64,000 nt of DNA from an uncultured Gammaproteobacteria bacterium (GTDB lineage: Bacteria > Patescibacteriota > Patescibacteriia > Magasanikbacterales > JBBTXJ01). Positions 1 to 64,000 of this stretch are shown here, piece after piece. The stretch is taken from positions 235-64,234 of the forward strand of contig CAZWRL010000001.1 of the NCBI GenBank assembly GCA_964636345.1. The letters run 5' to 3'. The position numbers were made by a program, and so were the translations under genes. The number at the start of each line of letters is the position of its first letter. Positions within the stretch are counted from its first letter, which is position 1. The notes under the pieces are model-generated. The model was not told the origin of the DNA. It did no database searches and worked only from the letters and a program-made list of their open reading frames with translations.

Positions 1-25
1 GTAAAAAGTAATAAAAATAAAAAAT

Positions 26-48
26 GCGGCCTTCTCTCCGAAGGCCGC
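26..48. terminator. GC-rich hairpin (gcggcctt...aaggccgc) downstream of the minus-strand lipoprotein gene 72..728
   Basis: Inverted repeat gcggccttctctccgaaggccgc seen directly, flanked by A/T runs. Confidence 0.35.
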
Positions 49-71
49 TTAGAATTCACATTTTCTGCGTT

Positions 72-728
72 CTATTGTTGTGTGAGAACGAAGTCACATT
101 GAACCCGGAAAAAGACGATGGGATCAACGGTGCCATCACCAAATTCGCCTTCGCAGGTGCCGGAGATTGTCTGGTGATCAAGAGACAAAATGCCGGTGAA
201 GGTGATCCAGTGTTTGCTTTCACCATAAGGAACATCACTGACATAACGGAAGCCAAGTGGCGGTGGATCTATGCGCCCATCGCGCCTCAGATCACCCCAG
301 AGCGGTCCGTCGCCACCTACATTTCCCCAGAGATTGCACCCGTCCTGGTTAAGTGCGGTTTCTGGTGTCAGCCAAAAATTTCGAGCAGCCATCGTGTTGT
401 TCGCAGGATCGAATTGGTAACCAAAGGTTTGCAGATTGCTGATTTCAATCGACCATATCCCCTGAAACCATTGTGGACAGGTGCAGATGCCAGGTTCCTT
501 CGCCCCGCACTCCAGCCCATCCAGACAGGTGTTGCTGGACGATCCGCCGCACGGCTCACCATCGGCGCCAGGCGGACGCACACCCTCTCCCTCGTTCGGA
601 GATCCTTCTCCCTCGTTGCCCTCGTTGCCGCCGTTGTCACTCCCGCCACTCGGCGTCTTGCTCTCCTCGCCACAGGCGGGGAGGAGAAGGCCCAACAGGG
701 CCATGCTCATCAGGTACTTTGACACCAT
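72..728 (-). CDS. Secreted lipoprotein, paralog 1 of 3; Asp-rich Ca-binding (thrombospondin-type-3-like DxDxDG) repeats and a Cys-rich C-terminal domain
   Basis: N-terminus MSMALLGLLLPACGEE is a signal peptide plus lipobox Cys. The N-terminal half is paralogous to ORFs 1557..2315 and 3590..4348, and the C-terminal half diverges. Confidence 0.6.
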   Translation of the reverse strand: MVSKYLMSMALLGLLLPACGEESKTPSGGSDNGGNEGNEGEGSPNEGEGVRPPGADGEPCGGSSSNTCLDGLECGAKEPGICTCPQWFQGIWSIEISNLQTFGYQFDPANNTMAARNFWLTPETALNQDGCNLWGNVGGDGPLWGDLRRDGRIDPPPLGFRYVSDVPYGESKHWITFTGILSLDHQTISGTCEGEFGDGTVDPIVFFRVQCDFVLTQQ

Positions 729-930
729 CTCTCTCCTCCTCGGTTTGTTGTTTCAATTAAACCACCTTTCGCGGGATTTGTCAATAGTATGTCATTGCGA
801 GGAGTCCCGATCACAATCGGGACGACGAAGCAATCTCATTAGATTGCTTCCCCCGGATCAGGTCCGGGGTCGCAATGACACTTTCGTAGAGGTCCATTGG
901 GTTTATGTTGCCTTCGCCGACCATGACCGC

Positions 931-1512
931 ATGCCAATAACCAACATCACCGTTGACTGGGATTTTGACAACCGCATCACCGGCGGTAACCCGGGTAAGT
1001 TCAAGAACAAAAAGACCCGGTGTTCCGCCAACAAAGCGGCAGCTTCTTGCGCGAATAATGTGAATGTCACCTGCTCAAAAGATACGGAATGTTCTGACAA
1101 TGGTCTTGGAGCATGTTCTGGCACTGCGGCTTCCTTTGGCAACTCGTCCGATGCCTGTGAAAAGGGATTCCATGAGTTCTTCGGTTCCTACAACTTCCAA
1201 CCCGATGATACCACCCACTGTAACTACAAGGTTGGAACAAACAACCCTGCCAATGTCACCACAGCCCAGCTCACCAGTTACGGCCTCTCCTTTGGAGACC
1301 GCTACTGCGCCTTTAAACCGAGAGTCATCATCATAGATAACTGGGGGTGGTGTAATGGGACGTGTGATGTGAATGGAGGGTGTTGGGAGAGTGACCGTGA
1401 TAGTGATTTAGCAAATTCTGGTCATTGTACCAATCCCAATCACGATGATTATAAGGCAGGAAAAGTTGGCACGCCATTTGATGGCTGGATAATTGTTGCG
1501 GAGCAGAAATAA
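931..1512 (+). CDS. Cys-rich hypothetical protein with a C-terminal DNWGWCNGT...GWIIVAEQK module; no recognisable signal peptide, so it may be 5'-truncated
   Basis: The 481..1512 ORF is antisense to the 72..728 gene before position 728, and the first ATG after that is at 931. The C-terminal ~90 aa are paralogous to the fragment 3169..3435. Confidence 0.4.
   Translation: MPITNITVDWDFDNRITGGNPGKFKNKKTRCSANKAAASCANNVNVTCSKDTECSDNGLGACSGTAASFGNSSDACEKGFHEFFGSYNFQPDDTTHCNYKVGTNNPANVTTAQLTSYGLSFGDRYCAFKPRVIIIDNWGWCNGTCDVNGGCWESDRDSDLANSGHCTNPNHDDYKAGKVGTPFDGWIIVAEQK
1247..1320. repeat. 74-bp direct repeat, copy 1, inside gene 931..1512; copy 2 is at 3169..3243
   Basis: Near-identical string ccaatgtcaccacagcccagctcaccagttacggcctctcctttggagaccgctactgcgcctt read at both sites. 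Confidence 0.85.
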
Positions 1513-1546
1513 AAAAAGCGGCTTCCCCCCAAAAGCCGCTTACGAA
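1513..1546. terminator. Bidirectional intrinsic terminator hairpin between convergent genes (aaaaaagcggcttcccccc aaaagccgctt)
   Basis: Stem gcggctt/aagccgc with an A-run upstream and T-rich sequence on the other strand. A homologous hairpin lies at 3556..3589. Confidence 0.5.
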
Positions 1547-1556
1547 CATGTACTAC

Positions 1557-2315
1557 CTACTCGCGCCGCGTGAGCACGAACGTACAGGTGATGGGAAAGA
1601 GATTCCGGCCGGTATGCCAGCCAGGATATTCCCCGGTGCAAGTTCCCTGGACGGATTTTCCATCCGCCGATACCTGTCCAGTTGACTGGAGTGAATGCTC
1701 CTGATTGTCGCCAGCATCCCAAGTCCGTTTGTAGGAAAAACTCAGGGAGGGTAGTTTGAGCTCCCCACTTCCGTCATCCCTTGCCCACAGAAACTGCAGA
1801 TCCGGACCTCGGATCACGCACCCATCCTGTTCAAAAGTAACCTCCTGCTCGCTCCAAAACTGCCGATCCAGCCCGGGAGCCATGAAATCGTACTCCTCCC
1901 CGTCGGTGCGCCGCACCTCCGTGAACTCCGCCCACCACGTCCCCTCCATCCACTGGGGACAGGTGCAGATGTCGGGTTTCTCTGCCTCGGCTCCGCACTG
2001 GAAACCATCCTGGCAGGTTCCGCCATCTCCGCAAAGCTCCGAGTCCGCTCCGGGAGGAATCCCATCCACCTTTCCGTCGCAGTCATTGTCCTTGCCGTCG
2101 GCAACCTCCTTGGCGCCCGGATTGATGCGCGGGTCGCTGTCGTCGCAGTCGTTCTGTACTTCTCCGCAGTAAGGCCAGAAATCTCCATCCTTGTCGTTGA
2201 TGTCGGCGTCGACGGAGGTGCACGCGCCTTCTTCTCCACCACCCGACGTCTTGCTCTCCTCGCCACAGGCGGGGAGCCCCAGGCCCACCAGGGCCATGAA
2301 AAGAACGTGCCGCAT
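1557..2315 (-). CDS. Secreted lipoprotein, paralog 2 of 3 (Ca-binding DxDxDG repeats, variable C-terminal domain)
   Basis: MALVGLGLPACGEE signal plus lipobox. About 125 N-terminal aa are almost identical to ORF 3590..4348; DNDCDGKVDG-type repeats. Confidence 0.65.
   Translation of the reverse strand: MRHVLFMALVGLGLPACGEESKTSGGGEEGACTSVDADINDKDGDFWPYCGEVQNDCDDSDPRINPGAKEVADGKDNDCDGKVDGIPPGADSELCGDGGTCQDGFQCGAEAEKPDICTCPQWMEGTWWAEFTEVRRTDGEEYDFMAPGLDRQFWSEQEVTFEQDGCVIRGPDLQFLWARDDGSGELKLPSLSFSYKRTWDAGDNQEHSLQSTGQVSADGKSVQGTCTGEYPGWHTGRNLFPITCTFVLTRRE
1930..2296. repeat. ~367-bp near-identical direct repeat (copy 1) covering the 5' coding half of lipoprotein paralog 2
   Basis: Copies 1930..2296 and 3961..4327 compared by eye; only a few mismatches. 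Confidence 0.8.
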
Positions 2316-2422
2316 CTTCTCTCCCTCCTCGGTTTTTTTGCCCCCCTTCTAGGGGGTGTTGTTTTTATTTCTCTACCTATTGTACTACAGGTAGCCATCC
2401 ATTAAACCATATACAGAGAGAT

Positions 2423-2451
2423 TTGTCAAGTGGTATTGATTGTGCTATCTT
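2423..2451 (+). promoter_or_regulatory. Candidate sigma70 promoter (TTGTCA, 17 bp, TATCTT) placing a transcription start ~2 nt before ATG 2460, i.e. a leaderless HEPN transcript
   Basis: Hexamers read directly; no SD before ATG 2460. Confidence 0.3.
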
Positions 2452-2459
2452 TACTGTGT

Positions 2460-2870
2460 ATGAAGGAAATAACGAGAAAGTGGGTTCTTTTTGCCCGGGC
2501 AGATCTTGATGCGGCAGAGCTCCAGTTTCGTTATGGCGGCAAACGCGGCAGTGCCTATCAGATTGCAGTGTTCCACTGTCATCAGGCAATCGAGAAGCTC
2601 TTGAAAGCACACTTCATTGAACAGGATAAAGAAGTGAGAAAGAATCATGATTTGATTCAGCTTCGGACAGAAATCAATTTAGAGTTTCCCAAAGAGCTTT
2701 CAGTAATAATTGAAAATCTGCATCCCCACTATCTGCTCCCTCGTTATCCGGATTTAGCATTTAGACCCGCATTTTCATTCTCGTACACCCGTTCAAACAC
2801 CCGAAAAATTTTATCTGACACCAGTAAATTATTCCTATGGCTCGAACGACTTTTAAAGAAAAAAAAATAA
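2460..2870 (+). CDS. HEPN-domain protein (toxin partner of a HEPN/MNT module); alternative GTG start at 2430
   Basis: HEPN-like features (CHQAIEKLLKA helix, LLPRYPD motif). Overlaps the downstream nucleotidyltransferase gene by 34 nt. Confidence 0.55.
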   Translation: MKEITRKWVLFARADLDAAELQFRYGGKRGSAYQIAVFHCHQAIEKLLKAHFIEQDKEVRKNHDLIQLRTEINLEFPKELSVIIENLHPHYLLPRYPDLAFRPAFSFSYTRSNTRKILSDTSKLFLWLERLLKKKK

Positions 2871-3169
2871 TCAGTGCCTATCAGAAAAGTTTAGAACCGT
2901 ATTTGCGGTTAGACGGCGTTTTCGTGTTTGGTAGTACCGCGCGTGGGGAACGGACGTCATCAAGCGATCTTGATGTTATTGTATTATCACGGGATTTTAA
3001 AAAAATGTCTTTCATGCGCCGCCTTCGATTATTGAACCGTCTTCGTTCGGGCCCAGCGCTTCATGTTCCTATGGATATTATCGGGTTTACGCCGGATGAG
3101 TTTAAATCATTGAAAACAAGCGAATCTCCAAATCTGCGACGGGTGTACCATGAGGCAAAAAAAATGTAG
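2837..3169 (+). CDS. Minimal nucleotidyltransferase (MNT, pol-beta superfamily); partner of the HEPN protein
   Basis: GS...DLDV motif: FGSTARGERTSSSDLDVIV. Confidence 0.7.
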   Translation: MARTTFKEKKIISAYQKSLEPYLRLDGVFVFGSTARGERTSSSDLDVIVLSRDFKKMSFMRRLRLLNRLRSGPALHVPMDIIGFTPDEFKSLKTSESPNLRRVYHEAKKM

Positions 3170-3435
3170 CCAATGTCACCACAGCCCAGCTCACCAGTTA
3201 CGGCCTCTCCTTTGGAGACCGCTACTGCGCCTTCAAACCGCGCGTGATTGTGGTGGATAACTGGGGATGGTGTAATGGGACGGATGCACAGGGTGCGATA
3301 AAAGGATATTGGGGCAATCCGGATGCGCAACAGGCGGAACATAATATTTGTACAAATAAAGATGCCGATGATTATATGGATGGTTTGATTGGAACTAAAT
3401 TTAGTGGATGGATTGTAGTGGCAGAGCAGAAATAG
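3169..3435 (+). pseudogene. Promoterless, start-less duplicate of the 3' module of gene 931..1512, with a divergent middle segment and conserved GWIVVAEQK end
   Basis: Homology begins at the last base of the MNT stop codon. The reading frame is open from 3154 but has no ATG; the only possible initiator is GTG 3244. A repeat shared with 1247..1320 precedes a variable block. Confidence 0.5.
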
Positions 3436-3555
3436 TTCTCATCCCGGACTCGCCGCGAGATCCGGGATCCAGTCAATTGATGGGTTCCGGGGGGGGGCCT
3501 GACGGGCCGAGCGAGCGCAGGCCCAGGAGTCCGGAATGACACATGCTGAAAAATA

Positions 3556-3589
3556 AAAAAGAGCGGCTCCCCCCAAAGCCGCTCGCGCA
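3556..3589. terminator. Bidirectional terminator hairpin (aaaaaagagcggctcccccc aaagccgctc), homologous to 1513..1546
   Basis: Inverted repeat and A/T runs seen directly. Confidence 0.45.
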
Positions 3590-4348
3590 CTAGTCACGCC
3601 GTGTGAGCGTGAAACTACACTCCACATTGAAGAAGGTATCTGGTCGCGTGGACACGTCCGGATACGTTCCGGAACAGGTGCCAGCAACAACCTGATTATC
3701 AGGAGCCATGTTACCCGTGAACGTAATCCACGCTTCGCCTTCAAGGCTACCCACTTCTCTCTTCCAGAGAAATCCGTTTGGTGGCGGATCCATCTTTCCT
3801 TCGCCAGCGTTTCCTGTTGAGAACGGCCAGTTTTCCGCTGGCCTGATCAAGGTACACCCATCCTGTTGGATGTCAACCTCTCGGTTCTCCCAGAACTGGC
3901 GAGAAATGTCGTGGGCGTTGAAGTCATACTCGTAGTCCACAGCATGGGCTGTAAACTCCACCCACCACGTCCCCTCCATCCACTGGGGACAGGTGCAGAT
4001 GTCGGGATTTTCCGTCTCCGCTCCGCACTGGAAACCATCCTGGCAGGTTCTGCCATCTCCGCAAAGCTCCGAGTCCGCTCCGGGAGGAATCCCATCCACC
4101 TTTCCGTCGCAGTCATTGTCCTTGCCGTCGGCAACCTCCTTGGCGCCCGGATTGATGCGCGGGTCGCTGTCGTCGCAGTCGTTCTGTACTTCTCCGCAGT
4201 AAGGCCAGAAATCTCCATCCTTGTCGTTGATGTCGGCGTCGACGGAGGTGCACGCGCCTTCTTCTCCACCACCCGACGTCTTGCTCTCCTCGCCACAGGC
4301 GGGGAGCCCCAGGCCCACCAGGGCCATGCTCATCAGGTACTTTGACAC
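3590..4348 (-). CDS. Secreted lipoprotein, paralog 3 of 3 (Ca-binding repeats, variable C-terminal domain)
   Basis: MSMALVGLGLPACGEE. N-terminal half ~identical to paralog 2; C-terminal half distinct. Confidence 0.65.
   Translation of the reverse strand: MSKYLMSMALVGLGLPACGEESKTSGGGEEGACTSVDADINDKDGDFWPYCGEVQNDCDDSDPRINPGAKEVADGKDNDCDGKVDGIPPGADSELCGDGRTCQDGFQCGAETENPDICTCPQWMEGTWWVEFTAHAVDYEYDFNAHDISRQFWENREVDIQQDGCTLIRPAENWPFSTGNAGEGKMDPPPNGFLWKREVGSLEGEAWITFTGNMAPDNQVVAGTCSGTYPDVSTRPDTFFNVECSFTLTRRD
3961..4327. repeat. ~367-bp near-identical direct repeat (copy 2) covering the 5' coding half of lipoprotein paralog 3
   Basis: Matches 1930..2296. Confidence 0.8.
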
Positions 4349-4528
4349 CGTCTCTCTCCTCCCCGGTTTTGTTGGATTCTATCGCCCTGCTTCGCTAAAG
4401 CTACGCAGGACCCCAGAATGACGTTGTTTTTTGTTACCACCGTAGCCCCAGTAAATCACAGACGGGGGAGTTAGTCAAGAGCCAATAAGTCGACGGTGAT
4501 TTACTTTTAAGAATTTGTGGATAATTTA

Positions 4529-4882
4529 TTAGGTAAAGAAGCGATCATTATAATATCTTTTTTGCGGTGAGAAGGTGCGGTGATAAAACTTTCCGAGCCG
4601 CTCAAGATCGTGTGGTTTTAGATTAAGTCCCACTTCCTCTTTTATCTCACGCAGCGCGGCTTGCAAATAGGTCTCTCCCTTGCGCACATGTCCGGCAACT
4701 AAATGGTCAAGATAACCCCCGTCACGCTTTTGCACTAAAATTTGTCTAGCCGCATTGATTAAGTACGCTGCGATCTCCCGATGTCGCAGTTGTTTGCCAT
4801 GTATGATCTGGGAAGGAAGATGCTGAATTACGCGATCATTTTTGTCCACCACCGGGATGAGTTCGAGCATAGGAGATGCCAC
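4529..4882 (-). CDS. Nudix hydrolase
   Basis: Nudix box GHVRKGETYLQAALREIKEEVGL (GX5EX7REUXEEXGU). Confidence 0.75.
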   Translation of the reverse strand: MASPMLELIPVVDKNDRVIQHLPSQIIHGKQLRHREIAAYLINAARQILVQKRDGGYLDHLVAGHVRKGETYLQAALREIKEEVGLNLKPHDLERLGKFYHRTFSPQKRYYNDRFFT

Positions 4883-5021
4883 TAATTAAGATCACAGTGT
4901 AATCATGATATCCGGAAGGCGACCGACTGTCAATTTAACGATATCCGCTGTTCAACCCCCGAACATAATTGACAGTACTTAACATAAGGTGTAGGATTAT
5001 TACACGTTACATGGAGGAACC

Positions 5022-5906
5022 ATGAGAGAAAAACTCGATGATCTTTTACATGCGCTTCAGGCGGCGCAAACGGCGGTAATACCTTATCTTGGAAATGGCT
5101 CGGTATTTGATATCGACGCAGCTGCAACAAACGCGTTGCGAGCCACGCTTCAATCTTGCACATGGGGCATGCGTGTAGCAATTGGCGAGGGGCGCAACGA
5201 CGATATGCCGGGACTTTTTCGTGATGAGTTCCTTGGCAACGGTCCGTTCTTGCACGAGATTGCGGTTGACCCGATTGATGGCACAACTCCTGCTGCTAAT
5301 CTGGGCATGCAACAACAATGGAAACAAGGGCAAGTCGTGAGTGCGCTTGCGCTTGCGCCCATAGGTACGATTTATTATCCTTCGGGATCTGAACGGCGCA
5401 TGGAACGTATCGCCGCGCCAGGCAAGGGGTATGAGCTATCGCTGGATGCGTCTCCAGCCGAGAATGTGGAGCGTATCGCGGCAGCGCTTCGCTGTGCGCG
5501 TCAAGAACTCACCGCAATTGTAGTGTCACCGCATCGCAACGGTGCGTTGATTGAGGAGTTGAAGAAAATCGGCTTGCCGATTCTGACGCCGAAGTGCGGG
5601 CTTGGTCTTGAGCTTGCGGCGTTCATTCCACGTCTTCTAGATAGGCATCACATTGTCTATGGCATTGGCGGCGAGCCAGAAACAGTGGTGTTGGCCGCGG
5701 CGGTGCGTGCGAGCGGTGGAACCCTTCTCGCGCGATTGTGGTGTCTGGACGAGGAAGAACGCCAAGCATTTGTCACAGTCGGTACGGATGTCACCCGCGT
5801 GTATCAAGAGAATGAACTAGTGCGAGGATCTTGCGGTGTTGTAGCGGTAGGAATTACGGATGGACCAATTCCTACCGAAGGCGTGGTTCTTAGCGAGGAA
5901 AAGTGA
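5022..5906 (+). CDS. glpX: Fructose-1,6-bisphosphatase class II (GlpX-like)
   Basis: GlpX-family motifs AIGEGR and HEIAVDPIDGTT (compare VDIAVDPIEGT); ~290 aa. Confidence 0.7.
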   Translation: MREKLDDLLHALQAAQTAVIPYLGNGSVFDIDAAATNALRATLQSCTWGMRVAIGEGRNDDMPGLFRDEFLGNGPFLHEIAVDPIDGTTPAANLGMQQQWKQGQVVSALALAPIGTIYYPSGSERRMERIAAPGKGYELSLDASPAENVERIAAALRCARQELTAIVVSPHRNGALIEELKKIGLPILTPKCGLGLELAAFIPRLLDRHHIVYGIGGEPETVVLAAAVRASGGTLLARLWCLDEEERQAFVTVGTDVTRVYQENELVRGSCGVVAVGITDGPIPTEGVVLSEEK

Positions 5907-5928
5907 AGGTGGTTAGTGATACCGCCTT

Positions 5929-6561
5929 TTATTTTTTGAAAAGTTTAATTTTCCGGAAGATATGGGTAACTGGGGGCGTGAAGTGAAGACGCGCCATTTG
6001 AGATTTTGTATACCACCGCAGGTGTATAGATTCATGCGGGTTTTTCTTGATCTTTCCTTTCGCATGGATAAGGTAGAGGCGCCAGAAATGCTTATTCACA
6101 CCCCGGGTGCATGGATCTGGATCAATCAGGCCTTGAAAAATGAGTTGTTTATCTTTAATAGTAAGTCCGGTCTCCTCTTTTACTTCGCGCGCGAGCGCCT
6201 TAATCATTGTTTCATGTTTATCAACGTGGCCGCCGATAGTGGCATAGAGGAATGGCCAGTGGGTACGCTTGGAGATAAGATATTTTCCATTTTGTTCAAT
6301 GAGCGCGCCCGCAGAAAAATGAATTGGACCTTGCGCGGTATGGCGCACCTTAGTCGGCCCCGTCAGCTCTATAAAACGTGGATTGGTCTTACCGCACGCA
6401 CGACAGTGAAACAGTAAATACTTACCTTTGTGAAGCACTTTTAGCTTAGGTGATTTACAGATAAAACATCCGCGAATTTCTTTAGTCATACAAATAGATT
6501 GTGCCTTGTACATCCAAAAAAAGAAAGGGCTGAGTAGGCCCTTGGAGAAGAACGTATGCAC
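5929..6561 (-). CDS. Nudix hydrolase with an N-terminal CxxC...CxxC zinc ribbon
   Basis: CFICKSP...CRACGK zinc ribbon, then Nudix box GGHVDKHETMIKALAREVKEETGL. Confidence 0.7.
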   Translation of the reverse strand: MHTFFSKGLLSPFFFWMYKAQSICMTKEIRGCFICKSPKLKVLHKGKYLLFHCRACGKTNPRFIELTGPTKVRHTAQGPIHFSAGALIEQNGKYLISKRTHWPFLYATIGGHVDKHETMIKALAREVKEETGLTIKDKQLIFQGLIDPDPCTRGVNKHFWRLYLIHAKGKIKKNPHESIHLRWYTKSQMARLHFTPPVTHIFRKIKLFKK

Positions 6562-6562
6562 T

Positions 6563-7156
6563 CTAGGCGACTGAACGCCACCATTCTAGAATTTTGGCCG
6601 TCTGTTCATCCAGGGTGGAGCCACCGTTGTTATTGTGCAGAAGCAGTCGTCTCGTCATGCCGGATTGCGCAAATGCCTGACGGAAAAGGTCGCGTTTCTC
6701 AATGAGCGTTGGAAGGGAACGATCAGCGTGGCCAGAGGTGCCCCGAGGATTTGCCGCGTGACGCGCCTCCAGCGTGGCATCGTCAACATCAAGTAGCACA
6801 AGACCCACTTTCAACCGGTTCAATTCGTCATCCAGCACGCGGTAGTCCTGCACAATCCCAAGGTAGAGCTGGCAGTAGACAATGTCGGTAAGGTGCAGTC
6901 GAACAATGAGGAGCTCATCGTGTTTCACCGCCGCGATCAAGGGAAGGTGCGCTTCGCTTCTTTCTCTGAAATATTGCGAAAGCGCTTCTGTTCCATGCGC
7001 TTGCAGCGCTTTGCGGTAATATCCACTTGTTCTGATCACCACTGCATTTTTACAGGTTTGCAGGAGCGTTGCAAGCATAGCATCTTTTCCGCAATAGTTT
7101 GATCCCTCAATGATGATGCGTGGAGGGATGAGTTGCATGTTGCTCTCTCCTTTCAC
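6563..7156 (-). CDS. Hypothetical protein; possible degenerate P-loop nucleoside/nucleotide-kinase fold
   Basis: Weak Walker-A-like IEGSNYCGKD near the N-terminus; no confident family assignment. Confidence 0.3.
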   Translation of the reverse strand: MKGESNMQLIPPRIIIEGSNYCGKDAMLATLLQTCKNAVVIRTSGYYRKALQAHGTEALSQYFRERSEAHLPLIAAVKHDELLIVRLHLTDIVYCQLYLGIVQDYRVLDDELNRLKVGLVLLDVDDATLEARHAANPRGTSGHADRSLPTLIEKRDLFRQAFAQSGMTRRLLLHNNNGGSTLDEQTAKILEWWRSVA

Positions 7157-7220
7157 TACTTTAAGCGTATCATTTCTATTCTAACGTGTCAATTCCTTAT
7201 TTGCGTAAGCGATATTAATA

Positions 7221-8015
7221 ATGTATTATGCAAATTCACTTATGCTTCGTCTCATGCTCTACAACATTTATAAGGGCAGTGGCAAGCGCGTACCGTTCAT
7301 TGCAAAAATAGTAAAAGATGCAAAACCTGACATGTTAGGTTTACTTGAAACAGTGGCATGGGGAGAAAATGAACTCCAGAGATTTGCGCGTGTATCGGGA
7401 CTGCCACACACATTTTTAGGGAAAGCCAACACAAAGTATGATATGGCGCTTTTAGGCGTGCATACTCCGCAAGAGGTCGTCAATATACAAGAAGGATTCT
7501 GGCATACGGTTATCCGTGCGGTCTACCAAATTACTTCGATTGAAGATCTCGCGATCTTTCTCGTCCATCTCAATCCCAAGGATACAGATGCCCGACTCAA
7601 GGAGGTACGGCGATTGGTTGAACTGACTCGCTCGTATCGCCACACGGTGATTATGGGGGATTTCAATTCACTTTCACCACATGATCCTTACGACCATAAA
7701 GCGCTTCTTAAACTTCTACGCAAACAGAATATTGAGAAATTTGGTGTAGGGCAGCTTCGATTTGATTGTATAAAATTTGTTGAAGCCCAAGGGTTTATAG
7801 ATGTAATGTCTACGCTGAACAAACCATTTACTTCCACGGTTCCAACTCCAATGAATGTAGACAAAATGCATGCCGCCCCACTTCGGCTTGATTATGTATT
7901 TATCTCCGAAGGGCTCAGACCGTTCCTGCGTGATGCGACAACGCTCACGACTCCACTGGCGGACAGCGCTTCAGATCACTATCCTCTCTTGGTTGATTTC
8001 GATTTAGTGCAATAA
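7221..8015 (+). CDS. Endonuclease/exonuclease/phosphatase (EEP) family protein
   Basis: C-terminal SDHYPL motif characteristic of EEP enzymes; size ~260 aa. Confidence 0.6.
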   Translation: MYYANSLMLRLMLYNIYKGSGKRVPFIAKIVKDAKPDMLGLLETVAWGENELQRFARVSGLPHTFLGKANTKYDMALLGVHTPQEVVNIQEGFWHTVIRAVYQITSIEDLAIFLVHLNPKDTDARLKEVRRLVELTRSYRHTVIMGDFNSLSPHDPYDHKALLKLLRKQNIEKFGVGQLRFDCIKFVEAQGFIDVMSTLNKPFTSTVPTPMNVDKMHAAPLRLDYVFISEGLRPFLRDATTLTTPLADSASDHYPLLVDFDLVQ

Positions 8016-8084
8016 GTTCTGGTTTGTGCTTGACATTCTCCGCGCTTTGGCGTTTACTAGAAGAGGGCAAGCCAAGGAGGATGT

Positions 8085-9110
8085 ATGAAACGGGTGGTAA
8101 CGATCGGAGGAGGGAGCGGGCAGTATGTGCTTCTCTCTGGGTTGCGTGATGTGCCGTTCCTTGAAATCACGGCTATCGTGAGTACCGCGGATTCAGGCGG
8201 ATCATCGGAGATATTGCGCAGGGAGCGAGATATACTGCCGGTTGGCGACTTTCGTCGTTGTCTGGCCGCGCTTGCGACCACCGATGACGCGGATCTTCGT
8301 TTTTTCTTTATTGATGAGGGGCGATTTGGCGGCGATGGGGCGCTCGCGCAACATCCGCTCATGAACCTTGCGCTTGCGTACGGGGCGGAGAATGATGTTG
8401 GGAAATTCCTTGGCGCGCTTCAGCGCATGGAGCGGTTGCTCAAGGTTCGTGGCCATGTGTTTCCCGTTACCCTTGCCAAAGTTGACTTGTGCGCTGAATT
8501 TGAGAATCACGAGATTGTGCGCGGCGAGCATTTGATTGATAAGGGTGAGCATGCGGGAACCGGACGCATTACGCGGCTCTGGCTTGAGCGTCGTCCTGAC
8601 GGCAAGAAGGATAGGAAGCAGATCCAACCGTTTAAGACCGCGCTTCAGGCGATCAAGCAGGCGGATGTGGTGATTGTTGGACCCGGCGATCTTTTCACGA
8701 GCATTCTTCCCAACGTCGTGGTGCCTCGCGTTGCGGAGGCATTGCGCGTAGCAAAGGGAAAATTGGTGTTTGTAACGAGCATCATGACGAAGCGCGGCGA
8801 GACAAGCGGTTTTGACGCGGTGGATTTCTTCACGGTCTTTGAGCAATACATCGGCCGTGAAGTTGATTATGTGGTATGCAACACCACGATGCCTTCAGAG
8901 AAGGCCATTACGCGTTACGCCAAGCAGGAAGCCGAGCCGGTGAGTACGCTCCGCCTCCTTGAACCAGCCATTGGCCGGGATGAGGGTTGGTATCTTGGTC
9001 GTCATCTGGTGCCAACCGATCTACTCTTTGAGGAGCCGAGCGGCTTTACGCGGCATCATTCGGAGAAGCTAGCCCATGCGGTGTATCGGATTATTCATGG
9101 GTTGCTTTAG
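8085..9110 (+). CDS. YvcK/CofD-like protein (UPF0052 gluconeogenesis factor / 2-phospho-L-lactate transferase family)
   Basis: VTIGGGSG...ITAIVSTADSGGSSEILR N-terminal signature; strong SD aaggagg before the ATG. Confidence 0.7.
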   Translation: MKRVVTIGGGSGQYVLLSGLRDVPFLEITAIVSTADSGGSSEILRRERDILPVGDFRRCLAALATTDDADLRFFFIDEGRFGGDGALAQHPLMNLALAYGAENDVGKFLGALQRMERLLKVRGHVFPVTLAKVDLCAEFENHEIVRGEHLIDKGEHAGTGRITRLWLERRPDGKKDRKQIQPFKTALQAIKQADVVIVGPGDLFTSILPNVVVPRVAEALRVAKGKLVFVTSIMTKRGETSGFDAVDFFTVFEQYIGREVDYVVCNTTMPSEKAITRYAKQEAEPVSTLRLLEPAIGRDEGWYLGRHLVPTDLLFEEPSGFTRHHSEKLAHAVYRIIHGLL

Positions 9111-9120
9111 ACAGGTTGTT

Positions 9121-9150
9121 TTAGGCCTATTGTTAGGCCTTATTTTTTTT
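9121..9150 (+). terminator. Intrinsic terminator (AGGCCT stem, T8 run) after the yvcK-like gene
   Basis: aggcctattgttaggcct followed by tatttttttt. Confidence 0.5.
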
Positions 9151-9202
9151 GCTTAGTAGAGATAATTTGTTTAATTTTAGCCAAAATATTGCCGTCAGGG
9201 CT

Positions 9203-9236
9203 TGACAAAATCCTCTGGATATGGTATACTACTCTG
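9203..9236 (+). promoter_or_regulatory. Near-consensus sigma70 promoter with extended -10 (TTGACA, 17 bp, TGgTATACT)
   Basis: ttgacaaaatcctctggatatggtatact read directly. SD gagga lies ~7 nt before ATG 9291. Confidence 0.55.
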
Positions 9237-9290
9237 TTCTTTGAGAGTGGAAATAAACAACGTTGGGGCAATGCCCCGAGGAGAATGCAG

Positions 9291-9752
9291 ATGACCAGGC
9301 GTAATTGGGAGTTCGTGGCGGTGCTCGTGGTGATGACGATCGTGGTGATGCAGACGGCCGGGTGCGGGACCCAGTGGTCGGGCAGGGTCCACATCCCGGT
9401 CGGCGACGGCGGGGAGATCGGGATCGGGAGCGGTAGCGGCGTCGGCGTGGACGAGGTCTCCGAGACCATGCCCACGCCCGAGGTTCGCGGTCGCACGACC
9501 GCGCTCTACAACCCCACCTCCAACTGGAAGCGCGTGCTCATCGAGGACTCGATCGTGTCCCTCGAGCCGCACCAGAACCTGTACGTGGTTCGGAGCACCC
9601 CCTACGGGTACCAGCTCCGGATGTGCACGTACGACGGCCAGGGCGTCTACTTCCTCGGCGAGGGTTCGCTCAACGTGAGCGAGCCGCAGGGCGTGATGCA
9701 GAATCACACCTTGTCCAACACGGGCCGACCCGCCGCGGAGTGCTCCTTCTAG
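9291..9752 (+). CDS. Small GC-rich secreted lipoprotein (hypothetical)
   Basis: MQMTRRNWEFVAVLVVMTIVVMQTAGCG is a signal peptide plus lipobox. Codon usage is visibly GC-rich relative to neighbours. The 9189 start in the ORF track would sit inside the promoter. Confidence 0.5.
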   Translation: MTRRNWEFVAVLVVMTIVVMQTAGCGTQWSGRVHIPVGDGGEIGIGSGSGVGVDEVSETMPTPEVRGRTTALYNPTSNWKRVLIEDSIVSLEPHQNLYVVRSTPYGYQLRMCTYDGQGVYFLGEGSLNVSEPQGVMQNHTLSNTGRPAAECSF

Positions 9753-9771
9753 GAGCGACACGTCACGCGGC

Positions 9772-9822
9772 GCGAGGGGCCATCGGATTCTACATCCGGT
9801 GGCCCCTCTTCTTTTTTATCCC
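9772..9822 (+). terminator. Hairpin plus T-run after the lipoprotein gene
   Basis: ggggccatcgga...tccggtggcccctc followed by ttcttttttta. Confidence 0.4.
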
Positions 9823-9886
9823 CCAATATTTTAGCGACGGGGGATTTTTTGTGCTATAATTTTTGTATGTTACTTAACGTGCGTCA

Positions 9887-12670
9887 ATGACCGCACAGTT
9901 TCGTTATACAAAAGGGTTGCTTTTGGTTTTACTGCTATTTTTTAGTTTTTCAATAGTTGCTCCTGTTTACGCGGAAGCGCCGGCGGCAGGCGCTCCGGCA
10001 GCGAGTTCCAAAGATGAAGATGATGGTATCATTGCAGGCGCAGTGAAAGGTATTTTTGATTCTTTACTTGGGTTCATTGCCACCCTTTTCCTCATGGTTG
10101 CCAGTTTGCTCGCGGGTATTCTTGGCATGTTTATCTCCCTCCTTTTGAGCGTTGCCTCGTATAATAATTTTATTAACGCGGGCGGGGTTATTATCGGCTG
10201 GACGTTGACGCGCGACATTGTGAACATGTTTTTTGTCGCGGTATTTTTGGTTATCGCGCTGGGAACGATTATCGGCAAAAAGGAGTATCACATCAAAAAC
10301 GCGCTCCCCAAATTCGCGCTTGCCGCTATTCTGGTCAATTTTAGCCGGCTCATTCTTGGACTTATTATTGACGCGTCGCATGTCATCATGATGACGTTTG
10401 TCAATGCCATTCAACAGGTGGGGGGCGGTAATTTTTTGGCAGCGTTTAATATCCAAGCAAATTTTGAGCTGGCCAAAGACGCAGGGCTTTCCGGGTTTGA
10501 TCAACTACTCACGGCCATTATGAGTGTGCTTTTGGTTTTTATTGCCACGGTTATTGTGGGAATGTTCGCGCTCATGCTCGTTATGCGAATGGTTGGACTC
10601 TGGATATTAATTGCCGTGTCGCCCCTTGCGTTTTTTTTGCGGAGCTTGGATTCAAAAAGTTTTCAAAAATACTACGGTGATTGGGAGGGAAAGTTTAAGG
10701 TAAATGTTTTGATGGGACCGGTGATTGCATTTTTTTTGTGGCTTGCGCTTGCCATGTCGCAAGGCGGTAAATTATATTCCAGCGAGGTAAAGGGTGCATC
10801 GGACGCGGAAGCGCAAAAGAATTTGGAAGGAAAACCCGGACTGGTTGGTTCTACCATTTCTACCATTGAGGGTTTGAGTTCGTTTATTATTTCAGCGGCG
10901 TTGTTTTTGTTTGCGTATCAACAAGCGCAACAATTTGCCAAAGAGAGCGGTATACCGGGAATGGATAAGCTGGTGGGTAAGGCGGGTGATTTTATGAAGA
11001 AGGGCGCCAAGTATGTGAGCGGATATAAGGCGGCGCGCGCGGTTGGGTCATACACGGTAGGCGCCGGAGCGCGCTGGGCGTTGCGTGCGGGAGCCGGATT
11101 GGCGCGCGGTGCAGTGGGGCTTGGTAAAGTGGTTGCTGGCGGATATGCTGCTGGTGGTATGCGTGGCGCGGCGGGTGCACTTGGCGGTGCGGCGGCTGGC
11201 GCAGCACGCGCACTGCCTGGCGCAGCCATGGGAGCGGTTCGTGCGGCGGCCGTAGTTGGCGGATTGAAGGGCGCGGGTATCGCGCTTGCCGCTGGTGCCG
11301 CTGGTCTTGGCGCGACTGCAGCTGCGGGAATCAAGGGTAAACTTGGTGAAGTTGCCTCAAAGGATATAGAGAAGTTTGGCAAGGTTGACTCCAATTTGTC
11401 TAATGATCAGTTGTCTGATGTGATGCGAAGAGGCGGCGCGCGCGGTCAGGCGGCAGGATTGTCACTTGCAAAGCGCGGGTATCAATTTACAGAGACAGAG
11501 GCCAAGACAATGCAGGCATTGCTTGCCGGCAATGGGCCATCTGAAAAACAATTTAAGGATAGCTTAAAGAAAAGTGCGCCGCATCTTGCGTATGATCTTT
11601 CCGATCCGAAAAAACGCAAAGAAATGTTGCGTGATCCGGAAGTGCAAACGAATAATCTGCCACGCGAAGCGTTTGAAGGGCCACATGGCGAAGCGCTCAT
11701 GAGTGATATGCTTGAAGATTTGGGTTCAAAGGGTCTTGGTAAACAAATTAATAGTTTGCGTAACCCTGACGCGCGCAAGGCGGCGCTCAATGTGATGCGT
11801 ACCTCCACCATCCCCACCGCCTTTCGTGAGCGTGGTACGCATGTGGCGCGGCTTGGCGCAACAACCGACACTACCGCAGGGACTGTTCACGGTGAACTCC
11901 ACATGAAACGCGCCGCGCTTGCGGCGCTTCCCGCGGGTAATACGATGACGAATCGGCAGAAAAAGATTGATCTTGAGCGTGATATACGCAAGCTTGAGGG
12001 TGAAAAAAGCGCGCTTGAAACACGGGTGAGTGCCGGTGTTGATCTTGCCAAGTTGCACGCTCAAGAGACAGGTCGGCCAGATCAGACGGTTGCTTCTTTG
12101 TCATCTGCCGAGCAAGCATCGCTTCTACCCGATCTTGTTCAAGAAGTAGGAGTTGGGGGCTTGAAACCTGAAGCGCTCCAGAATCCTGAAGTGTTGGCGG
12201 CAATTGAGAAAACTGCTGGTGATCGGTTTGGCGATGCCATGAAAAAGTTGGATCCGGAAAAGATGCGGGTGGTTGTAACGGCGGTTGCCAATATTAATAG
12301 CGTCTCTGCCCCACCAGAGCAGGTGCGTGTTAAGGTGCGGGTATCCGGTGATTTTACCGGCGTTGAGGCAAATCCAGAGCGCGCTGTCATTATACAACAA
12401 GCAGTTTCAGTTATGAATTCTCGCGAATTGGCGCAGGTTAAATTAGATACACTGGGCGGCACGAGAGATGATTTTTATAGTGCGTTGACGCAGAATCCTG
12501 GGGCGGTTAGGGGATTGAATCGGGCGGAGGGGATGAGTCAAGCAAAACTTGATGAAATTGAAGCCGAGGTCAAAAAACGTGCCGTCACCGATCCCGCAAA
12601 ATTTGGTGCGCTTGCGAAGGAAATAGGCAGTTGGAATAAAGGAAAGGGTGGCGGAGGGCGAGGACCCTAA
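9887..12670 (+). CDS. VirB6/TrbL-like polytopic membrane protein with a long Gly/Ala-rich and coiled-coil C-terminal extension (T4SS-like channel component)
   Basis: Signal peptide, at least 6 TM helices in the first ~330 aa, a low-complexity GA-rich region, and a C-terminal charged/coiled-coil segment. Position ahead of VirB3/VirB4-like genes. Confidence 0.5.
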   Translation: MTAQFRYTKGLLLVLLLFFSFSIVAPVYAEAPAAGAPAASSKDEDDGIIAGAVKGIFDSLLGFIATLFLMVASLLAGILGMFISLLLSVASYNNFINAGGVIIGWTLTRDIVNMFFVAVFLVIALGTIIGKKEYHIKNALPKFALAAILVNFSRLILGLIIDASHVIMMTFVNAIQQVGGGNFLAAFNIQANFELAKDAGLSGFDQLLTAIMSVLLVFIATVIVGMFALMLVMRMVGLWILIAVSPLAFFLRSLDSKSFQKYYGDWEGKFKVNVLMGPVIAFFLWLALAMSQGGKLYSSEVKGASDAEAQKNLEGKPGLVGSTISTIEGLSSFIISAALFLFAYQQAQQFAKESGIPGMDKLVGKAGDFMKKGAKYVSGYKAARAVGSYTVGAGARWALRAGAGLARGAVGLGKVVAGGYAAGGMRGAAGALGGAAAGAARALPGAAMGAVRAAAVVGGLKGAGIALAAGAAGLGATAAAGIKGKLGEVASKDIEKFGKVDSNLSNDQLSDVMRRGGARGQAAGLSLAKRGYQFTETEAKTMQALLAGNGPSEKQFKDSLKKSAPHLAYDLSDPKKRKEMLRDPEVQTNNLPREAFEGPHGEALMSDMLEDLGSKGLGKQINSLRNPDARKAALNVMRTSTIPTAFRERGTHVARLGATTDTTAGTVHGELHMKRAALAALPAGNTMTNRQKKIDLERDIRKLEGEKSALETRVSAGVDLAKLHAQETGRPDQTVASLSSAEQASLLPDLVQEVGVGGLKPEALQNPEVLAAIEKTAGDRFGDAMKKLDPEKMRVVVTAVANINSVSAPPEQVRVKVRVSGDFTGVEANPERAVIIQQAVSVMNSRELAQVKLDTLGGTRDDFYSALTQNPGAVRGLNRAEGMSQAKLDEIEAEVKKRAVTDPAKFGALAKEIGSWNKGKGGGGRGP

Positions 12671-12679
12671 ATTTACGGT

Positions 12680-13984
12680 ATGATTCATTTTACTCCACAA
12701 AAGGTTGAAGAGCTTACCGCAAAAGCGTTGCCAAAGGCGCGTGAGCAGGCGGCTGTTTTGGTTCCCGTTGTTACGGCAACGGTTGGTGGTTTGATTGATA
12801 ATTCCACGCGGGCAAAGACACTCGGGAAGATGTTTGGGTGGGCTGCGCTTGGGGGCGCGAATTATCTGCGTGACATGCCGCAAGAAATTATTGAAACATT
12901 CGGCACGGCGGAAGATGTGGCGTATACCTTGTGTGACCGCGTGCTTGAGGCGCATGGTGATTTATTTAAACCGTTTGTTGAACATATTGATGCCATTCGC
13001 CGGCCATGGCAGGCGAAAGTGAAACAGGATGTGATGAAGGAGCGTGCTGCGGATGGGCCGGGAGCAGTGATTGCGCCGACGGTGGTATTGCCAGTGATTG
13101 CGCCGCTTGAAGAGGCGCCGGTGAATGGCGGTTTGAAACATCAAGATATTGCTGATCGGGTGAATGCGCGTTTGGCAATGGTGGAACAGTTGGCTGGCGT
13201 GACATTTACTAATCCCGACATGGCGGAACGCTTTCGCCATGCGTTGCGCTGCGCGCTTGGTGGCGTGAAAAAGTTGGATGAGGTGGCGCGACAACTTGCG
13301 CTGGTGCCGGATCGCGGCGGACTCGGCATGGGACAGGAGGAAGTGCAGGAGATTGTTGGTTTGCTTGAACGGCTTCATGCCAAAGAAGCGGAACAAGCAG
13401 AGCGGGCGCAGATGAAAAAACCAGAAACGCCGAAGAGTATGTTGCCGATGGTGGTTGGCGAGATTGCTTCATCATCTTTACCCTTCGACTCCGCTTCGCT
13501 TCGCTCAGGGACAAATATTACTCGCAATGACACGTCTCAAAAACTTGATGAATTGATTCAACAAAGCGCGGCGAATGATTCAGTTGATCTTTCGGCACTT
13601 GCTACCGGCGGCGCGGATCTTGCGGCGTCGCGCAAAATGCATGATGTGATTGCCCGGCCGCTTACCATGGGGCCGCTTGAAGAATTGCGCACGCTTGATG
13701 TGACGGATTTCAGACGTTTGGCAACCAAAGCCGGCGCGGCAGTGGATAAAATTAAACAAAAATTGGAATTATTGCGTGACGATGGCGTTGACCGGTACGC
13801 GGCGGGCATTAAGGCGTGGCGCGGAAGCCCGCTCTACTTTCTGTATGTGGATATGGTGCAGGAAGGATTGGTGGAAGGGCGCGCGCTGGAAGATATCGCC
13901 GCGTCAGATACCAATGATCCGGAGCGTTTAAGTGGCGAAGAACTGAAAAGTATAGTAGAATTAAATAAGTCATTACGATTTTAA
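12680..13984 (+). CDS. Hypothetical soluble protein (434 aa) inside the T4SS-like cluster
   Basis: ORF packed tightly between the VirB6-like and PrgI-like genes; no recognisable motifs. Confidence 0.45.
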   Translation: MIHFTPQKVEELTAKALPKAREQAAVLVPVVTATVGGLIDNSTRAKTLGKMFGWAALGGANYLRDMPQEIIETFGTAEDVAYTLCDRVLEAHGDLFKPFVEHIDAIRRPWQAKVKQDVMKERAADGPGAVIAPTVVLPVIAPLEEAPVNGGLKHQDIADRVNARLAMVEQLAGVTFTNPDMAERFRHALRCALGGVKKLDEVARQLALVPDRGGLGMGQEEVQEIVGLLERLHAKEAEQAERAQMKKPETPKSMLPMVVGEIASSSLPFDSASLRSGTNITRNDTSQKLDELIQQSAANDSVDLSALATGGADLAASRKMHDVIARPLTMGPLEELRTLDVTDFRRLATKAGAAVDKIKQKLELLRDDGVDRYAAGIKAWRGSPLYFLYVDMVQEGLVEGRALEDIAASDTNDPERLSGEELKSIVELNKSLRF

Positions 13985-13986
13985 GT

Positions 13987-14427
13987 GTGCCACAACAGTT
14001 CGCGGTGCCACAATTTATTGACGCGGAAGATAAAATTATGGGGCCGGTAACGGTGCGCCAGTTTTTAATTCTGATTGTAGCCGCGCTCGGGGCGTTTATC
14101 ATCTGGAAGCTCGCGACGTTTTGGCTCGCGATTGTGCTGGCGGTGTTATGGTTTATTCTCGCGGTTGTGGTCGCATTTGTAAAAATTAACGGGCAGAATT
14201 TTCATGTTTTTTTGTTAAGTTTTGTGCGTACGCTGGTGAAGCCGAATCTCCGCGTGTGGAAGAAAGATTACACAAAAGAGGAATTAACCGCTTTGATGCA
14301 GATGGCGCCCAAGGTAGTGGTTAAAGAAGCGGCGGTTCAGAAAGAACGGGTGGCGCGCGGACGTTTGAGTGAATTATCGCTCACGGTTAATTCCGGCGGC
14401 GCGTTTGATCCAAAGGATTACGAATAG
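13987..14427 (+). CDS. PrgI/VirB3-like small two-TM membrane protein
   Basis: 146 aa with two adjacent TM helices, immediately upstream of VirB4 (conserved VirB3-VirB4 synteny); GTG start. Confidence 0.45.
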   Translation: MPQQFAVPQFIDAEDKIMGPVTVRQFLILIVAALGAFIIWKLATFWLAIVLAVLWFILAVVVAFVKINGQNFHVFLLSFVRTLVKPNLRVWKKDYTKEELTALMQMAPKVVVKEAAVQKERVARGRLSELSLTVNSGGAFDPKDYE

Positions 14428-14428
14428 T

Positions 14429-15118
14429 ATGGCAAAACCCCCCAAAACTTCCATTCCTTCTACCCAGCGATACCTGGACATTGCGGCGATTCGCGATGGG
14501 GTGATTGTTATGCGTGATGGGACGCTTCGCGCGGTGTTGATGGTTTCAAGTATCAACTTTGCGTTGAAATCCGAGCAAGAACAGGAGGCGCTGGTGGGAA
14601 GTTATGTGAGTTTTTTGAATACGCTGGAATATCCGATTCAAATTGTGGTGCAATCGCGCAAGATGAATATTGACGCGTATCTACAGTTGCTCAAGGAGCA
14701 AGAGCAAAAGCAAACCAATGAATTATTGCGCGCGCAAATTCAGGATTATCGCGCGTTTGTGGTTGATTTGGTGGAACTGGGGGAAATTATGCAGAAACGA
14801 TTTTTTGTGGTGCTTGCGTATGATCCGGCGGCGAACATTAAAAAGGGGTTCCTGACGCGGCTGAAAGATGCGATGGCGCCCGCGAAAGTTATTAAAATGA
14901 AGGAAAAACAATTTAATGAACGGCGGCAGGATTTGCAGATGCGGGTTGACGGGGTGAGCAGCAGTTTGCAGGGGATGAGTTTAAAAGTGGTGCAATTGGA
15001 TACGCAAGGGCTCATTGAATTATTTTATAACATTTATAATCCGGTCACCGCGCCACAAGAAGAGCTCACTGATATCGGCAAGTTGCAGGTTGAGGAAGAA
15101 CCGGCGTTTGCTCCGTAA
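14429..15118 (+). CDS. VirB4/TrbE/CagE-family ATPase, N-terminal fragment, ended by an in-frame TAA
   Basis: N-terminal VirB4 signature (IRDGVIVMRDGTLRAVLMVSSINFALKSEQEQEALVGSYVSFLNTLEYPIQIVVQ). Same frame as 15122..17197, separated only by TAA plus one codon. Confidence 0.6.
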   Translation: MAKPPKTSIPSTQRYLDIAAIRDGVIVMRDGTLRAVLMVSSINFALKSEQEQEALVGSYVSFLNTLEYPIQIVVQSRKMNIDAYLQLLKEQEQKQTNELLRAQIQDYRAFVVDLVELGEIMQKRFFVVLAYDPAANIKKGFLTRLKDAMAPAKVIKMKEKQFNERRQDLQMRVDGVSSSLQGMSLKVVQLDTQGLIELFYNIYNPVTAPQEELTDIGKLQVEEEPAFAP

Positions 15119-15121
15119 TCT

Positions 15122-17197
15122 ATGGCATTTAAACCCGTACAATCTGGCGCGCTTGGAGCTACCGAACAGGTAAAGAATGTTGGGGCGGCATTAAAGACCA
15201 AAGCGGAGCATGAGGAGGCGACGCAGCAGGCGGCTGTTGACAAATCGCTTTCCGTGTTGCAGGAAGAGCGTGTGTACCGTGAGGGCGCGGTTTCGGTGCG
15301 CGATATTATCGCGCCGGCGGCGTTTAAGGTTGATCCCGGCATGGTGCATCTTGGGGATACGGTGCTCCGCACGATGTATGTGGTGACCTATCCGCGCTTC
15401 ATTAGTATTGGCTGGTTCACGCCGATTATCAACATGAATGTCACGGTTGACATTTCCATGTATTTTTATCCGATGAAATCCGAGATTGTGCTGAAGCAAC
15501 TGAAGAAAAAGGTGGGAACGCTAGAGGCAGAAATAAGTGCGGCGCGTGAGAAGGGGATGCCGCGTGATCCCGCGGCCGAGACCGCCATTGGTGACGTTGA
15601 ACGTTTGCGTGATTCATTAACGCAGGGCACCGAACATTTTTTCCAATTTGCGTTGTATGTCACCGTGTACGGCAAGGATCTGGAAACGTTAAATAAGGTC
15701 TCTGAACAGGTTGAATCCGTGTTTGCGAGTTCTTTGATTTACACGCGTCGTGTATTATATCAGGCGGAGCAAGGATTTAATTCAACCCTGCCGCTTGCCA
15801 ATGATGAATTGCAGGTCGCGTTTAACATGAATTCATCGCCGATTGCGTCGTCGTTTCCGTTCATGTCAAGCGATCTGACGTCTGACAGCGGCATTTTGTA
15901 TGGGATCAATCGGCACAATAACAGTTTGATTATTTTTGACCGTTTCAGTTTGCCGAACGCGAACGGGATTGTGTTTGCCACGTCCGGCGCGGGTAAAAGT
16001 TACGCGGTGAAATTGGAAATTTTGCGGACACTCATGATGGGCGTTGACGTTATTGTGATTGACCCTGAAATGGAGTACAAAAATTTGTCTGACGCGGTGG
16101 GCGGTTCGTATGTTAATTTGTCGCTTGCGTCAGAGAGCAAACTTAATCCGTTTGATTTGCCGCGTCCCACCACCGGCGATGCTACCACTGAAGATATTAT
16201 TCGGAGCGCGGTGATTACCACCAAAGGAATCTTGCGCGTGATGCTGGGGCAATTTTCCGTTCAGGAGGATTCATTGCTTGACCGCGCGCTATTGGAAACC
16301 TACGCCAAAAAAGATATTACGGCTGATTCTGATTTAACTAAATTGGGCCCCACCGACATGCCCATTTTGACTGACTTGCAGGATATTTTGGAGGGCATGA
16401 CCGATTCAAAAGATCTGGTTGAAAAATTGAAGAAGTATACGGAAGGCACGTTTTCCGGTTTGTTAAATTCCTACACTAATATCACGATGAATAATTTACT
16501 CGTGGTATTCAGTGTGCGTGATTTGGAAGATGAATTGCGGCCGGTGGGGATTTTCACGATTGTAAATTATATTTGGAATGTGGTGCGCTCCGAGCGAAAG
16601 AAGCGCGTGCTGGTGGTTGATGAGGCGTGGTGGCTCATGCAACATGAGGATTCCGCGCGGTTTATTTTCACGCTCGCGAAACGTTGTCGTAAATATTTTT
16701 TGGGCATTACCACCATCACGCAGGATGTGGCCGACTTTTTGGGGTCGCAGTACGGACGCGCGATTGTGACGAACTCGCAGATGCAATTGTTGTTGAAGCA
16801 ATCAACGGCCTCCGTAGATAAATTGGTTGAGGTTTTTATGTTAACGCAGGGCGAGAAGTTTTTACTGTTGGAGTCAGGAGTGGGCGAGGGTATTTTCTTT
16901 GCCGGACCGCGTCACGCCGCGATTAAAATTATTGCTTCCTATAATGAGGATAAATTGGTAACGACGAATCCGGAGCAGTTGCTCGCGATTGATAAATCCA
17001 AAAAAGCGTTTAAGGAGATGATACAAACAAAAGAGACGACGCCAGCGGCGAGTGCTCCCGCACCAGAACCGGCGCCTAAGGAAGAGCCGAAAGAAGAGCC
17101 GAAAGAAATGGCAGTGGAAACACCGGCTGAAGTAGTGGCCGTGGCACCGGAAGCCGTGGTTGCGCCTGCACCGGCGCCGGAAGCGCCTAAAACATAA
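15122..17197 (+). CDS. VirB4/TrbE/CagE-family ATPase, main body with Walker A and B
   Basis: Walker A FATSGAGKSY, Walker B RVLVVDEAWWLM, and a Pro/Glu-rich C-terminal tail. Confidence 0.75.
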   Translation: MAFKPVQSGALGATEQVKNVGAALKTKAEHEEATQQAAVDKSLSVLQEERVYREGAVSVRDIIAPAAFKVDPGMVHLGDTVLRTMYVVTYPRFISIGWFTPIINMNVTVDISMYFYPMKSEIVLKQLKKKVGTLEAEISAAREKGMPRDPAAETAIGDVERLRDSLTQGTEHFFQFALYVTVYGKDLETLNKVSEQVESVFASSLIYTRRVLYQAEQGFNSTLPLANDELQVAFNMNSSPIASSFPFMSSDLTSDSGILYGINRHNNSLIIFDRFSLPNANGIVFATSGAGKSYAVKLEILRTLMMGVDVIVIDPEMEYKNLSDAVGGSYVNLSLASESKLNPFDLPRPTTGDATTEDIIRSAVITTKGILRVMLGQFSVQEDSLLDRALLETYAKKDITADSDLTKLGPTDMPILTDLQDILEGMTDSKDLVEKLKKYTEGTFSGLLNSYTNITMNNLLVVFSVRDLEDELRPVGIFTIVNYIWNVVRSERKKRVLVVDEAWWLMQHEDSARFIFTLAKRCRKYFLGITTITQDVADFLGSQYGRAIVTNSQMQLLLKQSTASVDKLVEVFMLTQGEKFLLLESGVGEGIFFAGPRHAAIKIIASYNEDKLVTTNPEQLLAIDKSKKAFKEMIQTKETTPAASAPAPEPAPKEEPKEEPKEMAVETPAEVVAVAPEAVVAPAPAPEAPKT

Positions 17198-17202
17198 CGC
17201 CT

Positions 17203-17769
17203 ATGCTTTTTACTGAACGACGCCCACTCATGATTGGACTTATCGTGTTATCCGCGGTTGTGGTTGTGGTGGTTGTGATTTTTATTGTTCGTTTTGCGCG
17301 GAGTGGCGACTCGGGCGGAGAAGCAGTCAAGCCGACACCTGCTAAAATAGCTGGTACATCATCGGATGGCGCGGTGGTGCCACCAAAAGATTTTGATAAA
17401 CAAACGGTTGAAAGTTTGGCTCGTCTTTTTGTTGAACGGATTGGCAGTTATTCAAATCAGAGTAATTTTCAAAATTTGAATGATGTGGCAAGTTTGCTGA
17501 CGCCACGAGCGCGTACGTGGGCCGATGGTTTGAAGAAAACGCAAGATACCAGCGCGGGGTATCGCGGGATAACGACAAAAGCGTTGACCGCGGAGACCAC
17601 TGACTGGAAACCACGTGAGAGCGCGCGCGTGCGTATTGCAACGCAACGACAGGAGGAGCGTGATGGTGCCTTGCCACAGTTGCAGTATCAGGATGCTGAA
17701 GTGCGCTTGGTTTTTCAGGGTGACTCGTGGCTGGTTGATGAAATGGTATGGAAGGATGTTCAGCCATGA
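17203..17769 (+). CDS. Bitopic membrane protein (one N-terminal TM plus a ~150-aa extracytoplasmic domain); possible VirB8-like T4SS component
   Basis: Single TM (IGLIVLSAVVVVVVVIFIV). The VirB8 call rests on position only. Confidence 0.35.
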   Translation: MLFTERRPLMIGLIVLSAVVVVVVVIFIVRFARSGDSGGEAVKPTPAKIAGTSSDGAVVPPKDFDKQTVESLARLFVERIGSYSNQSNFQNLNDVASLLTPRARTWADGLKKTQDTSAGYRGITTKALTAETTDWKPRESARVRIATQRQEERDGALPQLQYQDAEVRLVFQGDSWLVDEMVWKDVQP

Positions 17770-18415
17770 GTGCGTGACACAATGGTTTTTTGATCGCTTG
17801 TTTCCGCTTTCTTGTTTTGGTTGTGAAAAGGAAGGGTGCTGGGTGTGTGGCGCGTGCGAAGACGCGCTTGTGTTTTTACCGCCGGTATGGCAGGGAGCTC
17901 CTATGCCACTCCGCGGAAGCACCGCTGTTTTTACCTATGACCAGCCGGTGGTGCGTTCCATGGTGATGGCGCTCAAATATCAGTATGCGGAATTGGTAGT
18001 TCCGGTGATGGGCGGTTTGATTGCTCGGTGGCTCTCGGACGGCGGCAGAGAAATGTTTCCCGCGAATGGCGTTATTGTTCCGGTGCCGCTCCACCCGCGA
18101 CGGTATGCCTTACGCGGATTTAATCAGGCGGAATTGATTGCCCAGGAGCTTGGCCGCCTTCTTGGTCAACCGGTCGTTTGTCTCCTGAAGCGCACACGCG
18201 CTACGCGCCATCAAACACTGCAAACGCGTCTTTTGAGATGGCAAAATGTTGATGGCGCTTTTGCGGTGGCTGATGATGCGGTGATTGATGGAAGGCCGGT
18301 TATTATTGTTGATGATGTGACCACAACCGGCGCAACGCTTGCCGCATGCGCACGGCCGCTTATGGCGGCAGGCGTTCAGAAAATATACAGCTTTGCCTTT
18401 GCGCGTGAGTTATGA
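17738..18415 (+). CDS. comFC: ComF/ComFC-family phosphoribosyltransferase-domain protein (DNA-uptake associated)
   Basis: N-terminal Cys4 zinc finger (CFGCEKEGCWVCGAC) and PRTase motif IIVDDVTTTGATL. Start chosen at the first ATG after the upstream gene. Confidence 0.7.
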   Translation: MKWYGRMFSHECVTQWFFDRLFPLSCFGCEKEGCWVCGACEDALVFLPPVWQGAPMPLRGSTAVFTYDQPVVRSMVMALKYQYAELVVPVMGGLIARWLSDGGREMFPANGVIVPVPLHPRRYALRGFNQAELIAQELGRLLGQPVVCLLKRTRATRHQTLQTRLLRWQNVDGAFAVADDAVIDGRPVIIVDDVTTTGATLAACARPLMAAGVQKIYSFAFAREL

Positions 18416-19159
18416 TTGTTTGGCCGAGAAGGCAATAATCGCGCGCATTTGCGCGAGGAGGATCGTGATCCGTTTTTTTAAGGGAAATGCATCGGGCATT
18501 TCCGTACAGATTGAAAATTGCGCGCCGGATTTGTGCGCATATTCCTCACCCGAGCCATCGGAGCGGGGATTCAGCACCAGGCCATCATTTCCGCGATGCC
18601 TGTAGATACGTTTTTTGGTAACCACCGTGCCGTATTTTTTTGCGATTTTGATGAGGTTGCGATAGATGACGGGTTCGTGCGGTTCACGGGTGTAGGCAAA
18701 AAGATAGGAGCCGCGTTGTTCTTCGTCCTCATGGAGGGCGGCGAAGAAAAAGAGTGATTCCGCGGCGAGCGCTTTTTTTAGAAGTATATTTTCCGGCGCC
18801 GGTTGGTGATCAAGAAAATGGCGATTGAGATTTCGATTATCCTCATTACGATACTGATGTCGGTCAAAACCGTATGGGTTAACGAGCGGGAAGATGATAA
18901 TCTTGATGTGCGCGGGGAGACGCGGTATTCGTTTGAGGAATGCAACGATTGCCCACGGACCTGACTCTTCGTCGCCATGAATGCCGGCAGAGAAACAGAT
19001 AACGCGCTTGGCGCGCGCGGGGTTACCGAGCGTCACTTGATAGAGCGGATATTCGTGGTTTTTTCCTACCATGCCAAGCGTGGTGAGTGGGATTTTTTTC
19101 CGTTCGCACACGCGTTGCAACTCCCGGATATAGGGAGTGTAGTTTCCGGTTTTTTGCAT
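18410..19159 (-). CDS. Zinc carboxypeptidase-like protein (M14 / succinylglutamate desuccinylase-aspartoacylase superfamily)
   Basis: GIHGDEESG zinc-binding motif. Confidence 0.45.
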   Translation of the reverse strand: MQKTGNYTPYIRELQRVCERKKIPLTTLGMVGKNHEYPLYQVTLGNPARAKRVICFSAGIHGDEESGPWAIVAFLKRIPRLPAHIKIIIFPLVNPYGFDRHQYRNEDNRNLNRHFLDHQPAPENILLKKALAAESLFFFAALHEDEEQRGSYLFAYTREPHEPVIYRNLIKIAKKYGTVVTKKRIYRHRGNDGLVLNPRSDGSGEEYAHKSGAQFSICTEMPDAFPLKKRITILLAQMRAIIAFSAKQS

Positions 19160-19164
19160 AGCGC

Positions 19165-20454
19165 TTACATTTCGCGTAGATACCCCCAGGTGTGGAGGCG
19201 GTCACTATCCTCAAACCAACGATCGCCAATATCCGTGCGATAATACATGTGAGGAATAATAATGTTTTGAATGCGACGATAGACCTGATCTTGTGTTTGT
19301 TTTACCGTATTGCCCGAGCCGCAGACGACGAGCACCACGCCGGAGGTGCCGGTAACGAGCCATTCGTCGTTCACTAATTTGACGTCTTCAATGTGCACGC
19401 CTTCGGGCGGTTTCTTGAAATAGATGATGGAGTCCTTGGATTTTATCTCAAACGTTTTTTTGTCAGTGAAAGGGAAGGGCGGCACCACCAGACGCACGCC
19501 AATTTGGAAACCGCTTTTCACTTTTAATTTTGGATCATGCCCGGCGGCAAGTTCATAGAGGAATTCGCCCATGGGCGTCACCATACCTTCATGTTGAATG
19601 AAAATAGTTGGGTAGCCAAAACGCGAGGTGAACTCCAATGGATAAATGCCGTGGCCATTCACGATGCAGTTAATATCCATGTATCCCACATACCCCTCTT
19701 CCGCGAATTTTGATTCCAGTTTTTTGAGCGTTTGGTTAAAGAGGCGGTTGGGCCCGCTCCAAAACATGAGTGTTCCCATCTCGCCGGTTGAAGGCCCCAA
19801 ATTGCCTGGGAATAATTTTTTGTGTTCAAAATTAACATTGATGGGATAGACAAATTCTTTGCCGTTAAAGAACGCGCCCACAGCAACTTCAACGCCAGTC
19901 ACGCGTTTTTGCAGTTGGAAATCCGGCATTTTTTTGGTCCATCCTTTTTTGTAATCGCCAAGTACCTGAACCACATCGCGGCCGTCTTCTTCCTCGCCCA
20001 CAAAGAGGAGTCCTTTGATGACTGATGATTCACCGTTTGGTTTAATGACGTAGCGGCCGGGGTTCGCGCGGACAAATTCAATAGCCAGATCAAACGAGGT
20101 AAAATTTTGATAGGGAATGATATTGACGCCCACTTTTTTTAGTTCTTCTTGGCCAAACGGACGGTCATCCTCAAGCATATCCGTGTACGGCGTGCCGCCT
20201 ACCACCAGCTTGCCACGCTCCCGCACTTTTTTTGCTTTGAGTCCCTGGCCGAGCACGTCATCAAAAATAACAATATCCGCCCAATCAAGTTCTGCCTCCC
20301 AGTTGTCCACTTTTGGCACAAAGCCATCCGCCACTTCCCGTTCTTCCGGTTCTTCAGTGTAATATTTTACCTCGTGTCCTTCTTTGATAATCTGCCAGGC
20401 GATGTCTCCAATCAAACCATCTATGGAGACAAACAGAAATTTTTTTGATTCCAT
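19165..20454 (-). CDS. PurD-like ATP-grasp enzyme (divergent phosphoribosylamine--glycine ligase family)
   Basis: Collinear similarity to PurD (GPSTGEMG vs GPNTGGMG; LEFTSRFG vs IEFNCRFG; C-terminal TDIGDRW). Key residues substituted. Confidence 0.5.
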   Translation of the reverse strand: MESKKFLFVSIDGLIGDIAWQIIKEGHEVKYYTEEPEEREVADGFVPKVDNWEAELDWADIVIFDDVLGQGLKAKKVRERGKLVVGGTPYTDMLEDDRPFGQEELKKVGVNIIPYQNFTSFDLAIEFVRANPGRYVIKPNGESSVIKGLLFVGEEEDGRDVVQVLGDYKKGWTKKMPDFQLQKRVTGVEVAVGAFFNGKEFVYPINVNFEHKKLFPGNLGPSTGEMGTLMFWSGPNRLFNQTLKKLESKFAEEGYVGYMDINCIVNGHGIYPLEFTSRFGYPTIFIQHEGMVTPMGEFLYELAAGHDPKLKVKSGFQIGVRLVVPPFPFTDKKTFEIKSKDSIIYFKKPPEGVHIEDVKLVNDEWLVTGTSGVVLVVCGSGNTVKQTQDQVYRRIQNIIIPHMYYRTDIGDRWFEDSDRLHTWGYLREM

Positions 20455-20517
20455 CGGTTTTCATTAGAAATAAATGACATGATGATTGTAGCAAAGTGGC
20501 GATTATTTTTCAAACAA

Positions 20518-20546
20518 AAACCCCGACGCGTCGGGGTTTTTGGTAC
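20518..20546 (-). terminator. Intrinsic terminator aaaaaccccgacgcgtcggggttttt
   Basis: Perfect palindrome flanked by A and T runs, directly downstream of the 20557..20877 gene. Confidence 0.55.
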
Positions 20547-20556
20547 GATGCTCTTT

Positions 20557-20877
20557 TTACGGTGCCGGTTGCGCCGGTGTGCCCGTTGCGGTGACGGCCG
20601 TGGTGGTTGCCGTTTCAGAGGGTGAAACAGGCGCGGCGTTACGGTTTTTATAGGCGGTGTAGCCGCCCCACGCAATGAGCGCAAGGACAATGAGCCAAAT
20701 AAGGCCGCGTACAAAGCCACCGCCTTCTTTGTGAGAGTCCCTATCGCGCTGATTCCGCGTGGGCTCTGAAGCATCAGGTGCGCGCGCCTCGTCTTCCTTT
20801 TCGATGTCGTCTTCCACCTCCAACTTCTCTTGATCTCTGGGTTCGTCCATAGAAATGGGGATAATAAATAAAGCCAT
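20557..20877 (-). CDS. Small membrane protein with acidic N-terminus and Pro/Thr/Ala-rich C-terminus
   Basis: One TM (GLIWLIVLALIAWGGYTAY); ORF only. Confidence 0.35.
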   Translation of the reverse strand: MALFIIPISMDEPRDQEKLEVEDDIEKEDEARAPDASEPTRNQRDRDSHKEGGGFVRGLIWLIVLALIAWGGYTAYKNRNAAPVSPSETATTTAVTATGTPAQPAP

Positions 20878-21035
20878 GAAAACTGCCTTCAGCTTAGCAA
20901 AGGGGGTAAAAACGTGTAAATAGGGGGCTGTGTACAGTTTATTTGTATCTGTTTTTACCGAGGCCGGAGCTCTTTACATGCGTGAATAGTTGTGGTATTA
21001 TTGATTGTCTCTCTGGGAGACACTGTTTTGTCATT

Positions 21036-22820
21036 ATGAATGCTATTAGAAACGTTGCTATCATCGCTCACGTTGACCATGGGAAGACTACGTTGGTTGA
21101 CGCGCTTTTACATCGTTCAAAAACGCAGCTCTCCAAAAAAAATGCGGATGCTATCTGCATCATGGATTCAAATGAGCTTGAGCGCGAGCGCGGTATTACC
21201 ATTTTTGCCAAAAATGCCGCGGTTTTTTGGGGCGACACAAAAATTAATATCATTGACACGCCGGGCCACGCGGATTTTGGCGGCGAGGTGGAGCGCGTGC
21301 TCAACATGGCTGATGGGTGTCTTCTTTTGGTTGATGCCAAAGAAGGGCCCATGCCGCAGACGCGTTTTGTGATGCGGAAGGCCTTGGCGCTTGGATTAAA
21401 AATTATTGTGGTGGTGAATAAAATAGATAAGCCGGACGCGCGGCCGGATTTTGTGCTGAACAAAGTGTTTGAATTATTTGTGGAATTGGGCGCCGAGGCC
21501 CAGGCGCTTGACTTTCCGGTTTTGTACGCGTCCGCAAAAAAAGAAAAGGCGGGTTTGGGACGGGATTTGAAGGACATGACGGATGTTGATCCTATTTTTG
21601 ACGCAATTATTAAATATATTTCCGCGCCAGCCGGTGATGCGGCGCTTCCGCTTCAAATGCGCGTGGTTACGTTAACTAAAGACGATTTCAAAGGCCGCAT
21701 CGGCACGGGCAGAATTTATAATGGTGTCATTCGCGCGGGGCAAGAGGTGGCGCATATTAATCGCGCGGGAGTGACGCGGAAATATCGTTTGGTGTCACTC
21801 ATGACGCTTTTGGGACTTGAGCGTATAGAAATTAAAGAAGCATCGGCCGGGGATATTGTTGCAATCGCGGGCGTTCCCGATGTGGTGAGCGGGGAAACGA
21901 TTGCGGATCCAGCAAATCCCGTAGCGTTGCCGCTACTTGCTATTGAAGAGCCCACCGTGAAAATGACATTCGCGGTCAACGATTCTCCGTTTGCCGGTAA
22001 GGAGGGGGAGTACACCACGTCGCGTCAAATTCGTGAGCGTCTGTACACGGAGCTTGAAACGGATATGGCGCTTCGTGTTATTGATGGTACGCAGGGTGAT
22101 TGGATTGTGTCCGGGCGCGGCGAATTACATTTGGCAATTTTGATTGAACGCATGCGGCGTGAGGGGTTTGAATTTCAGGTTTCCTCGCCTGAAGTTATTT
22201 ATAAAGAAGTTGGTGGTAAAAAATTGGCGCCGTATGAGCGTGTGTATATTGAGGTGCCGGAAGCGTATCAGGGAATTGTGATACAGAAATTAGGCAGTCG
22301 TCGCGGTAAACTGCAGGAAATGCGGGTGGAAAATGGCGTAGTATTTTTGGAATTCACGATTCCAACGCGAGGACTTTTTGGTTATCGCAGTGAATTTTTG
22401 ACGGATACGCGGGGTTTGGGGATTATCAATACGCTTTTTGAGGAGTATCAACCGGTGGATTCCAGCGAGTGGCAGACACGCGAAAAAGGTTCACTGGTTG
22501 CGCATGAGACGGGTACCACACAATTGTACGGACTGCTTGCTGTACAAGATAGAGGAGTGTTATTTTTTGGGTCGGCAGTTCCTGTCTACGAGGGGCAGGT
22601 GGTGGGGCAGAACACGCGCGCGGGCGATATGCGCGTGAATGTATGCAAAGAAAAACGGTTATCTAACATGCGCTCAAAAGGCGATGGTTCAAGTGAGCAT
22701 TTCAACGAACCGCGGATTATGGGTCTTGAAGATGCGTTGGAGTACATCGCGCCTGATGAACTGGTGGAAGTGACGCCAAAAAATGTTCGTATCCGCAAAA
22801 GAGATTTGTTGAAACGGTAA
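21036..22820 (+). CDS. typA: Translational GTPase TypA/BipA
   Basis: G1 AHVDHGKTT, G3 DTPGHADF, G4 NKID; ~595 aa. Start at the internal ATG of ORF 20943. Confidence 0.85.
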   Translation: MNAIRNVAIIAHVDHGKTTLVDALLHRSKTQLSKKNADAICIMDSNELERERGITIFAKNAAVFWGDTKINIIDTPGHADFGGEVERVLNMADGCLLLVDAKEGPMPQTRFVMRKALALGLKIIVVVNKIDKPDARPDFVLNKVFELFVELGAEAQALDFPVLYASAKKEKAGLGRDLKDMTDVDPIFDAIIKYISAPAGDAALPLQMRVVTLTKDDFKGRIGTGRIYNGVIRAGQEVAHINRAGVTRKYRLVSLMTLLGLERIEIKEASAGDIVAIAGVPDVVSGETIADPANPVALPLLAIEEPTVKMTFAVNDSPFAGKEGEYTTSRQIRERLYTELETDMALRVIDGTQGDWIVSGRGELHLAILIERMRREGFEFQVSSPEVIYKEVGGKKLAPYERVYIEVPEAYQGIVIQKLGSRRGKLQEMRVENGVVFLEFTIPTRGLFGYRSEFLTDTRGLGIINTLFEEYQPVDSSEWQTREKGSLVAHETGTTQLYGLLAVQDRGVLFFGSAVPVYEGQVVGQNTRAGDMRVNVCKEKRLSNMRSKGDGSSEHFNEPRIMGLEDALEYIAPDELVEVTPKNVRIRKRDLLKR

Positions 22821-22857
22821 GCGCCGAGGCAACCCTTTCAAATCGCGAAGTTTCTAT

Positions 22858-22947
22858 TGGCGGAGGAGGTGAGATTCGAACTCACGAGGGCTGTTAGACC
22901 CTACCTCGTTAGCAGTGAGGCGCACTAGACCACTATGCGACTCCTCC
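22858..22947 (-). tRNA. tRNA-Ser (anticodon GCU), long variable arm, encoded CCA
   Basis: Reverse complement folds as acceptor GGAGGAG/CTCCTCC, anticodon loop CUGCUAA, long extra arm and T-loop GTTCGAATC. Confidence 0.8.
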
Positions 22948-23015
22948 TGGTGAGAGAATCGTATCATATTTTTTCGCTTGCGTCAACGTCGCGCGCACGC
23001 TATACTCTGCTCACT

Positions 23016-23531
23016 ATGTTTTCCGATAATGTCATCTTCTTCGACGGCGAATTCACCACCCTTGATCCAACCACCGGACGGTTGTTGTCGCTCGCGCTCG
23101 TGAAACCGAGTGGCGAGTATTTATATCTTGAACTGGAGACCGGCGATGCGCCGGTGCATCCGTGGACCGCAGAGCATGTTGTGCCGTTGCTCACCACATC
23201 AAAAATATCCGATGACGAAGCGCGCCAGAAGATTCGTGAATTCGTCGGTGATGGAAGGCCATTTTTGGTTGCGAAAACAAATCAGTTTGATTGGGTTTTT
23301 CTCGCCAAACTTATTGGTATCCAGAAGAAAGACGAGGGCGGGGACATTTTTAACTGGCGTCCCATTGATTTTACCTCAATCCTGTTTTGCCGCGGCATTG
23401 ATCCGAGCCAGCCAAGCACGGTGCTTGCCAAAGATATGGGCGTTGACATTCCAGAAAATTTTCGCGAACACCACGCGCTCTCTGATGCGCAAATGCTCCG
23501 CGCGCTCTACTTGAAATTTGCGGCCGCGTAA
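23016..23531 (+). CDS. DEDDh 3'-5' exonuclease (DnaQ/oligoribonuclease-like)
   Basis: Exo I FFDGEFT and Exo III H-x4-D (HHALSDAQ) motifs. Confidence 0.6.
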   Translation: MFSDNVIFFDGEFTTLDPTTGRLLSLALVKPSGEYLYLELETGDAPVHPWTAEHVVPLLTTSKISDDEARQKIREFVGDGRPFLVAKTNQFDWVFLAKLIGIQKKDEGGDIFNWRPIDFTSILFCRGIDPSQPSTVLAKDMGVDIPENFREHHALSDAQMLRALYLKFAAA

Positions 23532-23600
23532 CGTTATCCACAAGGAGACCCGTTTCGTGCTATACTGAATGGGGTCAATCACTTCTTAATTTTTGTTTCT

Positions 23601-24179
23601 ATGGCAGCGCAAAAGTCCACGATTAAGTGGGTTATCATTGGAGCCGTTGTGCTCATTTTGGTTGGGGGTATTTGGGGTACCTATAATAAACTGGTCACCT
23701 CAAATGAGTCCATTGATGGACAATGGGCACAGGTGCAAGCGACGTATCAACGACGTGTTGATTTGATTCCTGGTCTTGTCAACTCGACACGCGGGTTCTT
23801 TAAGCAAGAACAGGCGCTTTACGAGAAAATTACGCAAGCACGCGCGGCATATTCTGGCGCAAAGACGACCGCGGAACAGGTTTCTGCGGCTAACGTGCTT
23901 GAATCAAGCTTGAGCCGCTTGTTAGTGATTGTTGAGTCAAACCCGGAGATTAAGTCAAACCAGGTGGTCACTAATTTGATGGCGGAGTTGGCTGGCACGG
24001 AAAACCGTATTTCAGTAGAACGTATGCGGTTTAATGATGCCGTGCGAAAATATAATGTGGTGGTGAAGCGATTCCCCTCAAATATTATCGCCGGTGTTTT
24101 CAGCTTTGACGCGCGTGAATTCTTCCAGGCGCAAGAAGGCGCTGATAAGGCAGTACCGGTGAATTTGGATGTGAATTAA
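23601..24179 (+). CDS. lemA: LemA family protein
   Basis: N-terminal TM plus LemA-like core (YNxLV...FP); typical partner of the downstream TPM-domain protein. Confidence 0.75.
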   Translation: MAAQKSTIKWVIIGAVVLILVGGIWGTYNKLVTSNESIDGQWAQVQATYQRRVDLIPGLVNSTRGFFKQEQALYEKITQARAAYSGAKTTAEQVSAANVLESSLSRLLVIVESNPEIKSNQVVTNLMAELAGTENRISVERMRFNDAVRKYNVVVKRFPSNIIAGVFSFDAREFFQAQEGADKAVPVNLDVN

Positions 24180-24199
24180 GGCGTGATGATGGTATTCGC

Positions 24200-25123
24200 A
24201 TGGTTGTATACCTGAAACGCATTGTTATAGGAGCATTACTTGGACTCGCGCTCGTGAGTCCAAGTTTTGCGTTGGCGCAAAGTGAATTAGTGTTTCCACA
24301 GCCGATCGGTTTTGTGAATGATTTCGCAAATTTTTTGCGGTCAGAAACCGAGGGGGCGCTTGAGGCAAAGTTGGAGGCATTCCAGATGGAAACCGGGCAC
24401 GAAATTACGGTGGTGACGACGGACAGTTTGCAAGGTACTACTATTGAAGATTTGGCGGTGCGTTGGTTTGAACGATGGGGGATCGGAAAAGAACAGGCAG
24501 ATAACGGTATTTTGATGCTCATTGTTCCCTCGGAGCGTGTCATGCGCATTGAGGTTGGTTATGGCTTGGAGGGTGCGGTGCCAGACAGCGTTGCACAGCA
24601 GGTTGGCGATAACATCGTGACACCAAAATTTCGTGCCGATGATCCGGATGCCGGGGTGACGGCAGGCGTGGACGCGCTGATGAAATTGACGCAAGGCGAA
24701 GACGTGAGTGCGCTCTTAAATCCCAACGCCAACAGTGAATCACAAATGGGTTTAGTGTTTTTTGTGATTATGATTTTTATCTTCGCGTGGATAGTGTATG
24801 ACCGGATTGCCATGGCACAAAAAATTCAGCCGTTTATGCGAAACCAAGGAACGCGCGGTGTTTTTGTTAGTGCGTTAAGCGTTGCGGGCGGTTTTATTGC
24901 CGGCCTTGCTGGATTTTTACACCCCTTGGCGTGGGCAGGAATTTTTGCGGCAACCGTTGGCGCTTTGATTTTTTATCTTACGAAAGACGCGGGGAAACAC
25001 CGTGGCGGCGGTTCGGGTGGCGGATGGTATGCTTCAGGAGGTGGATTTGGTGGCGGAGGCGGGAGTTTTGGCGGATTTGGTGGCGGTTCTTCCGGCGGTG
25101 GCGGTTCTAGCAGTAGGTGGTAA
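24200..25123 (+). CDS. TPM-domain (YgcG/TLP18.3-like) protein with C-terminal TM segments and a Gly-rich tail
   Basis: FVNDFANFL...ITVVTTDSLQGTTIEDLAVRWFERWGIG...GILMLIV TPM signature, then TMs and a GGSGGGW tail. Confidence 0.7.
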   Translation: MVVYLKRIVIGALLGLALVSPSFALAQSELVFPQPIGFVNDFANFLRSETEGALEAKLEAFQMETGHEITVVTTDSLQGTTIEDLAVRWFERWGIGKEQADNGILMLIVPSERVMRIEVGYGLEGAVPDSVAQQVGDNIVTPKFRADDPDAGVTAGVDALMKLTQGEDVSALLNPNANSESQMGLVFFVIMIFIFAWIVYDRIAMAQKIQPFMRNQGTRGVFVSALSVAGGFIAGLAGFLHPLAWAGIFAATVGALIFYLTKDAGKHRGGGSGGGWYASGGGFGGGGGSFGGFGGGSSGGGGSSSRW

Positions 25124-25159
25124 TACAAAAAACTCCCCGATCTGTCGGGGAGTTTTTTG

Positions 25160-25612
25160 TCAGACCAGCACGCGGACATGTGCCGCGAGGATTCCGGCAG
25201 CAACACTGACGTTCAGCGATTCTTTTTTTCCGTGCATGGGGATTTCAATCACGTGATCAGCCCGTTTTAAGAGCGCTGGCGAGATACCGCCCACCTCGTT
25301 ACCCACTATGAGCGCGAGCGGCAACGCCGGTTTCCATGCGCGATAGTCAGTTGCGTTTTTTGTTTGTTCCGCCGCAATGATGAGTACGCCCGCATGTTTT
25401 AATTGTTCAATGATGCGCCATGCGTGCGCGTGATGTTCCCACGGCACGTTGTGTTCAGCGCCAAGCGAAACTTTATGAATTTTAGGATTTTTATCCGGTG
25501 TTGGTGTGTAGCCGCACAAAAAAATTTTATCTACGCCAAACGCATCGGCTGTGCGAAAAATTGAGCCGACATTATAACAACTCCTGATATCCGGCAGAAC
25601 GAGGTAGAACAT
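25160..25612 (-). CDS. SpoU/TrmH-family RNA 2'-O-methyltransferase (SPOUT)
   Basis: SPOUT motifs (LIVGNEVGGIS, IEIPMHGKKESLNVSVAAGI). The ORF-track extension to 25753 would overrun the tRNA, so the internal Met was chosen. Confidence 0.6.
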   Translation of the reverse strand: MFYLVLPDIRSCYNVGSIFRTADAFGVDKIFLCGYTPTPDKNPKIHKVSLGAEHNVPWEHHAHAWRIIEQLKHAGVLIIAAEQTKNATDYRAWKPALPLALIVGNEVGGISPALLKRADHVIEIPMHGKKESLNVSVAAGILAAHVRVLV

Positions 25613-25620
25613 TTTTGACT

Positions 25621-25711
25621 TGGCGGTGGGGGTGAGATTCGAACTCACGGTACCCTTTGGGGGTACGACAGTTTTCAAGACTGTTGCCATCAACCACTCG
25701 GCCACCCCACC
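25621..25711 (-). tRNA. tRNA-Ser (anticodon UGA), long variable arm, encoded CCA
   Basis: Reverse complement GGTGGGGTGGCCGAGTGG...anticodon loop CUUGAAA...GTTCGAATC...CCCCACC-G-CCA. Confidence 0.8.
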
Positions 25712-25824
25712 ATCATGCGAAGGTAGTATGGCACACCAGAGCCAAAAAATCAAGGCGCGAGGTAGTGTTGACAGAGCGCGCCTCGTGTGATAATCTCACT
25801 CTATCTTTGACAACTAAGGAGTCA

Positions 25825-27906
25825 ATGATGGATACGATACGTCGTCCACCGCCTATCGTGCGGAACACGTGGACGTGGGGCGACGTGGACGCGCCCCGAG
25901 ACGTCTCGTGCGAGAACATCCGCATGATGCTGCTCATCGCGCGGCTCGTGTGGGGTATCGACGGTGGTTCCGTGATCGCGGAACTTCCCGCTCCCTTCGA
26001 TCGGCACGCGCTTCTTGTGGACGCGCGGAATTTCGTGCCGCTCTGGGTGTACGTGCACGTGGCGCACGGGATTCACGACCTGGTAGGTCGCGTTGAGGGG
26101 ACGCAGTATCCTTTTGCGCCGGAGCGGTTTGCCGCGTTTGGCGTGGAAGGAATCCGGTTCCAGACATGGGGCGATCGGCGCAAGGCGCTTTCACAGCTCT
26201 TTGCTTCGTTCGCGAATCCTTTGCTCGGGTACCGTCGGGTGCCGGTTGAGAACTTGGATTTCAACTGGACAAAATCCTATCGCGTGGTGAGCGAGGGTTC
26301 CACATGGTGGATGCCGATGTTCTTCGCGCGAGAAGACATCCCGCTGGTGGATGACCTGCCATCGGATTGGTGGATTGTTGAGGGGCTCTGGCCGGGCATC
26401 GCCACCATCTTCGGTCTGCCGCCGGCGCGTGTAGTTCGACGCACACGGAGCTACGATCCGGTCCAGTTTTTCACGCAGGGTCGCAAGGTGCGTGACCTGC
26501 AGTGGCGGGTTACGGAAAAGGAAGACCGGGCAACCTTCATCATTAATGGTGAACGAGTTGGCGAGCGGGTGCATCTCCTGCCACGTGCGATTCGTGACGG
26601 CACATGGTGGTTCACGGGTGACGTGCTTTCGTCTGGCGAAGCGCCGGCATCGGTGGATATGCCAATGTTTTTGGCGTCGAAGCGGTGCATGATCGGCGAT
26701 TACCCTGTCTGTGAATCTCGTGACATGCTGTATGCACCCGAGTTGAGCCGTCGGGTACTGCAGGCAGAAATTCACGCGCGTCGGCCCATCGGGTACCGCA
26801 TGCGCGGCGACGCGGTTCAGGTGGCGGTTGAGTCCGGTCAGTGGGAAAAGATCGGTACCATAAACCTGCGGAATGTTTCCGTAGCGAGCCTCCCTACAGC
26901 CATCCGTTTCACGACAGACATACAGCTGCCTCATGGCGTACCGATTGTCACGAAGGGTGAGGTGTGGGGTCAGGATCTTGGGTTCAGCGCCCGGGTCGTG
27001 TGGGACAAACCACCGCCGTTTTGGCGGCGTGACCTCCGCACCGTGTGGCAGCGGCTGTTCCCCAATCAGCGTGTATTCGAGCGTCTGGCAGATCGGGCGC
27101 GTATCGCAGGGTTGCAACGGCAGCTCTCTACCACAGAATCCGAGCGGCGGCGTGTGGAGGATGCATTCCAGTACAAGCTGGCCGAGCTGGATACGCGCGA
27201 CCATGACCTCGCCGAGGCAACCGTTCGTTCGTTCCGGCGTTTTGCTTCGCGATTTCCTTCCGCGGAAATTGCACAGCAGGTGCTTGACGGGACGTATGTT
27301 AGTGAACGAGTGGAGGACGCGGTATTCCTGGTGATTGATGCGGCAGGTTCCACAAACGCCGTGCAGGATCGTATCGCACGCGCAGGGGTGGAGCATGATC
27401 TTGCAGAACAGGCAAAGATTTTTGCCGCCGCCTACAACGGCTTCATGACGTGGGCCAAAGAGGTAGTGCAACGGCACGGTGGTTGGGTGTTTGCATTTGA
27501 AGGCGATGCGATCAAGGCGGTTTTTGGACTGAACCAAAAATCTCCGCGCGCGCTCGCGGCGAATGATGCATTCAAGACCGCGCTTGATCTATTGGCGGGT
27601 ATTGGAAAGTGGCCGTCCGGCGAAGGGTTGGCGTTTGGTGCGCGCATCGGCATTGCGATGGGTACCACCCATTTGAGCTTGGTTGGTACGGGTGAAGATG
27701 CCTTTATGACACCCAATTCACGCGCGCTTAATGCCGCGGCGCATCTTGAGAAATCAAAATGTCGTCAACGGGGTGGCGAGATTGCCATTGATGGTAAAAC
27801 CGCCGCGTTCCTTGCGGAGCAGTTGAACGAATCACGACTTTTGGTTTGGCGCGCCGTTGAAGAGCTAGATGGTGCGCAGATGGAAATTGTGCGTGTTTCG
27901 GAGTAG
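25825..27906 (+). CDS. Class III nucleotidyl (adenylyl/guanylyl-type) cyclase with a ~500-aa uncharacterised N-terminal domain
   Basis: C-terminal cyclase-homology domain (FLVIDAAGST, FEGDAIKAVFG, RIGIAMGTTHLSLVG). SD aaggag before the ATG; GC-rich gene. Confidence 0.6.
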   Translation: MMDTIRRPPPIVRNTWTWGDVDAPRDVSCENIRMMLLIARLVWGIDGGSVIAELPAPFDRHALLVDARNFVPLWVYVHVAHGIHDLVGRVEGTQYPFAPERFAAFGVEGIRFQTWGDRRKALSQLFASFANPLLGYRRVPVENLDFNWTKSYRVVSEGSTWWMPMFFAREDIPLVDDLPSDWWIVEGLWPGIATIFGLPPARVVRRTRSYDPVQFFTQGRKVRDLQWRVTEKEDRATFIINGERVGERVHLLPRAIRDGTWWFTGDVLSSGEAPASVDMPMFLASKRCMIGDYPVCESRDMLYAPELSRRVLQAEIHARRPIGYRMRGDAVQVAVESGQWEKIGTINLRNVSVASLPTAIRFTTDIQLPHGVPIVTKGEVWGQDLGFSARVVWDKPPPFWRRDLRTVWQRLFPNQRVFERLADRARIAGLQRQLSTTESERRRVEDAFQYKLAELDTRDHDLAEATVRSFRRFASRFPSAEIAQQVLDGTYVSERVEDAVFLVIDAAGSTNAVQDRIARAGVEHDLAEQAKIFAAAYNGFMTWAKEVVQRHGGWVFAFEGDAIKAVFGLNQKSPRALAANDAFKTALDLLAGIGKWPSGEGLAFGARIGIAMGTTHLSLVGTGEDAFMTPNSRALNAAAHLEKSKCRQRGGEIAIDGKTAAFLAEQLNESRLLVWRAVEELDGAQMEIVRVSE

Positions 27907-27924
27907 CACACACCTCACGTATAG

Positions 27925-28860
27925 TCACGTGAGGTTTTTATTTAGTCCAACACCCGCCATACCGGCAAGCGCGCCGGTTACAAGAAAAATCAATGTGTCT
28001 GTACTGGTGAAGATAAGCGGGGTTTCAAAAATAAATGGTTGTGGTAAGAGGACGTGAAGCGCTACAAAGATGACGCCAGCAAGTAGGCCAAGGATGAGCT
28101 GATATTTGCGTTCACCCCACCATTCAATAAGGAGCGCCGAGGCGCCAATGGCAAAGACGTACGGGAAGAGTGGCGCGACGGGATGCGGCGGGACGATGAT
28201 AAAGTCCGCGACGCGTTCAGTCCAGGTAATGGCGTAGAGGGCGAGGAAAATTGCCGCAACAGTTGCGGCGCCACCCGGTGTGATGCGACGCGCGGCGGCA
28301 AGACATGCAATAAACGGCAGGATAAATAACACCTCGGCCCACGGAGAAAAGAAGGTTGCGTACAGGCCAATGGGATCAACGGGATGCACAATAAACCAAA
28401 GCAGACCAAGTACCACCGAAAGTTGTGTAAGCGTCAAGAGTGGGAATTTGCCGGTATCGTGGTTTTTGATTAAACGAAAGAAACCCCACGCGCTGATGGC
28501 GCCGCCAATCAGTGCGATGAGGTGTGGCGGACTCCATACCGCAAACGGCGTACTTAAATTTTCAATGCCAAACGTGCGATGCCACCACTCATCAAAGGGC
28601 GCCGAGAGAAACGTGAGCACAAGACCACCGAGCGCAATGTTGAGGAGCGGGCGCAGAGCAGAATGTTTTTTCCACAACCAAAGTTGCAACACGGCAGCAA
28701 CAAGGAGCGCGGTGTAGAGAATGTTGTGTGGAGGAATAAAAAAACTGTCACGTCCCATGAATACGTGCCACCAATCGTCCCAGAATAAACCAATCAACAT
28801 GAAAAGGTAGACGATAACGATGCCGATGAGCGTTTTTTGATTGATGGTTTTTGTGGGCAT
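27925..28860 (-). CDS. Polytopic integral membrane protein (hypothetical)
   Basis: At least 8 hydrophobic helices across 311 aa with Trp-rich loops (DDWWH, DEWWH). Confidence 0.45.
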   Translation of the reverse strand: MPTKTINQKTLIGIVIVYLFMLIGLFWDDWWHVFMGRDSFFIPPHNILYTALLVAAVLQLWLWKKHSALRPLLNIALGGLVLTFLSAPFDEWWHRTFGIENLSTPFAVWSPPHLIALIGGAISAWGFFRLIKNHDTGKFPLLTLTQLSVVLGLLWFIVHPVDPIGLYATFFSPWAEVLFILPFIACLAAARRITPGGAATVAAIFLALYAITWTERVADFIIVPPHPVAPLFPYVFAIGASALLIEWWGERKYQLILGLLAGVIFVALHVLLPQPFIFETPLIFTSTDTLIFLVTGALAGMAGVGLNKNLT

Positions 28861-28943
28861 AGTGATCTTTAGTATACACGATATGTATTTGACAGGCGAA
28901 TGATGGTATGGTTAGCTTGAGATACACATTGGAGGAGGGAGCG

Positions 28944-29447
28944 GTGTCACAACCAAAGAATGAAGGTCGGGTAGACCTGATTCAGGGATTGACCGAGGGG
29001 CAGACGGATCGTTTGTTGCGCGGCTTGGTTCCGCGCATGGTTGCCGATGGTATGGTGTTCATCACGGAAGGTGATTTTACTGACAGCATGTTTCTCTTGC
29101 TTGATGGGCAGGTGCGTGTAGTTTCGCACGCTGGCACTCCCGCAGAAGTGCTGGTGGCACGACGTTCTGTCGGCTCGATGCTTGGAGAGGTGAATTTTGT
29201 GGCAGGTGGATCGCGCTCGGCATCAGTCATTGCTGAGGGTACAGTGCTCGTGCTTGAGTTCACGAAGGCCCATGTAGAGGCAGTCACGGGCGTGGATATG
29301 GGTCTTGCGAAGCAATTGGCGTGGAATCTTGCGCGCATCATGGCTGAACGGTTGCGCAATACCACCACACAACTCTGGGATGCGCAGTCAACGCATGATT
29401 TGACTATTCACGCGTTTCGGCGTTTGCAGGCGGCCACGAGGCGCTAG
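28944..29447 (+). CDS. Standalone cyclic-nucleotide-binding domain protein (CAP effector-domain family)
   Basis: cNMP-binding signature GEVNFVAGGSRSASVIAEG. GTG start preceded by ggaggagg; ORF track gives 28908. Confidence 0.6.
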   Translation: MSQPKNEGRVDLIQGLTEGQTDRLLRGLVPRMVADGMVFITEGDFTDSMFLLLDGQVRVVSHAGTPAEVLVARRSVGSMLGEVNFVAGGSRSASVIAEGTVLVLEFTKAHVEAVTGVDMGLAKQLAWNLARIMAERLRNTTTQLWDAQSTHDLTIHAFRRLQAATRR

Positions 29448-29534
29448 AAGTACACCCCGACTTCCATCGGGGTTTTTTATTTCTCGCGCGTATGGTATAC
29501 TACATGTAGTTTGTTAATTTAACAATTATCGCCT

Positions 29535-29963
29535 ATGCGTATACGATCATCGGCAACCGTTGGTTTCGCAACGGTGGGTATGCTCCTTCTCTTAGGAGCA
29601 GGATGTTCAGCGTCAGTGGGCACTGGTAGCGCGGCTCCGGAAGTTGGAGCGCGCGTTTTGGCTCCTGATAATGGGAGCGTCTGGTGGGAGGGTACCATCG
29701 ATCAGGTTGATGGTACGATTTATACGGTGAAATTTAACGCGGATGATAAAATTGTTGCGCGGCCGCTCACGAATATCGCACCGTATCCGGCTGGCGCGCT
29801 TGCGGTTGAGGTTGGCGATGCGGTTGTTGGGGAATGGACAAGCGGAACGTTCTATGCGGGAACGGTGGCGGCTATTTCGGGTAATCTCGCAACGGTCGCG
29901 TGGGATGATGGCAGTGCACCATCCGAAGTAGCGACCAATCGGCTCACCAAGACCTTCAAATAA
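29535..29963 (+). CDS. Lipoprotein with two tandem ~35-aa repeats (W..G......Y.V.F..D..........I.P), possibly SH3/Tudor-like; fold assignment by eye only
   Basis: Signal peptide plus LLGAGC lipobox. Two repeats (VWWEGTIDQVDGTIYTVKFNADDKIVARPLTNIAPY and VGEWTSGTFYAGTVAAISGNLATVAWDDGS). Confidence 0.45.
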   Translation: MRIRSSATVGFATVGMLLLLGAGCSASVGTGSAAPEVGARVLAPDNGSVWWEGTIDQVDGTIYTVKFNADDKIVARPLTNIAPYPAGALAVEVGDAVVGEWTSGTFYAGTVAAISGNLATVAWDDGSAPSEVATNRLTKTFK

Positions 29964-29974
29964 TAGTGACGTAA

Positions 29975-30000
29975 GAAGACCCGCTCGCGGGTCTTCTTCT
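29975..30000 (+). terminator. Hairpin aagacccgctcgcgggtctt after the lipoprotein gene
   Basis: Inverted repeat read directly; the T-run is weak. Confidence 0.35.
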
Positions 30001-30029
30001 TGCCACATGATTTTGTTATACTTGGTGGT

Positions 30030-30491
30030 ATGAGTACGCAAAATCGTCGCAAAGAAAAAGATGTCGTTGATTTTTTATTAGAGCAGGCGGGCGAGAGCGC
30101 GCGTGTCTACACCACGCCGGGTGACGAAGAGGCGGAGGAGACGGAGGCGCATGAGCCGGAGGGTCAACTGGCCGTTGATATTATTGATACCGACGACAGT
30201 TTGGTGGTGGTGGCAACGGTTGCTGGCGCGAGCCCGGAAGAGATCAGCGTGTATGTGCACAATGATTTGTTGACCATTCGTGGCCGGCGCGCGTTACCCG
30301 TTTCCGTGTCAGAGAACGCGTTTATTCATCGCGAATGTTTTTGGGGGCGTTTTTCACGCACCATCATTTTACCGCTTGATGTCCGCGCTGATGGAGTGCG
30401 AGCGGTGTACAAAAGCGGCGTACTGGTGGTATCGTTGCCGAAAGAAAAACGCGAATCGCGCGTTCCCATTACGGTAGTGGATGAAGGATGA
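30030..30491 (+). CDS. Small heat-shock protein (Hsp20/alpha-crystallin family)
   Basis: Alpha-crystallin domain (LAVDIIDTDDSLVVVATVAG...DLLTIRG...VYKSGVLVVSLPK). Alternative start at 30000. Confidence 0.75.
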   Translation: MSTQNRRKEKDVVDFLLEQAGESARVYTTPGDEEAEETEAHEPEGQLAVDIIDTDDSLVVVATVAGASPEEISVYVHNDLLTIRGRRALPVSVSENAFIHRECFWGRFSRTIILPLDVRADGVRAVYKSGVLVVSLPKEKRESRVPITVVDEG

Positions 30492-32475
30492 TATGAGTGA
30501 GGAGCAAACACATCACCGAAAACGGTTGATTACTATACTCGTCGTCGTGGGAGTGTTGTGGTTGCTCGCGATGAGCCGCGCGGTGTACGCATTCCAAGAT
30601 AAAAAGGTGATCTATGATGGCGTGAAAATTGGCGCGCAGGATTTTTCCGGTTTAACGTCCGCGCAGGCAAAAGAAAAAATACTCGCGTTTGAATCACGCA
30701 TGTCGGTGCAGGGATTATCTTTTTCTTATCGCACTGCGCGGGACGAGGAACGGCAAGCGGTGATTTATCCAGTGGTGTTTCGGAGTGATGGCACGGATTC
30801 ACGGGATATTATTGATATTGATGTAGAGGCAACGGTTGATGCGCTTTGGGCGGTGGGACGCACGGGAACGATGGTGCGCAAGGTGGGCGAGCGTATCGCC
30901 AGCCAGTGGTATGGGCGCACGGTACCGGCGGCGGTGCAGGTTGATCGCGTGCTGTTTCGTGATGTGGTGCGACTTAATCTTGCTTCCGATGAACAAGCGG
31001 CACGCGATGCGAGGGTAGCGTATGAGCAGGGTGTTTTTAGAATAGAACCTGACGCGACGGGTGTGGCATATACCGTTGATCGGGGGCTTGACGATGCGGT
31101 GGATCTTATTCGTCGTCTTGAGTTGCGACCCATTGCTGTTGATCGAACCATTGATAAGCCAACAATTACCGCCGCGGCGCTTGAGCCATTGGTTTCATTT
31201 CTCGCGCCGGTGACCGCGGACGATATTACGGTGACGTACGAAGATCCTCACAAAAAAGAGAAATTATCGTGGACGCTTGAGCATGAGAAAGTTGCGGCGT
31301 TTCTTAACGTCACACGGCATGAACAGACAGGGCTCACCCTTGGTTTGTCTGAAGAGCCGCTGCGTGCGTGGATTAAAGAAACCATTGGTCCGCGGGTTGA
31401 AGTGGAAGCACGCGATGCCAAATTTAAAATTGAGGGTGAACGCGTGATTGAGTTTCAATCAAGTCGCACCGGCGTCCGCATTGATACTCCCGCGCTTGAA
31501 GGCGCGCTTTCGCAGGTGGTAGCGGCGCGTTTTGATCGGCTCGCGCGTGGCGAGAGCGGACCCTTTTCACCGGAGCAACGTGTGGTATCACTCACGGTAG
31601 AGACGGCGGAGCCAAAGATTAAAACCGGAGATATCAACAATTTGGGGATTCAGGAAATTTTGGGTATTGGCACGTCCAGTTGGCGCGGGAGCTCAGCCAA
31701 TCGCATTAAAAATATTCGGAACGGCATGAATAAATTAAATGGTTTGCTCATTAAGCCGGGTGAGGAGTTTTCATTACTCGCCGCGCTTCGACCATTTACC
31801 TCCGAGGGTGGGTATTTGCCGGAACTCGTGATCAAGGGGGATAAAATTGAACCGGAAATCGGCGGCGGATTATGCCAAATTGGCACCACGTCATTTCGTA
31901 TGGCCATGAATAGCGGAATGCCCATTACGAGACGAATCAATCACGGTTTGGTGGTTACCTATTATAATGATCCGACGAACGGCAATCCAGGAACGGACGC
32001 AACCATTTATGATCCTGCGCCGGATTTTCGTTTTTTGAATGATACAGGACACTATCTTTTGTGGACGACACACATGGATTCTGGGGCCGGGAAATTGGAG
32101 TTCACCTTGTGGGGAACGTCTGATGGGCGTAAGGGCTCATACAGCGCGCCCGTGGTGCATAATTGGATTGCGACCGGCCCCATGAAGGAAATTGAAACAA
32201 CTGATTTGAAACCAGGTGTACGCAAGTGTCAAAGTAGACATCCGGGCGCGGTGGCCTCATTTACCTACACGGTTGATTTACCAAACGGTGAAAAGAAGGA
32301 AACGCTGTATAAAAGTTATTATCGGCCATTACCGGAAATTTGCAGCATTGGTGTTGAAAAGAAGACAGAGGGTGAACCGATACTGTCTGCCGATGGCGTG
32401 CCAACGGAAGGCGCACCTGCTGATGCTCAGGTTGCTGATACGCCGCCCATTTCAGTTGACGATCTTGCCGGATGA
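30481..32475 (+). CDS. VanW-family protein with an N-terminal TM
   Basis: VanW core GGGLCQIGTTSFRMAMNSGMPI and a downstream Cys/Gly-rich region. Confidence 0.65.
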   Translation: MKDDMSEEQTHHRKRLITILVVVGVLWLLAMSRAVYAFQDKKVIYDGVKIGAQDFSGLTSAQAKEKILAFESRMSVQGLSFSYRTARDEERQAVIYPVVFRSDGTDSRDIIDIDVEATVDALWAVGRTGTMVRKVGERIASQWYGRTVPAAVQVDRVLFRDVVRLNLASDEQAARDARVAYEQGVFRIEPDATGVAYTVDRGLDDAVDLIRRLELRPIAVDRTIDKPTITAAALEPLVSFLAPVTADDITVTYEDPHKKEKLSWTLEHEKVAAFLNVTRHEQTGLTLGLSEEPLRAWIKETIGPRVEVEARDAKFKIEGERVIEFQSSRTGVRIDTPALEGALSQVVAARFDRLARGESGPFSPEQRVVSLTVETAEPKIKTGDINNLGIQEILGIGTSSWRGSSANRIKNIRNGMNKLNGLLIKPGEEFSLLAALRPFTSEGGYLPELVIKGDKIEPEIGGGLCQIGTTSFRMAMNSGMPITRRINHGLVVTYYNDPTNGNPGTDATIYDPAPDFRFLNDTGHYLLWTTHMDSGAGKLEFTLWGTSDGRKGSYSAPVVHNWIATGPMKEIETTDLKPGVRKCQSRHPGAVASFTYTVDLPNGEKKETLYKSYYRPLPEICSIGVEKKTEGEPILSADGVPTEGAPADAQVADTPPISVDDLAG

Positions 32476-32492
32476 TTTTATTTAATTTCAGC

Positions 32493-32528
32493 CAAAAAAT
32501 ACCCTCTTGACAAGAGGTATTTTATTGT
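32493..32528 (+). terminator. Intrinsic terminator of the VanW gene (ataccctctt-gaca-aagaggtat plus T-run); its loop carries the -35 of the next promoter
   Basis: Hairpin and tttatt read directly. Confidence 0.5.
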
Positions 32529-32536
32529 GGTATGGT
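32507..32536 (+). promoter_or_regulatory. Candidate sigma70 promoter (TTGACA, 18 bp, TGgTATGGT) driving the structured RNA and GT-C gene
   Basis: Same architecture as the promoter at 9203. Confidence 0.4.
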
Positions 32537-32543
32537 GTAGTTT

Positions 32544-32729
32544 CGCTCGTGCGAAGAAGTGGCCATTCATCCGTAGTCACGACAAGCATGGAGACACCTT
32601 GTGGGGTATTGCTGGCCTCCGGGCTCGCACGCTACTTCAAGGTGTCTTCTTGACTACGGGTTCTGTGGTTATTTCTGCAACACAGGAAACACATCACCAC
32701 CCCGGCTCTGCCGGGGTGGTTTGTTTTTC
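32544..32729 (+). ncRNA. Candidate ~185-nt structured RNA or cis-regulatory leader: nested long helices ending in a perfect 10-bp terminator
   Basis: Inverted repeats read directly: ccgtagtca/tgactacgg, gacaccttg/caaggtgtc, ctgtg/cacag, and terminator ACCACCCCGG-ctctg-CCGGGGTGGT plus TTGTTTTT. Embedded ORFs are short and lack SD. Confidence 0.4.
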
Positions 32730-32771
32730 AGAGTTGCGGGAAACGAAGGGAGTGTATATAGTGGTATCGCT

Positions 32772-34469
32772 ATGAAGAAGATAATAGTTATTCTTTTTTT
32801 GTTTCTCCTCTTTCTTCCGTATTTTGGGCGCCCCTTCGCGCTAAATTTGAATCCGGATATGGGACTACAGCTCATGGATGTGTTCCGTATGGTGGATGCG
32901 CGATGGAGTTTTGCGCTTGACCCAAGCGCCGCGTACGCCAATCCACTGGTGCAGATGCTCGTGGATTTTCACGGCGTCTTTCGTCAGCTCATTTACTTTC
33001 CCATTTTTTATATTTTGGATTTGTTTGGCATGGGGATCCGCGAGGCCACCGTGTATGGAACACTCCTTATCGTAGGCGTCGCCCTCACATACCTTAATTA
33101 TATTTTTGCGCGCGTGATAGCAGGGGAGAAAAAAGCGTTTTGGTTTACCGCGCTCCTTTCGGTTATTCCTTTTTATGTGTTGCAAGTGAAAGGCGGGTGG
33201 TGGCATGTGTTTGTGTATCCGTTGCTTTTGGCAGGGCTCGCGGCGGAACACAAATTTTTAACGACCAGAGCCCGGCGATGGTACGCCTGGTTTTGCATCG
33301 CCGCTTCCGCGTATCTGTTAGCCGATACCGGTTTTGTCTTTGGCGGCTTATTGTTTGTGGTATACGCAGTGATATTTTTTTGGCAGGGGAGTAATCTGCG
33401 TGCGGTGCCCGCACATTTGTGGCGGGCCGTACGGAGTCCGTGGACGTTTCTTCCGCTTTTCGTGCTCGCTGGCTCGTTTGTTGTAACGTACATCGGAAAA
33501 ACGCGTTTCGGCGCTGAATTTGGCATCATGGCGCGTTTCTTGGAAAAAGGCGGGCATGTCGGATTTTCTGGGTTCGGTGTTCTCCCGCATTTTATCAGTC
33601 AAGGAATGGGGCTTACGGGTTTTATTCTTTTCCCCGTAATTCTTGCGACCGCTTGTTGGTTTTTGATGCGCGTTTGGCGACAAGAGCGCGATTCGTTACT
33701 TTTAACCTGTATCACTTATTTTTTTGTTACGTTTGTTCTGTTGCTTTTTGCCGGCGGATCAGGCGCGGCGGTGTATGAGTTGTATATTCCTGGTTTGCTA
33801 TTGCTGGTATACGCTTTTTCTCGGCTCAAAAAAGCATGGATACAAAATGTGTTCATGACAGGCATTGCGGCAGTGACGATGATGCAAACGGTGGCATATA
33901 ATTTTGAAATACATCCTCCGCAGTTTCTTGCTCGTTCGTATTCATTCATTCGCCCAAACGATGCCTGTACGGCACTTTGGTGTCCGTGGCATTTTGCAGA
34001 GCCCAAAAATTTAGGCATTACCACGGCCGCATTTGTGTTACGAGATTATCTCGGCATCACGCCGGTTCTCTTTACCTCCATGCAGGAGAATTTTTACGAA
34101 AAACCAAAAGAGATATTTTTTTATAGCAACTACGGGCAAGGGCCGTCCATGAGCATCGGCCGGCGGATTAGTTATGAGGTGAAGGATGTTGCGTCGGCAC
34201 GGATAATACTCGTGTTTGCGCCAGAAGTTTCCGCGCATGCGCCGGGAGCTGTAGAGAAAGAGAAAAATCAGGCAGTGTTGGATTTTCTCGCGGCTCATCC
34301 GGAATATAGAGAAGTGGCAATCGTAACACAGGACGGCGTGGAAATGATAAAAATTTTTGAGCGCGATTCAGCGCGCGCACCACGCGTGTTCTCGGTAGAG
34401 GAATACGATGCCAAGTTCAACGCGCGCTACGGGCATTTGCGGGATATTGGGTTTATTGATTTGGGGTAA
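32772..34469 (+). CDS. GT-C membrane glycosyltransferase (ArnT/PMT-like, GT39/GT83 family)
   Basis: Signal/TM N-terminus, ~11 TM helices then a soluble C-terminal domain. SD gggag before the ATG. Confidence 0.5.
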   Translation: MKKIIVILFLFLLFLPYFGRPFALNLNPDMGLQLMDVFRMVDARWSFALDPSAAYANPLVQMLVDFHGVFRQLIYFPIFYILDLFGMGIREATVYGTLLIVGVALTYLNYIFARVIAGEKKAFWFTALLSVIPFYVLQVKGGWWHVFVYPLLLAGLAAEHKFLTTRARRWYAWFCIAASAYLLADTGFVFGGLLFVVYAVIFFWQGSNLRAVPAHLWRAVRSPWTFLPLFVLAGSFVVTYIGKTRFGAEFGIMARFLEKGGHVGFSGFGVLPHFISQGMGLTGFILFPVILATACWFLMRVWRQERDSLLLTCITYFFVTFVLLLFAGGSGAAVYELYIPGLLLLVYAFSRLKKAWIQNVFMTGIAAVTMMQTVAYNFEIHPPQFLARSYSFIRPNDACTALWCPWHFAEPKNLGITTAAFVLRDYLGITPVLFTSMQENFYEKPKEIFFYSNYGQGPSMSIGRRISYEVKDVASARIILVFAPEVSAHAPGAVEKEKNQAVLDFLAAHPEYREVAIVTQDGVEMIKIFERDSARAPRVFSVEEYDAKFNARYGHLRDIGFIDLG

Positions 34470-34513
34470 TAACGCCATAGGTTGCCCTCTATACCATAGG
34501 ATGATAATATGCT

Positions 34514-35257
34514 ATGTATATGCCAGCTAAATTTATTTTTTCCGAGGATTGGAGCACCGCGAACCGTGCACAGTCCTGGTTAAAGGAGGTTGAACAATAT
34601 GGTAAGAATTCCTATGTTTTGGGTATACTGAATTTAATAGAGGGGTGCAAACCTCGCAGGGTTTTTGATGTTGGGTGTGGCAATGGATTTCCCTTTGCGA
34701 GTAGTTTACTAGAAAAAAACATTGAGGTACATGGTTGCGATCCCTCTCTCTCTCTCTTAAAAGAAGCAACACGGCAGTATCCAGCGCTTCGGTGGTATCA
34801 CACGGGTTACGAGCACATGGTAGAAAAAATTAATGGCGCACGTTACGATGTGGTGTATTGTTTGCGTAGTACGTGGTTATTCCCCAATATTATTTCCGCG
34901 CTTGGGAATATGCTTGAAATTACAAAACCCGGTGGTATAATAATTTTTGATATTATGAATAGTGATTCTCCAGAGATTAGTAAGTTTATAAAAACAATGA
35001 GAAAGAAAAAATATCGTACGTTTTTTAAAAATATTGTTAAACTTGTCCTCAATACAGTAGTGCGTACCAGCTATTCCTATGCTAGTGGCATAGATAAAAA
35101 TTATCCCGTTTCACCAAATCAGGTAGATACCTTTTTGATAAGAAAAAAATTCTTATTTAAGAAGTTTACTTTTAGTCAGATGTCGGGAGAAAATACCAGT
35201 TATGATCCGCTGGCATTTAGGATTTTATATTGCGTACAAGTTCCCGAGAATATTTAA
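34514..35257 (+). CDS. Class I SAM-dependent methyltransferase
   Basis: Motif I VFDVGCGNG; AT-rich gene relative to its surroundings. Confidence 0.55.
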   Translation: MYMPAKFIFSEDWSTANRAQSWLKEVEQYGKNSYVLGILNLIEGCKPRRVFDVGCGNGFPFASSLLEKNIEVHGCDPSLSLLKEATRQYPALRWYHTGYEHMVEKINGARYDVVYCLRSTWLFPNIISALGNMLEITKPGGIIIFDIMNSDSPEISKFIKTMRKKKYRTFFKNIVKLVLNTVVRTSYSYASGIDKNYPVSPNQVDTFLIRKKFLFKKFTFSQMSGENTSYDPLAFRILYCVQVPENI

Positions 35258-36108
35258 CCCCGCACAATCTTTTCCGCCTCTTCCGGTTTTATTTCGTAGA
35301 AGTGTTCGGGTTTGGGGAAGGCGCCCGTGCGCACGTCTTCAACATACGCGCGGAGCGCGAGTGAAATGAGTTGTCCGGCTTCGCAATAACGCTTGACGAA
35401 TTTTGGTTTGAATTGTTCAAACAAGCCAATCATGTCATGGATGATGACGAGTTGACCATCTACGTGGTCACCAGCGCCAATGCCGTAGACGGGTATTCTT
35501 AATTTTCCAGCAATCATGCCTCCGGATTCCGCCGGCATCGCTTCCAACAGCAAGAAATGTGCGCCTGCTTCTTCCAAGGCAAGTGCATCTTCCAAAAGCG
35601 CATCATAACTTTCTTTGGTTTTTCCTTGTACGCGGTAGCCGCCAAATTGCGCCATGTTTTGCGGGGTCAAACCGAGATGTCCCATCACCACAAAACCAGC
35701 ATCAACCATGGCGCGCACGCGGGACGCAACGCGTCGGCCGCCTTCACATTTCACCGCGTCACAGCCCGCTTCTTGAATAAACCGTCCGGCGTTCCGAATG
35801 GCGGTTTCCTCAGACGGTTGATAGCTCATAAAAGGCATGTCGCCCACAATAAACGCGCCTTTGCCTGCGGCGCGCACCACGGCTTTTGAGTGGCTGATCA
35901 TTTCATCCATCGTGACCGGGATGGTGGTTTCATAGCCGAGTGTTGTCATACCGAGTGAATCGCCAACCAAAATCATGTCCACACCCGCGCGGTTCGCCAA
36001 AAGCGCGAGCGGATAATCATACGCGGTGATGTACACCACTTTTTCGCCCTTTTTCTTTTTATCCAGGAGGGTGAGAAGGTTTATTTTTTTGCGTTCTTCA
36101 GTAGACAT
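35254..36108 (-). CDS. panB: 3-methyl-2-oxobutanoate hydroxymethyltransferase (ketopantoate hydroxymethyltransferase)
   Basis: PanB signature YDYPLALLANRAGVDMILVGDSLGMTTLGYETTIPVTMDEMISHSKAV...GDMPFMSY. Confidence 0.75.
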   Translation of the reverse strand: MSTEERKKINLLTLLDKKKKGEKVVYITAYDYPLALLANRAGVDMILVGDSLGMTTLGYETTIPVTMDEMISHSKAVVRAAGKGAFIVGDMPFMSYQPSEETAIRNAGRFIQEAGCDAVKCEGGRRVASRVRAMVDAGFVVMGHLGLTPQNMAQFGGYRVQGKTKESYDALLEDALALEEAGAHFLLLEAMPAESGGMIAGKLRIPVYGIGAGDHVDGQLVIIHDMIGLFEQFKPKFVKRYCEAGQLISLALRAYVEDVRTGAFPKPEHFYEIKPEEAEKIVRG

Positions 36109-36112
36109 ATAG

Positions 36113-37972
36113 TTAGTTTATTTCAGACGACTTTTTCTCGCCGCGACCTTCCAGCGGTTCAATCAGCATGTTGGTATAAAACTCTTCGCGTGGCAAGAAC
36201 GGCGCCATGTCTTCCAAAGGTTTTGAAATATAGCGCCCGTCCGGCAGACGATCGGCAACGAGTTTTGGCACGAGTTTTTGACCGGAATCTAAAATGACAT
36301 CGCAGAGCACTGGGCCGTTCATGTGGAGTACGTTTTGGATGCCGGCGCGCATTTCATCGTGATTGGCGATGGTGATGCCCGGAATACCATACGCCGCGGC
36401 AACACGAATAAAGTCAGGCGTGCTATATCCGCGCCCCGTTGCCTCGTAACGCGAATCAAAATAAATTTCTTGGAATTGTTTGATAATGCCGTAGCCGTGA
36501 TTATTCAAAATAAACATTTTGATTGGCAGATCATGGAAGCGAACCGTTTGCAACTCTTGGATATTGAGTTGAAAACCACCATCGCCATCAATACAGATAA
36601 TGCGTTTCTTTTTGTCCGTGCCAAATGCCGCTCCTATCGCCGCCGGCAGTGCATAGCCCATGGGTGAATTGCCAAAGGTGGAAAAAAGTTGCTGGCCTTC
36701 TTTGACGTGAAATGCCTGCATGGTCCACGTCAGATTGCCGCCCTGGTCAGGAATAATAATGTCATCCGCGCCTAATTCTTGCGACAACGTTTCAATGAAC
36801 GCGTAGGAGTTTACGGTGCCTTGTTGCGCGTAATATTCAGGGAGGACGGTGGGGTAGCGCTGTTTTTGTGTGGCGCAATAGGTTTTCCATTCCGTAAGAT
36901 CCGGCACGCGGATTGCCGGAAGCGCGGCGTAGAGCGCCTGTATAAAATCTTTGGCATCCAGAAGAATGGGCACATCCGCTTTGACACGATGAGACAATAT
37001 GTCACCTTTGAACAATTCTTTTTCGTCGATATCAACAACGATTTTTTTTGCGCCGCGCGCAAACGTTTGTCCTTGCGCGCTCGTTTGGCGCGTATCTAAC
37101 CGCGAACCAATCGCCATCACCAGATCAGCGTTTTGCACGGCAAAATTCGCGGCGCGGTTTCCGTATACGCCGTACTGTTCAACGTAGAGCGGATGGTTGT
37201 GGGGGAGAATATCAATGCCGCTCCAGCTTGCAATCACCGGGATGCCGAGTGCGTCTATCAGCGCGCGAAATTCTTTGGTGGCGCGCGCGAGTTTAATGCC
37301 GCCGCCCGCGATGATGACCGGACGACGCGATTGATTGATCAGCGTCACCACTTCTTGTATTTTTTTTTCAAGCGCATCCGGCGGCGTCAGCACGAGCGGT
37401 TCCGGCGTGTAACCAACCAGGGTGTCGGGATCAATGTCCGCGTGTTGAATGTTGAGTGAAATATCCAAAAGAACCGGTCCGGGACGGCCGCTTTGCGCAA
37501 TAGAGAACGCCTGTTCCAGCACGGCGCGGATTTTTTCCGGCTCCGTAATTTGGTATGCCCATTTGGTGATGGGTTTTGCGATATCCACAATTTCCGTTTC
37601 CTGAAAGCCAAGTTGCCGAACGCCGCTCGTCCCTTTGGTTTCGTGCATATTCACTTGTCCGCACAAGAAAATGCAGGGGATGGAATCAAACCACGCGCAG
37701 CAGATGCCGGTGATGAGATTGGTGGCTCCCGGGCCGCTGGTCACCACGGCCGCGCCCGGTACGCCGGTTACGCGCGCGTACGCCTCGGCCGCCATGGCGC
37801 CGGCCTGTTCGTGATTGACGCAGACGTAATCAATGTCGCGCGTCTTGCGTACCGTGCCGATGGAATCAACAATATGGGCGCATGCGCCGCCCGTGATGAG
37901 GAAGATTTTTTTTATGCCGCGATCGGCCAAAAAGTGAATGAGATAATCGGACAATTTCATACCTTCACACAC
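36113..37972 (-). CDS. Thiamine-diphosphate-dependent enzyme of the acetolactate-synthase large-subunit family; possible YerE-like sugar-branching enzyme
   Basis: TPP motif IDGDGGFQLNIQELQTV...NNHGYG; N-terminal Pyr domain; ~620 aa. Overlaps the adjacent sugar 3-dehydratase gene by 16 nt. Confidence 0.7.
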   Translation of the reverse strand: MCEGMKLSDYLIHFLADRGIKKIFLITGGACAHIVDSIGTVRKTRDIDYVCVNHEQAGAMAAEAYARVTGVPGAAVVTSGPGATNLITGICCAWFDSIPCIFLCGQVNMHETKGTSGVRQLGFQETEIVDIAKPITKWAYQITEPEKIRAVLEQAFSIAQSGRPGPVLLDISLNIQHADIDPDTLVGYTPEPLVLTPPDALEKKIQEVVTLINQSRRPVIIAGGGIKLARATKEFRALIDALGIPVIASWSGIDILPHNHPLYVEQYGVYGNRAANFAVQNADLVMAIGSRLDTRQTSAQGQTFARGAKKIVVDIDEKELFKGDILSHRVKADVPILLDAKDFIQALYAALPAIRVPDLTEWKTYCATQKQRYPTVLPEYYAQQGTVNSYAFIETLSQELGADDIIIPDQGGNLTWTMQAFHVKEGQQLFSTFGNSPMGYALPAAIGAAFGTDKKKRIICIDGDGGFQLNIQELQTVRFHDLPIKMFILNNHGYGIIKQFQEIYFDSRYEATGRGYSTPDFIRVAAAYGIPGITIANHDEMRAGIQNVLHMNGPVLCDVILDSGQKLVPKLVADRLPDGRYISKPLEDMAPFLPREEFYTNMLIEPLEGRGEKKSSEIN

Positions 37973-39180
37973 TGTTCAAGATATTGTTTGATGACGTTTA
38001 ATTCGTAGTCAACCATTTCCTCGGTCAGGCCGTGATTGCATCCGATAATGAAGGTGCGGCGCATAATGGTGTTCGCCCCCGTTAATTCTCCGTGTACGCG
38101 GCAGGCGAGATTTTTATAGGGTTCATGATAAAGAATATTGCCGGTAAAGAGCAGGCGCGTCTGGATGCGATTTTTTTCAAGATACGTTAAGAGATGCCGG
38201 CGCCCAATGGGTGAACTTTCACGAATGGTCACGGGGAAAGCAAGCCAGTACACCGTGGCCTTGGGATGCGACGTTGGCATGATAAAGTGTTCCGGATATT
38301 GCGAGAGGAAGTGGAATATCTTATTGAAATTCCGCATGCGAATGGTGTTGAAATAGGAAAGTTTTTTCAACTGCACCAGTCCAAACGCCGCCTGCATTTC
38401 AACTGGCTTGAAGTTATAGCCGATTTTGACGTGATAGAACTTACCGTCGTAGTCCGTGTCGTCTAATTTGAAATTGAAACGCTGTTCAATGTCTTCATCG
38501 TAGTTTTCTGGCAGGGCGCGTCCCCAGTCGCGGTAGACTTTTGCCGTGCGAATGAGATCAGGATTATTCACCATCACCATGCCGCCACCGCCACCGGCCG
38601 TCATGTTGTGCGAGGCATAGAAACTGGTGGTGGTAATATCTGACCACAGCCCCGGCGGTTTACCGTCATATAAACTGCCGTGCGTGTCGCATGAGTCCTC
38701 AATAAAGAGGAGGCCATATTTGTCACAGAGCGCGCGAATGCGTTCCATGTCATTCATGTTGCCGAGCGCGTGCGAGATAAAAATGGCTTTGGTTTTTGGC
38801 GAGATTGCGGCCTCCAGTTGATCAACGTCAATGTTGTAATTGCCTGGTTTTGAGTCAACAAAAACCGGCGTGTGTCCCTTTACGATAATCGGATTTAATG
38901 TGGCGGGGAAGGTGCAGGCCTGGGTGATAACCTCACAATCGCGCGGGAGGTTCGCAATTTCCATGGCAATTTGATTGGCCGAGGATCCGGAATTAACAAA
39001 AAGGCCGTATTGCTTGCCGAAGAGCGCGGCGATTTTATTTTCAAATTCTTCAGTGAGGCGGCCGGGACCCAGCCAGCCATCTTTCAAGCAGGCCACAACG
39101 GCGTCAATTTCTTCTTGATCAAAGACCGCTTTGGCGTAGAGGACGCGATCGCGACCCGGGACAAACTCCGTAGGGTTCAT
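37957..39180 (-). CDS. DegT/DnrJ/EryC1-family sugar 3-dehydratase (ColD/E1-like; His in place of the PLP lysine)
   Basis: Aminotransferase fold class (FVNSGSSANQIAME) with SFYASHNMTAGGGG, where His occupies the Schiff-base Lys position, the hallmark of 3-dehydratases. Confidence 0.6.
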   Translation of the reverse strand: MNPTEFVPGRDRVLYAKAVFDQEEIDAVVACLKDGWLGPGRLTEEFENKIAALFGKQYGLFVNSGSSANQIAMEIANLPRDCEVITQACTFPATLNPIIVKGHTPVFVDSKPGNYNIDVDQLEAAISPKTKAIFISHALGNMNDMERIRALCDKYGLLFIEDSCDTHGSLYDGKPPGLWSDITTTSFYASHNMTAGGGGGMVMVNNPDLIRTAKVYRDWGRALPENYDEDIEQRFNFKLDDTDYDGKFYHVKIGYNFKPVEMQAAFGLVQLKKLSYFNTIRMRNFNKIFHFLSQYPEHFIMPTSHPKATVYWLAFPVTIRESSPIGRRHLLTYLEKNRIQTRLLFTGNILYHEPYKNLACRVHGELTGANTIMRRTFIIGCNHGLTEEMVDYELNVIKQYLEQCVKV

Positions 39181-39186
39181 AGGAAT

Positions 39187-40134
39187 TTATAATTTGTTTT
39201 TATGATCGTTAATAATATCACGAACGACAAAGTGGGGGCGCTGTTTGACCTCTTGATAAATCCGGCCAATGTATTCGCCAATGATGGAAAGACACAAGAG
39301 TTGAATGGCGCCCAAAAAGAGCACCGAGACGAGCAGGGTCAAAAATCCTGGGGGCGCCTGCCGGTAGGTATACGCAAGCGCGATATAAAAAATAATGCCG
39401 ATTGCGGAGAGGAGGGTGACCGCGGCGGCAAGATAGCTAATCCATTCAAGCGGTTGTGACGAAAACGCAAAGATCATTTTTTTGGCCCATCGCACGTTGT
39501 CCATGAAGGTCAGATTGGTTTGTCCGGAAAATCGTTCGGCGCGGGTGTAAGGGATGCCGGTGCTCTTTAATCCTGTCCAAGCGCGGAGACCCCGGATAAA
39601 TCGGTTTGCTTCCGGTAACGTACTAATAAGATCAATCGCGCGACGATCCATGAGTCCAAATTCACTGGCGTCAAGCGGCATAGGCACATCAGCCACTTTT
39701 TTGAAAAGACGATAGAATGTTTTATAACCGATGCGGCGAATGACGCTGCCGCGGCGTCGCGCGCGGATGCCATACACGATGTGGTATCCTTCCAGCCATT
39801 TTTTTACGAATTCCGGAAAGAGTTCGGGCGGGTCTTGGATGTCGCCATCTAAGAGAATAGCCGCGTCTCCGGTGCAATAGGTGAGGCCGCTCGTGTAGGC
39901 ACTCTGAACACCAAAATTGCGCGTGTGGTTGATAACCGTGAGGCGGTTATCTTGGGCGGCAATTTCACGCAGGATTTCTTCAGCGCCGTCAGGACTGTTC
40001 TCATTCACGTACACTATTTCGTAGTTGGGCGTGATATTCGTCATCACGTCGGTCACGCGCCGGTGCATTTCTCGCACGCTGCCGCCGTCGTTATAGCAAA
40101 TGACGATAACAGAGAGTTTTTTGTCTGTCAGCAT
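39187..40134 (-). CDS. GT2 polyprenol-phosphate glycosyltransferase (DPM1/GtrB/ArnC-like) with C-terminal TM helices
   Basis: LSVIVICYND..., DGDIQDPPE (DxD), two C-terminal TMs. Confidence 0.7.
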   Translation of the reverse strand: MLTDKKLSVIVICYNDGGSVREMHRRVTDVMTNITPNYEIVYVNENSPDGAEEILREIAAQDNRLTVINHTRNFGVQSAYTSGLTYCTGDAAILLDGDIQDPPELFPEFVKKWLEGYHIVYGIRARRRGSVIRRIGYKTFYRLFKKVADVPMPLDASEFGLMDRRAIDLISTLPEANRFIRGLRAWTGLKSTGIPYTRAERFSGQTNLTFMDNVRWAKKMIFAFSSQPLEWISYLAAAVTLLSAIGIIFYIALAYTYRQAPPGFLTLLVSVLFLGAIQLLCLSIIGEYIGRIYQEVKQRPHFVVRDIINDHKNKL

Positions 40135-40232
40135 AGGGTTTTGACTGGATAATCACTCTAGCATAAGGGTTCCCCGGACACAAGAGCGGCTTGGTGGTTG
40201 ATTTTTTACAGATACCTGGGTATGCTCCTCAT

Positions 40233-40964
40233 ATGAAGGTTTTAATTACGGGCGTCTCATCGGGGATAGGACGAGCGCTTACGATACAATTGATTGAGCA
40301 AGGGCACGAGGTATGGGGTGTGGCGCGCCGGGCTGATATGTTGGCTGAATTAACGAGCACGGTAGTGAGCCCACGCTTGCATGTTGCTCCGTGCGATGTG
40401 AAGGATGCCGCGCACGTCACTGCCGTGGCGGCTGAAATGCGCACGGCTGGCTTTATACCGGATGTGGTTGTGCTGAATGCCGGTGTTTTTATCTCGGATA
40501 TTCACGGTGGGTTTCATTTTGATGCCCATCAAGAGTCATTTGATATTAATTTGAACGGCGCCCTCAGGTGGGTGGCTGAATTCTTGCCGGATTTTTTGGC
40601 GCGCGGTGCTGGTACGTTTATTGCTGTTTCTTCAACCGCTGCTTTTCGTCCAAGTGGCAGCGCTTCCTATTCGGGAAGTAAGGCCGCGCTTTCTATGGCG
40701 TTCCGTCAGTTTGCCATGAGTTTTGCTGATACGGGAATCACGTTTTCAACGGTTCATTTTGGACCCATTGATACGCGGCTCTGGCCGGGCAGGCGATTTT
40801 TTTTGGTGCCATCGTCCGGGCGCGCTGCCGCGTATGTGGCGCGGATGTTTGACCGGCCGAGCGGCTCGTACTTTTTTCCGTCCATTACGACGACGCTTTT
40901 GCGATTGTCGTTTTTTGTGCCGGATCGCGTCTTCAGATTTTTCGCGCGTTATTTGCGTCCATGA
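40233..40964 (+). CDS. Short-chain dehydrogenase/reductase (SDR)
   Basis: TGVSSGIGRAL Rossmann motif and YSGSKAAL catalytic Y-x3-K. Alternative start 40191. Confidence 0.6.
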   Translation: MKVLITGVSSGIGRALTIQLIEQGHEVWGVARRADMLAELTSTVVSPRLHVAPCDVKDAAHVTAVAAEMRTAGFIPDVVVLNAGVFISDIHGGFHFDAHQESFDINLNGALRWVAEFLPDFLARGAGTFIAVSSTAAFRPSGSASYSGSKAALSMAFRQFAMSFADTGITFSTVHFGPIDTRLWPGRRFFLVPSSGRAAAYVARMFDRPSGSYFFPSITTTLLRLSFFVPDRVFRFFARYLRP

Positions 40965-41683
40965 GTACATTGAATACATTTAGTGTTCACCTATCCGTGG
41001 TCATTCCGGCACATAACGAGGCGGAGAATTTGCGCGTGTTACTTCCGGAGTTGGACAATGCGCTCCAGCATATCTCCGCGGAAATGGTGGTGGTGAATAA
41101 CGCCTCAACCGACGCGACCGCGCGGATGCTCGCGGGGTTGCAGCGCGAGCTGCCGCGTCTTATGGTTGTTGAAGAACCAACACGTGGGTACGGCCGGGCG
41201 GTGCTGGCGGGGTTACGCCAGGTGCGCGGGGAAACCATTGCCATCATTCGGGGTGACGGCCAAGAGAAACCAATAGATGTTGCGCGGATGTATGCCTTTC
41301 ATCGCGCAGAAGGGCACGATGTTTCAAAGGGCGTGCGGAGCACACGCGCGCATGACGGCCTGCGCCGCATTGCGGTCAGTTGGTTTTTTAACACGCTGTT
41401 TCGGCAGGTATTTGAGGTTCCGTTTCGCGATATCAACGCTGCGCCCAAGTTTTTTTCGCGTCGTTTTTATGAGCAGGCGCGACTTGAATCATTGGATTGG
41501 TTTTTAGACGCCGAGATTATGTTGAAGGCCGCGGCGCTTCATTGCAAAATAGGGGAAATGGGAATAGAATACCTCCCGCGTCGTTCGGGGAAATCAACGG
41601 TGCGCTTTCGGCATATCGTGGAGTTTGTGAGAAATATCGCGCAGTGGCGGGCGCGCAAAACACATGACGGATACTTTTTATAA
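40961..41683 (+). CDS. GT2 glycosyltransferase
   Basis: LSVVIPAHNEAENL...; GT-A fold features. Confidence 0.6.
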   Translation: MSTLNTFSVHLSVVIPAHNEAENLRVLLPELDNALQHISAEMVVVNNASTDATARMLAGLQRELPRLMVVEEPTRGYGRAVLAGLRQVRGETIAIIRGDGQEKPIDVARMYAFHRAEGHDVSKGVRSTRAHDGLRRIAVSWFFNTLFRQVFEVPFRDINAAPKFFSRRFYEQARLESLDWFLDAEIMLKAAALHCKIGEMGIEYLPRRSGKSTVRFRHIVEFVRNIAQWRARKTHDGYFL

Positions 41684-42635
41684 CAATAAACGCGTTCTGG
41701 TGACGGGTGGGGCTGGATTTATCGGGTCATTTTTGGTGTTGGGGCTTGTGCGCGCGGGCGCGCGCGTTACGGTGCTCACGCGTCCTGGCGGAAACACGTG
41801 GCGACTGGCGGATATGCGCAAGAGTATTGAGATTGTCCCCGTTGATTTATTGAACAAGTCAGAGACGCTTGCGCTCCTCACGTCAGTTAAACCAGAATTG
41901 ATCTTTAATGTGGCCTCGCTCGTGAATACCACACAAACCGTTGAAGTGTTGGAAGAGTTGCTCCTGCAAAATTTTAGCATCGCCAAAAATCTTTTTCGGG
42001 CGGCGGCGCAGGCGGGTATTCCCAAGGTGGTGCAGGTGGGCAGTATTGAAGAATATGGGCACGGCGAGGTGCCGTTTCTTGAAACCGCGCGCGAGGCGCC
42101 CATTTCACCGTATTCACTTGCCAAGGTGATGACCACGCATTGCGCGCTTTGGTTTCATCGCACAGGCGCACTCCGCGTTTCGGTGGTGCGACCCGCCGCC
42201 ACGTTTGGCCCCGCGCAGGGCTTTGGCATGTTAACGCCCAATCTTATCCGCGCGTGTCTTGAAAAGAAGGATTTTTTGATGAACCCGGGCGATCAAATTC
42301 GCGATCTTATTTTTGTTGAAGATGTGGCGCGCGGCATCATGGCCGCGGGAGAGCGCGCGGAAGCGGACGGAGAAATTCTTAATTTGGGCAGCGGACGATT
42401 GTATCGCGTGAAAGAAGTGGCGCTTTTGATCAATGAATTACTCGGGAACCCCATTACCATTCAGTTTGGCGCGTATCCCTATCGTCCGCTTGATACGATG
42501 CGTTTTTTTATGGATTCACATAAGTCCCATCAGCTTTTGGGCTGGCACGCGCGCACGGATTTGACGCTCGGTATGCAACACACGGTTGCGTGGTATCGTG
42601 CCCATTATCAGGAGATGCCTTATGGCCAAACGTAG
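41664..42635 (+). CDS. NAD-dependent epimerase/dehydratase (extended SDR)
   Basis: VLVTGGAGFIGSFLV; YSLAK catalytic motif. Confidence 0.7.
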   Translation: MTDTFYNNKRVLVTGGAGFIGSFLVLGLVRAGARVTVLTRPGGNTWRLADMRKSIEIVPVDLLNKSETLALLTSVKPELIFNVASLVNTTQTVEVLEELLLQNFSIAKNLFRAAAQAGIPKVVQVGSIEEYGHGEVPFLETAREAPISPYSLAKVMTTHCALWFHRTGALRVSVVRPAATFGPAQGFGMLTPNLIRACLEKKDFLMNPGDQIRDLIFVEDVARGIMAAGERAEADGEILNLGSGRLYRVKEVALLINELLGNPITIQFGAYPYRPLDTMRFFMDSHKSHQLLGWHARTDLTLGMQHTVAWYRAHYQEMPYGQT

Positions 42636-44529
42636 TATCTTTTTTCTTTTTTCTTTGTTTTTGGCATTTGAATATATTATTTTGGGTCCATTTTCGTATG
42701 TGCGGATTGGCGATAACATGGATATTTTTATTCCGCGCTTGGTATCACTGTGGCAGGGATTTTTTGTAGACGGATTTTCTTTTTGGGATGGGCGTTTTGC
42801 CGGCGGGATTGATCGTCTCGCGAATGACATGGTGTATCCCAACGTGGGCGGTCTCTTGTTTGGGATCCTGCCCGCATGGGTAGCGTATGGGTTGGTTATT
42901 ATTGGCGCGACATGGCTTGGCGGATGGTATACCTATCGGCTCTGCCGCGAACACCTTGGTTTAGGCGAGCGCGCGAGCACGGTTGCGGGGGTGCTGTGGT
43001 CTTATGCGCTTATCACCGCGGATGTTATTCCGTATTTGCTTGGATTCGGCGCGTTGCCGGTTGCGCTGTATTATCTGGAAGCGCTTGCGCGCGCAGGAAA
43101 ACCGTGGTGCGGCAGGGCGTTTCTTTTGGGCATTGCGTTTGCGTTTTTTTCATCCGTGCCTTTTACGTTGCCGTTTACCCTGGCAGCAAGCGCGCTCTGG
43201 TTTGTGGCGGTGCGGAAACACACCACACGTTCCGCTATTGCTCTTTTTTCTCTCTTTGCGCTTGGCGCAATTCTGCCGCACATTCCCGAGGTGGGGGCGC
43301 TTGCGGTGAATGCGCCGCTTTCCAATCGCGGCGGCGATTTTTATAACGCGCCGTGGTCATACGGACTTTCCACTATTATCTATCTTTCGCGTTCCTATTG
43401 GTTTGTGATCGCGCTTGCCGCGGCTGGTTTTCTGGTGCGCAGTAAAGAACGCGCGTTTCGCGGCGCGTTTTTGCTTGGCGCGCTTTTTCTTGTAGTGGCG
43501 CCGTGGTATCAGCCGTTTGCCACGCGGTTCGGTCAGTATTTTCTGCTCGTCAAAGATTTTGGTTTTGACCGTTTTTACTTTCTCGCGCCGTTCTTTTTTG
43601 CCATTGCCGGCGGTTTCACGTTGCATCATCTCACGGGCACGGTGCGCGTGCGACAGCGGGAATATGAAAAGAGCGTGATCGCGATTGCCGCGCTTGCCGT
43701 GGCGCTGGTAGGGGCGCTGGGAATGCAAAAAGTCGCGCATGCGCGGGTGTGGCTGCGCGAGGGAAGTTTTTACGCGGCAACCCACAGTCCGGCCATTGAA
43801 AAAATTCGTGAACTCAACATGCAAGAACCGTTTCGCGTGGCTACTATTGCGGATGAACGCACTGGGCTCCGTCCCACACTCGCCAACATGAATGGTTGGG
43901 AAACCATTGATGGGGATATTAACATCGCGTCGCGGCGGTATGTGGAGTTTTTTAAAGCCTTGACGCAGAATCCGGCGGTTGAACCAAAACATAGTTTTTA
44001 TCTGTTGTGGCAGGCGGGCGATGAGGAGCGTGCGCAGGCGGCGAGTGACGCGAGCGCGCTTTTGGATCCCGCGTTGCTTTCACTGGCGAATGTGCGTTTT
44101 CTTTTGTCGCCGTTTCCGGTCTTTCTCACTGGTTTTCAGTTACTTCACGCGCCGGCTGTGGCGGCGGACGCGCCATCGTTTAAGGAGGCATGGAAGATAA
44201 ATACGCGCGGCAGGGATCTCTATCTGTATGAAAATAGTGCTGTGTTTTCGCGCGCGTTTTTGGTTGATGACGCAGAAAAAATTCCTGATGTAAAAAAAGT
44301 GCATCGCGCTGAAATTATTTTTTACACTCATGATAAAATTGAAATGACCACCGCGAGCAGTACGCCAGGAGTTTTGGTGTTAACCAATAACTATAATCCG
44401 GGATGGCACGTGCTGGTGGATGGCGAGGAGAAAAAAATAATGCCGGTATATACGACATTTATGGGAATATCGCTTGAAGGCGGAAATCATACCGTAGTGT
44501 GGAAATATACTCCGGAATCAAGCAAATAA
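42622..44529 (+). CDS. Large polytopic membrane protein, possible YfhO/GT-C-like glycosyltransferase
   Basis: At least 12 TM helices then a ~200-aa soluble C-terminal domain. SD aggag before the ATG; start overlaps the upstream gene. Confidence 0.4.
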   Translation: MAKRSIFFLFSLFLAFEYIILGPFSYVRIGDNMDIFIPRLVSLWQGFFVDGFSFWDGRFAGGIDRLANDMVYPNVGGLLFGILPAWVAYGLVIIGATWLGGWYTYRLCREHLGLGERASTVAGVLWSYALITADVIPYLLGFGALPVALYYLEALARAGKPWCGRAFLLGIAFAFFSSVPFTLPFTLAASALWFVAVRKHTTRSAIALFSLFALGAILPHIPEVGALAVNAPLSNRGGDFYNAPWSYGLSTIIYLSRSYWFVIALAAAGFLVRSKERAFRGAFLLGALFLVVAPWYQPFATRFGQYFLLVKDFGFDRFYFLAPFFFAIAGGFTLHHLTGTVRVRQREYEKSVIAIAALAVALVGALGMQKVAHARVWLREGSFYAATHSPAIEKIRELNMQEPFRVATIADERTGLRPTLANMNGWETIDGDINIASRRYVEFFKALTQNPAVEPKHSFYLLWQAGDEERAQAASDASALLDPALLSLANVRFLLSPFPVFLTGFQLLHAPAVAADAPSFKEAWKINTRGRDLYLYENSAVFSRAFLVDDAEKIPDVKKVHRAEIIFYTHDKIEMTTASSTPGVLVLTNNYNPGWHVLVDGEEKKIMPVYTTFMGISLEGGNHTVVWKYTPESSK

Positions 44530-44532
44530 AAC

Positions 44533-45276
44533 ATGGAAAAAAAATTTATAAACAATATCTTGCGCCGGTTTGGATATGAAATTCAAAAATCAGGCGGCAA
44601 GGGTTCGCTTGCGGCCGTACTTTTGCGTGCGAAACAAAATGGTCTTGCGCCTGCAACGGTCATTGATGTTGGCGCGGCGTGGGGGAATTGGAGTCGCGAG
44701 AGCGCGCGAGTATTTCCCGATGCGCGGTATGTGCTTGTTGAGCCGCTGGTGGAATATCGCGCATCGCTTGAGCAGGTGGCCAAAGAATTACCGGGCGCGG
44801 TTTTGGTGCCATTGGTTGCGGCCTCGGCGCCGGGAACCATGACGTTTCACGTGCATCCTGATCTTGAAGGATCGTCGGTGTATCGCGAAGGCGATGATCC
44901 GCAGATCAATGGCGTGCCGCGCGAGCTTCCAGCCACTACGCTTGATGCCATCGCCTATGAGCATCACGTTGAAGGGCCGTGTCTTTTGAAACTTGATGTG
45001 CAAGGCGCGGAACTTGAGGTGCTTCGTGGTGCGGAAGAGACGTTAAAAAATACCGAGTACGCGATACTTGAAACCTCGCTCTTTGCATCCTATGACAATG
45101 TGCCGCTTTTGCACGAGGTGATTGCGTTTATGGCCGGGCGCGGTTTTGTTCCGTACGATATTTTAGGATTGCTCTACCGTCCGCTTGATGGCGCGCTGTG
45201 CCAGACAGATGTATGTTTTGTGAAGGAAAATGGCATGTTCCGCCGCGAGCGGGCATACCGACACCACGGGGATTGA
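44533..45276 (+). CDS. FkbM-family methyltransferase
   Basis: VIDVGAAWGNW...LKLDVQGAELEVL FkbM signature. Confidence 0.6.
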   Translation: MEKKFINNILRRFGYEIQKSGGKGSLAAVLLRAKQNGLAPATVIDVGAAWGNWSRESARVFPDARYVLVEPLVEYRASLEQVAKELPGAVLVPLVAASAPGTMTFHVHPDLEGSSVYREGDDPQINGVPRELPATTLDAIAYEHHVEGPCLLKLDVQGAELEVLRGAEETLKNTEYAILETSLFASYDNVPLLHEVIAFMAGRGFVPYDILGLLYRPLDGALCQTDVCFVKENGMFRRERAYRHHGD

Positions 45277-45348
45277 TTTTTTTTGGCTTTGTTGCTACCA
45301 TATAACCCATACGGTCTATTTTTATTTTTCCTCTCAATCTTGCGAAAT

Positions 45349-46074
45349 ATGGACTTAGAAAATCATGGTTATGAGGTCAGCACTCGTTTAGTGGAAGAGT
45401 TAGCCATTCGTCAGCTTGCGCAGGTGTATCGGAAGGCAGACCCCTTTCCGCACACGGTTATAGATGGCTTTTTGTCAGAGGATTTTTTAGATGAAGTCGT
45501 TCACGATTTTGATGCCATACCAGATTCCCACTGGCAGGTATTTGAAAAAGAGGGATATGCGTATAAATTGGAGTGTCGGGAGATGGAACATTTAGGGTCA
45601 AGGGGTCGCCAAATTTTTTACGAATTGAATTCACCCCCTTTTCTGCGTTATCTTGAAAAATTAACGGGCATTACAGGATTAGTGCCCGATCCGTATCTCA
45701 TGGGTGCTGGTTTCCATAAAATTCCCCGCGGTGGCAAGCTGGCGGTGCACGCTGATTTTAATTGGTATGAACATTTTAAACTGTACCGCCGCGTCAATCT
45801 TCTGTGTTATTTAAACAAAGAATGGCAGGATGATTATAACGGGCATCTTGAGCTGTGGGATAAAACACTTGAACATTGTGTGAAACGTGTGGCACCCGTG
45901 TTTAACCGTGCCGTTATATTTAATACGACTGATTCGAGTTTTCACGGGTACCCGGGTGAAATACAATGTCCTGAAGGCATGCATCGTAAGGCAGTAACGC
46001 TATATTATTATACGAATGGCCGACCGGAAGAGGAAGCGGCTGCGCCACATAAAACCATTTGGAAAGAAACATAG
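45349..46074 (+). CDS. 2-oxoglutarate/Fe(II)-dependent oxygenase superfamily protein
   Basis: HxD...H arrangement (AVHADF ... SFHGYP) and PFPHTVIDGFLS N-terminus. Alternative start 45283. Confidence 0.45.
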   Translation: MDLENHGYEVSTRLVEELAIRQLAQVYRKADPFPHTVIDGFLSEDFLDEVVHDFDAIPDSHWQVFEKEGYAYKLECREMEHLGSRGRQIFYELNSPPFLRYLEKLTGITGLVPDPYLMGAGFHKIPRGGKLAVHADFNWYEHFKLYRRVNLLCYLNKEWQDDYNGHLELWDKTLEHCVKRVAPVFNRAVIFNTTDSSFHGYPGEIQCPEGMHRKAVTLYYYTNGRPEEEAAAPHKTIWKET

Positions 46075-46075
46075 T

Positions 46076-48232
46076 ATGCGTATTTCAGTCATTGGACTCG
46101 GGAAATTGGGAGCGAGCATGGCGGCCGCGTATGCAGACCGGGGATTTTCAGTTGTTGGTGTTGATGTGAATGAATATAACGTCTCGTGTATCAATAATAA
46201 AATTTCGCCGGTGCCGGAACCGCATGTTGATGAACTTTTGAAAAAAAATGCAGAGCGCGTACGGGCAACGATGAGTATGGAAGAGGCGGTTCTTGGAAGT
46301 GACGTTTCTTTTGTCATGGTACCAACCCCTACTGATGAAACCGGCCGTTTTACGTCGCGCTACGTGATTGCGGCGTGTGAAAAGATTGGTGAAGCTTTGC
46401 GCAAAAAAGAAGAGTATCACCTGGTGGTGGTCACGAGCACGGTGATGCCGGGGGATACCCATACGCGTATCGTTCCTATTTTGGAACAGTTTTCTGGCAA
46501 AAAATGCGGTGTTGATTTTGGTTACTGCTACAATCCTGAATTTATCGCGATCGGCTCTGTGGTGCGGGATTTACTCAATCCGGATTTTTTGCTTGTCGGC
46601 GAATATGATACGCGTTCAGGCGATGTGCTCGCGGAGTTTTATACCCAGGCCGTAGAAAATCAGGCACCGCTCAAACGCATGAGCATTGTTAGTGCGGAAA
46701 TTGCAAAATTGTCCCTCAATGTGTTTGTGACGATGAAAATTTCTTTTGCCAACACGCTTGCAGAATTGTGTGAGCAATTTCCGGGAGCAGATGTTGATAG
46801 TATCACCGACGCCATTGGCACCGATAGTAGGATTGGTAAAAAATATTTAAAAGCAGGCGTGGGATATGGGGGTCCATGTTTTCCGCGTGATAATCGTGCG
46901 TTTGAAAAAATAGTGCCCGCCGCGCCAGATATTATTTTTCACTCATCCGTTACCGACCGCATTAATGAGCGTAGTAAAAAACGTCTTCTTGATCTGGTGC
47001 TTCGCCATGCCGACGCAGGTAAACGGGTGACTATCATTGGACTATCCTATAAATCAGGTACGCCGGTTGTTGAAGAATCACATGGCATCGCGCTTGCGCT
47101 TGCATGTCTTAAAGCAGATAAAACCGTTTGTGTGTATGACGCAAGTGGTTATCAGCATGCGCGCGCTATACTTGCGGAGCGGGTAACGTATGCGGCGTCA
47201 TTGAAAGAATCGGTTGAAAAAGGGGACGTTTTGGTAGTCATGAATATGGATCCGGCATATAACGAGATGATACCGTATCTCACCCACCAGCACACGGTTA
47301 TTGATCCGTGGCGTGTATTTCGTGACCGGTTGCCCGCGTCAGTGTTGTATGTTCCTATGGGGCTTGGTTGCACGCCGACACGAGAAATAGCACAAGACGC
47401 AGCATTTGATGTAACGCCAGTTGAACGAGTGGCGGCATACTGGGATGCACGGCCATGTAATATACGGCATTCGCTTGCGCCGGTTGGAACACAACAGTAT
47501 TTTGATGAGGTGGAAGCCCGTAAGTATTTAGTTGAGCCCCATATCCCGGGTTTTGCCGAGTTTGAAAAATGGCGTGGCAAGCGTGTACTTGAAGTTGGTT
47601 GTGGCATTGGCACGGATACTATTAATTTTGCTCGCGCGGGTGCGCGTGTCACCGCCGTTGAGTTGTCAGAAAAATCACTCGCGCTTGCGCGTGAACGCGC
47701 TCGTATATTTGGACTGGAGGATGTTATTACCTTTTATGTTGCCAATGCAGAAGAATTATCTCGCGTTGTTCCGGTAGAACCCTATGATCTTGTGTACTCA
47801 TTTGGCGTCATACATCACACGCCGCATCCGGAGCGTGCCATTGTTGAAATTCAAAAATATCTCCATCGGGAGAGTGTGCTAAAAATCATGGTGTATCATC
47901 GTCACTCGTGGAAGGTGTGGTGGATTATGCTTCGTTACGGAAAAGGAAAATTTTGGGATGGTGATCGTTTAGTGGCGAACTATTCGGAGGCACAAACCGG
48001 ATGTCCGGTAACCTATATTTATTCTAAACGGCAGGCCAAAAAATTATTGCAGGGTTTTGATATTCTTGCTGAGCAGCCCGAACATATTTTTCCCTACGTT
48101 ATTTCCGAATATGTACAGCATCGGTATAAGAAAGTATGGTATTTTCGCTATCTGCCGACGTTTATTTTTCATTGGCTTGAGCGTAGCGCAGGGTGGCATT
48201 TATGTATTTCTGCGCGGCCACGTACCACATAA
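46076..48232 (+). CDS. Fusion protein: UDP-glucose/GDP-mannose dehydrogenase-family enzyme (N-terminal ~430 aa) plus class I SAM methyltransferase (C-terminal ~250 aa)
   Basis: MRISVIGLGKLG Rossmann motif and GGPCFPRD catalytic Cys. C-terminal motif I VLEVGCGIGTD. One uninterrupted ORF. Confidence 0.6.
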   Translation: MRISVIGLGKLGASMAAAYADRGFSVVGVDVNEYNVSCINNKISPVPEPHVDELLKKNAERVRATMSMEEAVLGSDVSFVMVPTPTDETGRFTSRYVIAACEKIGEALRKKEEYHLVVVTSTVMPGDTHTRIVPILEQFSGKKCGVDFGYCYNPEFIAIGSVVRDLLNPDFLLVGEYDTRSGDVLAEFYTQAVENQAPLKRMSIVSAEIAKLSLNVFVTMKISFANTLAELCEQFPGADVDSITDAIGTDSRIGKKYLKAGVGYGGPCFPRDNRAFEKIVPAAPDIIFHSSVTDRINERSKKRLLDLVLRHADAGKRVTIIGLSYKSGTPVVEESHGIALALACLKADKTVCVYDASGYQHARAILAERVTYAASLKESVEKGDVLVVMNMDPAYNEMIPYLTHQHTVIDPWRVFRDRLPASVLYVPMGLGCTPTREIAQDAAFDVTPVERVAAYWDARPCNIRHSLAPVGTQQYFDEVEARKYLVEPHIPGFAEFEKWRGKRVLEVGCGIGTDTINFARAGARVTAVELSEKSLALARERARIFGLEDVITFYVANAEELSRVVPVEPYDLVYSFGVIHHTPHPERAIVEIQKYLHRESVLKIMVYHRHSWKVWWIMLRYGKGKFWDGDRLVANYSEAQTGCPVTYIYSKRQAKKLLQGFDILAEQPEHIFPYVISEYVQHRYKKVWYFRYLPTFIFHWLERSAGWHLCISARPRTT

Positions 48233-48237
48233 CCTCT

Positions 48238-49134
48238 ATGCATTACCCCGCCATTGCTTTGGTAACGGGCTGTTACAATGATGAGAAATATATCGGCGAG
48301 ACCATTGAGTCCGTGCTTTCGCAGAATTATCCCAATCTTCAGTACGTTGTTATTAATGATGGTTCTACCGATGGAAGTTTGCGTGTTATCCAGAAGTACG
48401 AAAAATTTTTGCACTATTTTGAAAATTGGGAGGGTTATCGAAAGAGCATTGCCGCGGCGCTTAATCGTGGATTTTCTCATACCGACGCGTCGCTCATGGG
48501 CTGGATTAATAGCGATGATGTTCTGCTTCCTAAAAGTTTGCTTACCGTTGCTGATATTTTTGAAGAAATGCCAGGGGTTGATTGGTTTACCGGACTGGCG
48601 ACCACGCTTAATGACCGTTCACAGATTGTTGAGGTGCGTCCTTTCCGTAAAAATTTATACGATTATTTAGCAGGGGATTGGCAGACCATTCAGCAGGAAT
48701 CTACCTTTTGGCGTCGTTCTCTTTGGGATCAGGCAGGAGGACATCTTGAGGAAAGCTTTGAACACGCTTTTGATGTTGAACTATGGACTCGTTTTTTTAG
48801 ATTTGCAGAACATTATCATGTAACCACGGTACTTGGCGGGTACCGGCGTATTAGCGAGAGTGGCAGTATTAGACATAAAGACGAGTTTTACGCGTTTGTT
48901 AAACAGGCGCTTGACGAACTTCGTCGGCAGATTCCTGCTACGGACATGAAGCGTACACGGCACTATTCAGCACTCAAACGTTATGCCAGGCGGTTTCTTC
49001 GTTTTATCCCGCATGCATGGTATGAAAAAAGTAAACGTTTAGCACCACTGGGATATAAAATAATCTCCCGAGATTATGCAAATAATCGCTATGCGCTCCG
49101 TACCCAAAACCCATTTAGGTCATTGTTTGAATAA
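48238..49134 (+). CDS. GT2 glycosyltransferase
   Basis: ALVTGCYNDEKYIGETIESVLSQNYPNLQYVVINDGSTDGS. Start at the first ATG after the upstream stop. Confidence 0.6.
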   Translation: MHYPAIALVTGCYNDEKYIGETIESVLSQNYPNLQYVVINDGSTDGSLRVIQKYEKFLHYFENWEGYRKSIAAALNRGFSHTDASLMGWINSDDVLLPKSLLTVADIFEEMPGVDWFTGLATTLNDRSQIVEVRPFRKNLYDYLAGDWQTIQQESTFWRRSLWDQAGGHLEESFEHAFDVELWTRFFRFAEHYHVTTVLGGYRRISESGSIRHKDEFYAFVKQALDELRRQIPATDMKRTRHYSALKRYARRFLRFIPHAWYEKSKRLAPLGYKIISRDYANNRYALRTQNPFRSLFE

Positions 49135-49137
49135 GCT

Positions 49138-50073
49138 ATGGCAAAAATTCTTGTTACGGGAGGAGCGGGGTTTGTTGGTTCGGTCTTGGTCGAGTTTTTA
49201 CTTTCGGCAGGACATACCGTGACCGTTTTTGACAACCTCATGTATCGGCAGCACACGTTTTTGCCGCATTTTATTAATCCGCATTTTGAATTTATACAGG
49301 GTGATATACGTGATGCGGCTGCGGTTTTTGCTGCGCTGCGCGGCGCAGATGTGGTAGTTCACCTTGCTGCGCTTGTGGGAGCGCCTCTGTGTGAACAACG
49401 CAAGCACATGGCAGAGGAAGTTAATGTTGGCGGCACTCGTACGGTGTTGGATGCCTGTTCGCCAGAACAATTCGTTTTGTTTGCGTCCACGGGTTCAAAT
49501 TATGGGAAGGTAGACACCTTGTGCACGGAAAACAGCCCGCTCAATCCGCTGTCGGTCTACAGTATCACCAAAACCCGCGCGGAAGAACTGGTGATGGCGC
49601 GCGGCAACGCCATTTCGTATCGCTTTGCCACCGGTTTTGGGCTCTCACCGCGGCTTCGGCTTGATTTGTTGCCCAATGACTATGTGCATCAGGCGATTAA
49701 AAACGGGACGCTTATTGTGTACGAACGCGGCGCGCTTCGCACGTTCATCCATGTGCGCGATATGGCGCGCGCGTTTCTTCACGCGATTGATAATTACGAG
49801 CGCATGAAAAACAACGTGTATAATGTAGGTTCAAACGACATGAATTTTTCCAAAGAAGACCTTGCACGGCTCGTGCAAAAACACGTTGATTTTTATCTTC
49901 ATTTTGCGGAGTTCGGCGCTGACCCGGACAAACGGGATTACGAGGTGAGTTACGATAAACTCGCAGCCACAGGATTTCGTACGAGCATTACCATGGAGCA
50001 CGGTATTACGGAATTGGTGAAGGGCATGCGCACGGTTCCCGGATTTAATCCCTACATTAATGTCATTCACTAA
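49138..50073 (+). CDS. NAD-dependent epimerase/dehydratase (extended SDR)
   Basis: ILVTGGAGFVGSVLV; YSITK motif. Confidence 0.7.
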   Translation: MAKILVTGGAGFVGSVLVEFLLSAGHTVTVFDNLMYRQHTFLPHFINPHFEFIQGDIRDAAAVFAALRGADVVVHLAALVGAPLCEQRKHMAEEVNVGGTRTVLDACSPEQFVLFASTGSNYGKVDTLCTENSPLNPLSVYSITKTRAEELVMARGNAISYRFATGFGLSPRLRLDLLPNDYVHQAIKNGTLIVYERGALRTFIHVRDMARAFLHAIDNYERMKNNVYNVGSNDMNFSKEDLARLVQKHVDFYLHFAEFGADPDKRDYEVSYDKLAATGFRTSITMEHGITELVKGMRTVPGFNPYINVIH

Positions 50074-50075
50074 CC

Positions 50076-51734
50076 ATGAAGATCGCGCTTGCGCAACACA
50101 ATTATACGGTGGGGGATATTGTCGGCAACACGGCATTGCTTTTGGCATCAGTGGCTCGCGCGGCGCAGGAGGGCGCGGACGCCGTGGTTTTTTCTGAAAT
50201 GGCGGTCACAGGCTATCCGCCCATGGATCTTTTGGATCAAAAAGATTTCGTTGCCGATGCCTTGCATGCCATAACCGCGGTGCGAGAAAAGAGCAGGGCA
50301 TATACGCAGTTGACGATTGTGGTGGGTGGCATTGATCGCACGGAGTTGGATGGCGTGGTGTCGCTCTACAACAGCGCGTATGTGCTCCGGGGCGGCGAGA
50401 TGGTGGCGGTGTATCATAAATCACTGTTGCCAACCTATGATGTGTTTGACGAACGGCGATATTTTGCATCAGGCACCGCGCCGTGCGTCGTAGAAATTGC
50501 TGGAGAGAAATGTGGCATTACGATTTGTGAGGACATTTGGAACGACCGTTTTTATTGGCCCGAGCGGCGGTACGGGTATGATCCGGTAGAGGATTGCGTA
50601 GCACGCGGCGCACGAATGATTATCAATATTTCCGCATCGCCCTATCATGTTGGTAAAGAGCGCGAACGCGAAGCGATGGTCGCGGCACTCGCAAAACGCC
50701 ACGGGGTCACGGTGGTGTATGTGAACCAAGTTGGCGGTAATGACGAGCTTATTTTTGACGGGCATTCGTTGGTGATGACATCGGATGGCGCGGTGTGCCG
50801 CGCGCCGGGGTTTGAGGAGGCGGTTAATATGGCAGCCATTCTTGATTCTATCGCACCGACTTCGTCGGTGCTTCAGAATGACAGTGTTGAGGAATCCATC
50901 GTATGCGCCCTCACGCTTGGTATTCGTGATTACACGCGCAAATGCGGTTTCAAAAATGTGGTGCTCGGACTTTCCGGTGGCATTGATTCTGCAGTCACCG
51001 CGGCGCTTGCCGTTCGGGCGCTTGGGGCCGAGCATGTGCGCGGCATCGGGATGCCATCAAAATTTTCATCAGAAGGTTCAGTGAATGACGCACAGCAACT
51101 CGCGAACAATTTATGTATTCAGTTTGACCTGTTGCCCATTGAACCAATTGTGCAGGCGTATGCCGCTGTGCTTGCGCCGGTTTTCGCCGGCACTGTGCCT
51201 GGCGTTGCCGAGGAAAACATTCAGGCGCGCATTCGCGGTGCGCTCCTCATGGCAATTTCCAATAAATCGGACGCGCTCCTTTTGACCACCGGCAACAAAA
51301 GCGAACTCGCGGTTGGTTATTGCACGTTATATGGCGATATGTCGGGTGGTCTTGCCGTCATCGCGGATCTTTCAAAGGGCACGGTGTATCGCGTGGCGCG
51401 GTTTATTAATGAAGAGGCAGGGCGCGACATCATACCCGCATCAACACTCACCAAAGCTCCGTCGGCGGAATTGCGACCCAATCAGACGGATCAAGATACC
51501 CTGCCACCGTATGATATATTGGATGAAATTATTCATCGGTATGTTGAGGAAGGGCAGGGGGCAGAGGAAATTATCGGTACCGGTTTTGATCCGGCAGTAG
51601 TTAGCGCGACCATGCGTATGATTAATCAAAATGAGTATAAACGACGGCAGGCCGCGCCCGGACTGCGTGTGACGAGCAAAGCGTTTGGCGTGGGGCGCCG
51701 AATGCCGATCGCCACAAAACGGACGCGTCTTTAA
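50076..51734 (+). CDS. nadE: Glutamine-dependent NAD+ synthetase (CN-hydrolase domain plus NadE domain)
   Basis: N-terminal nitrilase-like domain. PP-loop GLSGGIDSAV; ~550 aa. Confidence 0.8.
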   Translation: MKIALAQHNYTVGDIVGNTALLLASVARAAQEGADAVVFSEMAVTGYPPMDLLDQKDFVADALHAITAVREKSRAYTQLTIVVGGIDRTELDGVVSLYNSAYVLRGGEMVAVYHKSLLPTYDVFDERRYFASGTAPCVVEIAGEKCGITICEDIWNDRFYWPERRYGYDPVEDCVARGARMIINISASPYHVGKEREREAMVAALAKRHGVTVVYVNQVGGNDELIFDGHSLVMTSDGAVCRAPGFEEAVNMAAILDSIAPTSSVLQNDSVEESIVCALTLGIRDYTRKCGFKNVVLGLSGGIDSAVTAALAVRALGAEHVRGIGMPSKFSSEGSVNDAQQLANNLCIQFDLLPIEPIVQAYAAVLAPVFAGTVPGVAEENIQARIRGALLMAISNKSDALLLTTGNKSELAVGYCTLYGDMSGGLAVIADLSKGTVYRVARFINEEAGRDIIPASTLTKAPSAELRPNQTDQDTLPPYDILDEIIHRYVEEGQGAEEIIGTGFDPAVVSATMRMINQNEYKRRQAAPGLRVTSKAFGVGRRMPIATKRTRL

Positions 51735-51735
51735 T

Positions 51736-53274
51736 ATGGGACATGTCAAAACAATCGGCATGGGCACGATTACGGGCGCTATCTCTAATGTTGTCGCACT
51801 CGCGGCCGGTATTATCACCGTGCCTCTCTTAATCAAGAATCTTGGCACGGATGCGTACGGTCTTTTGGGCGTGGTATCCGCACTGGTTGGTTTTGTTGGT
51901 GTCGTTGATCTCGGACTCACCTCAACCATCACGAACGCGATTGCGTACGGCAACGCGCGCGCTGATCATTCGCGCATCAACCGGCTTTTTTCCGGCGGTA
52001 TCTTGCTCTACACGCCGCTCGTGTTCGCGATTGTTGGGCTGGTGACATTGCTCGTATACGCGCCCTGGTTTCCACTCGCGTCGCTGTTGAATATCACCCC
52101 TGATGTTGCGCGTCTTGCCCGTTTGGTGATTGTTATCATGCTCTCCTATACGATGGCCGGCGCGTTTTGGGGCGGCGTGTTGAAATCGCTCTATCACGGC
52201 GTGAATGATGTGGCAATCTACAATGGCACCCAGACCATCTATAATAGTTTCTTTGCTCTTGCGTTCATTTTGTATCTGTTGTTTGGGCAGGTAACGCTCC
52301 TTGGGGTGGTGCTGGTACAAGCGGTTGGCGCGCTCGTGCGTTTACTCTTGTTTGTTGGTGTTGCCACACGGCGGTATACGTGGTTTTCTTTCATATGGTC
52401 ACGGGAGAGTGTGCGGGTTGTCGCGCCGCTCCTCAACTATTCCGTGATATTGTTTTTGTCCATGGTCTGTATTGTTATTCTTGAACGCAGCGACAATATT
52501 GTGTTGGCGCATTATCTTGGCCTTGCGGCCGTTGCCTCATACTCTATTGTGTATAAACTTTTTTATTTGCCGGCAGCAATGCTCCCCATTGCAACCGCAA
52601 GCGCGCCCACGGTTGCCGCCTTGTATGAACAAAAGGACTGGGCGGCGCTTGCCACGCTCTATCGCCGTATTTTGCGCGTGAATATTATTCTCAAGTTCAT
52701 CGTATTTGCATTTCTTTTGGTGTTTGCGCGCGAGATTGTGGTGCTCTGGGTTGGTGTTGATTTATTTACCGGTTACGGCACCGTCGCGGCGATCGCCGCC
52801 ACATATATGGTTTTTGCCTGGAACGGCACCCATAGTTTATTTTTCGGCGCCATGCAGAATTTCAAGCCGGAATTGCGCGCGAACGCGATTTCTATTGTTT
52901 TGAATCTTGCTTTTTCCATTTATTTGGTGCAAAAGATCGGTATGGCGGGTGTGCCGCTCGGCACGCTCCTGTCATTTTTGTTGGTCAACGCGTGGTATTT
53001 GCCGCGCACGCTCGTTCGGCTTCTGGATATTCATCCGTGGCGCGAAGCTGTGCGATTACTGTCTCGGATTGTGCCGTTACTCTTGGCGCTGGTGGCCGTG
53101 CATTATTTTTTGATTACGCTCGTGACCGATAATCTCCCACGGTATATCCTGGCAGCCGTGATAGGCGTGTTATTCATGTTCGCAGTATTTTTGGTGGCAT
53201 TTGGGCCGGGCGAGAAACAGTTTATAGTAGCCGGTGTGCGGAATAAATTACAGGGTTTATTGCGACGCGTATGA
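51736..53274 (+). CDS. Polysaccharide flippase (Wzx-like, MOP superfamily)
   Basis: At least 12 TM helices across ~510 aa with the typical Wzx N-terminus. Confidence 0.55.
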   Translation: MGHVKTIGMGTITGAISNVVALAAGIITVPLLIKNLGTDAYGLLGVVSALVGFVGVVDLGLTSTITNAIAYGNARADHSRINRLFSGGILLYTPLVFAIVGLVTLLVYAPWFPLASLLNITPDVARLARLVIVIMLSYTMAGAFWGGVLKSLYHGVNDVAIYNGTQTIYNSFFALAFILYLLFGQVTLLGVVLVQAVGALVRLLLFVGVATRRYTWFSFIWSRESVRVVAPLLNYSVILFLSMVCIVILERSDNIVLAHYLGLAAVASYSIVYKLFYLPAAMLPIATASAPTVAALYEQKDWAALATLYRRILRVNIILKFIVFAFLLVFAREIVVLWVGVDLFTGYGTVAAIAATYMVFAWNGTHSLFFGAMQNFKPELRANAISIVLNLAFSIYLVQKIGMAGVPLGTLLSFLLVNAWYLPRTLVRLLDIHPWREAVRLLSRIVPLLLALVAVHYFLITLVTDNLPRYILAAVIGVLFMFAVFLVAFGPGEKQFIVAGVRNKLQGLLRRV

Positions 53275-54017
53275 GTAAACCACTCGTGTCTGTTATCATG
53301 CCTGCGTATAACAATGCTGCGACCATCGCGGTTGCGCTTGATGCTCTCCTCGCGCAGACGTATCAGCCGTTGGAAATTATCGTGGTTGATGATATGAGTG
53401 ATGATGGCACCGCCGAGATAGTGAAGCGTTATCGCGCGGCGCATCCGGAGGTGATTCGGTACCTGCGCGTGCCATACGATGATCCGTATCGGTATAATGA
53501 TAAGGGTATTAATATCAATGCCGGATGGAGCGCACGGAATTTTGGCGTGGAACAGGCGCGTGGCGAATTAGTAACATTTCAAGATGCCGATGACGGCGCG
53601 CGCGCGAATAGGATTGAGGTGCAGTATGAACTCATGCAAAAATATAACTCGCATCATGTGGTGGTGGATTGGCAAAAATTTGATCCGACGTTGAATGGGA
53701 AGGTGTGGGAAGGCGAAATGAAAGGGTTTGTTTCAACAAAAGAAATTATGCGGTTGGTGCGAAAAACCAGGCCGCGTCGTTCTTTTACACGCTGGGACGC
53801 ATACCCATGCGCCGGCAGTAATCCGCTTGTGCGGCGCGAGGTGTTTGAAAAGGTGCGGTTCCGCCCGCTGTGGGAACGCACGCGGCCATCAAAAAAGGGG
53901 AGAGGCGCGGATCGTGATTTTAACTTCTGGGTGGCGGAAACATTTGGTGACAGCATCGCCGCAAAAATCCCACTCGTCTTGTGGCGCGTTGATAGCCAGA
54001 ATCCAGAATACCAATAA
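53271..54017 (+). CDS. GT2 glycosyltransferase
   Basis: VSVIMPAYNNAATI...VVDDMSDDGT...QDADD (DxD). Confidence 0.65.
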   Translation: MSKPLVSVIMPAYNNAATIAVALDALLAQTYQPLEIIVVDDMSDDGTAEIVKRYRAAHPEVIRYLRVPYDDPYRYNDKGININAGWSARNFGVEQARGELVTFQDADDGARANRIEVQYELMQKYNSHHVVVDWQKFDPTLNGKVWEGEMKGFVSTKEIMRLVRKTRPRRSFTRWDAYPCAGSNPLVRREVFEKVRFRPLWERTRPSKKGRGADRDFNFWVAETFGDSIAAKIPLVLWRVDSQNPEYQ

Positions 54018-54018
54018 T

Positions 54019-55809
54019 ATGTGTGGCATTTTAGGGTCGTTTGGGACGCGGCTCCCGGAACGCGAAACATTCCAAAAAGCGCTTGATACACTTGCCCGTC
54101 GCGGTCCGGATGGCGAGGGTATCTTTGCAACGCCAACCTGTTTACTGGGTCATCGGCGGCTTGCCATTATTGATCTGGCAACCGGCGCGCAACCGATGAC
54201 TTCTTTTGATGGGCGGTTCATCATCACCTTTAACGGCGAGATTTATAATTATCGCGAGCTGAAAAAAGAGCTGGAAGGGGTGTATCCTTTTTCAACCAAT
54301 TCCGATACGGAAGTCATTTTGGCAGGTTACCGCGCGTGGGGCAGGGGGATACTGGATCGTTTGGAGGGCATGTTTGCGTTTGCTATTTTGGACACCGAAA
54401 AACAAGAATTATTTTGCGCGCGCGATCCGTTTGGCATCAAGCCGTTTGTGTACGGAACCGCGGGAAATACTTTTTTCTTTGCGTCAGAAATTAAGGCGCT
54501 CCGCGCGCTCGGCATTTTTGAGGGCGGCATTGATGAGGCGCGCATTCCGGAATTTTTTGCGTTGAAACACATACCCGCGCCACATACCATCTATCGCGAT
54601 ATTAAGAAATTACCGGCTGGACACTTTTTGTGTTCACGACTGGACGGGAATGTGTTGACGGTAGATGAGCCAGTGTCATTCTGGAGTCCCGATAGTGAGC
54701 TCTGCGAGCGTATCGGGACGATAGAATCTCGTCTGGATGCTATCGCTCGGCCTCTGGCCTCGCTCCAGCATGACATACGTACGTGGCTCCTCGATTCCGT
54801 AAAAGCGCATCTCGTTTCAGACGTGCCGATTGGCGCATTTTTGAGTGGCGGACTTGATTCCTCTTCCATCGTGTGGGCCATGAGCCAGTTCACGCGCCCA
54901 AAAACGTTCACCGTTGGATTCAAGGAGATGCCCGATGATCCGGATTTGTTTCACGCGCGCTTGGTTGCCAAGCATTTCAACACCGAACATACAGAAATTT
55001 TGCTAGACCTTGATCTCCGTGACACCTTTTCCAAAGTGATGCGCTATTTTGATGAACCGTTTGCCGACCCGGCAACGGTGATGAACTGGTATGTGGCGCA
55101 GGCAACCAGCGGACAGGTGAAAGTGGCGCTCTCCGGTGATGGCGGAGACGAGCTCTTTTTTGGCTATGACACCTACGCGGCGATTGGCGCTGCGGCCACG
55201 ATGCGGCGTCTTTTGCCGTGGTTTGATTCGCGTTCATTTATTTTACAACGCTATTTTGGCTATAATCCGCGCATGCAAAAGCGGGTACTGCGCGGGGCAC
55301 AGCAGATAAGGGAACCGTTTATAGATTGGGAAGTTGATGGGCGCGATCTCAAAGAGGCCGTCCGCCAGATGGATATTGCGTACACCTTGCCCGAATATTA
55401 TTTGCGTAAAGTTGATGGCGTCAGCATGATGAATTCTCTTGAGGTGCGGGTGCCGTTTGTCAGCCGCGCGTTTGCCGCTCATATTCTTCCCCTGCCGGTG
55501 GCGGCGCATTATGATGAGCGTGCCGGAAAAGCGCTTCTCCGGCAGGCGATGGCCGGCGTCTTGCCAGAGCCGGTGTTGACGCGAAAAAAACAAGGCTTCA
55601 CGCGCCCATGGAGGACGCTGTTTGCGGGATCAATGCGTGATATGGTGCGCGAACGTTTGTTGTCACAGAATATGGCGCGATCCGGATGGTTTAATATGAA
55701 TTACCTTGGCATGATGCTCCTCGATCAGGAAGAGGGGCGGCGCGATTACGCGAACATGCTCTTTCGCCTTTTGGTTTTTTCCGAATGGTTGGAAGCGCAA
55801 ACCGTATGA
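54019..55809 (+). CDS. asnB: Asparagine synthetase B-type glutamine amidotransferase (likely glycan amidation, WbpS-like)
   Basis: N-terminal MCGI; PP-loop SGGLDSSSIV; ~595 aa. Confidence 0.75.
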   Translation: MCGILGSFGTRLPERETFQKALDTLARRGPDGEGIFATPTCLLGHRRLAIIDLATGAQPMTSFDGRFIITFNGEIYNYRELKKELEGVYPFSTNSDTEVILAGYRAWGRGILDRLEGMFAFAILDTEKQELFCARDPFGIKPFVYGTAGNTFFFASEIKALRALGIFEGGIDEARIPEFFALKHIPAPHTIYRDIKKLPAGHFLCSRLDGNVLTVDEPVSFWSPDSELCERIGTIESRLDAIARPLASLQHDIRTWLLDSVKAHLVSDVPIGAFLSGGLDSSSIVWAMSQFTRPKTFTVGFKEMPDDPDLFHARLVAKHFNTEHTEILLDLDLRDTFSKVMRYFDEPFADPATVMNWYVAQATSGQVKVALSGDGGDELFFGYDTYAAIGAAATMRRLLPWFDSRSFILQRYFGYNPRMQKRVLRGAQQIREPFIDWEVDGRDLKEAVRQMDIAYTLPEYYLRKVDGVSMMNSLEVRVPFVSRAFAAHILPLPVAAHYDERAGKALLRQAMAGVLPEPVLTRKKQGFTRPWRTLFAGSMRDMVRERLLSQNMARSGWFNMNYLGMMLLDQEEGRRDYANMLFRLLVFSEWLEAQTV

Positions 55810-56897
55810 AGAAATCACGCTTACTTTTTGTTTTTCGTTTCAATTATTTACAGGCGGTGTTGCCGCACTATAAAACACCCGGCCGCGCGCCGCTTGATTT
55901 TTTGTATGGCATGCAGGCGATTGATGAGAGCCGGTTTGATGTGGCGTACGTGAACGCGCCGCAGGGGCCGCGTACGGAATTTATGTCACGTCTCTTTTTC
56001 CAGATTGAAAAATTTTTTTCAAAACTCACTAAACTCGGTTGGCCGCTTGAGATTTTCTTTTTGTTCCGTCGTGAATTACGGTCAGCGCCGCATATTTTTT
56101 GCGTCAATGACCCTATCGGTTTTGCCGTTCTTTTCTGGAAACGCCTCGGCATGATTCCCGGCAACGTGTATATTATTGCGCAAAGCGCTCATGAGCGCTG
56201 TCGCGAGCATTTTAGAATCGCGTGGTTCACCCGTCGTTTGGTGGGATGGCTGCTCCGCGCGGCACGGGGCGTGTTTGTGCTTGCGCCATCGGCACGGCAA
56301 TCAATGACGGATTATTTTCAGGTACCGTCTTCGCGCGTACACGAGTTTGTCTTTGGCGGCGATGCTGATTTTTGGACACCCAGCGACGCGGCACGTGAAC
56401 CGTTTGTGCTTTCAATCGGCAATGATTTTAATCGCGATTATCAGACACTCGTCCGCGCCGTGCCGGATGATGAATCACTCACCATTATTACCACAAAACC
56501 GGTAGAAAAAAATGGCAAAGATATTACCCTGGTGCAAGGGTTGTCCAACGAAACCGTGCGTGATTATTATCGCCGTGCCGCGGTAGTGGTCATTCCGAGC
56601 GTGCCGCTCGTGTATGAATCATCAGGGTTATCATCTGCGTTGCAAGCGGTGTTATGCGGCGCGCCGCTCATTATGTCTGATGCGCCGACTATGCGAGATG
56701 TGTTTACGGAAAAGGAACATTGTCTTTTTTACGAAGCCGGCAATCCGGACGCGCTGCGCAAGGTACTCGCGTATGCCAAAAAGCATCCGGAAGATATGCG
56801 CGTTATGGCCGACCGCGCGCGCGCTCATGTGCTTGCGTGCCGCACGCCGCGCCATGCCGCAGAAAGTTTAGAACGGGTCATATATGCAAACACCTAA
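55806..56897 (+). CDS. GT4 (GT-B fold) glycosyltransferase
   Basis: C-terminal GT-B donor-binding region; ATGA start/stop overlap with asnB. Confidence 0.55.
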   Translation: MKKSRLLFVFRFNYLQAVLPHYKTPGRAPLDFLYGMQAIDESRFDVAYVNAPQGPRTEFMSRLFFQIEKFFSKLTKLGWPLEIFFLFRRELRSAPHIFCVNDPIGFAVLFWKRLGMIPGNVYIIAQSAHERCREHFRIAWFTRRLVGWLLRAARGVFVLAPSARQSMTDYFQVPSSRVHEFVFGGDADFWTPSDAAREPFVLSIGNDFNRDYQTLVRAVPDDESLTIITTKPVEKNGKDITLVQGLSNETVRDYYRRAAVVVIPSVPLVYESSGLSSALQAVLCGAPLIMSDAPTMRDVFTEKEHCLFYEAGNPDALRKVLAYAKKHPEDMRVMADRARAHVLACRTPRHAAESLERVIYANT

Positions 56898-58452
56898 TCG
56901 TGTTCAACTGAAAAAATGGGGAGGCGCGTTGCTTTTTTGGGGCATCGTTGCCTTGTTGCTGTGTGTCGGCGTACGCGAGCGATCATTTTGGACGGACGAA
57001 TGGTACGCGTTTAAATATTTTGATCGTTCATTCTTTGAATTTCTGAAAGCATACTGGCAGAACCCGGATAATCATCCGCCCGGGTATTATCTGATACTCC
57101 TCGCGTTCATAAAATTATTGGGACGCCATGATTTTGTGGTGCGGTTGCCGTCGCTTCTTGCCGGCTTTGGCGCGCTTATTATGACGTGGCGTATTGCGCG
57201 GTTGATTGCCGGCAGGGATGAGCGTTGGCCGTATTTCGCCGTGCTTCTCGCCGCCACATCGCCGTATCTTATTATTTTGTCACAAACGGCGCGATACTTT
57301 TCACTCGCCGCTTTTTTTGCGCTTTTTGCGATATACACGGTGTTGAAAATTATAACAGGCGGAGAACGGACGTGGTTTTTTGGGTACGCAATCGCGCTTG
57401 TTTTGATTGGCTACGTTGATTACACAACTTTTTTGTATGTGAGTGCGGGGAGTACGCTGGTGATTCTGTTTACGGCATGGCGCGCCAAGAGCAAGCAACT
57501 ACTCATGTACTGGTTGCTTGCGGTGGCCTCTGCGGCGCTGCTCCTTGTGCCGCTTCTTGGAATTGCGCTTGCCAAGGCACAAGCGGAAGCGGCGTATGGC
57601 GGTGATGTATTAACAAGTGGCCCACTTGCGTGGCTCCTTCGTATTGGTATCTACGGATACGCCGCGCTGTATGGTTTTGTGGCATTTCCGTGGGATCTTG
57701 AAGTAACCATTCCGCTTGCGCTTGCGTTTCTGCTTTTGATTATTGTTTGTTTTAGAGATCGCGCAGCGCGCGGGCATTTCTGGCGGAGACCCGAAATAGT
57801 GGTCATCACGGTGATGGGCGTGCTTGCCCTTGTTTTCAATACCGCACTTTTTTCATTTTTGCCGCGTTACACGCCGCTTGCGTATCCGCGGTATGTGAGT
57901 TTTGCGCTGTATCTTTTCTTTCTTCTTTTGGCGGCGCTGGTGTGGTGGATCACGGACAAACGGCGCGGTATTCGTTTGGTGATTATCGTGTTGTTGCTCG
58001 CTACCCCCGCGTGGTCGCTCTTTGATACATTCGGCGTGACTTCTGCGGATCCAACGCTGTTTTCGATGGATAGAAATTTGTATCGCGCCGTGGAGCAGGG
58101 TGATTACATAATGATTAATGATGATTTTCCGCGTGTGATATTTGATTGGTATCGTGAAAAATATTTTGCCAACGTGACACCGCTTGAAACGCCGCCGAAT
58201 CAATCATTTTTTGAGAGCGGGAAGCGGCTCTGGGTGATTGGCTATGGATATGATGATCGCGATGGGTTCCGCGCGCCACGACAAAAAGCGGAGGATATTA
58301 CCGAGCCGCTTGGGGACGCGGTACGGGTTATTGAAAAGGGTTACGGGCCATCCATTGATTCAGAGCTTCGCGCGTTCAAAAAACGGCTCACCGGTCATGA
58401 TACCTACGAACACAAAATTGGGTTATTTTTAATCACGGCGGCGGACAAGTAA
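56884..58452 (+). CDS. GT-C membrane glycosyltransferase (ArnT/PMT_2-like)
   Basis: ~12 TM helices; PMT_2-like N-terminus (TDEWYAF...HPPGYYLILLAF). Confidence 0.5.
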   Translation: MQTPNRVQLKKWGGALLFWGIVALLLCVGVRERSFWTDEWYAFKYFDRSFFEFLKAYWQNPDNHPPGYYLILLAFIKLLGRHDFVVRLPSLLAGFGALIMTWRIARLIAGRDERWPYFAVLLAATSPYLIILSQTARYFSLAAFFALFAIYTVLKIITGGERTWFFGYAIALVLIGYVDYTTFLYVSAGSTLVILFTAWRAKSKQLLMYWLLAVASAALLLVPLLGIALAKAQAEAAYGGDVLTSGPLAWLLRIGIYGYAALYGFVAFPWDLEVTIPLALAFLLLIIVCFRDRAARGHFWRRPEIVVITVMGVLALVFNTALFSFLPRYTPLAYPRYVSFALYLFFLLLAALVWWITDKRRGIRLVIIVLLLATPAWSLFDTFGVTSADPTLFSMDRNLYRAVEQGDYIMINDDFPRVIFDWYREKYFANVTPLETPPNQSFFESGKRLWVIGYGYDDRDGFRAPRQKAEDITEPLGDAVRVIEKGYGPSIDSELRAFKKRLTGHDTYEHKIGLFLITAADK

Positions 58453-59321
58453 TGTATCGTATGTTCACCTGCGTTGTATGTCATGGCACTGCCCATAGTG
58501 CGTATCACGCCAAGAAAAATTTTGATATTTTTGTGTGTGATGACTGCGACACGCTCCGCATACATCCCCTGCCCACCAAAGAGCAGTTAGACCGCGCGTA
58601 TGGCGCGGGATATTTTATGGGCGACGCCACCTGCGATGGGTACATGGATTATGAGTTTGAAAAGGAAGTGACACGGCGGACATTTGAGGAACATCTTGAT
58701 GATATTGAGGCATATCAAGCGCCCGGTGAGTTATTTGAGGTGGGCGCGGCGACCGGTTATTTTTTGTCACTCGCGCGCGAGCGCGGATGGCGTGTTGCTG
58801 GCGTTGATTATTCATCCTACGCGGCGGCGCGGGCGCAAGAAAAGGGCATTCCGGTTGCGGCGGGCGGAGTGCAAGCGCTTGCAGAGAGCGAGAACCGGTA
58901 TGATGTGATCGCGCTTTTTGACGTGATTGAACACCTTTTGTACCCAGAAGAAGAACTGGCGCAGATGGTGCGCGCGCTCAAACCCGGCGGGCTCTTGGTG
59001 TTTGCAACTCCGGATCGTTCAAGCGTATTTGCCCGCTTGACAGGCAGGTTTTGGCATGCCATTGTTCCTCCACAGCATGTGTTTTTATTTGGATCAAAAA
59101 CGATTGATCAATTGTTGCGGCGGCACGGCCTTACGGTACTTGAAAAATCGCGTCCGGGCAAATGGTTCACCGTGCAATATCTGTTTCGCGCGCTGTATAC
59201 GTGGCTTGGCTTTCGTTTTTTATACACGTTTGCTGAACGTGTCGCCCACACCCGTTTTGGCCGTTTCGCATTCCCGCTTAATGTGCGCGATACGATGTTC
59301 GTGATTGCGCGAAAAGTATGA
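58452..59321 (+). CDS. Class I SAM-dependent methyltransferase with an N-terminal Cys4 zinc ribbon
   Basis: CVVCHG...CDDCDT, then motif I LFEVGAATGYF. Confidence 0.6.
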   Translation: MYRMFTCVVCHGTAHSAYHAKKNFDIFVCDDCDTLRIHPLPTKEQLDRAYGAGYFMGDATCDGYMDYEFEKEVTRRTFEEHLDDIEAYQAPGELFEVGAATGYFLSLARERGWRVAGVDYSSYAAARAQEKGIPVAAGGVQALAESENRYDVIALFDVIEHLLYPEEELAQMVRALKPGGLLVFATPDRSSVFARLTGRFWHAIVPPQHVFLFGSKTIDQLLRRHGLTVLEKSRPGKWFTVQYLFRALYTWLGFRFLYTFAERVAHTRFGRFAFPLNVRDTMFVIARKV

Positions 59322-60427
59322 TTGTCCTCAACATCAACAAATTGTACGCGCCCGCCATTGGCGGTGTTGAAACCGTGGTGCAACAACTGGCGGAGGGTTT
59401 TATGTTGCAGGGTCATTCGCGGGTGCTGGTGGTGCGCGATGGTTTTGGTTTTGGCGCGACTGAACAAAAGAACGGCGTTATCGTGCGACGCGCGGGGAGT
59501 GTGGGGCGTGTGCGTTCTATGCCGGTTTCGTTTTCTTTCATCTATTGGCTTTGGAAAGAAAGTAAAACCGCGGACGTGTTGCATGTTCACTATCCCTTTC
59601 CGCTTGCCGCGTTTGCGTTGTGGCTTGCGCGACCCAAAAAGCCGCTCATCATTACGTGGCATAGTTCCGTGGTGCGCCAGCGGTTGTTGAATTTTTTTGT
59701 ACAGCCGTTTGTGCGTTGGACACTCGCGCGCGCGGAAAAAATTGTGGTGACGTTTCCAAACGCGGTATCGTATTTTAAGGAACTCGCGCCGTTCCGTGAA
59801 AAATGTGTCGTGGTGCCCCTCGGCATTGATCTGACAAAAGCGCAGTCGGAAACACCGAATGTTGTATTTCCGGATCGCGAGTGTCCAACATTCGTCTTTG
59901 TGGGGCGTTTTATTTATTACAAAGGATTGCCGGAACTGGTGACTGCGTTTGCCGCTGTGCCACGCGGCACCTTGTATTTAGTGGGCGATGGTCCCATGCG
60001 GCGTAAAATTGCACGTCTCATTGCATGCAAAGGTCTTTCCGCGCGCGTAAAAATTATTGCAACGCGTGATGACAAGACACTTCGTTTTTATCTTGGCGCG
60101 GCTGATGTGGTTGTTTTCCCGTCAACGCAACCATCGGAAGTGTTTGGGTTGGTTCAACTTGAGGCAATGGCGACCGGCAAACCCATTATCAATACCGCGC
60201 TTCCAACCGGCGTGCCGTGGGTTGCGCGCCATGAGCAGGAGGCGCTCACGGTGCCGCCGGGTGATGTGTCGGCGCTCGCACGTGCCGTGGAACTGCTTGG
60301 AAATGACGCGGCGCTGCGCGCTCGTTTAGGGCAGGCGGGCAGGGAACGGGTAGCGCAGGAATTCACGCTTGCCAACATGCGGGCCGCGTATTATGATCTC
60401 TACCACTATGTCAGCTCTCAAAGATAA
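59318..60427 (+). CDS. GT4 (GT-B fold) glycosyltransferase
   Basis: EVFGLVQLEAMATGKPII (E-x7-E motif). Confidence 0.7.
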   Translation: MIVLNINKLYAPAIGGVETVVQQLAEGFMLQGHSRVLVVRDGFGFGATEQKNGVIVRRAGSVGRVRSMPVSFSFIYWLWKESKTADVLHVHYPFPLAAFALWLARPKKPLIITWHSSVVRQRLLNFFVQPFVRWTLARAEKIVVTFPNAVSYFKELAPFREKCVVVPLGIDLTKAQSETPNVVFPDRECPTFVFVGRFIYYKGLPELVTAFAAVPRGTLYLVGDGPMRRKIARLIACKGLSARVKIIATRDDKTLRFYLGAADVVVFPSTQPSEVFGLVQLEAMATGKPIINTALPTGVPWVARHEQEALTVPPGDVSALARAVELLGNDAALRARLGQAGRERVAQEFTLANMRAAYYDLYHYVSSQR

Positions 60428-61217
60428 ACGCGTGGGTGTGATGGGCGCCGGCATGGTTGGCGGCGCGCTCATCAAGTATTTTGAAAAGAAAAAATGTAAT
60501 TTTGTCATCTACGATCCGCCAAAGGGTTTTGCGGATGCGGGCGCGTTGAATACCGCGGAGGTGGTTTTTGTGTGTGTTCCAACGCCGTTTGATGAGCGAT
60601 TAGGGTTTGATTTGAGTTACGTGCGGCAGGCGCTCTCCACGCTGACGGGTGAAAAAATTGTCGTGCTCAAATCAACGGTGGTTCCGGGCACCACCGCGCG
60701 ATTGCAAAAGGAATTTCCACAGCATCGCCTGTGTTACAATCCGGAATTTTTGACCGAAGTGACGGCTGATCAAGATTTCGCGTTTCCGGATAGGCAAATT
60801 TTAGGATACACGGAGCGGAGTTTTGGCATCGCGAAAGATATTATTTTGCTCATGCCGCAGGCGCCGTTTGAGCGCATCGTTCCGTCCACGGCGGCGGAAA
60901 TGATTAAGTATTTTGGCAATACGTGGTTTTCCACCAAAGTGGTGTTCGCAAACCAGATGTACGATTTGTGTCAAAAACTCGGTGTGGAGTATGACACGGT
61001 GAAAGACGCGGTGGCGGCGGATAAACGCATCGGGCCGACGCATTTGGAGATATTGCATGACGGCTATCGCGGGTACGGCGGCAAGTGTTTGCCAAAAGAT
61101 ACCCGCGCGCTCATTCAGTTGGGAGATACGCTGGGCGCGGAGTTGGAGCTTTTGAAAATGGTGGAGTATATTAATAATCAGTTGGTTAAGCAATCAGAAT
61201 TAGATCGTGATCGTTAA
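60408..61217 (+). CDS. Short UDP-glucose/GDP-mannose dehydrogenase-family protein (~270 aa; appears to lack the C-terminal UDP-binding domain)
   Basis: VGVMGAGMVGG Rossmann motif and GGKCLPKD catalytic Cys. Confidence 0.5.
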   Translation: MSALKDKRVGVMGAGMVGGALIKYFEKKKCNFVIYDPPKGFADAGALNTAEVVFVCVPTPFDERLGFDLSYVRQALSTLTGEKIVVLKSTVVPGTTARLQKEFPQHRLCYNPEFLTEVTADQDFAFPDRQILGYTERSFGIAKDIILLMPQAPFERIVPSTAAEMIKYFGNTWFSTKVVFANQMYDLCQKLGVEYDTVKDAVAADKRIGPTHLEILHDGYRGYGGKCLPKDTRALIQLGDTLGAELELLKMVEYINNQLVKQSELDRDR

Positions 61218-61219
61218 AT

Positions 61220-62128
61220 ATGCGCTATCTCGTCACCGGCGGGGCCGGATTTATTGGAACGAATATCGTGGAAGCGCTTTTGGCGCGCAATGATAGTGTT
61301 TGTATTCTTGATGATTTTTCAACCGGCAAACGCGAACGTGTGCCGGTTGTGGCGGAATTGATTGAAGGCACCATCACAAATCTTGAAACATGTCGGCGCG
61401 CCTGCGCGGGAGTTGATGGCGTATTTCATACCGCCGCTCTCGCTCGCATGCCGCGCTCCATTGAAGACCCCATCGGCACCAATGACGCCAACGTGAACGG
61501 CACGCTCAATATGCTCGTTGCCGCGCGCGATGCCGGCGTGAAGCGGTTTGTGTTTAGCGGTTCGTCATCCGTGTACGGCGTGCAAGACACCCTGCCTCTG
61601 AAAGAAGACATGAAGCCGCGACCGGGCAATCCGTACGCGCTCCAGAAACTCGCGGGAGAAGAGTATTGCCGGCTCTTTTGGGAGTTGTTTCAATTTCCAA
61701 CCGTGACGTTGCGGTATTTCAATGTGTACGGCGGCAAGTATCAGACCACGGATGGCGCGTACGCGCTCGTGTTCGGGATTTTTATCAGGCAGAAACGCGC
61801 CGGTGAACCATTAACACTTTGTGGCGACGGTGAATATCGCCGAGATTTTACTCATGTTGACGATGTCGTCCGCGCGAATCTTTTGGCAATGGACGGCGCG
61901 ACGGTTGGCCACGGCGAGATTATCAATATCGGAGCGGGGGATAACCACACCGTTAAAGCGTTGGCCGCGCTGGTAGGCGGGGAGACAGTGTTTATTCCGC
62001 CGCGTCCGGGCGATGCGCGGGATTCATTGGCTGATCGCGCACGCGCCAAAGAGCTTTTGGGCTGGGAGCCGATGGTTCCCTTTGAAGACGGCGTGCGCGG
62101 GACGCTCACCTTCATGGGTCTTGCGTGA
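61220..62128 (+). CDS. NAD-dependent epimerase/dehydratase (extended SDR; UDP-sugar epimerase/decarboxylase-like)
   Basis: YLVTGGAGFIGTNIV; YALQK motif. Confidence 0.7.
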   Translation: MRYLVTGGAGFIGTNIVEALLARNDSVCILDDFSTGKRERVPVVAELIEGTITNLETCRRACAGVDGVFHTAALARMPRSIEDPIGTNDANVNGTLNMLVAARDAGVKRFVFSGSSSVYGVQDTLPLKEDMKPRPGNPYALQKLAGEEYCRLFWELFQFPTVTLRYFNVYGGKYQTTDGAYALVFGIFIRQKRAGEPLTLCGDGEYRRDFTHVDDVVRANLLAMDGATVGHGEIINIGAGDNHTVKALAALVGGETVFIPPRPGDARDSLADRARAKELLGWEPMVPFEDGVRGTLTFMGLA

Positions 62129-62150
62129 CGCAACGAAATATACCGTGTTT

Positions 62151-62846
62151 TTACCGTAACCGCCACCCAATGCGGAGGGCTTCCAGAATCATTTTTTTTG
62201 AGAATTTTGAGTAGCCGTTGTAGCGGTCGCGGAAGATGATCGGGATTTCAGCAAAACGGGCTCCGGCGCGATGAGCATGATGCTTCATTTCAATTTGAAA
62301 ACCATAGCCGTCGGATTGGATCGCGTGAAAGGGGATGTGTTCCAGCACGTGCCGGCGGTACCCCACAAAACCACCCGTGATGTCGAGGATTGGGAGACGG
62401 GTCAGCGTGCGGGCATAGGTATTGGCGGCGCGGGAGATCAGTTTTCGGTGCCAGGAAAAGTTAGAAATGTCACCACCCGGCACATAGCGGGAGCCGATGA
62501 CGACATCGTTATCCAAGAGCGCGCTCATGAGCGCGGGAAGATACTGCGGGTGGTGCGAAAGATCCGCATCCATTTCAAAGACGGCTTCAGTTGCCGGATC
62601 AGCAAGCGCTACTTTGAATCCCTCAATGTATGATTGCGCAAAACTGCGTGGATTGGTGCGGCGAATAACGGCTACGCGCGGATGAACACTAAAAGTGTTC
62701 ATGACGATATCCGCGGTGCCATCTGGCGACTGGTCATCAACAATGAGCAGGCGAACGTCTTCCGGCGCATGACGAAAAATTTCTTCAATGGTTCCGAGAA
62801 TTGATTCCGCTTCGTTGTAAGTTGGTATGACGATGGTTGTTTTCAT
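62151..62846 (-). CDS. GT2 polyprenol-phosphate glycosyltransferase (DPM1-like)
   Basis: TIVIPTYNEAESI...LLIVDDQSPDGT...EMDADLSH. Confidence 0.7.
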   Translation of the reverse strand: MKTTIVIPTYNEAESILGTIEEIFRHAPEDVRLLIVDDQSPDGTADIVMNTFSVHPRVAVIRRTNPRSFAQSYIEGFKVALADPATEAVFEMDADLSHHPQYLPALMSALLDNDVVIGSRYVPGGDISNFSWHRKLISRAANTYARTLTRLPILDITGGFVGYRRHVLEHIPFHAIQSDGYGFQIEMKHHAHRAGARFAEIPIIFRDRYNGYSKFSKKMILEALRIGWRLR

Positions 62847-64000
62847 CTTCCCATTGCTTTAACAATAATATGTAGGGTCTTGAGGACAATCACGAGGTCA
62901 AGCAGGAGCGAACGGTGTTTCATGTAAAAGAGATCATACTCAAGTTTTACCAAACTTTCGTCAAGCGTTGCGCCGTATCGGTAACTGATCTGTGCCCAGC
63001 CGGTGATGCCCGGCCGTAACAAGTGACGGATGCTGTAAAACGGCGCGCGTTCTTGTAGTTGCTCAACAAACTCCGGGCGTTCCGGCCGCGGACCAATAAG
63101 ATTCATGTCGCGGCGCAAGATATTCCACACCTGCGGCAATTCATCAATACGGAAACGGCGGAGCCATTTACCGATGCGCGTGACGCGTCGGTCATTCACC
63201 TGGGTAAATTGCGCGCCGCTGGTTTCTGCCAGGCCGCTCTTATTTTGTACGTACATGGTGCGGAGTTTCACAATGGGGAATATCTTATTATTGTATCCCA
63301 CGCGTGTTTGTTTGATGAAAACCGGCCGGCCGGATTCTATGATAATCGCGAGCGCCACAAAGGGGAAGAGCGCGAGAAAAACGATCCCCAAGAGCAGTGC
63401 GATGAGAATGTCAAAGATGGTGCGCGCGGCATCGTAATACTGTTTGCGACTTTCGCGGAGATTCTGTACAAACCACGCTTCGGTTAACATGTCGCGGTTC
63501 ACGCGGCCGGTGACCGCCTCATAAAATGACGCGAGATCCGCCATTTCCACGCGCCAAAACAGGAGTTCGTATAATTCTTTTTCCAGTTCCAGGGTGCGCA
63601 TGAGCGCGGGCGAGATCACCACCATGTGTATTTCTTTAATATCAACGACCGCGCGAATGCGCAGTGGGTCAGTGAAACATTCCACCATTGCTTGTATATT
63701 TTTTGGGATGTTGTCATGGTTCGGATCAACAATCGCGGCCGTGGTGAAGCCAATCTGCGGATCATTCGCGAAGATGGTGACCAATTCTTCTAAACGCGGA
63801 TGATAGCCAAGAAACAGAATACTGCGGCGCAAGAGCGCGGGTCCCAAGAGCCAGTTAAAGAGCGCGCGCCAGAGCGAGACCAAGACGGTGGCAAGGAGCA
63901 CCACCAGAATAAGATTGGTTTTAGGCGTGATGCGAAACGCGGGAATAAAATAAAAAAAGGCCAGTCCGAGGAAAAAATTGACCAGGAAACTCAACGAGAT
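62843..64000 (-). CDS. Initiating polyprenyl-phosphate sugar-phosphate transferase (WbaP/PglC 'bacterial sugar transferase' family); N-terminus lies beyond the window
   Basis: C-terminal catalytic domain (RPVFIKQTRVGYNNKIFPIVKLRTM...DELPQVWNILRRDMNLIGPRPERPEF); the ORF runs off the window end. Confidence 0.7.
   Translation of the reverse strand: MSLSFLVNFFLGLAFFYFIPAFRITPKTNLILVVLLATVLVSLWRALFNWLLGPALLRRSILFLGYHPRLEELVTIFANDPQIGFTTAAIVDPNHDNIPKNIQAMVECFTDPLRIRAVVDIKEIHMVVISPALMRTLELEKELYELLFWRVEMADLASFYEAVTGRVNRDMLTEAWFVQNLRESRKQYYDAARTIFDILIALLLGIVFLALFPFVALAIIIESGRPVFIKQTRVGYNNKIFPIVKLRTMYVQNKSGLAETSGAQFTQVNDRRVTRIGKWLRRFRIDELPQVWNILRRDMNLIGPRPERPEFVEQLQERAPFYSIRHLLRPGITGWAQISYRYGATLDESLVKLEYDLFYMKHRSLLLDLVIVLKTLHIIVKAMGR

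Follow-up and report, generated by a model that had tools for sequence, protein, structure and literature searches.

Three lipoprotein genes as probable partner genes in a row of spare cassettes that follows the gene for a giant surface protein in an uncultured CPR bacterium

The window, by which we mean the whole 64,000-nucleotide stretch of DNA analyzed here, comes from an uncultured Magasanikbacteria-like CPR bacterium of groundwater. Near its left end lie three minus-strand lipoprotein genes, A (72..728, 218 aa), B (1557..2315, 252 aa) and C (3590..4348, 252 aa, GTG start). As a sequence-only reading of this DNA had proposed, they belong to one family, each with a signal peptide and a lipobox-like L-P-A-C (LLPAC in A, which also has a small Cys-rich segment). 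Overall, A is 41-47% identical to B and C, and its 5' half only ~60-75%; the exact gene A protein is present on five other metagenome contigs. All lipoprotein reading frames are full length except those cut by a contig end. The earlier reading had also given all three genes a Ca-binding repeat region. What we detected is a single match to PF11617 (Cu-binding_MopE, "putative metal-binding motif"; E 2.8e-11, above the Pfam cut-off) in B and C only, with a GEGEG-type linker in its place in A. While B and C resemble other lipoproteins with this motif in holding one significant copy each, here it is an optional linker insert that does not define the family: A lacks it, and among the remaining members only the B-type variants P0002, P0011 and P0012 have it. 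The C-terminal ~120 residues, encoded by the variable 3' halves of the genes (~1557-1920 in B, ~3590-3950 in C), had been called unrelated. They proved to be homologous (B versus C 36% identical, E 5e-23; A versus C 35%, E 2e-25), with invariant QDGC, GTCxG and CxFxLT motifs in common, and structure prediction gives one shared beta-barrel for all three with confidence (pLDDT 82-96). The modeled barrel is eight-stranded and similar to small protein- or ligand-binding barrels. The barrel half of A is a type of its own, and that of C is a third type.

The 5' halves of B and C contain two copies of a homology flank, R (1930..2298 and 3960..4328, 98% identical). The near-identical 367-bp block noticed earlier is real, with seven mismatches (98.1% identity) between 1930-2296 and 3960-4326; its second interval had been given as 3961-4327, one base out of register with the true offset of 2030. 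The longest stretch without a mismatch spans 277 bp (2022-2298 = 4052-4328). The leader of gene C matches A at 90% and the next 367 bp match B at 98%, which makes the window itself mosaic. Intrinsic terminator hairpins lie at 15..55 (stem 26-48), at 3561..3584 on the 3' side of gene C, and at 1516..1541, where one is common to gene B and the plus-strand fragment X1 described below. The first has an A-run on one side and a T-run on the other and is potentially bidirectional. Homology of the terminators, another earlier claim, extends to all three genes (26-48, 1516-1541, 3561-3584). Promoter-like sites, read from sequence, precede gene A (756..784, minus strand; TTGACA, 17 nt, TGgTTTAAT), gene B (2401..2429, minus strand, homologous to the site of A) and gene C (4450..4478, minus strand; TTGACT, 17 nt, TTTACT); such a site is conserved ahead of every lipoprotein gene in the family. 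A GC-rich, REP/MITE-like element on the plus strand (790..880; MFE -66 kcal/mol, z -6.5), in which a 10-bp stem closes off three hairpins, adjoins the 5' edge of X1; no Rfam family matched it.

The three paralogs had been described as a tandem array. However, plus-strand sequences lie between them, namely 3' fragments of a giant gene and a HEPN/MNT pair. X1 (916..1512, 5' edge ~916, ~197 codons) is partnered with gene B, and the shorter X2 (3170..3435, 88 codons) with gene C. X1 has the conserved CT region and a hypervariable tip peculiar to it (~1354-1464), and ends in GWIIVAEQK and a stop codon; upstream of it there is neither a signal peptide nor a Shine-Dalgarno sequence nor a promoter-like site. 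The first ~110 nt of X2 are 92-100% identical to X0 and X1 and are followed by its own tip. X0, a third CT copy, occurs left of the window (about 300 bp), with its stop codon 3-5 nt left of window position 1 and the first terminator between that codon and gene A. HEPN (2430-2870) and MNT-type nucleotidyltransferase (2837-3169) genes, both on the plus strand, fill 2430..3169, the place expected for the hairpin element of the X2 cassette and the first ~330 nt of its CT fragment.

In two other contigs (L002 and L004), the sequences matching X1 and X2 form the 3' end of genes of 2,640-2,683 aa, and there the giant gene is convergent on a single adjoining lipoprotein gene. L004 is a Candidatus Magasanikbacteria MAG and is syntenic with the window at 83% nucleotide identity. 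By this synteny, X0 should be the 3' end of the giant gene of this genome, the full-length gene being outside the window. The giant protein (~2,650 aa) is cysteine-rich and predicted to be secreted. An alignment of CT sequences shows a conserved body (~155 codons), a hypervariable tip of 32-44 residues, usually with Cys residues, and a conserved GWI(I/V)VAEQK end. The orphan CT fragments lack a signal peptide, are all 5'-truncated at nearly the same place (RFFxWAD..MPI), in four lineages, and are all open to the native stop. The wider family amounts to 412 clusters in public data, mostly proteins of 2.6-4.3 kaa with the domain at the extreme C-terminus, and some stand-alone reading frames begin exactly at MPI. 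No relatives were found in the viral contigs searched. The structure predicted for the CT domain (pLDDT 42) was unusable.

A cassette in this locus is a giant-gene end fragment and a lipoprotein gene in convergent orientation. For at least 110 bp before the tip, identity between X0 and X1 is 100%. It then falls to 40-60% in 1330-1920, a stretch made up of tip, terminator and lipoprotein 3' half, after which B and C are 100% identical. A ~600-bp variable block, consisting of the tip and the barrel half, stands between near-identical flanks. One of these is the conserved CT region (~460 bp), some copies of which are identical while others are ~98% alike; the identical lipoprotein 5' halves, with the 98% block noticed earlier, are the other. 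The unit that varies is the cassette, including the giant-gene 3' fragment, and not the lipoprotein gene alone.

Metagenome contigs contain further combinations of these parts. A hybrid lipoprotein gene with the 5' half of C and the 3' half of B occurs in three other assemblies, and a contig from a related lineage (L029) holds a perfect chimera of the P0003 N-half and the P0004 C-half, with ~33 nt shared at the junction. Mosaic breakpoints fall at flank edges, and the conserved CT region has patchy SNP blocks. L002 and L012 have one and the same giant gene body (99.985% over 6.5 kb) but differ in the tip and lipoprotein cassette at its end, and the P0006 cassette (L003) co-occurs with L012 in one sample. 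Recombination at a locus of the variable surface-protein type, as suggested before, is consistent with these mosaics once the cassette is taken as its unit. All of this population evidence comes from short-read metagenome contigs across long flanks (the 277-bp exact run and the ~460-bp CT region), so some joins, among them the C/B hybrid and the link between giant body and tip that sets L012 apart from L002, could be assembler paths rather than real haplotypes.

Tips and barrels are linked. The P0003 barrel is always paired with the GGSGQ tip (L012, L013, L014) and the P0004 barrel always with the DAAAG tip (L013, L014, L029). Across ten distinct cassettes, tip and barrel co-vary significantly but modestly (Mantel r=0.46, p=0.003; Spearman 0.33, p=0.02). 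The C/X2 cassette and L022 are reciprocal best matches on both measures (tip 63%, barrel 69%), while C is less similar to A and B (barrel 43-45%, tip 24-43%); despite this match, L022 shares only ~63-65% identity with the other copies, X0 and X1, in the adjoining conserved CT stretch. L031 is the best match of B on both measures (tip 66%, barrel 57%). Since cassettes of one type in distant lineages are closer than paralogs within this genome, the types must predate it, and old, trans-lineage types account better for the differing barrel halves than does divergence after a recent duplication, as first proposed. Shared ancestry or joint transfer of neighboring DNA would give such co-variation without binding.

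We consider it probable (roughly 0.6) that window positions 1-4500 are the distal part of a cassette array at the 3' end of the giant gene, in which the tip and its matching lipoprotein are swapped by recombination. Each cassette repeats the final ~200 codons of that gene and adds an entire lipoprotein gene, which has a promoter-like site, a Shine-Dalgarno sequence and a terminator to itself. The tip and barrel coding sequences abut in one block, and homologous recombination in the flanks would move a tip together with its matching barrel. This might happen by deletion between direct repeats, which would load a downstream fragment onto the giant gene, or by gene conversion of the variable block. 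Since the 5' half of gene A is only ~60-75% identical to the others, it would offer little homology for two-sided conversion into the giant-adjacent cassette.

A more specific version of this explanation, which we regard as possible but rather improbable, is a strict polymorphic effector/immunity system: the giant protein would be a contact-dependent antagonistic effector with a toxic or target-binding tip, the lipoproteins its surface immunity, and the orphan cassettes a collected immunity repertoire with spare effector ends. The anatomy is that of CDI and Rhs loci (PMC3150448), different lineages share the same types, and one cassette adjoins the main gene in one assembly and is an orphan in another. 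In distant family members (L024, L026) a convergent lipoprotein gene directly follows the giant gene's stop at the same position, with no detectable homology. On the other hand, 32-44 variable residues are too few for a known toxin domain, and no toxin, YD-repeat, TPS or other Pfam, NCBIfam or PADLOC family was found in the giant protein, CT or lipoprotein. The partner gene is convergent rather than co-directional, and, in contrast to typical immunity proteins, the partners within this clade share homology and are conserved in one half.

Plain segmental duplication, occurring twice in a segment that takes in the 3' end of the giant gene and the lipoprotein gene, and followed by decay, seems unlikely. 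It would leave X1 and X2 as dead pseudogenes with no cassette function, and the lipoproteins would have diverged after duplication, with occasional gene conversion homogenizing their 5' halves. Both fragments are indeed truncated and lack start signals, X2 was shortened further by the HEPN/MNT insertion, no recombinase lies nearby, and direct repeats suffice for deletions such as the hybrid. Yet at least eight orphans in several lineages keep open frames, with the tip cysteines retained in most; their 5' edges nearly coincide, variation is sharply bounded by homogenized flanks, and same-type cassettes in distant lineages are more alike than paralogs in one genome. Still more doubtful is the earlier model of the lipoproteins as variable surface antigens, diversified through duplication and through gene conversion between the three paralogs, with the plus-strand sequences irrelevant. 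Mosaic genes with recombined N- and C-halves do exist, and signal sequences and promoter-like sites are intact; the model leaves unexplained the invariable linkage of C-half to tip, the open-frame giant-gene fragments and a variable block that spans both genes. That the three-copy order and the variants are artefacts of short-read assembly through repeats is highly improbable. The repeats do exceed read and k-mer length, and contigs L005-L010 and L027 all end inside them. However, every unique junction of the window recurs at ~100% identity in assemblies of other samples (L027 equals 4174..2176 and includes the HEPN/MNT region, assembled independently; L005-L009 cover 1..1320; L010 covers 12535..3951), so the arrangement is not a one-off product of assembly. 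The window order is the only linear order that uses all unique segments, and misassembly could not produce the distinct variable blocks themselves.

The cassette-array reading has parallels in known systems. Poole et al. (2011, PMC3150448) describe arrays in CDI (CdiA-CT/CdiI) and Rhs loci in which every CT fragment is truncated, has no initiation signals and is accompanied by an intact partner gene that can be expressed separately. Common to these loci and ours are a very large secreted or surface protein with a polymorphic extreme C-terminus, downstream 5'-truncated fragments that lack initiation signals and keep sequence in common with the main gene, an intact partner gene for each fragment, modules that belong to the main gene in one strain but are orphans in another, and orphans that can be loaded onto the main gene by deletion between repeats. 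Our locus differs in its CPR host, in having no CdiB/TPS, FHA, VENN, YD-repeat or PxxxxDPxGL features and no recognizable toxin domain, in a variable part formed by a loop region of 32-44 aa behind ~155 conserved residues, and in a convergent lipoprotein partner that is half conserved among types. Silent-cassette systems such as Neisseria pilE/pilS and Borrelia vlsE/vls (PMC2632889) likewise combine one full-length expressed gene with nearby promoterless truncated copies, conserved flanks around a variable core, and patchy SNP mosaics that suggest segmental conversion. In contrast, there are only two spare cassettes here, each has a second complete gene, the lipoprotein gene, that co-varies with the core, switching is a proposal based on sequence, and the host is an environmental groundwater bacterium with no adaptive immunity to evade. 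In the Mu G and P1 C segments, a tail-fibre tip and its assembly chaperone are exchanged as one DNA unit through site-specific inversion by the Gin/Cin invertase. Exchange of the variable C-terminal end of a long protein with a small matching partner is similar, whereas all fragments at our locus are direct repeats, with no invertase or inverted repeats present.

We came across no account of a variable-surface system of this kind in the literature on CPR bacteria. The best reading of the array is as orphan cassettes, analogous to CDI/Rhs orphan modules or to silent-cassette systems. The truncated fragments would then be silent spares, while all lipoprotein genes probably stay expressible. At the cell surface, each lipoprotein barrel may bind the tip encoded in the same cassette, with a role akin to immunity, in recognition or in docking.

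The lipoprotein genes A (72-728, 218 aa), B (1557-2315, 252 aa) and C (3590-4348, 252 aa, GTG start) were delimited on the minus strand from the ORF listing and an alignment. All three are preceded by a strong GGAGG ribosome-binding site and, as read from the sequence, by a conserved promoter-like site (TTGACA, 17 nt, TGnTTTAAT). Their short signal peptides have an n-region that is short and basic, followed by a hydrophobic core, and end in L-P-A-C. Compared with the lipobox consensus of Lgt/Lsp substrates, [LVI][ASTVI][GAS]C after the signal peptide, the proline at -2 is atypical; canonical lipoboxes occur in homologs (LVAGC in P0007, GMAGC in P0003). The near-identical block of 367 bp that the sequence-only reading described in B and C is real, with 98.1% identity (7 mismatches in 367 nt) between 1930-2296 and 3960-4326 at an offset of 2030. 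The second interval had been placed one base out of register, and taken literally those coordinates give 28% identity. The exact run between B and C is 277 bp long (2022-2298 and 4052-4328), and C is a mosaic, its start and the upstream 104 nt being 90% identical to A and the next 367 nt 98% identical to B. Homologous terminator hairpins had been noted for B and C, and homologous G+C-rich terminator hairpins in fact lie 3' of all three genes. The C-terminal halves, which had been taken for unrelated, are homologous (B versus C 36% identity, E 5e-23; A versus C 35%, E 2e-25), and the motifs QDGC, GTCxG and CxFxLT are invariant in them. What had been called a Ca-binding repeat region in all three proteins is a single Pfam motif, PF11617 (Cu-binding_MopE, putative metal-binding), present in B and C only (43.9 bits against a gathering cut-off of 27); the Pfam scan gave no match in A, which has a Gly/Glu linker there instead.

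The lipoprotein body matched no family in Pfam, NCBIfam or PADLOC, and no further family members were found in the other 59 kb of the window. Only nine proteins matched in a collection of 5.8 billion sequences, an exact look-up of the C protein gave no record, and a metagenome scan with the lipoprotein profile returned five loci. An AlphaFold2 model of C built on the family alignment has a confident C-terminal domain (residues ~120-252, pLDDT 82-96), predicted to consist of antiparallel strands and one short helix, and low confidence in the N-terminal linker and the Cys-rich segment. Just beyond the array lie a GlpX-type fructose-1,6-bisphosphatase gene (5022-5906) and, on either side of it on the minus strand, two NUDIX hydrolase genes (4529-4882 and 5929-6561), which have in common a 37-nt stretch of 73% identity (repeat D6). 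Two tRNA-Ser genes (anticodons GCT and TGA) are also on the minus strand, at 22858-22947 and 25621-25711.

Plus-strand coding sequence between the lipoprotein genes had been overlooked. It consists of two fragments, X1 (about 916-1512) and X2 (3170-3435), which have a common stretch of 87-100% identity and both end in GWI(I/V)VAEQK and a stop codon. Two of the nine lipoprotein homologs could be placed on long contigs, and in assemblies L002 and L004 a single lipoprotein gene is followed by a convergent giant gene encoding 2,683 and 2,640 aa, respectively; L004, named Candidatus Magasanikbacteria at NCBI, is syntenic with the window at ~83% nucleotide identity over 6 kb. The last ~600 nt of these giant genes are homologous to X1 and the last ~265 nt to X2. 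Five short contigs from other samples match window positions 1-1320 at 99.9-100% identity and reach ~300 bp further left, where they carry X0, a third copy of the giant C-terminal region (CT), with its stop codon 3-5 nt to the left of window position 1. By synteny, X0 is probably the end of the full-length giant gene of the window's genome; the full-length gene is seen in relatives only, and the window's genome is represented by just the last ~300 bp of X0. No signal peptide, Shine-Dalgarno sequence or promoter-like site lies upstream of the CT fragments. In the MAG, X1 was apparently passed over in gene calling, and the collection searched contains no exact protein for it; for X2 the only call is an ORF of 63 aa (3244-3435, plus strand; P0052 in public protein collections); both are annotation artefacts of orphan fragments.

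The giant protein of L002 has an N-terminal hydrophobic signal or anchor and is cysteine-rich throughout. Neither it nor its L004 counterpart matched a Pfam family, and for the L002 protein no NCBIfam family or PDB sequence matched either; PADLOC likewise assigned the giant protein to no family. The CT domain matched no family in Pfam, NCBIfam or PADLOC and no toxin family, and AlphaFold2 with a 6-sequence alignment gave it a pLDDT of only 42. A homology search with the C-terminal 784 aa of a relative's giant returned a single fragment, from an unrelated sample, and a scan of GTDB genomes with the CT profile returned only four distant loci, the window's genome not among them. A profile search of 1.84 billion representative proteins found the CT domain in 412 clusters, most of them proteins of 2.6-4.3 kaa with the domain at the very C-terminus; several ORFs of ~180-230 aa start exactly at MPI/MPL. 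Neither the CT nor the lipoprotein profile found relatives on viral contigs. In L002 (17132-17758) and L004 (18711-19337), the immediate upstream neighbour of the giant gene encodes a conserved protein of 208 aa with a TSP3 repeat of the bacterial, calcium-binding type, and another large ORF follows; this protein may be part of the same surface apparatus as the giant. The corresponding region of the window's genome is outside the window.

Alignment of giants and fragments shows ~155 conserved CT residues (MPIRNITVDW ... KPRVIIIDNWGWCN), a hypervariable tip of 32-44 residues with conserved Cys positions in most types, and a conserved end, GTxFxGW(I/V)(I/V)VAEQK. Variation in CT is limited to the 32-44 residues after DNWGWCN. 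We use the term cassette for a giant-gene end fragment together with its lipoprotein gene (X1 with B, X2 with C) and the term barrel for the variable C-terminal half of the lipoprotein. In a sliding identity profile of the three window cassettes, X0 and X1 are 100% identical over at least 110 bp and X2 is 92-100% identical over 1246-1300. Identity then falls to 40-60% from ~1330 to ~1920, through the tip, the terminator and the lipoprotein 3' half, and beyond ~1920 B and C return to 100%. This high-low-high pattern indicates that tip and barrel are encoded by one contiguous variable block of ~600 bp between homogenised flanks. The 98% block is one of these two flanks; the original finding is real yet mis-scoped, one face of a larger locus.

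A toxin-antitoxin-like pair of HEPN (PF05168) and MNT-type nucleotidyltransferase (PF01909) genes occupies 2430-3169 on the plus strand, exactly between the promoter-like site of B and the truncated X2. It stands where the X1 cassette has the hairpin element and ~330 nt of CT, at the position that the first third of X2 would occupy. The MNT also matches the PADLOC candidate families PDC-M05A and PDC-S09, and the same insertion is present in an independent JGI contig, L027. In two other contigs from Hainich groundwater (L020, 353-2636, and L021), two CT-domain fragments from a distant member of the family enclose a 58-aa ORF, a radical SAM/SPASM enzyme gene and a 176-aa gene; this set is RiPP-like and sits in a cassette array, analogous to the HEPN/MNT insertion. 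The hairpin element itself, present in one copy in the window (790-880, plus strand), is 91 nt long (GTCATTGCGA...TCGCAATGAC) and folds into three hairpins closed by a 10-bp stem (MFE -66 kcal/mol, z -6.5). It looks like a REP/MITE-type element; Rfam matched nothing credible in it or in the terminators. Partial relatives are found upstream of lipoprotein promoters in L002 and L012-L014, and other hairpin-rich GC spacers were seen at cassette junctions in the window (3436-3560 and 4380-4420), L020 and L029.

The same layout recurs in a sister lineage. There, L012 has a lipoprotein gene, a 192-aa orphan CT, the gene for lipoprotein P0003 and a giant gene in succession, and lipoprotein-orphan-lipoprotein-CT arrays were detected in L013, L014 and L029. 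Orphan CTs of four lineages begin within about three codons of RFF(G/A/S)WAD..RMPI. Distant Patescibacteria giants, L024 and L026 (CT 28-30% identity), also have a convergent lipoprotein gene directly after the stop codon; hhalign of the family profile against these lipoproteins matched only the signal peptide.

Across these arrays particular barrels stay with particular tips. The P0003 barrel lies beside a GGSGQAQDV-type tip in every case (L012, L013, L014), the P0004 barrel beside a DAAAG-type tip (L013, L014, L029) and the L012a barrel beside an SEGGG-type tip (L012, L029), again in every case. Pairwise identities of tip and barrel half co-varied among ten distinct cassettes in a permutation test from which duplicates were left out (Mantel r=0.46, p=0.003; Spearman 0.33, p=0.02). 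The C/X2 cassette of the window and its counterpart in L022 are 69% identical in the barrel and 63% in the tip, while C compared with A and B reaches 43-45% in the barrel and 24-43% in the tip; between L022 and X0/X1 of the window, identity in the conserved CT stretch is just 63-65%. The best match of B on tip and barrel alike is L031, even though DNA identity between the two loci is just ~68%. Same-type cassettes of other lineages can thus be closer than paralogs within one genome, which indicates that the types are older than the lineages or move between them. They are not the product of divergence that followed a recent duplication.

Several assemblies point to recombination in the flanks. 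Three from other samples (L001, L010, L011) join the upstream region and leader of C to the variable half of B and X1, with 100% identity to the window on both sides of the join. They omit 2,030 bp comprising the barrel half of C, X2, HEPN/MNT and the leader of B, and the C/B switch falls within a stretch of 31 nt that lies beyond the exact repeat. L027 matches window 4174..2176 at 100% identity and carries the segment omitted in these hybrids, which independently confirms the three-cassette form. Over 6,465 bp the giant genes of L002 and L012 have 99.985% identity; this stretch ends about 40 nt short of the tip, and the two genes then run into different tip and lipoprotein cassettes; SNP blocks of the conserved CT region are patchily common to cassettes with different tips. 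However, the repeats (the 277-bp exact run; ~460 bp identical or near-identical between some copies) are longer than short reads and k-mers, contigs end within them and one sample can contain both types of cassette (L003 and L012), so some of these joins (the C/B hybrid, L002 versus L012, the SNP blocks) may be choices of the assembler. Chimeric assembly is unlikely for the lipoprotein of L029, which is identical to P0003 in its first 177 residues and to P0004 in its last 106, since its parents have only ~33 identical nt at the junction; the tip type of P0004 lies downstream of this chimeric gene.

The locus works like the orphan CT/immunity arrays of CDI/Rhs systems and like silent-cassette loci, and is a member of neither. 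As in CDI/Rhs, orphan CT fragments without initiation signals each adjoin an intact partner gene (X1 and X2; L012, L013, L014, L029). The giants, however, lack the TPS/FHA repeats and VENN motif of CdiA and the YD repeats and PxxxxDPxGL motif of Rhs. CDI/Rhs proteins vary in a polymorphic toxin domain of ~100-300 aa after the demarcating motif, whereas here only 32-44 residues vary, preceded by ~155 conserved ones. The CDI/Rhs partner gene is co-directional and the lipoprotein gene is convergent and half conserved; the former's product neutralises its cognate CT, while here tip and partner show strict linkage and statistical co-variation (Mantel p=0.003). Truncated, promoterless copies with conserved flanks common to one full-length gene also recall pilE/pilS and vlsE. 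In those loci cassettes are transferred into an expression site, for which the counterpart here would be the L002/L012 tips and the SNP mosaics, patterns that short-read assembly across ~460-bp repeats could mimic. A diversity-generating retroelement target was rejected: the copies differ by all base types and indels rather than only at adenines as in a template/variable repeat pair, and no reverse transcriptase was found among the scanned neighbouring ORFs (HEPN, MNT, NUDIX, GlpX-type bisphosphatase). An invertible segment of the Gin/Cin type was likewise rejected, as the CT copies are all direct repeats and inverted repeats are only short and imperfect; the flanking genes scanned contained no recombinase domain. 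Full-text literature searches on CPR giant proteins, cassette variation and polymorphic toxins in Patescibacteria yielded no description of such a system.

The best-supported interpretation is an orphan-cassette array in which a polymorphic giant tip travels with the matching lipoprotein barrel. Spare tips would be stored as silent 3' fragments beside complete, separately expressible partner genes, and recombination in the flanks would swap the tip/barrel pair. Through deletion between direct CT repeats, X1 or X2 could become the end of the giant gene, in the way described for a Yersinia pestis cdiA locus (PMC3150448); two-sided conversion of the variable block would be an alternative route. 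Linkage, co-variation, the persistence of types across lineages, the surface location implied by the signal sequences and the convergent lipoprotein position in distant members together suggest binding between a barrel and the tip of its own cassette, in which the barrel would act as immunity-like blocker, recognition partner or membrane dock. We favor an immunity- or recognition-like pair over simple docking, by analogy with CDI/Rhs orphan modules, because the lipoprotein genes are all intact with their own promoter while the giant fragments are truncated. Both the shortness of the variable region and the lack of any toxin signature make this preference tentative.

A life in attachment to other cells is assumed for CPR bacteria, and to our knowledge almost nothing has been learned about the molecules by which such contacts are made and diversified. 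Of the mechanisms that create variation in the group, the diversity-generating retroelement is the best known; the present locus points to another, the recombinational swap of a giant tip and a lipoprotein barrel as a matched pair, in a giant-protein family with no annotation at all despite about 412 clusters in public data. Tentatively, at a probability of roughly 0.3, we propose an undescribed lock-and-key system of CPR/Patescibacteria in which an exchangeable giant tip is read by the matching lipoprotein barrel. Silent tip fragments and active lipoprotein genes would form a switchable or protective repertoire, with many types persisting over long times in different lineages, much like those of self/non-self or effector/immunity loci, and the system may govern cell-cell or symbiont-host contact of these ultra-small episymbionts. 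If the pair are cognate binders, the locus is also a warning for MAG annotation, in which such fragments go uncalled or appear as tiny hypothetical ORFs (the 63-aa ORF at 3244-3435), and the domain boundary RFFxWAD..MPI / DNWGWCN would be usable for engineering chimeras. Cognate binding would further offer a concrete way to approach recognition or antagonism between strains within CPR populations.

What the first reader, a model, noticed from the sequence alone, without database searches (positions are those of the whole stretch)
3169..3435. Start-less 3' gene cassette fused exactly to the stop codon of the MNT gene
- A 74-bp block identical to 1247..1320, inside the Cys-rich gene 931..1512, begins at the last base of the MNT TAG.
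- It continues in frame into a divergent ~40-aa middle segment and the conserved ending GWIVVAEQK.
- It has no ATG, promoter or SD, so it looks like a silent donor cassette, as in pilin-type antigenic variation, or a remnant.
- The HEPN/MNT pair has replaced the 5' part of a duplicated unit.
Basis: seen in the sequence. Interest (0 to 1): 0.5.

Follow-up and report, generated by a model that had tools for sequence, protein, structure and literature searches.

The report
Truncated spare tip for giant protein
The flagged piece is a start-less, cut-down spare copy of the variable tip of a roughly 3,000-residue secreted protein of a candidate-phyla-radiation bacterium; it belongs to an array of such spares, each paired with a matching lipoprotein gene, and an inserted HEPN-MNT toxin-antitoxin pair replaced its front part.

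Summary
Bases 3169..3240 match 1249..1320 at 71 of 72 positions (65 exact), starting on the G of the MNT stop codon. The frame then runs through a divergent segment to GWIVVAEQK*.

The interpretation needs a larger frame. The supposed "expressed" gene, 931..1512, is itself a 5'-truncated orphan. Its family is the extreme C-terminal, cysteine-rich, PKD-like domain of secreted proteins of about 2,700-3,300 aa, widespread in Patescibacteria (1,166 representative clusters).

In close relatives a single contig shows the giant gene, then a lipoprotein gene, then a start-less orphan, then another lipoprotein gene. The window is syntenic with the region just downstream of that giant gene.

Orphans lack a start codon, a Shine-Dalgarno site, a signal peptide and the first strands of the fold. 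Their 5' ends fall at varying points.

Constant arms are homogenised within a genome. The roughly 40-aa variable segments fall into ancient types shared across lineages (dN/dS about 0.17). They co-vary with the C-terminal domain of the convergent lipoprotein.

HEPN-MNT replaced a repeat element and about 360 bp of one orphan's arm.

Architecturally this parallels the orphan cdiA-CT/cdiI and Rhs arrays and silent-cassette systems, in a new protein family and phylum. Donor activity is inferred, not shown.

The parts
3169..3435 (+). Flagged fragment C2': 5'-truncated orphan tip module (beta type). The frame is open from 3154; the stop TAG is at 3433-3435.
   Evidence: hmmsearch aligns it to profile positions 104-197 of the close-family profile and 156-236 of the distant-member profile.
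3169..3240 (+). Remnant of the constant arm, 71/72 identical to 1249..1320 (65 exact). C0, left of the window, is identical to C1 up to the same 3' boundary at 1320.
3283..3399 (+). Beta-type variable segment, lying between DNWGWCNGT and the last strand. It is 64% identical to the variable segment of P0003 from another lineage but only 35% identical to C1's.
   Evidence: dN/dS 0.17 against P0003.
3400..3435 (+). Conserved last beta-strand (FSGWIVVAEQK) plus the stop codon.
2460..2870 (+). HEPN gene of the inserted toxin-antitoxin pair. A promoter-like site lies at 2423-2451.
2837..3169 (+). MNT (minimal nucleotidyltransferase) gene. It overlaps HEPN by 34 bp, and the last base of its stop codon is the first base of the repeat.
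3157..3164 (+). A8 run at the end of MNT. It reads A_AAA_AAA in the MNT frame, and a -1 slip would read into the fragment's frame.
   Evidence: Read from the sequence; function not tested.
889..1512 (+). C1: a longer orphan tip module (alpha type). Homology to giant proteins starts at 889, 14 codons before the ATG at 931. There is no Shine-Dalgarno site and no signal peptide.
790..880 (.). Cloverleaf-like repeat element (GTCATTGCGA...TCGCAATGAC closing stem plus three hairpins) abutting the 5' end of C1. This element is missing from unit 2.
   Evidence: (-58 kcal/mol, z = -9.7).
72..728 (-). L1 lipoprotein gene, convergent partner of C0.
1557..2315 (-). L2 lipoprotein gene (MopE motif), convergent partner of C1. 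Its C-terminal domain groups with the lipoproteins that follow alpha-type tips elsewhere (63-65% identity).
3590..4348 (-). L3 lipoprotein gene, convergent partner of the fragment. It has a strong GGAGG Shine-Dalgarno site. Its C-terminal domain is 69% identical to the lipoprotein that follows beta-type P0003.
2401..2430 (.). Conserved intergenic block (ATTAAACCA...GATTTGTCAA, which reads TTGACA on the minus strand; a possible L promoter). Homology with relatives ends here, marking the left junction of the HEPN-MNT insert.
   Evidence: The promoter reading is my inference.
3436..3550 (.). Hairpin repeat element lying between the fragment and the L3 terminator.
3561..3584 (-). Terminator-like hairpin for L3 with its T-run on the minus strand. 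Equivalent sites lie at 26-48 (L1) and 1516-1541 (L2).
3951..4250 (-). 5' arm of L3, 97% identical to 1921..2220 of L2. This is the second conserved arm flanking the variable block formed by the tip loop and the L C-terminal domain.

Best explanation
Bases 3169..3435 are the 3' remnant of one 'orphan tip module'. This is a start-less copy of the last part of the C-terminal, cysteine-rich, PKD-like domain of a secreted protein of about 2,700-3,300 residues that is conserved across Patescibacteria.

In this clade the giant gene is followed by an array of such orphans. Each unit has:
- a constant 5' arm, kept 95-100% identical among copies within a genome;
- a variable loop segment of about 40 residues, belonging to one of several old types;
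- the conserved last strand;
- a convergent lipoprotein gene (L) whose C-terminal domain co-varies with the loop type.

The window holds (C0)-L1-C1-L2-[HEPN-MNT-C2']-L3, and the giant gene is expected just left of the window. A HEPN-MNT toxin-antitoxin pair replaced the repeat element and about 360 bp of the constant arm of unit 2. That left 72 bp of arm, the beta-type loop, the tail and an intact L3.

Shown: the fragment and C1 lack a start codon, a Shine-Dalgarno site, an export signal and part of the fold. The architecture 'giant gene, then orphan' exists in relatives.

Inferred: the array is a reservoir of alternative tip-plus-lipoprotein modules. Homologous recombination in the constant arm could load them onto, or exchange them with, the giant gene, either by deletion between direct repeats or by conversion that also uses the L 5' arm. 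The L genes are expressed on their own.

The truncated copy could still donate through its 72-bp arm, but it may simply be decaying.
For: Repeat and frame.

Family position:
- 97 of the C-domain hits in fetched loci lie at the very end of ORFs with at least 500 (mostly at least 2,000) residues upstream.
- The census gives 1,166 representative clusters. Full-length proteins are about 2,800-3,300 aa with the domain at the C-terminus and N-terminal signal peptides.

Orphan status of C1 and C2':
- A profile from distant members places orphan 5' ends at profile positions 35, 38, 40, 43/46, 78 and 156, whereas giants start at 8-10.
- L genes carry GGAGG sites and C copies carry none. No + strand promoter-like site lies upstream of C1.

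Architecture:
- L139 is a single contig carrying giant gene, L, orphan and L.
- L138 carries the giant gene, L, then glpX/CofD. L138 25154-27052 matches window 8070-9973 at 84%.

Exchange signature:
- The giant genes of L139 and L138 are 99.985% identical over 6,465 bp. They then diverge completely, exactly after DNWGWCNG, and carry different tips and different L genes.
- The delta and epsilon tips each occur both on a giant gene and as orphans.
- The two L001 paralogues are 100% identical for about 450 bp and then diverge abruptly.

Ancient types and co-variation: region identity matrices, L matrix, dN/dS about 0.17 within a type.

Insert junctions.

Analogous logic is documented for CdiA/Rhs orphans (PMC3150448; PMC3967940).
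Against: - No giant gene lies inside the window, so its presence next to C0 rests on synteny only.
- No recombinant junction was found in contigs from the window's own population.
- Constant arms are identical for 171-342 bp before the boundary. Short-read assemblies of relatives could therefore mis-join tips and contexts; only L139 is phased by SNPs.
- The remaining arm is only 72 bp, and the 3' tail matches over only about 33 bp at roughly 80%.
- Orphan arrays were found only in this clade, not around the about 100 other giant genes examined.
- C1-type copies keep an in-frame ATG, so translation is not excluded.
- The function of the giant protein, of the loop and of L is unknown (no Pfam or PADLOC match).
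Confidence: 0.65

Rival explanations
1. Inert debris. The fragment is only what was left when HEPN-MNT landed in one of several tandem duplicates. On this view the array has no cassette function, and the copies' similarity reflects recent duplication or passive gene conversion.
For: - Only 72 bp of the arm survives.
- No variant junctions appear in the population contigs.
- L3 is self-sufficient, with its own Shine-Dalgarno site and terminator.
- In CdiA arrays too, orphans are often disrupted by mobile elements (PMC3150448).
Against: - The frame is intact over 93 codons.
- The arm is 100% identical to C0 and C1 while the adjacent segment is only about 35% identical.
- Variable types are conserved across lineages under purifying selection.
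- The same tip types are seen both on giant genes and as orphans.
Confidence: 0.27
2. The tip is a polymorphic toxin or effector determinant and L is its immunity protein, making this a true CdiA/Rhs-like competition system. On this reading the fragment plus L3 is an orphan toxin-immunity pair kept for immunity.
For: - The partners co-vary.
- The partner genes look expressible while the tips appear silent.
- Identity breaks abruptly at a conserved motif.
- The architecture parallels that described in PMC3150448.
Against: - The variable part is a loop of about 40 residues inside a PKD-like sandwich that ends in a conserved strand. It is not a separate domain.
- No toxin or defence family matches.
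- L is a convergent, exported lipoprotein rather than a co-oriented cytoplasmic immunity gene.
Confidence: 0.1
3. The fragment is translated. This could happen either as the 63-aa ORF from GTG 3244, as publicly annotated, or as an MNT-tip fusion after a -1 slip on the A8 run at 3157-3164.
For: - The ORF is annotated in public records (P0009).
- A_AAA_AAA lies in the MNT frame, and the -1 frame is the fragment's frame.
- No terminator-like site was found between MNT and the fragment.
Against: - No Shine-Dalgarno site precedes GTG 3244.
- The product would be a third of a disulphide-rich extracytoplasmic fold without a signal peptide.
- A cytoplasmic antitoxin fused to that piece has no precedent.
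- The HEPN gene also ends in an A-rich run, so the A8 run may simply be how the inserted genes' ends are composed.
Confidence: 0.04
4. It is a template/variable repeat pair of a diversity-generating retroelement, or else an assembly chimera.
For: The variable region lies at the extreme C-terminus of an Ig-like fold, as in many retroelement targets in these phyla (my own knowledge). The region is also rich in repeats.
Against: - Substitutions between the copies are not adenine-specific, and there are indels.
- The junction is spanned at 100% identity by contig L090, L132 shows the same gene order, and the 72-bp repeat is shorter than k = 141.
Confidence: 0.02

Closest known systems
Orphan cdiA-CT/cdiI and Rhs-CT/rhsI modules downstream of giant CdiA/Rhs genes (PMC3150448; PMC3967940)
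   Same: - A giant secreted protein has a polymorphic C-terminus.
- Downstream lie arrays of gene fragments that lack translation initiation and export signals.
- The fragments retain varying lengths of homology to the constant region.
- Identity drops abruptly at a conserved motif (VENN there, DNWGWCNG here).
- Each fragment is linked to a co-varying partner gene that can be expressed by itself.
- Orphans are sometimes disrupted by mobile DNA.
- The proposed or demonstrated route to activation is recombination with the main gene.
   Different: - The protein family is unrelated and has no Pfam match. The phylum is different (Patescibacteria, which have no outer membrane, on my own knowledge).
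- The variable part is a loop of about 40 aa inside a PKD-like sandwich followed by a conserved final strand, not a toxin domain.
- The partner is a convergent lipoprotein.
- No CdiB, T6SS or PAAR context was seen.
- No toxicity or immunity has been shown.
Silent-cassette antigenic variation (Neisseria pilE/pilS, Anaplasma msp2 pseudogenes, Borrelia vls)
   Same: These systems also have promoterless, truncated copies with a hypervariable segment flanked by conserved sequence. Conserved parts are homogenised and the variable types are old.
   Different: - Each cassette here carries a co-varying partner gene.
- The expression gene is about 8 kb and only its last 150 bp or so vary.
- There are few cassettes (three or more here), not tens.
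- No gene conversion has been observed.
- There is no vertebrate immune pressure; the likely selective agents are hosts, phages or kin.
HEPN-MNT toxin-antitoxin modules
   Same: The two small overlapping genes carry HEPN and minimal nucleotidyltransferase domains, inserted as a compact unit of about 740 bp.
   Different: The pair is not part of the cassette system. Its role here is as the disrupting insert. It may also stabilise the interval between the direct repeats, which is speculation on my part.
PKD / bacterial Ig-like domains at the tips of surface proteins
   Same: The model shows a beta-sandwich with a WD(F/W)GDG-like motif (VDWGDG). The variable loop sits before the last strand, in a position like that of an FG loop.
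   Different: Large cysteine-rich insertions double the domain's size, and no PKD profile matches.

Membership tests
Orphan C-terminal modules of polymorphic giant exoproteins (CdiA/Rhs type) | A full-length giant secreted-protein gene lies upstream of the fragments | tested here: inconclusive
   Met in relatives: L139 is a single contig with giant gene, L, orphan and L, and L138 carries the giant gene with a signal peptide. It is not visible in the window, where only synteny and the C0 3' end to the left of position 1 point to it.
Orphan C-terminal modules of polymorphic giant exoproteins (CdiA/Rhs type) | Fragments lack translation-initiation and export signals and retain varying lengths of constant-region homology | tested here: met
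   C2' has no ATG or Shine-Dalgarno site. C1's homology starts 14 codons before its ATG. Orphan 5' ends fall at profile positions 35-156. Signal peptides occur only in the full-length giants.
Orphan C-terminal modules of polymorphic giant exoproteins (CdiA/Rhs type) | Identity between copies falls abruptly at a conserved demarcating motif | tested here: met
   L001 paralogues are 100% identical up to ...WCNG. L139 and L138 are 99.985% identical up to the same point. In the window the boundary is at 1320/3240, with decay after 3282.
Orphan C-terminal modules of polymorphic giant exoproteins (CdiA/Rhs type) | The variable C-terminus is an autonomous toxin domain neutralised by a co-oriented immunity gene | tested here: not met
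   The variable part is a loop of about 40 aa within a PKD-like fold, followed by a conserved strand. There are no toxin or defence profile hits. The partner is a convergent lipoprotein.
Orphan C-terminal modules of polymorphic giant exoproteins (CdiA/Rhs type) | The partner gene co-varies with the variable C-terminus | tested here: met
   L C-terminal domains are 63-69% identical within the alpha and beta tip types and 27-50% identical between types. Physical linkage of the two genes is an alternative cause of this pattern.
Silent-cassette antigenic variation (pilE/pilS type) | Promoterless truncated copies with a variable segment flanked on both sides by conserved sequence | tested here: met
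Silent-cassette antigenic variation (pilE/pilS type) | Non-reciprocal transfer from silent copy to expression site, observed within a lineage | not testable with these tools
   This needs reads, long molecules or a culture. Comparisons between contigs are suggestive but are exposed to repeat mis-assembly.
HEPN-MNT toxin-antitoxin | Adjacent or overlapping genes with HEPN and minimal nucleotidyltransferase domains | tested here: met
   PF05168 at 1.3e-20 and PF01909 at 2e-08. The MNT carries the motif GSTARGERTSSSDLDV. The genes overlap at 2837-2870.
Diversity-generating retroelement | Template and variable repeats differ only at template adenines, without indels | tested here: not met
   The 10 substitutions in 3169..3282 are of mixed types, and indels follow further on.
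PKD domain | PKD beta-sandwich fold and a match to a PKD sequence profile | tested here: inconclusive

The most novel reading that the evidence does not exclude
Patescibacteria of this clade may run a recombination-based switching or polymorphism system for the distal loop of the C-terminal domain of their conserved secreted protein of about 3,000 aa. On this reading a cognate membrane lipoprotein is exchanged with the loop, as a unit, from an array of silent modules. Together they would form a lock-and-key recognition pair (for host attachment, kin discrimination or phage-receptor variation). The HEPN-MNT pair sits between direct repeats, where it would penalise loss of the module by deletion.
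Probability: 0.3. Interest if true: 0.8.

Novelty: new variant of a known kind. Interest (0 to 1): 0.6.

Why it matters
Cultivated candidate-phyla-radiation bacteria live as episymbionts on other microbes (abstract listed), and how they recognise partners is largely unknown.

This locus points to one conserved, completely unannotated giant secreted protein (1,166 representative clusters, no Pfam domain). The last loop of this protein is the target of cassette-style diversification together with a co-varying lipoprotein. That gives a concrete, testable candidate for a specificity determinant.

It also extends the 'giant gene plus orphan C-terminal modules' architecture. That architecture is known from proteobacterial CdiA/Rhs toxins, and here it appears in an unrelated fold and phylum.

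For annotation, it shows that the 63-aa and 193-aa 'hypothetical proteins' called here are gene fragments.

Tried and rejected
- **Domain searches.** Pfam and PADLOC on C1, the fragment and the L proteins found nothing beyond the MopE motif. Pfam on nine giant proteins or ORFs found nothing useful.
- **RNA families.** Rfam at the gathering threshold found only two tRNAs. The permissive scan of 700-4600 gave one sub-threshold hit on the cloverleaf element (P13 sRNA, E = 0.3), which I treat as chance.
- **Finding the giant gene next to the window.** Contig look-ups with P0009 and L1 returned only 1.3-2 kb contigs broken at the repeats. A protein search with the constant region found only P0001 and P0002.
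- **Retroelement reading.** Rejected on the substitution spectrum and indels.
- **Assembly chimera.** Rejected because L090 spans the junction at 100% identity and the repeat is shorter than k.
- **Literature.** Searches for a prior description in these phyla found nothing relevant.
- **Weak similarity at 3154-3168.** These bases match C1 at 11 of 16 positions. This is noted but cannot be told apart from A-rich composition.
- **Placing L132.** My attempt to place contig L132 on the window found no match, so its identity was not measured.

Full report
**1. The observation**

At a fixed offset of 1920 bp, window 3169..3233 is identical to 1249..1313 (65 bp). One T/C mismatch follows, then 6 more identical bases.

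Base 3169 is the G of the MNT stop codon TAG. The frame is open from 3154, after an in-frame TGA at 3151-3153. It encodes GKKNVANVTTAQLTSYGLSFGDRYCAFKPRVIVVDNWGWCNGT, then a divergent segment, then GWIVVAEQK and TAG at 3433-3435.

There is no in-frame ATG. The only in-frame start is GTG 3244, which has no Shine-Dalgarno site. A public annotation calls it a 63-aa protein (P0009).

HEPN (2460..2870) and MNT (2837..3169) are confirmed by Pfam.

Contig L090, from a separate public record, spans the junction at 100% identity. L132, another record, carries the same gene order, including the exact 63-aa ORF. The 72-bp repeat is shorter than the assembler's k-mer. I therefore take the junction as real.

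**2. What the Cys-rich "gene" is**

Close homologues of 931..1512 are proteins of 178-208 aa that start with MPI. This at first suggested an independent gene.

A scan of one genome per species changed the picture. It found 179 confirmed relatives, almost all in Patescibacteria MAGs, mainly Magasanikbacteria. Some closest hits are labelled "uncultured Gammaproteobacteria", which I suspect are mislabelled. I did not classify the window's own genome independently.

In 97 of the hits in fetched loci, the domain is the very end of an ORF with at least 500, and mostly at least 2,000, residues upstream. A representative subset of those ORFs contains no masked bases.

A profile search of 1.84 billion representatives found 1,166 clusters. 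Full-length members are about 2,800-3,300 aa, always with the domain at the C-terminus. They carry N-terminal Sec-type signal peptides and 3.2-4.1% Cys. They have no informative Pfam domain.

**3. 931..1512 is itself a truncated orphan**

- In the family alignment the conserved domain begins about 60 residues before the "MPI" Met. That Met is a conserved internal residue (...FFAyADxdqMPIxxIxVDWGDG).
- A profile built only from distant members aligns to the window ORF from 14 codons upstream of the ATG (EVHWVYVAFADHDR). That is exactly where a repeat element ends.
- Other orphans start at profile positions 35, 40, 43/46 and 78, and the flagged fragment starts at 156. Giants start at 8-10.
- In L089 the "ATG" of P0006 comes from the terminal GCAATGAC of the repeat element.
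- C copies have no Shine-Dalgarno site, no promoter-like site and no signal peptide. The adjacent L genes have GGAGG sites and their own terminators.

**4. Architecture in relatives and synteny**

An exact look-up showed that C1 clusters with a 2,683-aa protein.

Its scaffold (L138) carries the giant gene, a convergent L gene, and further on glpX-like and CofD genes. L138 25154-27052 matches window 8070-9973 at 84%. The window's array therefore sits where the region just downstream of the giant gene sits in the relative.

L139 is a single 9.2-kb contig carrying giant gene (at least 2,212 aa), L, a start-less orphan, then L.

To the left of window position 1, short contigs show a third copy, C0. 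It is identical to C1 from at least 1186 to 1320 and has its own variable segment. C0 may be the 3' end of the giant gene.

**5. Mosaic structure**

Constant regions group by genome. C0, C1 and C2' are 95-97% identical to one another, and the two L001 paralogues are 100% identical over about 450 bp.

Variable segments group by type across lineages:
- C1 with the L088 giant tip (64%), the L085 edge copy (58%) and P0006 (51%).
- C2' with P0003 (64%).
- C0 with L001_C191 (56%).
- Paralogues within the window share only 21-42%.

Within a type, dN/dS in the variable part is about 0.17, with dS above 1. The "variable" part (dN 0.20) is more conserved than the "constant" part across those lineages (dN 0.35-0.49).

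The C-terminal domains of the convergent lipoproteins co-vary with tip type. L2 is 63-65% identical to the lipoproteins after other alpha tips, and L3 is 69% identical to the one after beta-type P0003. Otherwise identity is 27-50%. L 5' halves are again homogenised: L2 and L3 are 97% identical over 300 nt. The variable block is thus the tip loop, the terminator and the L C-terminal domain, flanked by two conserved arms.

**6. Exchange signature**

The giant genes of L139 and L138 are 99.985% identical over 6,465 bp. They diverge completely right after DNWGWCNG and carry different tips and different L genes.

The delta tip sits on the giant gene in L139 and is an orphan in L001 and L002. The epsilon tip sits on the giant gene in L138 and is an orphan in L141.

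There is a caveat. The copies are identical for 171-342 bp before the boundary, so short-read assemblers could mis-join contexts. Only L139 is phased by SNPs less than 141 bp apart.

**7. The HEPN-MNT insert**

Homology of the L2-side intergenic region with relatives ends at about 2430, just after a conserved block that reads TTGACA on the minus strand. I take that block to be a possible L promoter, which is my inference. Homology resumes at 3169.

The insert of about 740 bp replaced the cloverleaf repeat element and about 360 bp of constant arm. It is found only in this population (L090, L132).

**8. Mechanism**

Shown: the fragment is a 5'-truncated orphan that by itself cannot yield a folded, exported product.

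Inferred: the array stores alternative tip-plus-lipoprotein modules. These could be loaded onto the giant gene by recombination in the constant arm. This has been proposed for CdiA orphans and demonstrated for an Rhs orphan (PMC3150448; PMC3967940).

For this fragment, a crossover between 1249..1320 and 3169..3240 would delete 1,920 bp (the alpha loop, L2 and HEPN-MNT). It would rebuild a C1-length copy bearing the beta loop next to L3. Conversion that also uses the L 5' arm would swap modules without deletion.

Whether this still happens with a 72-bp arm is unknown, and a decaying remnant remains a strong rival.

**9. Comparison and novelty**

The architecture and logic match orphan CT/partner arrays and silent-cassette systems. 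Membership in the CdiA/Rhs toxin class fails on the toxin-domain criterion. The diversity-generating retroelement reading fails on the mismatch pattern. I found no prior description in these phyla.

I rate it a new variant of a known kind. The flagged fragment by itself is modest. The system it exposes is of real interest.

Noticed in passing
window 790-880 (also 3436-3550; GTCATTSCGR ends at 13522-13531, 41000-41009, 56589-56598): A cloverleaf-like repeat element: a 12-bp closing stem (GTCATTGCGA...TCGCAATGAC) plus three hairpins, -58 kcal/mol, z = -9.7. It abuts the 5' end of orphan modules here and in relatives (L001, L002, L088, L089, L003). In L089 its end supplies the false ATG of an annotated protein. 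There is no Rfam family for it.
   Followed up: partly
window 3157-3164: An A8 run at the end of MNT forms A_AAA_AAA in the MNT frame. A -1 slip would continue into the fragment's frame. This is probably coincidence, since the HEPN gene also ends in an A-rich run.
   Followed up: no
window 1921-2220 vs 3951-4250: The 5' halves of lipoprotein genes L2 and L3 are 97% identical while their 3' halves diverge. This mosaic mirrors that of the tip modules and bounds a variable block from the other side.
   Followed up: yes
L003 353-2636 / L004 164-2448: In Hainich groundwater relatives, three genes sit between two tip copies: a radical SAM/SPASM enzyme, a 58-aa Cys-rich peptide (ending ...CAGECTCRCS) and a 176-aa protein. 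This array position seems to accept varied cargo, as it does HEPN-MNT here.
   Followed up: no
L003 3-167: A tip copy at the contig edge ends prematurely (…WCNGTNNAGGPEGKWGNRL*) without the conserved last strand. It is either a 3'-decayed copy or a divergent short type.
   Followed up: no
window 3244-3435 and 931-1512 in public annotation: Both are carried as proteins in public collections (63 aa, P0009; 193 aa, P0176), although they are gene fragments. Clustering at 90% identity links the 193-aa fragment to a 2,683-aa protein.
   Followed up: yes
window 15122-17194; 20943-22817; 22861-22947(-); 25624-25711(-): A TraG/VirB4-like P-loop ATPase, BipA/TypA, and two long-arm tRNAs. This is ordinary chromosomal context. 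ORFs 9887-12667, 12680-13981 and 25657-27903 have no Pfam match.
   Followed up: no
window 4532-4882(-) and 5929-6558(-): Two NUDIX hydrolase genes flank a glpX-type FBPase (5022-5903). In the relative L138 the interval between the giant-gene locus and glpX/CofD holds different genes (Ddl, ASCH, HicA-like), so the flank is also variable.
   Followed up: partly
L079, L045: Some fetched genome loci contain masked N runs that inflate stop-free ORFs. The loci I checked for the 'giant ORF' claim (a representative subset) had none.
   Followed up: yes

Follow-up and report, generated by a model that had tools for sequence, protein, structure and literature searches.

A T4SS operon ending in comF, of probable Patescibacteria class-ABY1 layout

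What machine is encoded where a VirB4 ATPase gene and the competence gene comF lie in one gene cluster, and what might that machine carry? The question is raised by positions 9887-18415 of the window, the whole 64-kb stretch of DNA that was analysed. The locus is real, and it is not new, because systems of its kind were described between 2023 and 2025. It is very probably a T4SS cluster of the ultra-small CPR bacteria (Patescibacteria), one that derives from monoderm conjugation machinery (MPF-FATA, Gram-positive type) and has the layout of class ABY1.

Seven genes of a membrane translocon

Every ORF of the initial annotation is found at the coordinates it gave, all on the + strand. It counted six genes where there are seven; the one at 14429-15118 had been missed or merged. 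The seven are tightly packed, with intergenic gaps of 9, 2, 1, 3, and 5 nt along the operon followed by a 14-nt overlap, and this spacing indicates a single operon. The genes, given by their ORF coordinates, are:

9887..12670, + strand: extended VirB6-like polytopic membrane protein, 927 aa, assigned at fold level
12680..13984, + strand: U434, a conserved soluble protein, 434 aa, with no TM segment and no Pfam, NCBIfam, or PDB sequence match
13987..14427, + strand: PrgI/VirB3-like two-TM protein, 146 aa (PF12666)
14429..15118, + strand: TrsD/TraC-like protein, 229 aa (NF041427, VirB4_plasma, PF26593)
15122..17197, + strand: VirB4 ATPase body, 691 aa (NF045971, PF19044)
17203..17769, + strand: VirB8-like bitopic protein, 188 aa, by predicted fold
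17756..18415, + strand: ComF/ComFC-type protein, 219 aa (TIGR00201, GntX, Pribosyltran)

Together they encode a cytoplasmic-membrane translocon made of the VirB6-like protein, VirB3/PrgI, TrsD with the VirB4 body, and the VirB8-like protein; U434 is added to these and ComF comes last. An upstream ORF, 9189-9752, was considered as a further member and rejected. It is lipoprotein-like, has its own promoter-like site, and is accompanied by a strong terminator-like hairpin at 9774-9808; it is conserved in none of the related loci and is therefore not counted in the cluster.

The ATPase is a VirB4 of the monoderm (FATA) type. ORF 15122-17197 matches the VirB4-like CD1110 family (NF045971) over model positions 183-729 with E 1.5e-102 and 344 bits against a cut-off of 325, and P-loop_TraG (PF19044) with E 1e-26. 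Both Walker motifs, A (GAGKS, aa 289-293) and B (DE, aa 500-501), are intact and invariant, and its tail is rich in Ala, Pro, and Glu. The initial VirB4 call is confirmed by HMM for this ORF, but the N-terminal domain sits in the separate ORF 14429-15118. This shorter ORF matches TrsD (NF041427, E 4.1e-7), VirB4_plasma (E 4.1e-9, model positions 128-242), and the CD1110 model at positions 10-97, and it carries a precomputed PF26593 (TraC-like) annotation. Because it equals the N-terminal domain of VirB4, the protein is encoded in two pieces.

The product of 13987-14427 matches PrgI (PF12666) with E 3.7e-10 and 40.6 bits against a cut-off of 27, which bears out its PrgI/VirB3-like assignment, and it has a single long hydrophobic stretch at aa 16-71. 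Two starts have been given for it, GTG at 13987 (146 aa) and the JGI call of ATG at 14038; as PF12666 already aligns from residue 7 of the longer product, GTG is the more likely of the two.

The two remaining translocon proteins are recognised through predicted structure. The 927-aa protein begins with a signal-like helix followed by about 7 TM helices (aa ~47-345), a Gly/Ala-rich linker (~380-480), and a hydrophilic, variable C-terminal half. It has no usable match in Pfam or NCBIfam, and its family profile finds only low-complexity noise among PDB sequences. TrbL (PF04610) gives sub-cut-off matches in just 2 of 35 family members (E 4e-4 and 9e-3) and none in the protein of the window. The predicted polytopic helical fold resembles solved VirB6 (Foldseek E about 1e-2, TM 0.28-0.45), and the gene lies beside those of VirB3 and VirB4. 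A VirB6-like identity, which cannot be called from sequence, is thus supported by the predicted model, so that the original VirB6/TrbL call holds at the level of fold and fails at the level of sequence families. Seven VirB6-like homologues bear a precomputed PF19590 tag, which our own scans did not reproduce.

In the 188-aa protein, a TM helix (aa 7-33) is joined through a disordered linker to an NTF2-like domain (aa ~60-188). Pfam and NCBIfam hold no usable match to it, and its family profile returns only low-complexity noise from PDB sequences. Its bitopic topology and predicted extracytoplasmic NTF2-like domain are closest to VirB8 structures. By predicted fold it is VirB8-like; a structure prediction for it, to be set against VirB8 and VirB5 folds, had been proposed at the outset.

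The assignment of the last gene to ComFC also stands. ORF 17756-18415 matches TIGR00201 (E 8.1e-28; 97.6 bits, under the cut-off of 233.55), Pribosyltran (26.9 bits against a cut-off of 26.3), and GntX (E 2.5e-24). A CxxC...CxxCxxC cysteine cluster and a VIIVDDVTTTG PRPP-binding motif point to the N-terminal Cys4 zinc finger and C-terminal phosphoribosyltransferase-type domain of ComF/ComFC. ComFC binds single-stranded DNA and acts in its transport and handling (PMC9005727). An alternative comF start is the ATG at 17738; the gene overlaps that of the VirB8-like protein, and a convergent M14 peptidase gene abuts its end.

U434 belongs to a large uncharacterised family in a fixed operon slot, so far found only in Patescibacteria. 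Searches of Pfam, NCBIfam, and PDB sequences (the last with a family profile) gave no match beyond low-complexity noise. Its family nonetheless comprises 2,282 representative clusters (E ≤ 1e-3), and the named members are exclusively Patescibacteria. Conservation is concentrated in a module of the final ~120 aa, with ...LNKSLRF at its end, which forms the extreme C terminus throughout the family without exception. Of 68 loci, 66 have it in the slot between the VirB6-like and PrgI genes, as do two distant members, L088 and L089.

Conservation and lineage of the cluster

Related loci were taken as the best 80 of 580 in GTDB contigs, in species-representative genomes whose VirB4 is 60-84% identical; the lineages sampled are Magasanik-, Uhr-, and Falkowbacteria. 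Where their record titles give a lineage it is Patescibacteria; many others tell nothing of it or carry the wrong label 'uncultured Gammaproteobacteria'. Best hits place the VirB4 of the window putatively in the Patescibacteria clade. As described by Quiñonero-Coronel et al. (2025, PMC12102498), that clade nests within MPF-FATA and nearly lacks relaxases. TrsD is the most abundant VirB4 partner there, PrgI and VirB6 are widespread in Patescibacteria, VirB8 homologues are almost confined to ABY1, and comF, recG, and radA co-localise in ABY1. The components named in the sections of that paper covered here do not include the U434 family.

Among the best 80 of 580 relatives, the order VirB6–U434–PrgI–TrsD–VirB4–VirB8–ComF is almost unvarying. 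TrsD adjoins virB4 in all 77 of 77 loci, ComF directly follows the VirB8-like gene in 65 of the 66 with room for it, and comF lies on the operon strand in 70 of 71, with one relative having it on the opposite strand. Furthermore, RecG is found downstream in 9 of these loci and DprA upstream in 5, while RadA also occurs in the distant member L089. The presence of the cluster in the same order in 80 species indicates vertical inheritance. What had been taken for a minimal, unusual apparatus is in fact an ordinary, vertically inherited Patescibacteria T4SS, whose parts and comF neighbourhood are known in ABY1 (PMC12102498). The additions made here are comF as a near-invariant terminal gene in about 80 ABY1-type species, the VirB8-like fold, and the fixed slot of U434.

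Transport and cargo

PrgI would anchor the VirB4 ATPase, which together with TrsD would power assembly and transport; the route would be a VirB6/VirB8 channel through a single membrane. The machine is presumably non-conjugative, since neither relaxase nor coupling protein is encoded nearby, and it would carry macromolecules between epibiont and host cell. The cargo of the near-universal, essential CPR T4SS matters for the biology of host-dependent bacteria, and this locus gives no answer to it. To our knowledge, no member of ABY1 has been cultured.

We hypothesize that this T4SS imports DNA. In class ABY1, nucleic-acid traffic could tentatively be directed inward, with ComF receiving the molecule at the cytoplasmic face and handing it to DprA, RecG, and RadA. 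The near-invariant comF linkage and the nearby recG, radA, and dprA genes of relatives speak for import, and the comF linkage, the VirB8-like fold, and U434 provide handles on the idea. Against it, the one relative that has been tested, Southlakia epibionticum, requires its T4SS but can do without comEC, comF, and dprA (PMC10633639), and gene order within a class can persist by descent. The comF linkage is limited to one class and could be inherited gene order. An extended version, in which the ABY1 T4SS recruited ComFC as a fixed member that together with U434 replaces coupling protein and relaxase, importing host nucleic acid for recombination or nucleotide salvage, is rather unlikely.

The machine may instead export, delivering protein effectors or extending a pilus into the host cell for attachment or feeding, with comF merely on a shared transcript; this too is a possibility we rate as doubtful. 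Wang et al. (2023, PMC10633639) lean towards export of protein or some other function, given that there is no coupling protein or relaxase and that the com genes, unlike the essential T4SS, are dispensable. A 2026 preprint suggests that tubes at the parasite-host interface are T4SS pili, and the C-terminal half of the VirB6-like protein, variable and hydrophilic as it is, would suit a part exposed at the surface and facing the host. However, no candidate effectors lie in or beside the operon, and no VirB2-like pilin was found among the small intergenic ORFs of the window or adjoining the operon; such pilins near virB4 are a frequent, not universal, trait of Patescibacteria-clade T4SSs. A peptidoglycan hydrolase is likewise missing from the window, and for want of both the cluster may be incomplete here. 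In addition, comF is terminal in 65 of 66 related loci (best 80 of 580), which goes beyond casual neighbourhood and is itself not independent of shared descent.

That the locus is an integrative conjugative element, remnant or functional, with an ordinary Gram-positive-type conjugation module, is very improbable. The best VirB4 matches are indeed conjugative-element families (CD1110, Mbov_0397 ICE ATPase). Yet when the predicted genes of the 64 kb, roughly 58 ORFs each at least 110 aa long, were scanned with Pfam, no relaxase, type IV coupling protein (VirD4), VirB11, or integrase came up, and no att-like direct repeats flank the operon. It is chromosomal, its neighbours are housekeeping genes, the nearest tRNA lies 4.4 kb off beyond such genes, and GC and GC skew run on into the flanks with no compositional break. 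The identical order in 80 species (best 80 of 580 relatives) argues against mobility as well, and the element was rejected. The early view that relaxase, VirD4, VirB11, and pilin are absent, and that this is not classical conjugation, has thus held up in the window.

Finally, the reading of VirB4 as a pseudogene interrupted by a nonsense mutation, or as a product of stop-codon read-through, is refuted and has next to no likelihood. The TrsD and VirB4 ORFs do share a frame here, with one TAA (15116-15118) between them and an ATG one codon on. The split recurs, however, in 77 of 77 related loci, and each VirB4 ORF starts at an ATG of its own (MAF...). A common frame is seen in just 20 of 79 loci, which is near chance level. 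TrsD also has a gene to itself in the pGO1 subclass and across Patescibacteria (PMC12102498).

Comparison with known systems

T4SS-derived DNA import without a relaxase, likewise absent here, is known from Helicobacter pylori ComB (with ComEC/ComFC) and archaeal Ced. In H. pylori, ComFC is required for transport and single-stranded DNA handling (PMC9005727). ComB, a VirB2-10 system of diderms, reaches the periplasm only; its VirB2/7/9/10 set is not present in the cluster, and no outer-membrane core components were found. The CedB model gives a P-loop match only (40 bits against a cut-off of 700), and CedD gives 20 bits.

The likeness to Gram-positive conjugative T4SSs (pCF10 Prg/Pcf, pGO1/pSK41 Trs) lies in the CD1110-type VirB4. 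The cluster shares with pCF10 the core logic PrgH(VirB6)-PrgI(VirB3)-PrgJ(VirB4)-PrgL(VirB8), and with pGO1 a TrsD that is a separate N-domain protein. Comparison of the family profiles with PrgH, PrgL, and PrgD by hhalign gave no significant match; for the VirB6-like protein against PrgH, E was 0.086. pCF10 has a VirD4 (PcfC), a relaxase, an adhesin, and the PrgK hydrolase, all four of which this cluster lacks, whereas U434 and ComF have no counterpart in the Gram-positive conjugative systems.

The T4SS of S. epibionticum ML1 (SEML1_0006-0019) is closer in kind: it is monoderm-type, lies on the chromosome of a CPR epibiont, and has no recognisable coupling protein or relaxase in its cluster (PMC10633639). 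It is essential for epibiotic growth, with comEC, comF, and dprA dispensable (Wang et al. 2023, PMC10633639). It differs in its array of essential VirB2-like pilins and hydrolases, and in a dispensable comF that lies outside it (PMC10633639).

As described by Quiñonero-Coronel et al. in 2025 (PMC12102498), the class-ABY1 layout of the Patescibacteria T4SS is that of this operon, with VirB4 and a separate TrsD, PrgI/VirB3, VirB6, and a VirB8-like protein. Both are chromosomal and without relaxase, with comF alongside and recG and radA in relatives. Many other members keep genes for VirB2-like pilins and VirB1-like hydrolases near virB4, and these are missing from the window; in its essentials the operon is the same.

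Layout and boundaries of the operon

Seven closely packed open reading frames (ORFs) were read on the forward strand of the window between 9887 and 18415:

9887-12670, +, VirB6-like protein, 927 aa
12680-13984, +, U434, a soluble protein, 434 aa
13987-14427, +, PrgI/VirB3, 146 aa
14429-15118, +, TrsD-like protein, 229 aa
15122-17197, +, VirB4 ATPase, 691 aa
17203-17769, +, VirB8-like protein, 188 aa
17756-18415, +, ComF, 219 aa

Read 5' to 3', the first five gaps measure 9, 2, 1, 3 and 5 nt, and the last two ORFs overlap by 14 nt. A convergent M14-peptidase gene defines the 3' boundary, while upstream a strong terminator-like hairpin (9774-9808, 15-bp stem) ends a separate small gene. This ORF (9189-9752, +) encodes a lipoprotein-like product with a signal peptide ending in ...QTAGC and has the region's best promoter-like site (9202-9230); the public gene call here runs on the opposite strand (9195-9761, −). 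It was rejected as an operon member because it is conserved in none of the related loci compared. The initial annotation was correct in its coordinates and gene list, except that the ORF at 14429-15118 was overlooked or fused into VirB4.

Assignment of the components by sequence and fold

PrgI/VirB3 matches PF12666 over the cut-off (E 3.7e-10). The VirB4 ORF matches the NCBIfam CD1110 family (E 1.5e-102, 344 bits versus a cut-off of 325, model positions 183-729) and P-loop_TraG (E 1e-26), and its Walker A (GAGKS) and Walker B (DE) motifs are invariant across the relatives compared. The preceding ORF has a TrsD/TraD match (NF041427, E 4e-7), also aligns to full-length VirB4 models over their N-terminal portion, and is assigned to the TraC-like PF26593 in the precomputed annotation. 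Jointly, the two ORFs amount to one canonical VirB4. The TrsD stop codon TAA and the VirB4 ATG share a frame, one codon apart (15116-15124). A broken VirB4 gene or stop read-through was nonetheless rejected, because just 20 of 79 related loci keep the two ORFs in one frame, making the in-frame TAA a coincidence. ComF matches TIGR00201 (E 8e-28), GntX (E 2.5e-24) and, barely over the cut-off, Pribosyltran; its sequence shows clustered cysteines and a motif for PRPP binding.

The 927-, 434- and 188-aa proteins gave no usable match in Pfam, NCBIfam or PDB sequence searches. A structure model of the 188-aa protein, built on a 14-sequence alignment (pLDDT 78.5, ~90 across residues 60-188), predicts one TM helix, then a disordered linker, then a curved four-stranded sheet on which three helices pack, a fold that supports a VirB8-like identity. 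A model of the membrane domain of the 927-aa protein (aa 1-375), built from 35 sequences (pLDDT 77.8, pTM 0.69), had TrwI chains as its first Foldseek hits, with probabilities of 0.99-1.0 but weak E values (~1e-2) and TM scores of 0.28-0.45. By sequence, TrbL was touched by only 2 of the 35 family members, both under the cut-off. The VirB6 assignment of the initial annotation is thus supported by predicted fold and position, and not by sequence. Conservation among distant homologues is limited to the N-terminal third, which makes this an "extended VirB6" whose C-terminal half is variable and hydrophilic.

U434 has no TM segment. Its profile, run against 1.84 billion representative proteins, placed 2,282 clusters in the family with a threshold of E ≤ 1e-3, and 1,881 with E ≤ 1e-10. 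Members span 300-950 aa and share a ~120-residue module, always at the extreme C terminus and ending in ...LN..LRF. None of 37 sampled members carries a Pfam domain, the family has no PDB sequence match, and its named members are Patescibacteria hypothetical proteins. Two distant members occupy the same slot, between a VirB6-like gene and PrgI.

Conservation and genomic setting

The nearest named proteins come from Candidatus Magasanikbacteria and Uhrbacteria, both within the ABY1 class of GTDB. When one genome per GTDB species was scanned, 580 VirB4 relatives emerged, and the best 80 loci (60-84% identity) were analysed with HMMs from the window operon and four relatives. Counting only loci with sufficient flanking sequence among these 80, TrsD is present in 77/77, PrgI in 75/77, VirB8-like in 74/74, U434 in 66/68, VirB6-like in 53/56 and ComF in 65/66. 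The order VirB6–U434–PrgI–TrsD–VirB4–VirB8–ComF is essentially fixed across the 80, with ComF in the same orientation in 70 of 71 cases. Nine loci have RecG downstream and five have DprA upstream.

RadA and Peptidase_M23 genes were seen at some related loci. The Peptidase_M23 protein (640-670 aa), plausibly a VirB1-type cell-wall hydrolase, is encoded directly upstream of the VirB6-like gene in loci L088 (2696-4612), L089 (3087-5093) and L038 (263-2572); no equivalent adjoins the operon in the window. Two other loci, L006 (14280-18917) and L007 (8697-11692), carry the VirB6-like P0026 and have further genes inside the secretion cluster, past the gene that follows VirB6 and before PrgI. These are two bAvd genes (diversity-generating retroelement accessory proteins), one 428-aa ORF and a SAM synthetase, and may represent a diversity-generating element linked to the secretion locus.

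The cluster is not a mobile element. Across the 64 kb, none of the ORFs taken as genes and scanned (~58, each of at least 110 aa) encodes a relaxase, VirD4/T4CP, VirB11, an integrase or a transposase, and no VirB2-like pilin ORF was found in the window, bearing out the absences reported in the initial annotation and extending them to integrases and transposases. GC content and GC skew run unbroken through the cluster, no direct repeats flank it, and the closest tRNA genes lie >4 kb downstream, past housekeeping genes. Its neighbours are GlpX, NUDIX, YvcK, EEP nuclease, M14 peptidase, a GARS-like ligase, TypA, LemA and a long glycan-biosynthesis region.

Elsewhere, window positions 1-4400 contain a direct duplication with copies spaced ~2 kb (1921-2220 and 3951-4250, 97% identity; 643-746 and 4266-4369, 90%; 1234-1362 and 3154-3282, 87%). 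Encoded in it are two proteins of 252 aa, each with a MopE-type metal-binding motif (1557-2315, −; 3590-4348, −), and between the copies sits a HEPN (2430-2870) paired with a nucleotidyltransferase (2837-3169). A 749-aa ORF (25657-27906, +) has no Pfam match; its C-terminal part resembles, by eye, a nucleotide cyclase motif (FAFEGDAIKAVFG), and a cNMP-binding protein gene (28908-29447) is nearby.

Direction of transport and published systems

The operon encodes a complete monoderm inner-membrane type IV secretion system (T4SS) core of VirB3, split VirB4, VirB6-like and VirB8-like proteins, which shares a conserved chromosomal operon with U434 and ComF. VirB4/TrsD would energise a VirB6/VirB8 channel, which would serve macromolecule traffic with a host cell, not conjugation. 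The fixed comF linkage and nearby recombination genes incline us, tentatively, to the view that in this class nucleic acid is imported and passed on to ComF; ComFC binds ssDNA and is a transport and handling factor in transformation (PMC9005727). Export of effectors or pilus assembly is a comparably doubtful prospect. By Tn-seq, Wang et al. (2023) found the Saccharibacteria T4SS essential in epibiotic growth and comEC, comF and dprA not, and preferred protein export or another role (PMC10633639). These genetics argue for an essential T4SS role independent of ComF.

A survey of 3,035 Patescibacteria genomes by Quiñonero-Coronel et al. (2025) describes a monophyletic Patescibacteria VirB4 clade within MPF-FATA, in which TrsD outnumbers every other associated component, PrgI/VirB3 and VirB6 are widespread, and VirB8 homologues are nearly restricted to ABY1. 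It reports relaxases as near absent and T4CP genes as seldom near virB4, finds comF, recG and radA co-localised with the system in ABY1, and proposes import of DNA or other macromolecules (PMC12102498). In a 2025 review, such systems figure as established newcomers to the superfamily (PMC12857230). The observation behind the initial annotation was real, its annotation largely right and its interpretation reasonable but not new, every element of it having been published before. Like the surveyed Patescibacteria systems, the window operon has TrsD, PrgI/VirB3, VirB6-like and VirB8-like proteins and a nearby comF, and lacks a relaxase. It is an ordinary member of the published kind, to which the analysis makes modest additions: comF as the near-invariant last gene of the operon, backing from predicted folds for the assignments of VirB8 and VirB6, and the size and fixed slot of the uncharacterised U434 family.

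Follow-up and report, generated by a model that had tools for sequence, protein, structure and literature searches.

When two consecutive open reading frames resemble the two ends of one familiar protein and are parted by a single in-frame stop codon, one has to ask whether a gene has been interrupted or whether two genes are present. Two ORFs in a stretch of DNA of 64,000 nucleotides (referred to here as the window) raise this question, because together they resemble the VirB4 ATPase of type IV secretion systems (T4SS). A sequence-only reading of the window had considered a recent nonsense mutation, a sequencing error, programmed read-through and a genuine two-piece VirB4. We consider it very likely (a probability of about 0.9) that these are two ordinary, separately translated genes, namely a TrsD-like gene (ORF1) and an ATPase gene (ORF2), in the monoderm-type T4SS cluster of a Candidatus Uhrbacteria-like Patescibacterium.

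The Junction

All features described here are on the forward strand. A single frame runs from the ATG at 14429 to the TAA at 15116-15118, continues through the codon TCT (15119-15121) and then extends from the ATG at 15122 to the TAA at 17195-17197. ORF1 (14429-15118) encodes 229 aa and ORF2 (15122-17197) encodes 691 aa, with only the TAA and TCT between them; a ribosome that read through would translate 923 codons with one stop (…PAFAP*SMAFKP…). When the sequence was re-read, the coordinates in the sequence-only reading, the shared frame with a TAA plus one codon and the joint length of about 920 aa all proved to be exact.

That reading also considered a reassigned stop codon to be unlikely on the grounds that TAA ends several genes, and the larger count agrees with it: the 49 long ORFs in the window end in TAA (30), TGA (12) or TAG (7), so that TAA is the commonest stop. 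Reassignment can be ruled out, as all three stops terminate long ORFs in the window and also ORF1 in its relatives.

The gene immediately upstream (13987-14427) encodes a small membrane protein of 146 aa that belongs to the PrgI family (VirB3-like); the protein matches Pfam PrgI above the cut-off (E 3.7e-10) and has one strong hydrophobic segment. The stop of this gene is 1 nt ahead of the ORF1 start (TAG-T-ATG). The gaps between the genes of the cluster are all 1-9 nt, and the junction between ORF1 and ORF2 looks like every other junction in the operon. No Shine-Dalgarno (SD) or translational coupling signal was found ahead of the ATG at 15122, from which ORF2 presumably starts. However, this result says nothing about the ORF2 start because no gene in this genome shows an SD signal: the anti-SD duplex energy upstream of the 49 long ORFs is the same as at random positions (-3.55 vs. 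-3.46 kcal/mol). Orthologous junctions with long spacers also have no SD sequence.

The Split in Orthologous Loci

An ORF1 alignment was used to fetch 80 loci from distinct species-level genomes, all of them Patescibacteria by name or context (Uhrbacteria, Magasanikbacteria, Falkowbacteria, Komeilibacteria and Parcubacteria). Enough downstream DNA was present in 78 of these, and their junctions were measured with a script. All 78 have an ORF1 homologue of 218-247 aa (median 229), a stop codon and then a separate ATPase gene that begins with a conserved M-A/P-F/I. With the window included, the ORF1 stop is TAA in 45-46 cases, TAG in 22 and TGA in 11. Thus, the comparison of fused and split loci proposed in the sequence-only reading comes out entirely on the side of split genes, the outcome that was named there as refuting an interruption, and "interrupted by a single in-frame TAA", the label used there, is the wrong one for a normal gene boundary.

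The frame of ORF2 relative to ORF1 varies among the 79 junctions (window included), being 0 in 19, +1 in 33 and +2 in 27; one of the frame 0 assignments (L070) was made by eye rather than by script. Of the 78 script-measured junctions, 47 have a spacer of 0-10 nt, 11 have one of 11-50 nt and 16 have one longer than 50 nt (at most 192 nt); in the other four the genes overlap. Stop-N-ATG is the form seen most often. In the two nearest relatives, whose ORF1 proteins are 77% and 75% identical to that of the window, the junctions are TAA-T-ATG and TAA-TT-ATG, i.e., spacers of 1 and 2 nt, as compared to TAA-TCT-ATG in the window. Insertions or deletions of 1-2 nt, which would be fatal to a single frame, are therefore tolerated in the spacer, and this indicates that ORF1 and ORF2 are translated separately. 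The two genes are in frame in this lineage because the spacer happens to be 3 nt. In-frame junctions are not enriched (24% vs. 33% expected) and thus give no hint that read-through has been selected for; the shared frame is a coincidence that occurs no more often than by chance.

Contigs from three independent assemblies (JGI 3300009691, ENA ERZ27245644 and Logan SRR5747841) carry an identical 229-aa protein, identical junction DNA and the downstream gene of 691 aa, which excludes an assembly artefact for practical purposes. Therefore, one of the four explanations in the sequence-only reading, the genuine two-piece VirB4, was right, and the other three have to be given up. A recent nonsense mutation does not account for a stop at this boundary in all 78 other species and for the strong conservation of both halves; a sequencing error does not account for an identical junction in three assemblies; and programmed read-through does not fit the 60 of 79 junctions that are out of frame, with genes that overlap or are up to 192 nt apart.

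Searches for fused proteins gave the same picture. With ORF1 as the query, a 5.8-billion-protein collection yielded 4414 homologues (E <= 1e-3), of which the best 120 are all 202-237 aa. Among 1.84 billion cluster representatives, all of which were scanned, 2614 clusters matched, and the best 150 are 116-443 aa. The best 120 homologues of ORF2 are 601-739 aa, none of them near 920 aa; the closest among the matches listed is 97% identical and is from Candidatus Uhrbacteria RIFCSPLOWO2_02_FULL_51_9. Consequently, no fused homologue is present among the best 120 and 150 ORF1 matches or the best 120 ORF2 matches (390 in total).

ORF1, a TrsD-Like Module

ORF1 is a distant relative of the Bacillota TrsD/TraD subfamily (NCBIfam NF041427). 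Its profile score makes it homologous to this subfamily without being one of the curated members: it matches profile positions 22-200 of 201 with 30.4 bits (E 3.1e-7), which is under the curated cut-off of 200 bits. In other respects it resembles TrsD/TraD. It has 229 aa and no hydrophobic segment, it lies in the order PrgI, ORF1, ORF2, which is also the order in pSK41, and it has homology to the N-terminal portion of VirB4. The latter is seen in matches to the extreme N-termini of two full-length VirB4 families in NCBIfam, CD1110 (positions 10-97 of 752) and Mbov_0397 (128-243 of 894), and in a sub-threshold match to Pfam TraC_F_IV (19-181 of 375, E 7.7e-5). The precomputed annotation of the protein collection assigns PF26593 (TraC-like) to the identical protein and to all 120 homologues; our local Pfam scan (E <= 0.01) did not return this family.

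ORF1 was also compared to PDB chains, both alone and as a 103-sequence profile, and only chance matches were obtained. The kinship to VirB4 is therefore seen solely in the family profiles and in a comparison of folds. The structure model of ORF1 has a pLDDT of 88.2 and its best fold match is TrwK/VirB4, and so in this model ORF1 has an autonomous VirB4-like fold. Its assignment to the initial part of the N-terminal domain of VirB4 is based on profile coordinates, as the fold search gives no aligned ranges.

ORF2, the ATPase Body

ORF2 contains the second part of the N-terminal domain (residues about 56-250), a RecA-like ATPase domain (250-609) and a variable tail rich in Pro, Ala, Glu and Lys. 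Its Pfam matches are P-loop_TraG (E 1e-26), DUF87, AAA_10 and TraC_F_IV (positions 275-352), and residues 250-609 match the C-terminal domain of VirB4 in PDB 4AG5 (E 1.3e-44). The Walker A motif ATSGAGKSY (residues 286-294; 15977-16003) and the Walker B motif VLVVDEAW (496-503; 16607-16630) are both aligned to 4AG5, the former to its P-loop. Columns A286-S293, which include the GAGKS at 289-293, and the DE at 500-501 are invariant in 30 ORF2 homologues. With Walker motifs in a RecA-like domain and a score of 344.2 bits against the CD1110-family VirB4 profile (NF045971; curated cut-off 325), ORF2 belongs by sequence to the VirB4 family of T4SS ATPases.

This match covers profile positions 183-729 of 752, so that about the first 180 positions are missing, and the match to the Mbov_0397-family profile covers positions 292-887. 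As a result, the ORF2 polypeptide has an incomplete N-terminal domain, the first module of which is encoded by ORF1. An AlphaFold2 model of ORF2, made from a 30-sequence alignment of close relatives, had a pLDDT of 48.8 and was unusable for a structural comparison with TrwK.

The Same Break in Other Systems

ORF1 and then ORF2 fall on consecutive parts of the same profiles: 10-97 and 183-729 of CD1110, 128-243 and 292-887 of Mbov_0397, and 19-181 and 275-352 of TraC_F_IV. By these coordinates, the two proteins are complementary rather than redundant, with ORF1 supplying the module that ORF2 lacks.

The Staphylococcus aureus plasmids pSK41 and pGO1 (NF041427; MPF_FATA class) have the same three genes as the window, i.e., TrsC (135 aa), TrsD (227 aa) and TrsE, a DUF87 ATPase (672 aa), compared to 146, 229 and 691 aa in the window. 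The alignment of the ORF1 profile to pSK41 TrsD is nearly full-length (hhalign probability 84%, E 7e-6) and that of ORF2 to TrsE is full-length (E 2e-47), which puts the break at a homologous position. The window differs from pSK41 in that identity is only about 21-25% and ORF1, as noted above, scores far below the family cut-off. In addition, pSK41 is a conjugative plasmid, whereas the flanks of the window look chromosomal.

A tblastn search of plasmids with ORF1 found 23 records from Bacillota and Actinomycetota. On megaplasmids of Pontibacillus and Clostridium perfringens, as in the window, a PrgI-like gene accompanies genes for a TrsD-like protein (274 or 312 aa) and a VirB4-like ATPase (621 or 641 aa); between the latter two genes there is either an 11-nt overlap or a gap of 130 nt. 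In an Embleya (Actinomycetota) plasmid, PrgI and the TrsD-like module are fused in a 349-aa protein (hhalign probability 97.8%, E 7e-13), followed by an unrelated gene and then by a separate 643-aa ATPase, which aligns from its residue 3 to ORF2 from residue 65 (35% identity, E 2e-111). Plasmid pMM35_02 of Vescimonas fastidiosa encodes one 942-aa PrgI-VirB4 fusion in place of three separate genes; its residues 14-106, 123-255 and 332-931 are collinear with PrgI, ORF1 and ORF2 (E 0.005, 3e-16 and 3e-57, respectively). In full-length VirB4 proteins (TrwK of R388, PDB 7O42, and the CD1110 and Mbov_0397 families), unlike in the window, the modules are on one polypeptide.

In these alignments, wherever the break between TrsD and the ATPase is present, it is at a homologous position, and we take this gene boundary to be ancient and shared with conjugation systems of Bacillota and Actinomycetota. 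The arrangements in different monoderm lineages range from split (PrgI/TrsD/ATPase) to half-fused (PrgI-TrsD/ATPase) to fully fused (PrgI-TrsD-ATPase), and this series of related sequences supports the suggestion that the three modules form one physical unit.

Published Descriptions of TrsD

The arrangement of TrsD and VirB4 has already been described in the literature, and the pair in the window is normal and ordinary. Quinonero-Coronel et al. (2025, Microb Genom, PMC12102498) report that TrsD is remotely homologous to the N-terminal portion of VirB4 and that it is the most abundant T4SS component in Patescibacteria, with 2,272 homologues, of which 1,664 are associated with VirB4. The TrsD homologue of Ca. 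Southlakia epibionticum ML1 is listed there as essential. What that paper and a second one (PMC12857230) report for the Patescibacteria T4SS is an essential role in epibiotic growth, not conjugation. The window belongs to the same phylum and has the same order of genes (PrgI/VirB3, TrsD, VirB4) and a comF gene beside the cluster; relative to the pairs described in PMC12102498, nothing in it is substantively different, and it is one more instance. The literature assigns no function to TrsD, and the passages of that paper considered here do not mention that the VirB4 encoded downstream is missing the TrsD-like module. In the window, this absence in ORF2 follows from the complementary profile coordinates of the two proteins. 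Guglielmini et al. (2014, PMC4027160), which PMC12102498 cites for the homology between TrsD and VirB4, does not have the word TrsD in its main text. The "TraD" of the pELF plasmid (PMC13492992) is a VirD4-like protein and was set aside as irrelevant.

How the Two Proteins May Work Together

Our prediction is that ORF1 attaches in trans to the N-terminal part of ORF2 and so would rebuild a VirB4-like protomer with a completed N-terminal domain. The series of split and fused proteins described above supports this putative assembly; both the complex and its stoichiometry are predictions. In R388 VirB4, residues 15-400 form the N-terminal domain, and in the central subunits VirB3 is wrapped around this domain (PMC9259494). 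Only six of the twelve VirB4 subunits in R388, the central ones, bind VirB3, and they do so via the N-terminal domain. By analogy, ORF1 and PrgI together would hold the ATPase hexamer at the membrane platform.

A speculative and rather doubtful extension is that a free N-terminal module may be functionally meaningful instead of neutral, in that the ratio of TrsD to ATPase would be set independently. If the comparison to R388 holds, free TrsD could decide which ATPase subunits dock onto PrgI/VirB3, or it could regulate how a secretion system essential to epibiosis is assembled.

Alternative Explanations

One can also imagine that the TrsD-like protein, although derived from the VirB4 N-terminal module, is now an independent accessory component, e.g., a chaperone-like protein or an adaptor, with its own partners outside the ATPase protomer. 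We consider this improbable: ORF2 lacks exactly the module that ORF1 has, the fused proteins hold both in the same order, and the two genes are almost always neighbors (78 of 78 loci in our comparison and 1,664 of 2,272 in PMC12102498). Low-level read-through of the TAA in this particular lineage, which would produce some full-length fused VirB4 beside the two separate products, has in its favor that the frames coincide, that the spacer is one sense codon and that 19 of 79 orthologous junctions are in frame. However, read-through should preserve the in-frame relation among orthologs, and the frames are instead distributed 19/33/27, with junctions from overlaps to 192-nt spacers and no excess of in-frame cases over the 33% expected. 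In addition, the two genes are out of frame in the nearest relatives, TAA is the stop used most often in the window, and inspection of the junction revealed neither a read-through context nor a structure for it, all of which makes this explanation very unlikely.

We give almost no credence to a recent nonsense mutation, or an assembly or sequencing error, in a once-intact 920-aa VirB4. It would account for the appearance of the locus, a single in-frame stop between VirB4-like halves, and for nothing else. A pseudogene should have intact orthologs and relaxed conservation; neither the 78 other species nor the 390 listed homologues include a fusion, the boundary recurs in all of these species together with an ATG and the conserved M-A/P-F/I N-terminus of ORF2, and both pieces are highly conserved, with 45 invariant columns in the ORF1 alignment. 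The identical junction in the JGI, ENA and Logan assemblies argues against an error. Two separately translated genes thus continue to be the explanation that we favor.

Consequences for Annotation

A TrsD-VirB4 pair should not lead a genome scan or an annotation pipeline to report a VirB4 pseudogene that is frameshifted or interrupted. The shorter VirB4 proteins (about 620-700 aa) of Patescibacteria and of the pGO1/pSK41-type Gram-positive systems need to be interpreted jointly with the TrsD-like gene upstream. The series of split, half-fused and fused proteins also provides a concrete hypothesis for TrsD function, namely that it would be part of one unit with PrgI and the ATPase.

Other Genes of the Cluster

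Downstream of ORF2 is a gene (17203-17769) for a 188-aa protein with one N-terminal transmembrane segment; it is the last tightly packed gene of the cluster and is called in independent assemblies. A phosphoribosyltransferase/ComF-like gene is at about 17615-18415, and T4SS loci of the class ABY1 commonly include comF, according to PMC12102498. The chromosomal appearance of the flanks is due to a glpX-type FBPase, CofD, BipA and tRNAs. Upstream of the PrgI gene, a 434-aa protein (12680-13984) had no family match in Pfam and NCBIfam scans; its gene is called at the same position in independent assemblies. The first gene of the cluster (9887-12670) encodes a 927-aa polytopic membrane protein, with eight to nine hydrophobic segments within its initial 340 residues, which is a VirB6-like candidate by position only; Pfam and NCBIfam scans gave no match for it. 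The Pontibacillus plasmid locus has a large unannotated protein in the place equivalent to this gene.

Relation to the SCO6880 family

Between 13987 and 15800, a region that takes in PrgI, ORF1 and the N-terminal part of ORF2, three consecutive genes match the 477-position NCBIfam SCO6880-family profile in order, with PrgI, the VirB3-like small membrane protein, covering profile positions 12-78, the TrsD-like ORF1 covering positions 239-293 and residues 125-226 of the VirB4-type ATPase ORF2 covering positions 377-476. As judged from sequence, these ordered matches suggest an actinomycete protein in which PrgI and the entire VirB4 N-terminal domain would be fused. Such a fusion would break at a different place than the ORF1/ORF2 boundary in the window.

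The final ~70 residues of ORF2 form a low-complexity tail rich in Pro, Ala, Glu and Lys (16990-17194). This tail differs among near relatives, since the nearest homologue among the matches listed, a 648-aa protein with 97% identity, spans just 93% of ORF2.

Short tandem repeats occur inside the 80-190 nt trsD-virB4 spacers of four orthologous loci from other Patescibacteria species. The unit is cgcataa (four copies, from 6643) in L043 and accctaa (three copies, upstream of the ORF2 start) in L059, while L023 and L050 have cacgtaaca-like units after the ORF1 stop. In the window as a whole, a Shine-Dalgarno signal is absent; the anti-SD duplex energy is -3.55 kcal/mol upstream of 49 long ORFs, no different from the -3.46 kcal/mol at random positions.

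Other genes of the cluster and its surroundings

Two large genes of the type IV secretion cluster, encoding proteins of 927 and 434 aa (within 9887-13984), have no matches in Pfam or NCBIfam. The 927-aa product, which has 8-9 N-terminal transmembrane segments, is a VirB6-like candidate by its position alone.

Directly after the cluster is a ComF-like phosphoribosyltransferase gene (17615-18415), a location that agrees with reports of comF beside type IV secretion genes in class ABY1 Patescibacteria. As listed, the gene starts at a GTG and overlaps the 188-aa ORF before it, so the real start is probably further downstream at ATG 17663.

Two minus-strand tRNA-Ser genes, with anticodons GCT (22858-22947) and TGA (25621-25711), and flanking housekeeping genes (glpX-type FBPase, CofD, BipA/TypA and LemA) indicate that the cluster resides on a chromosome rather than a plasmid.
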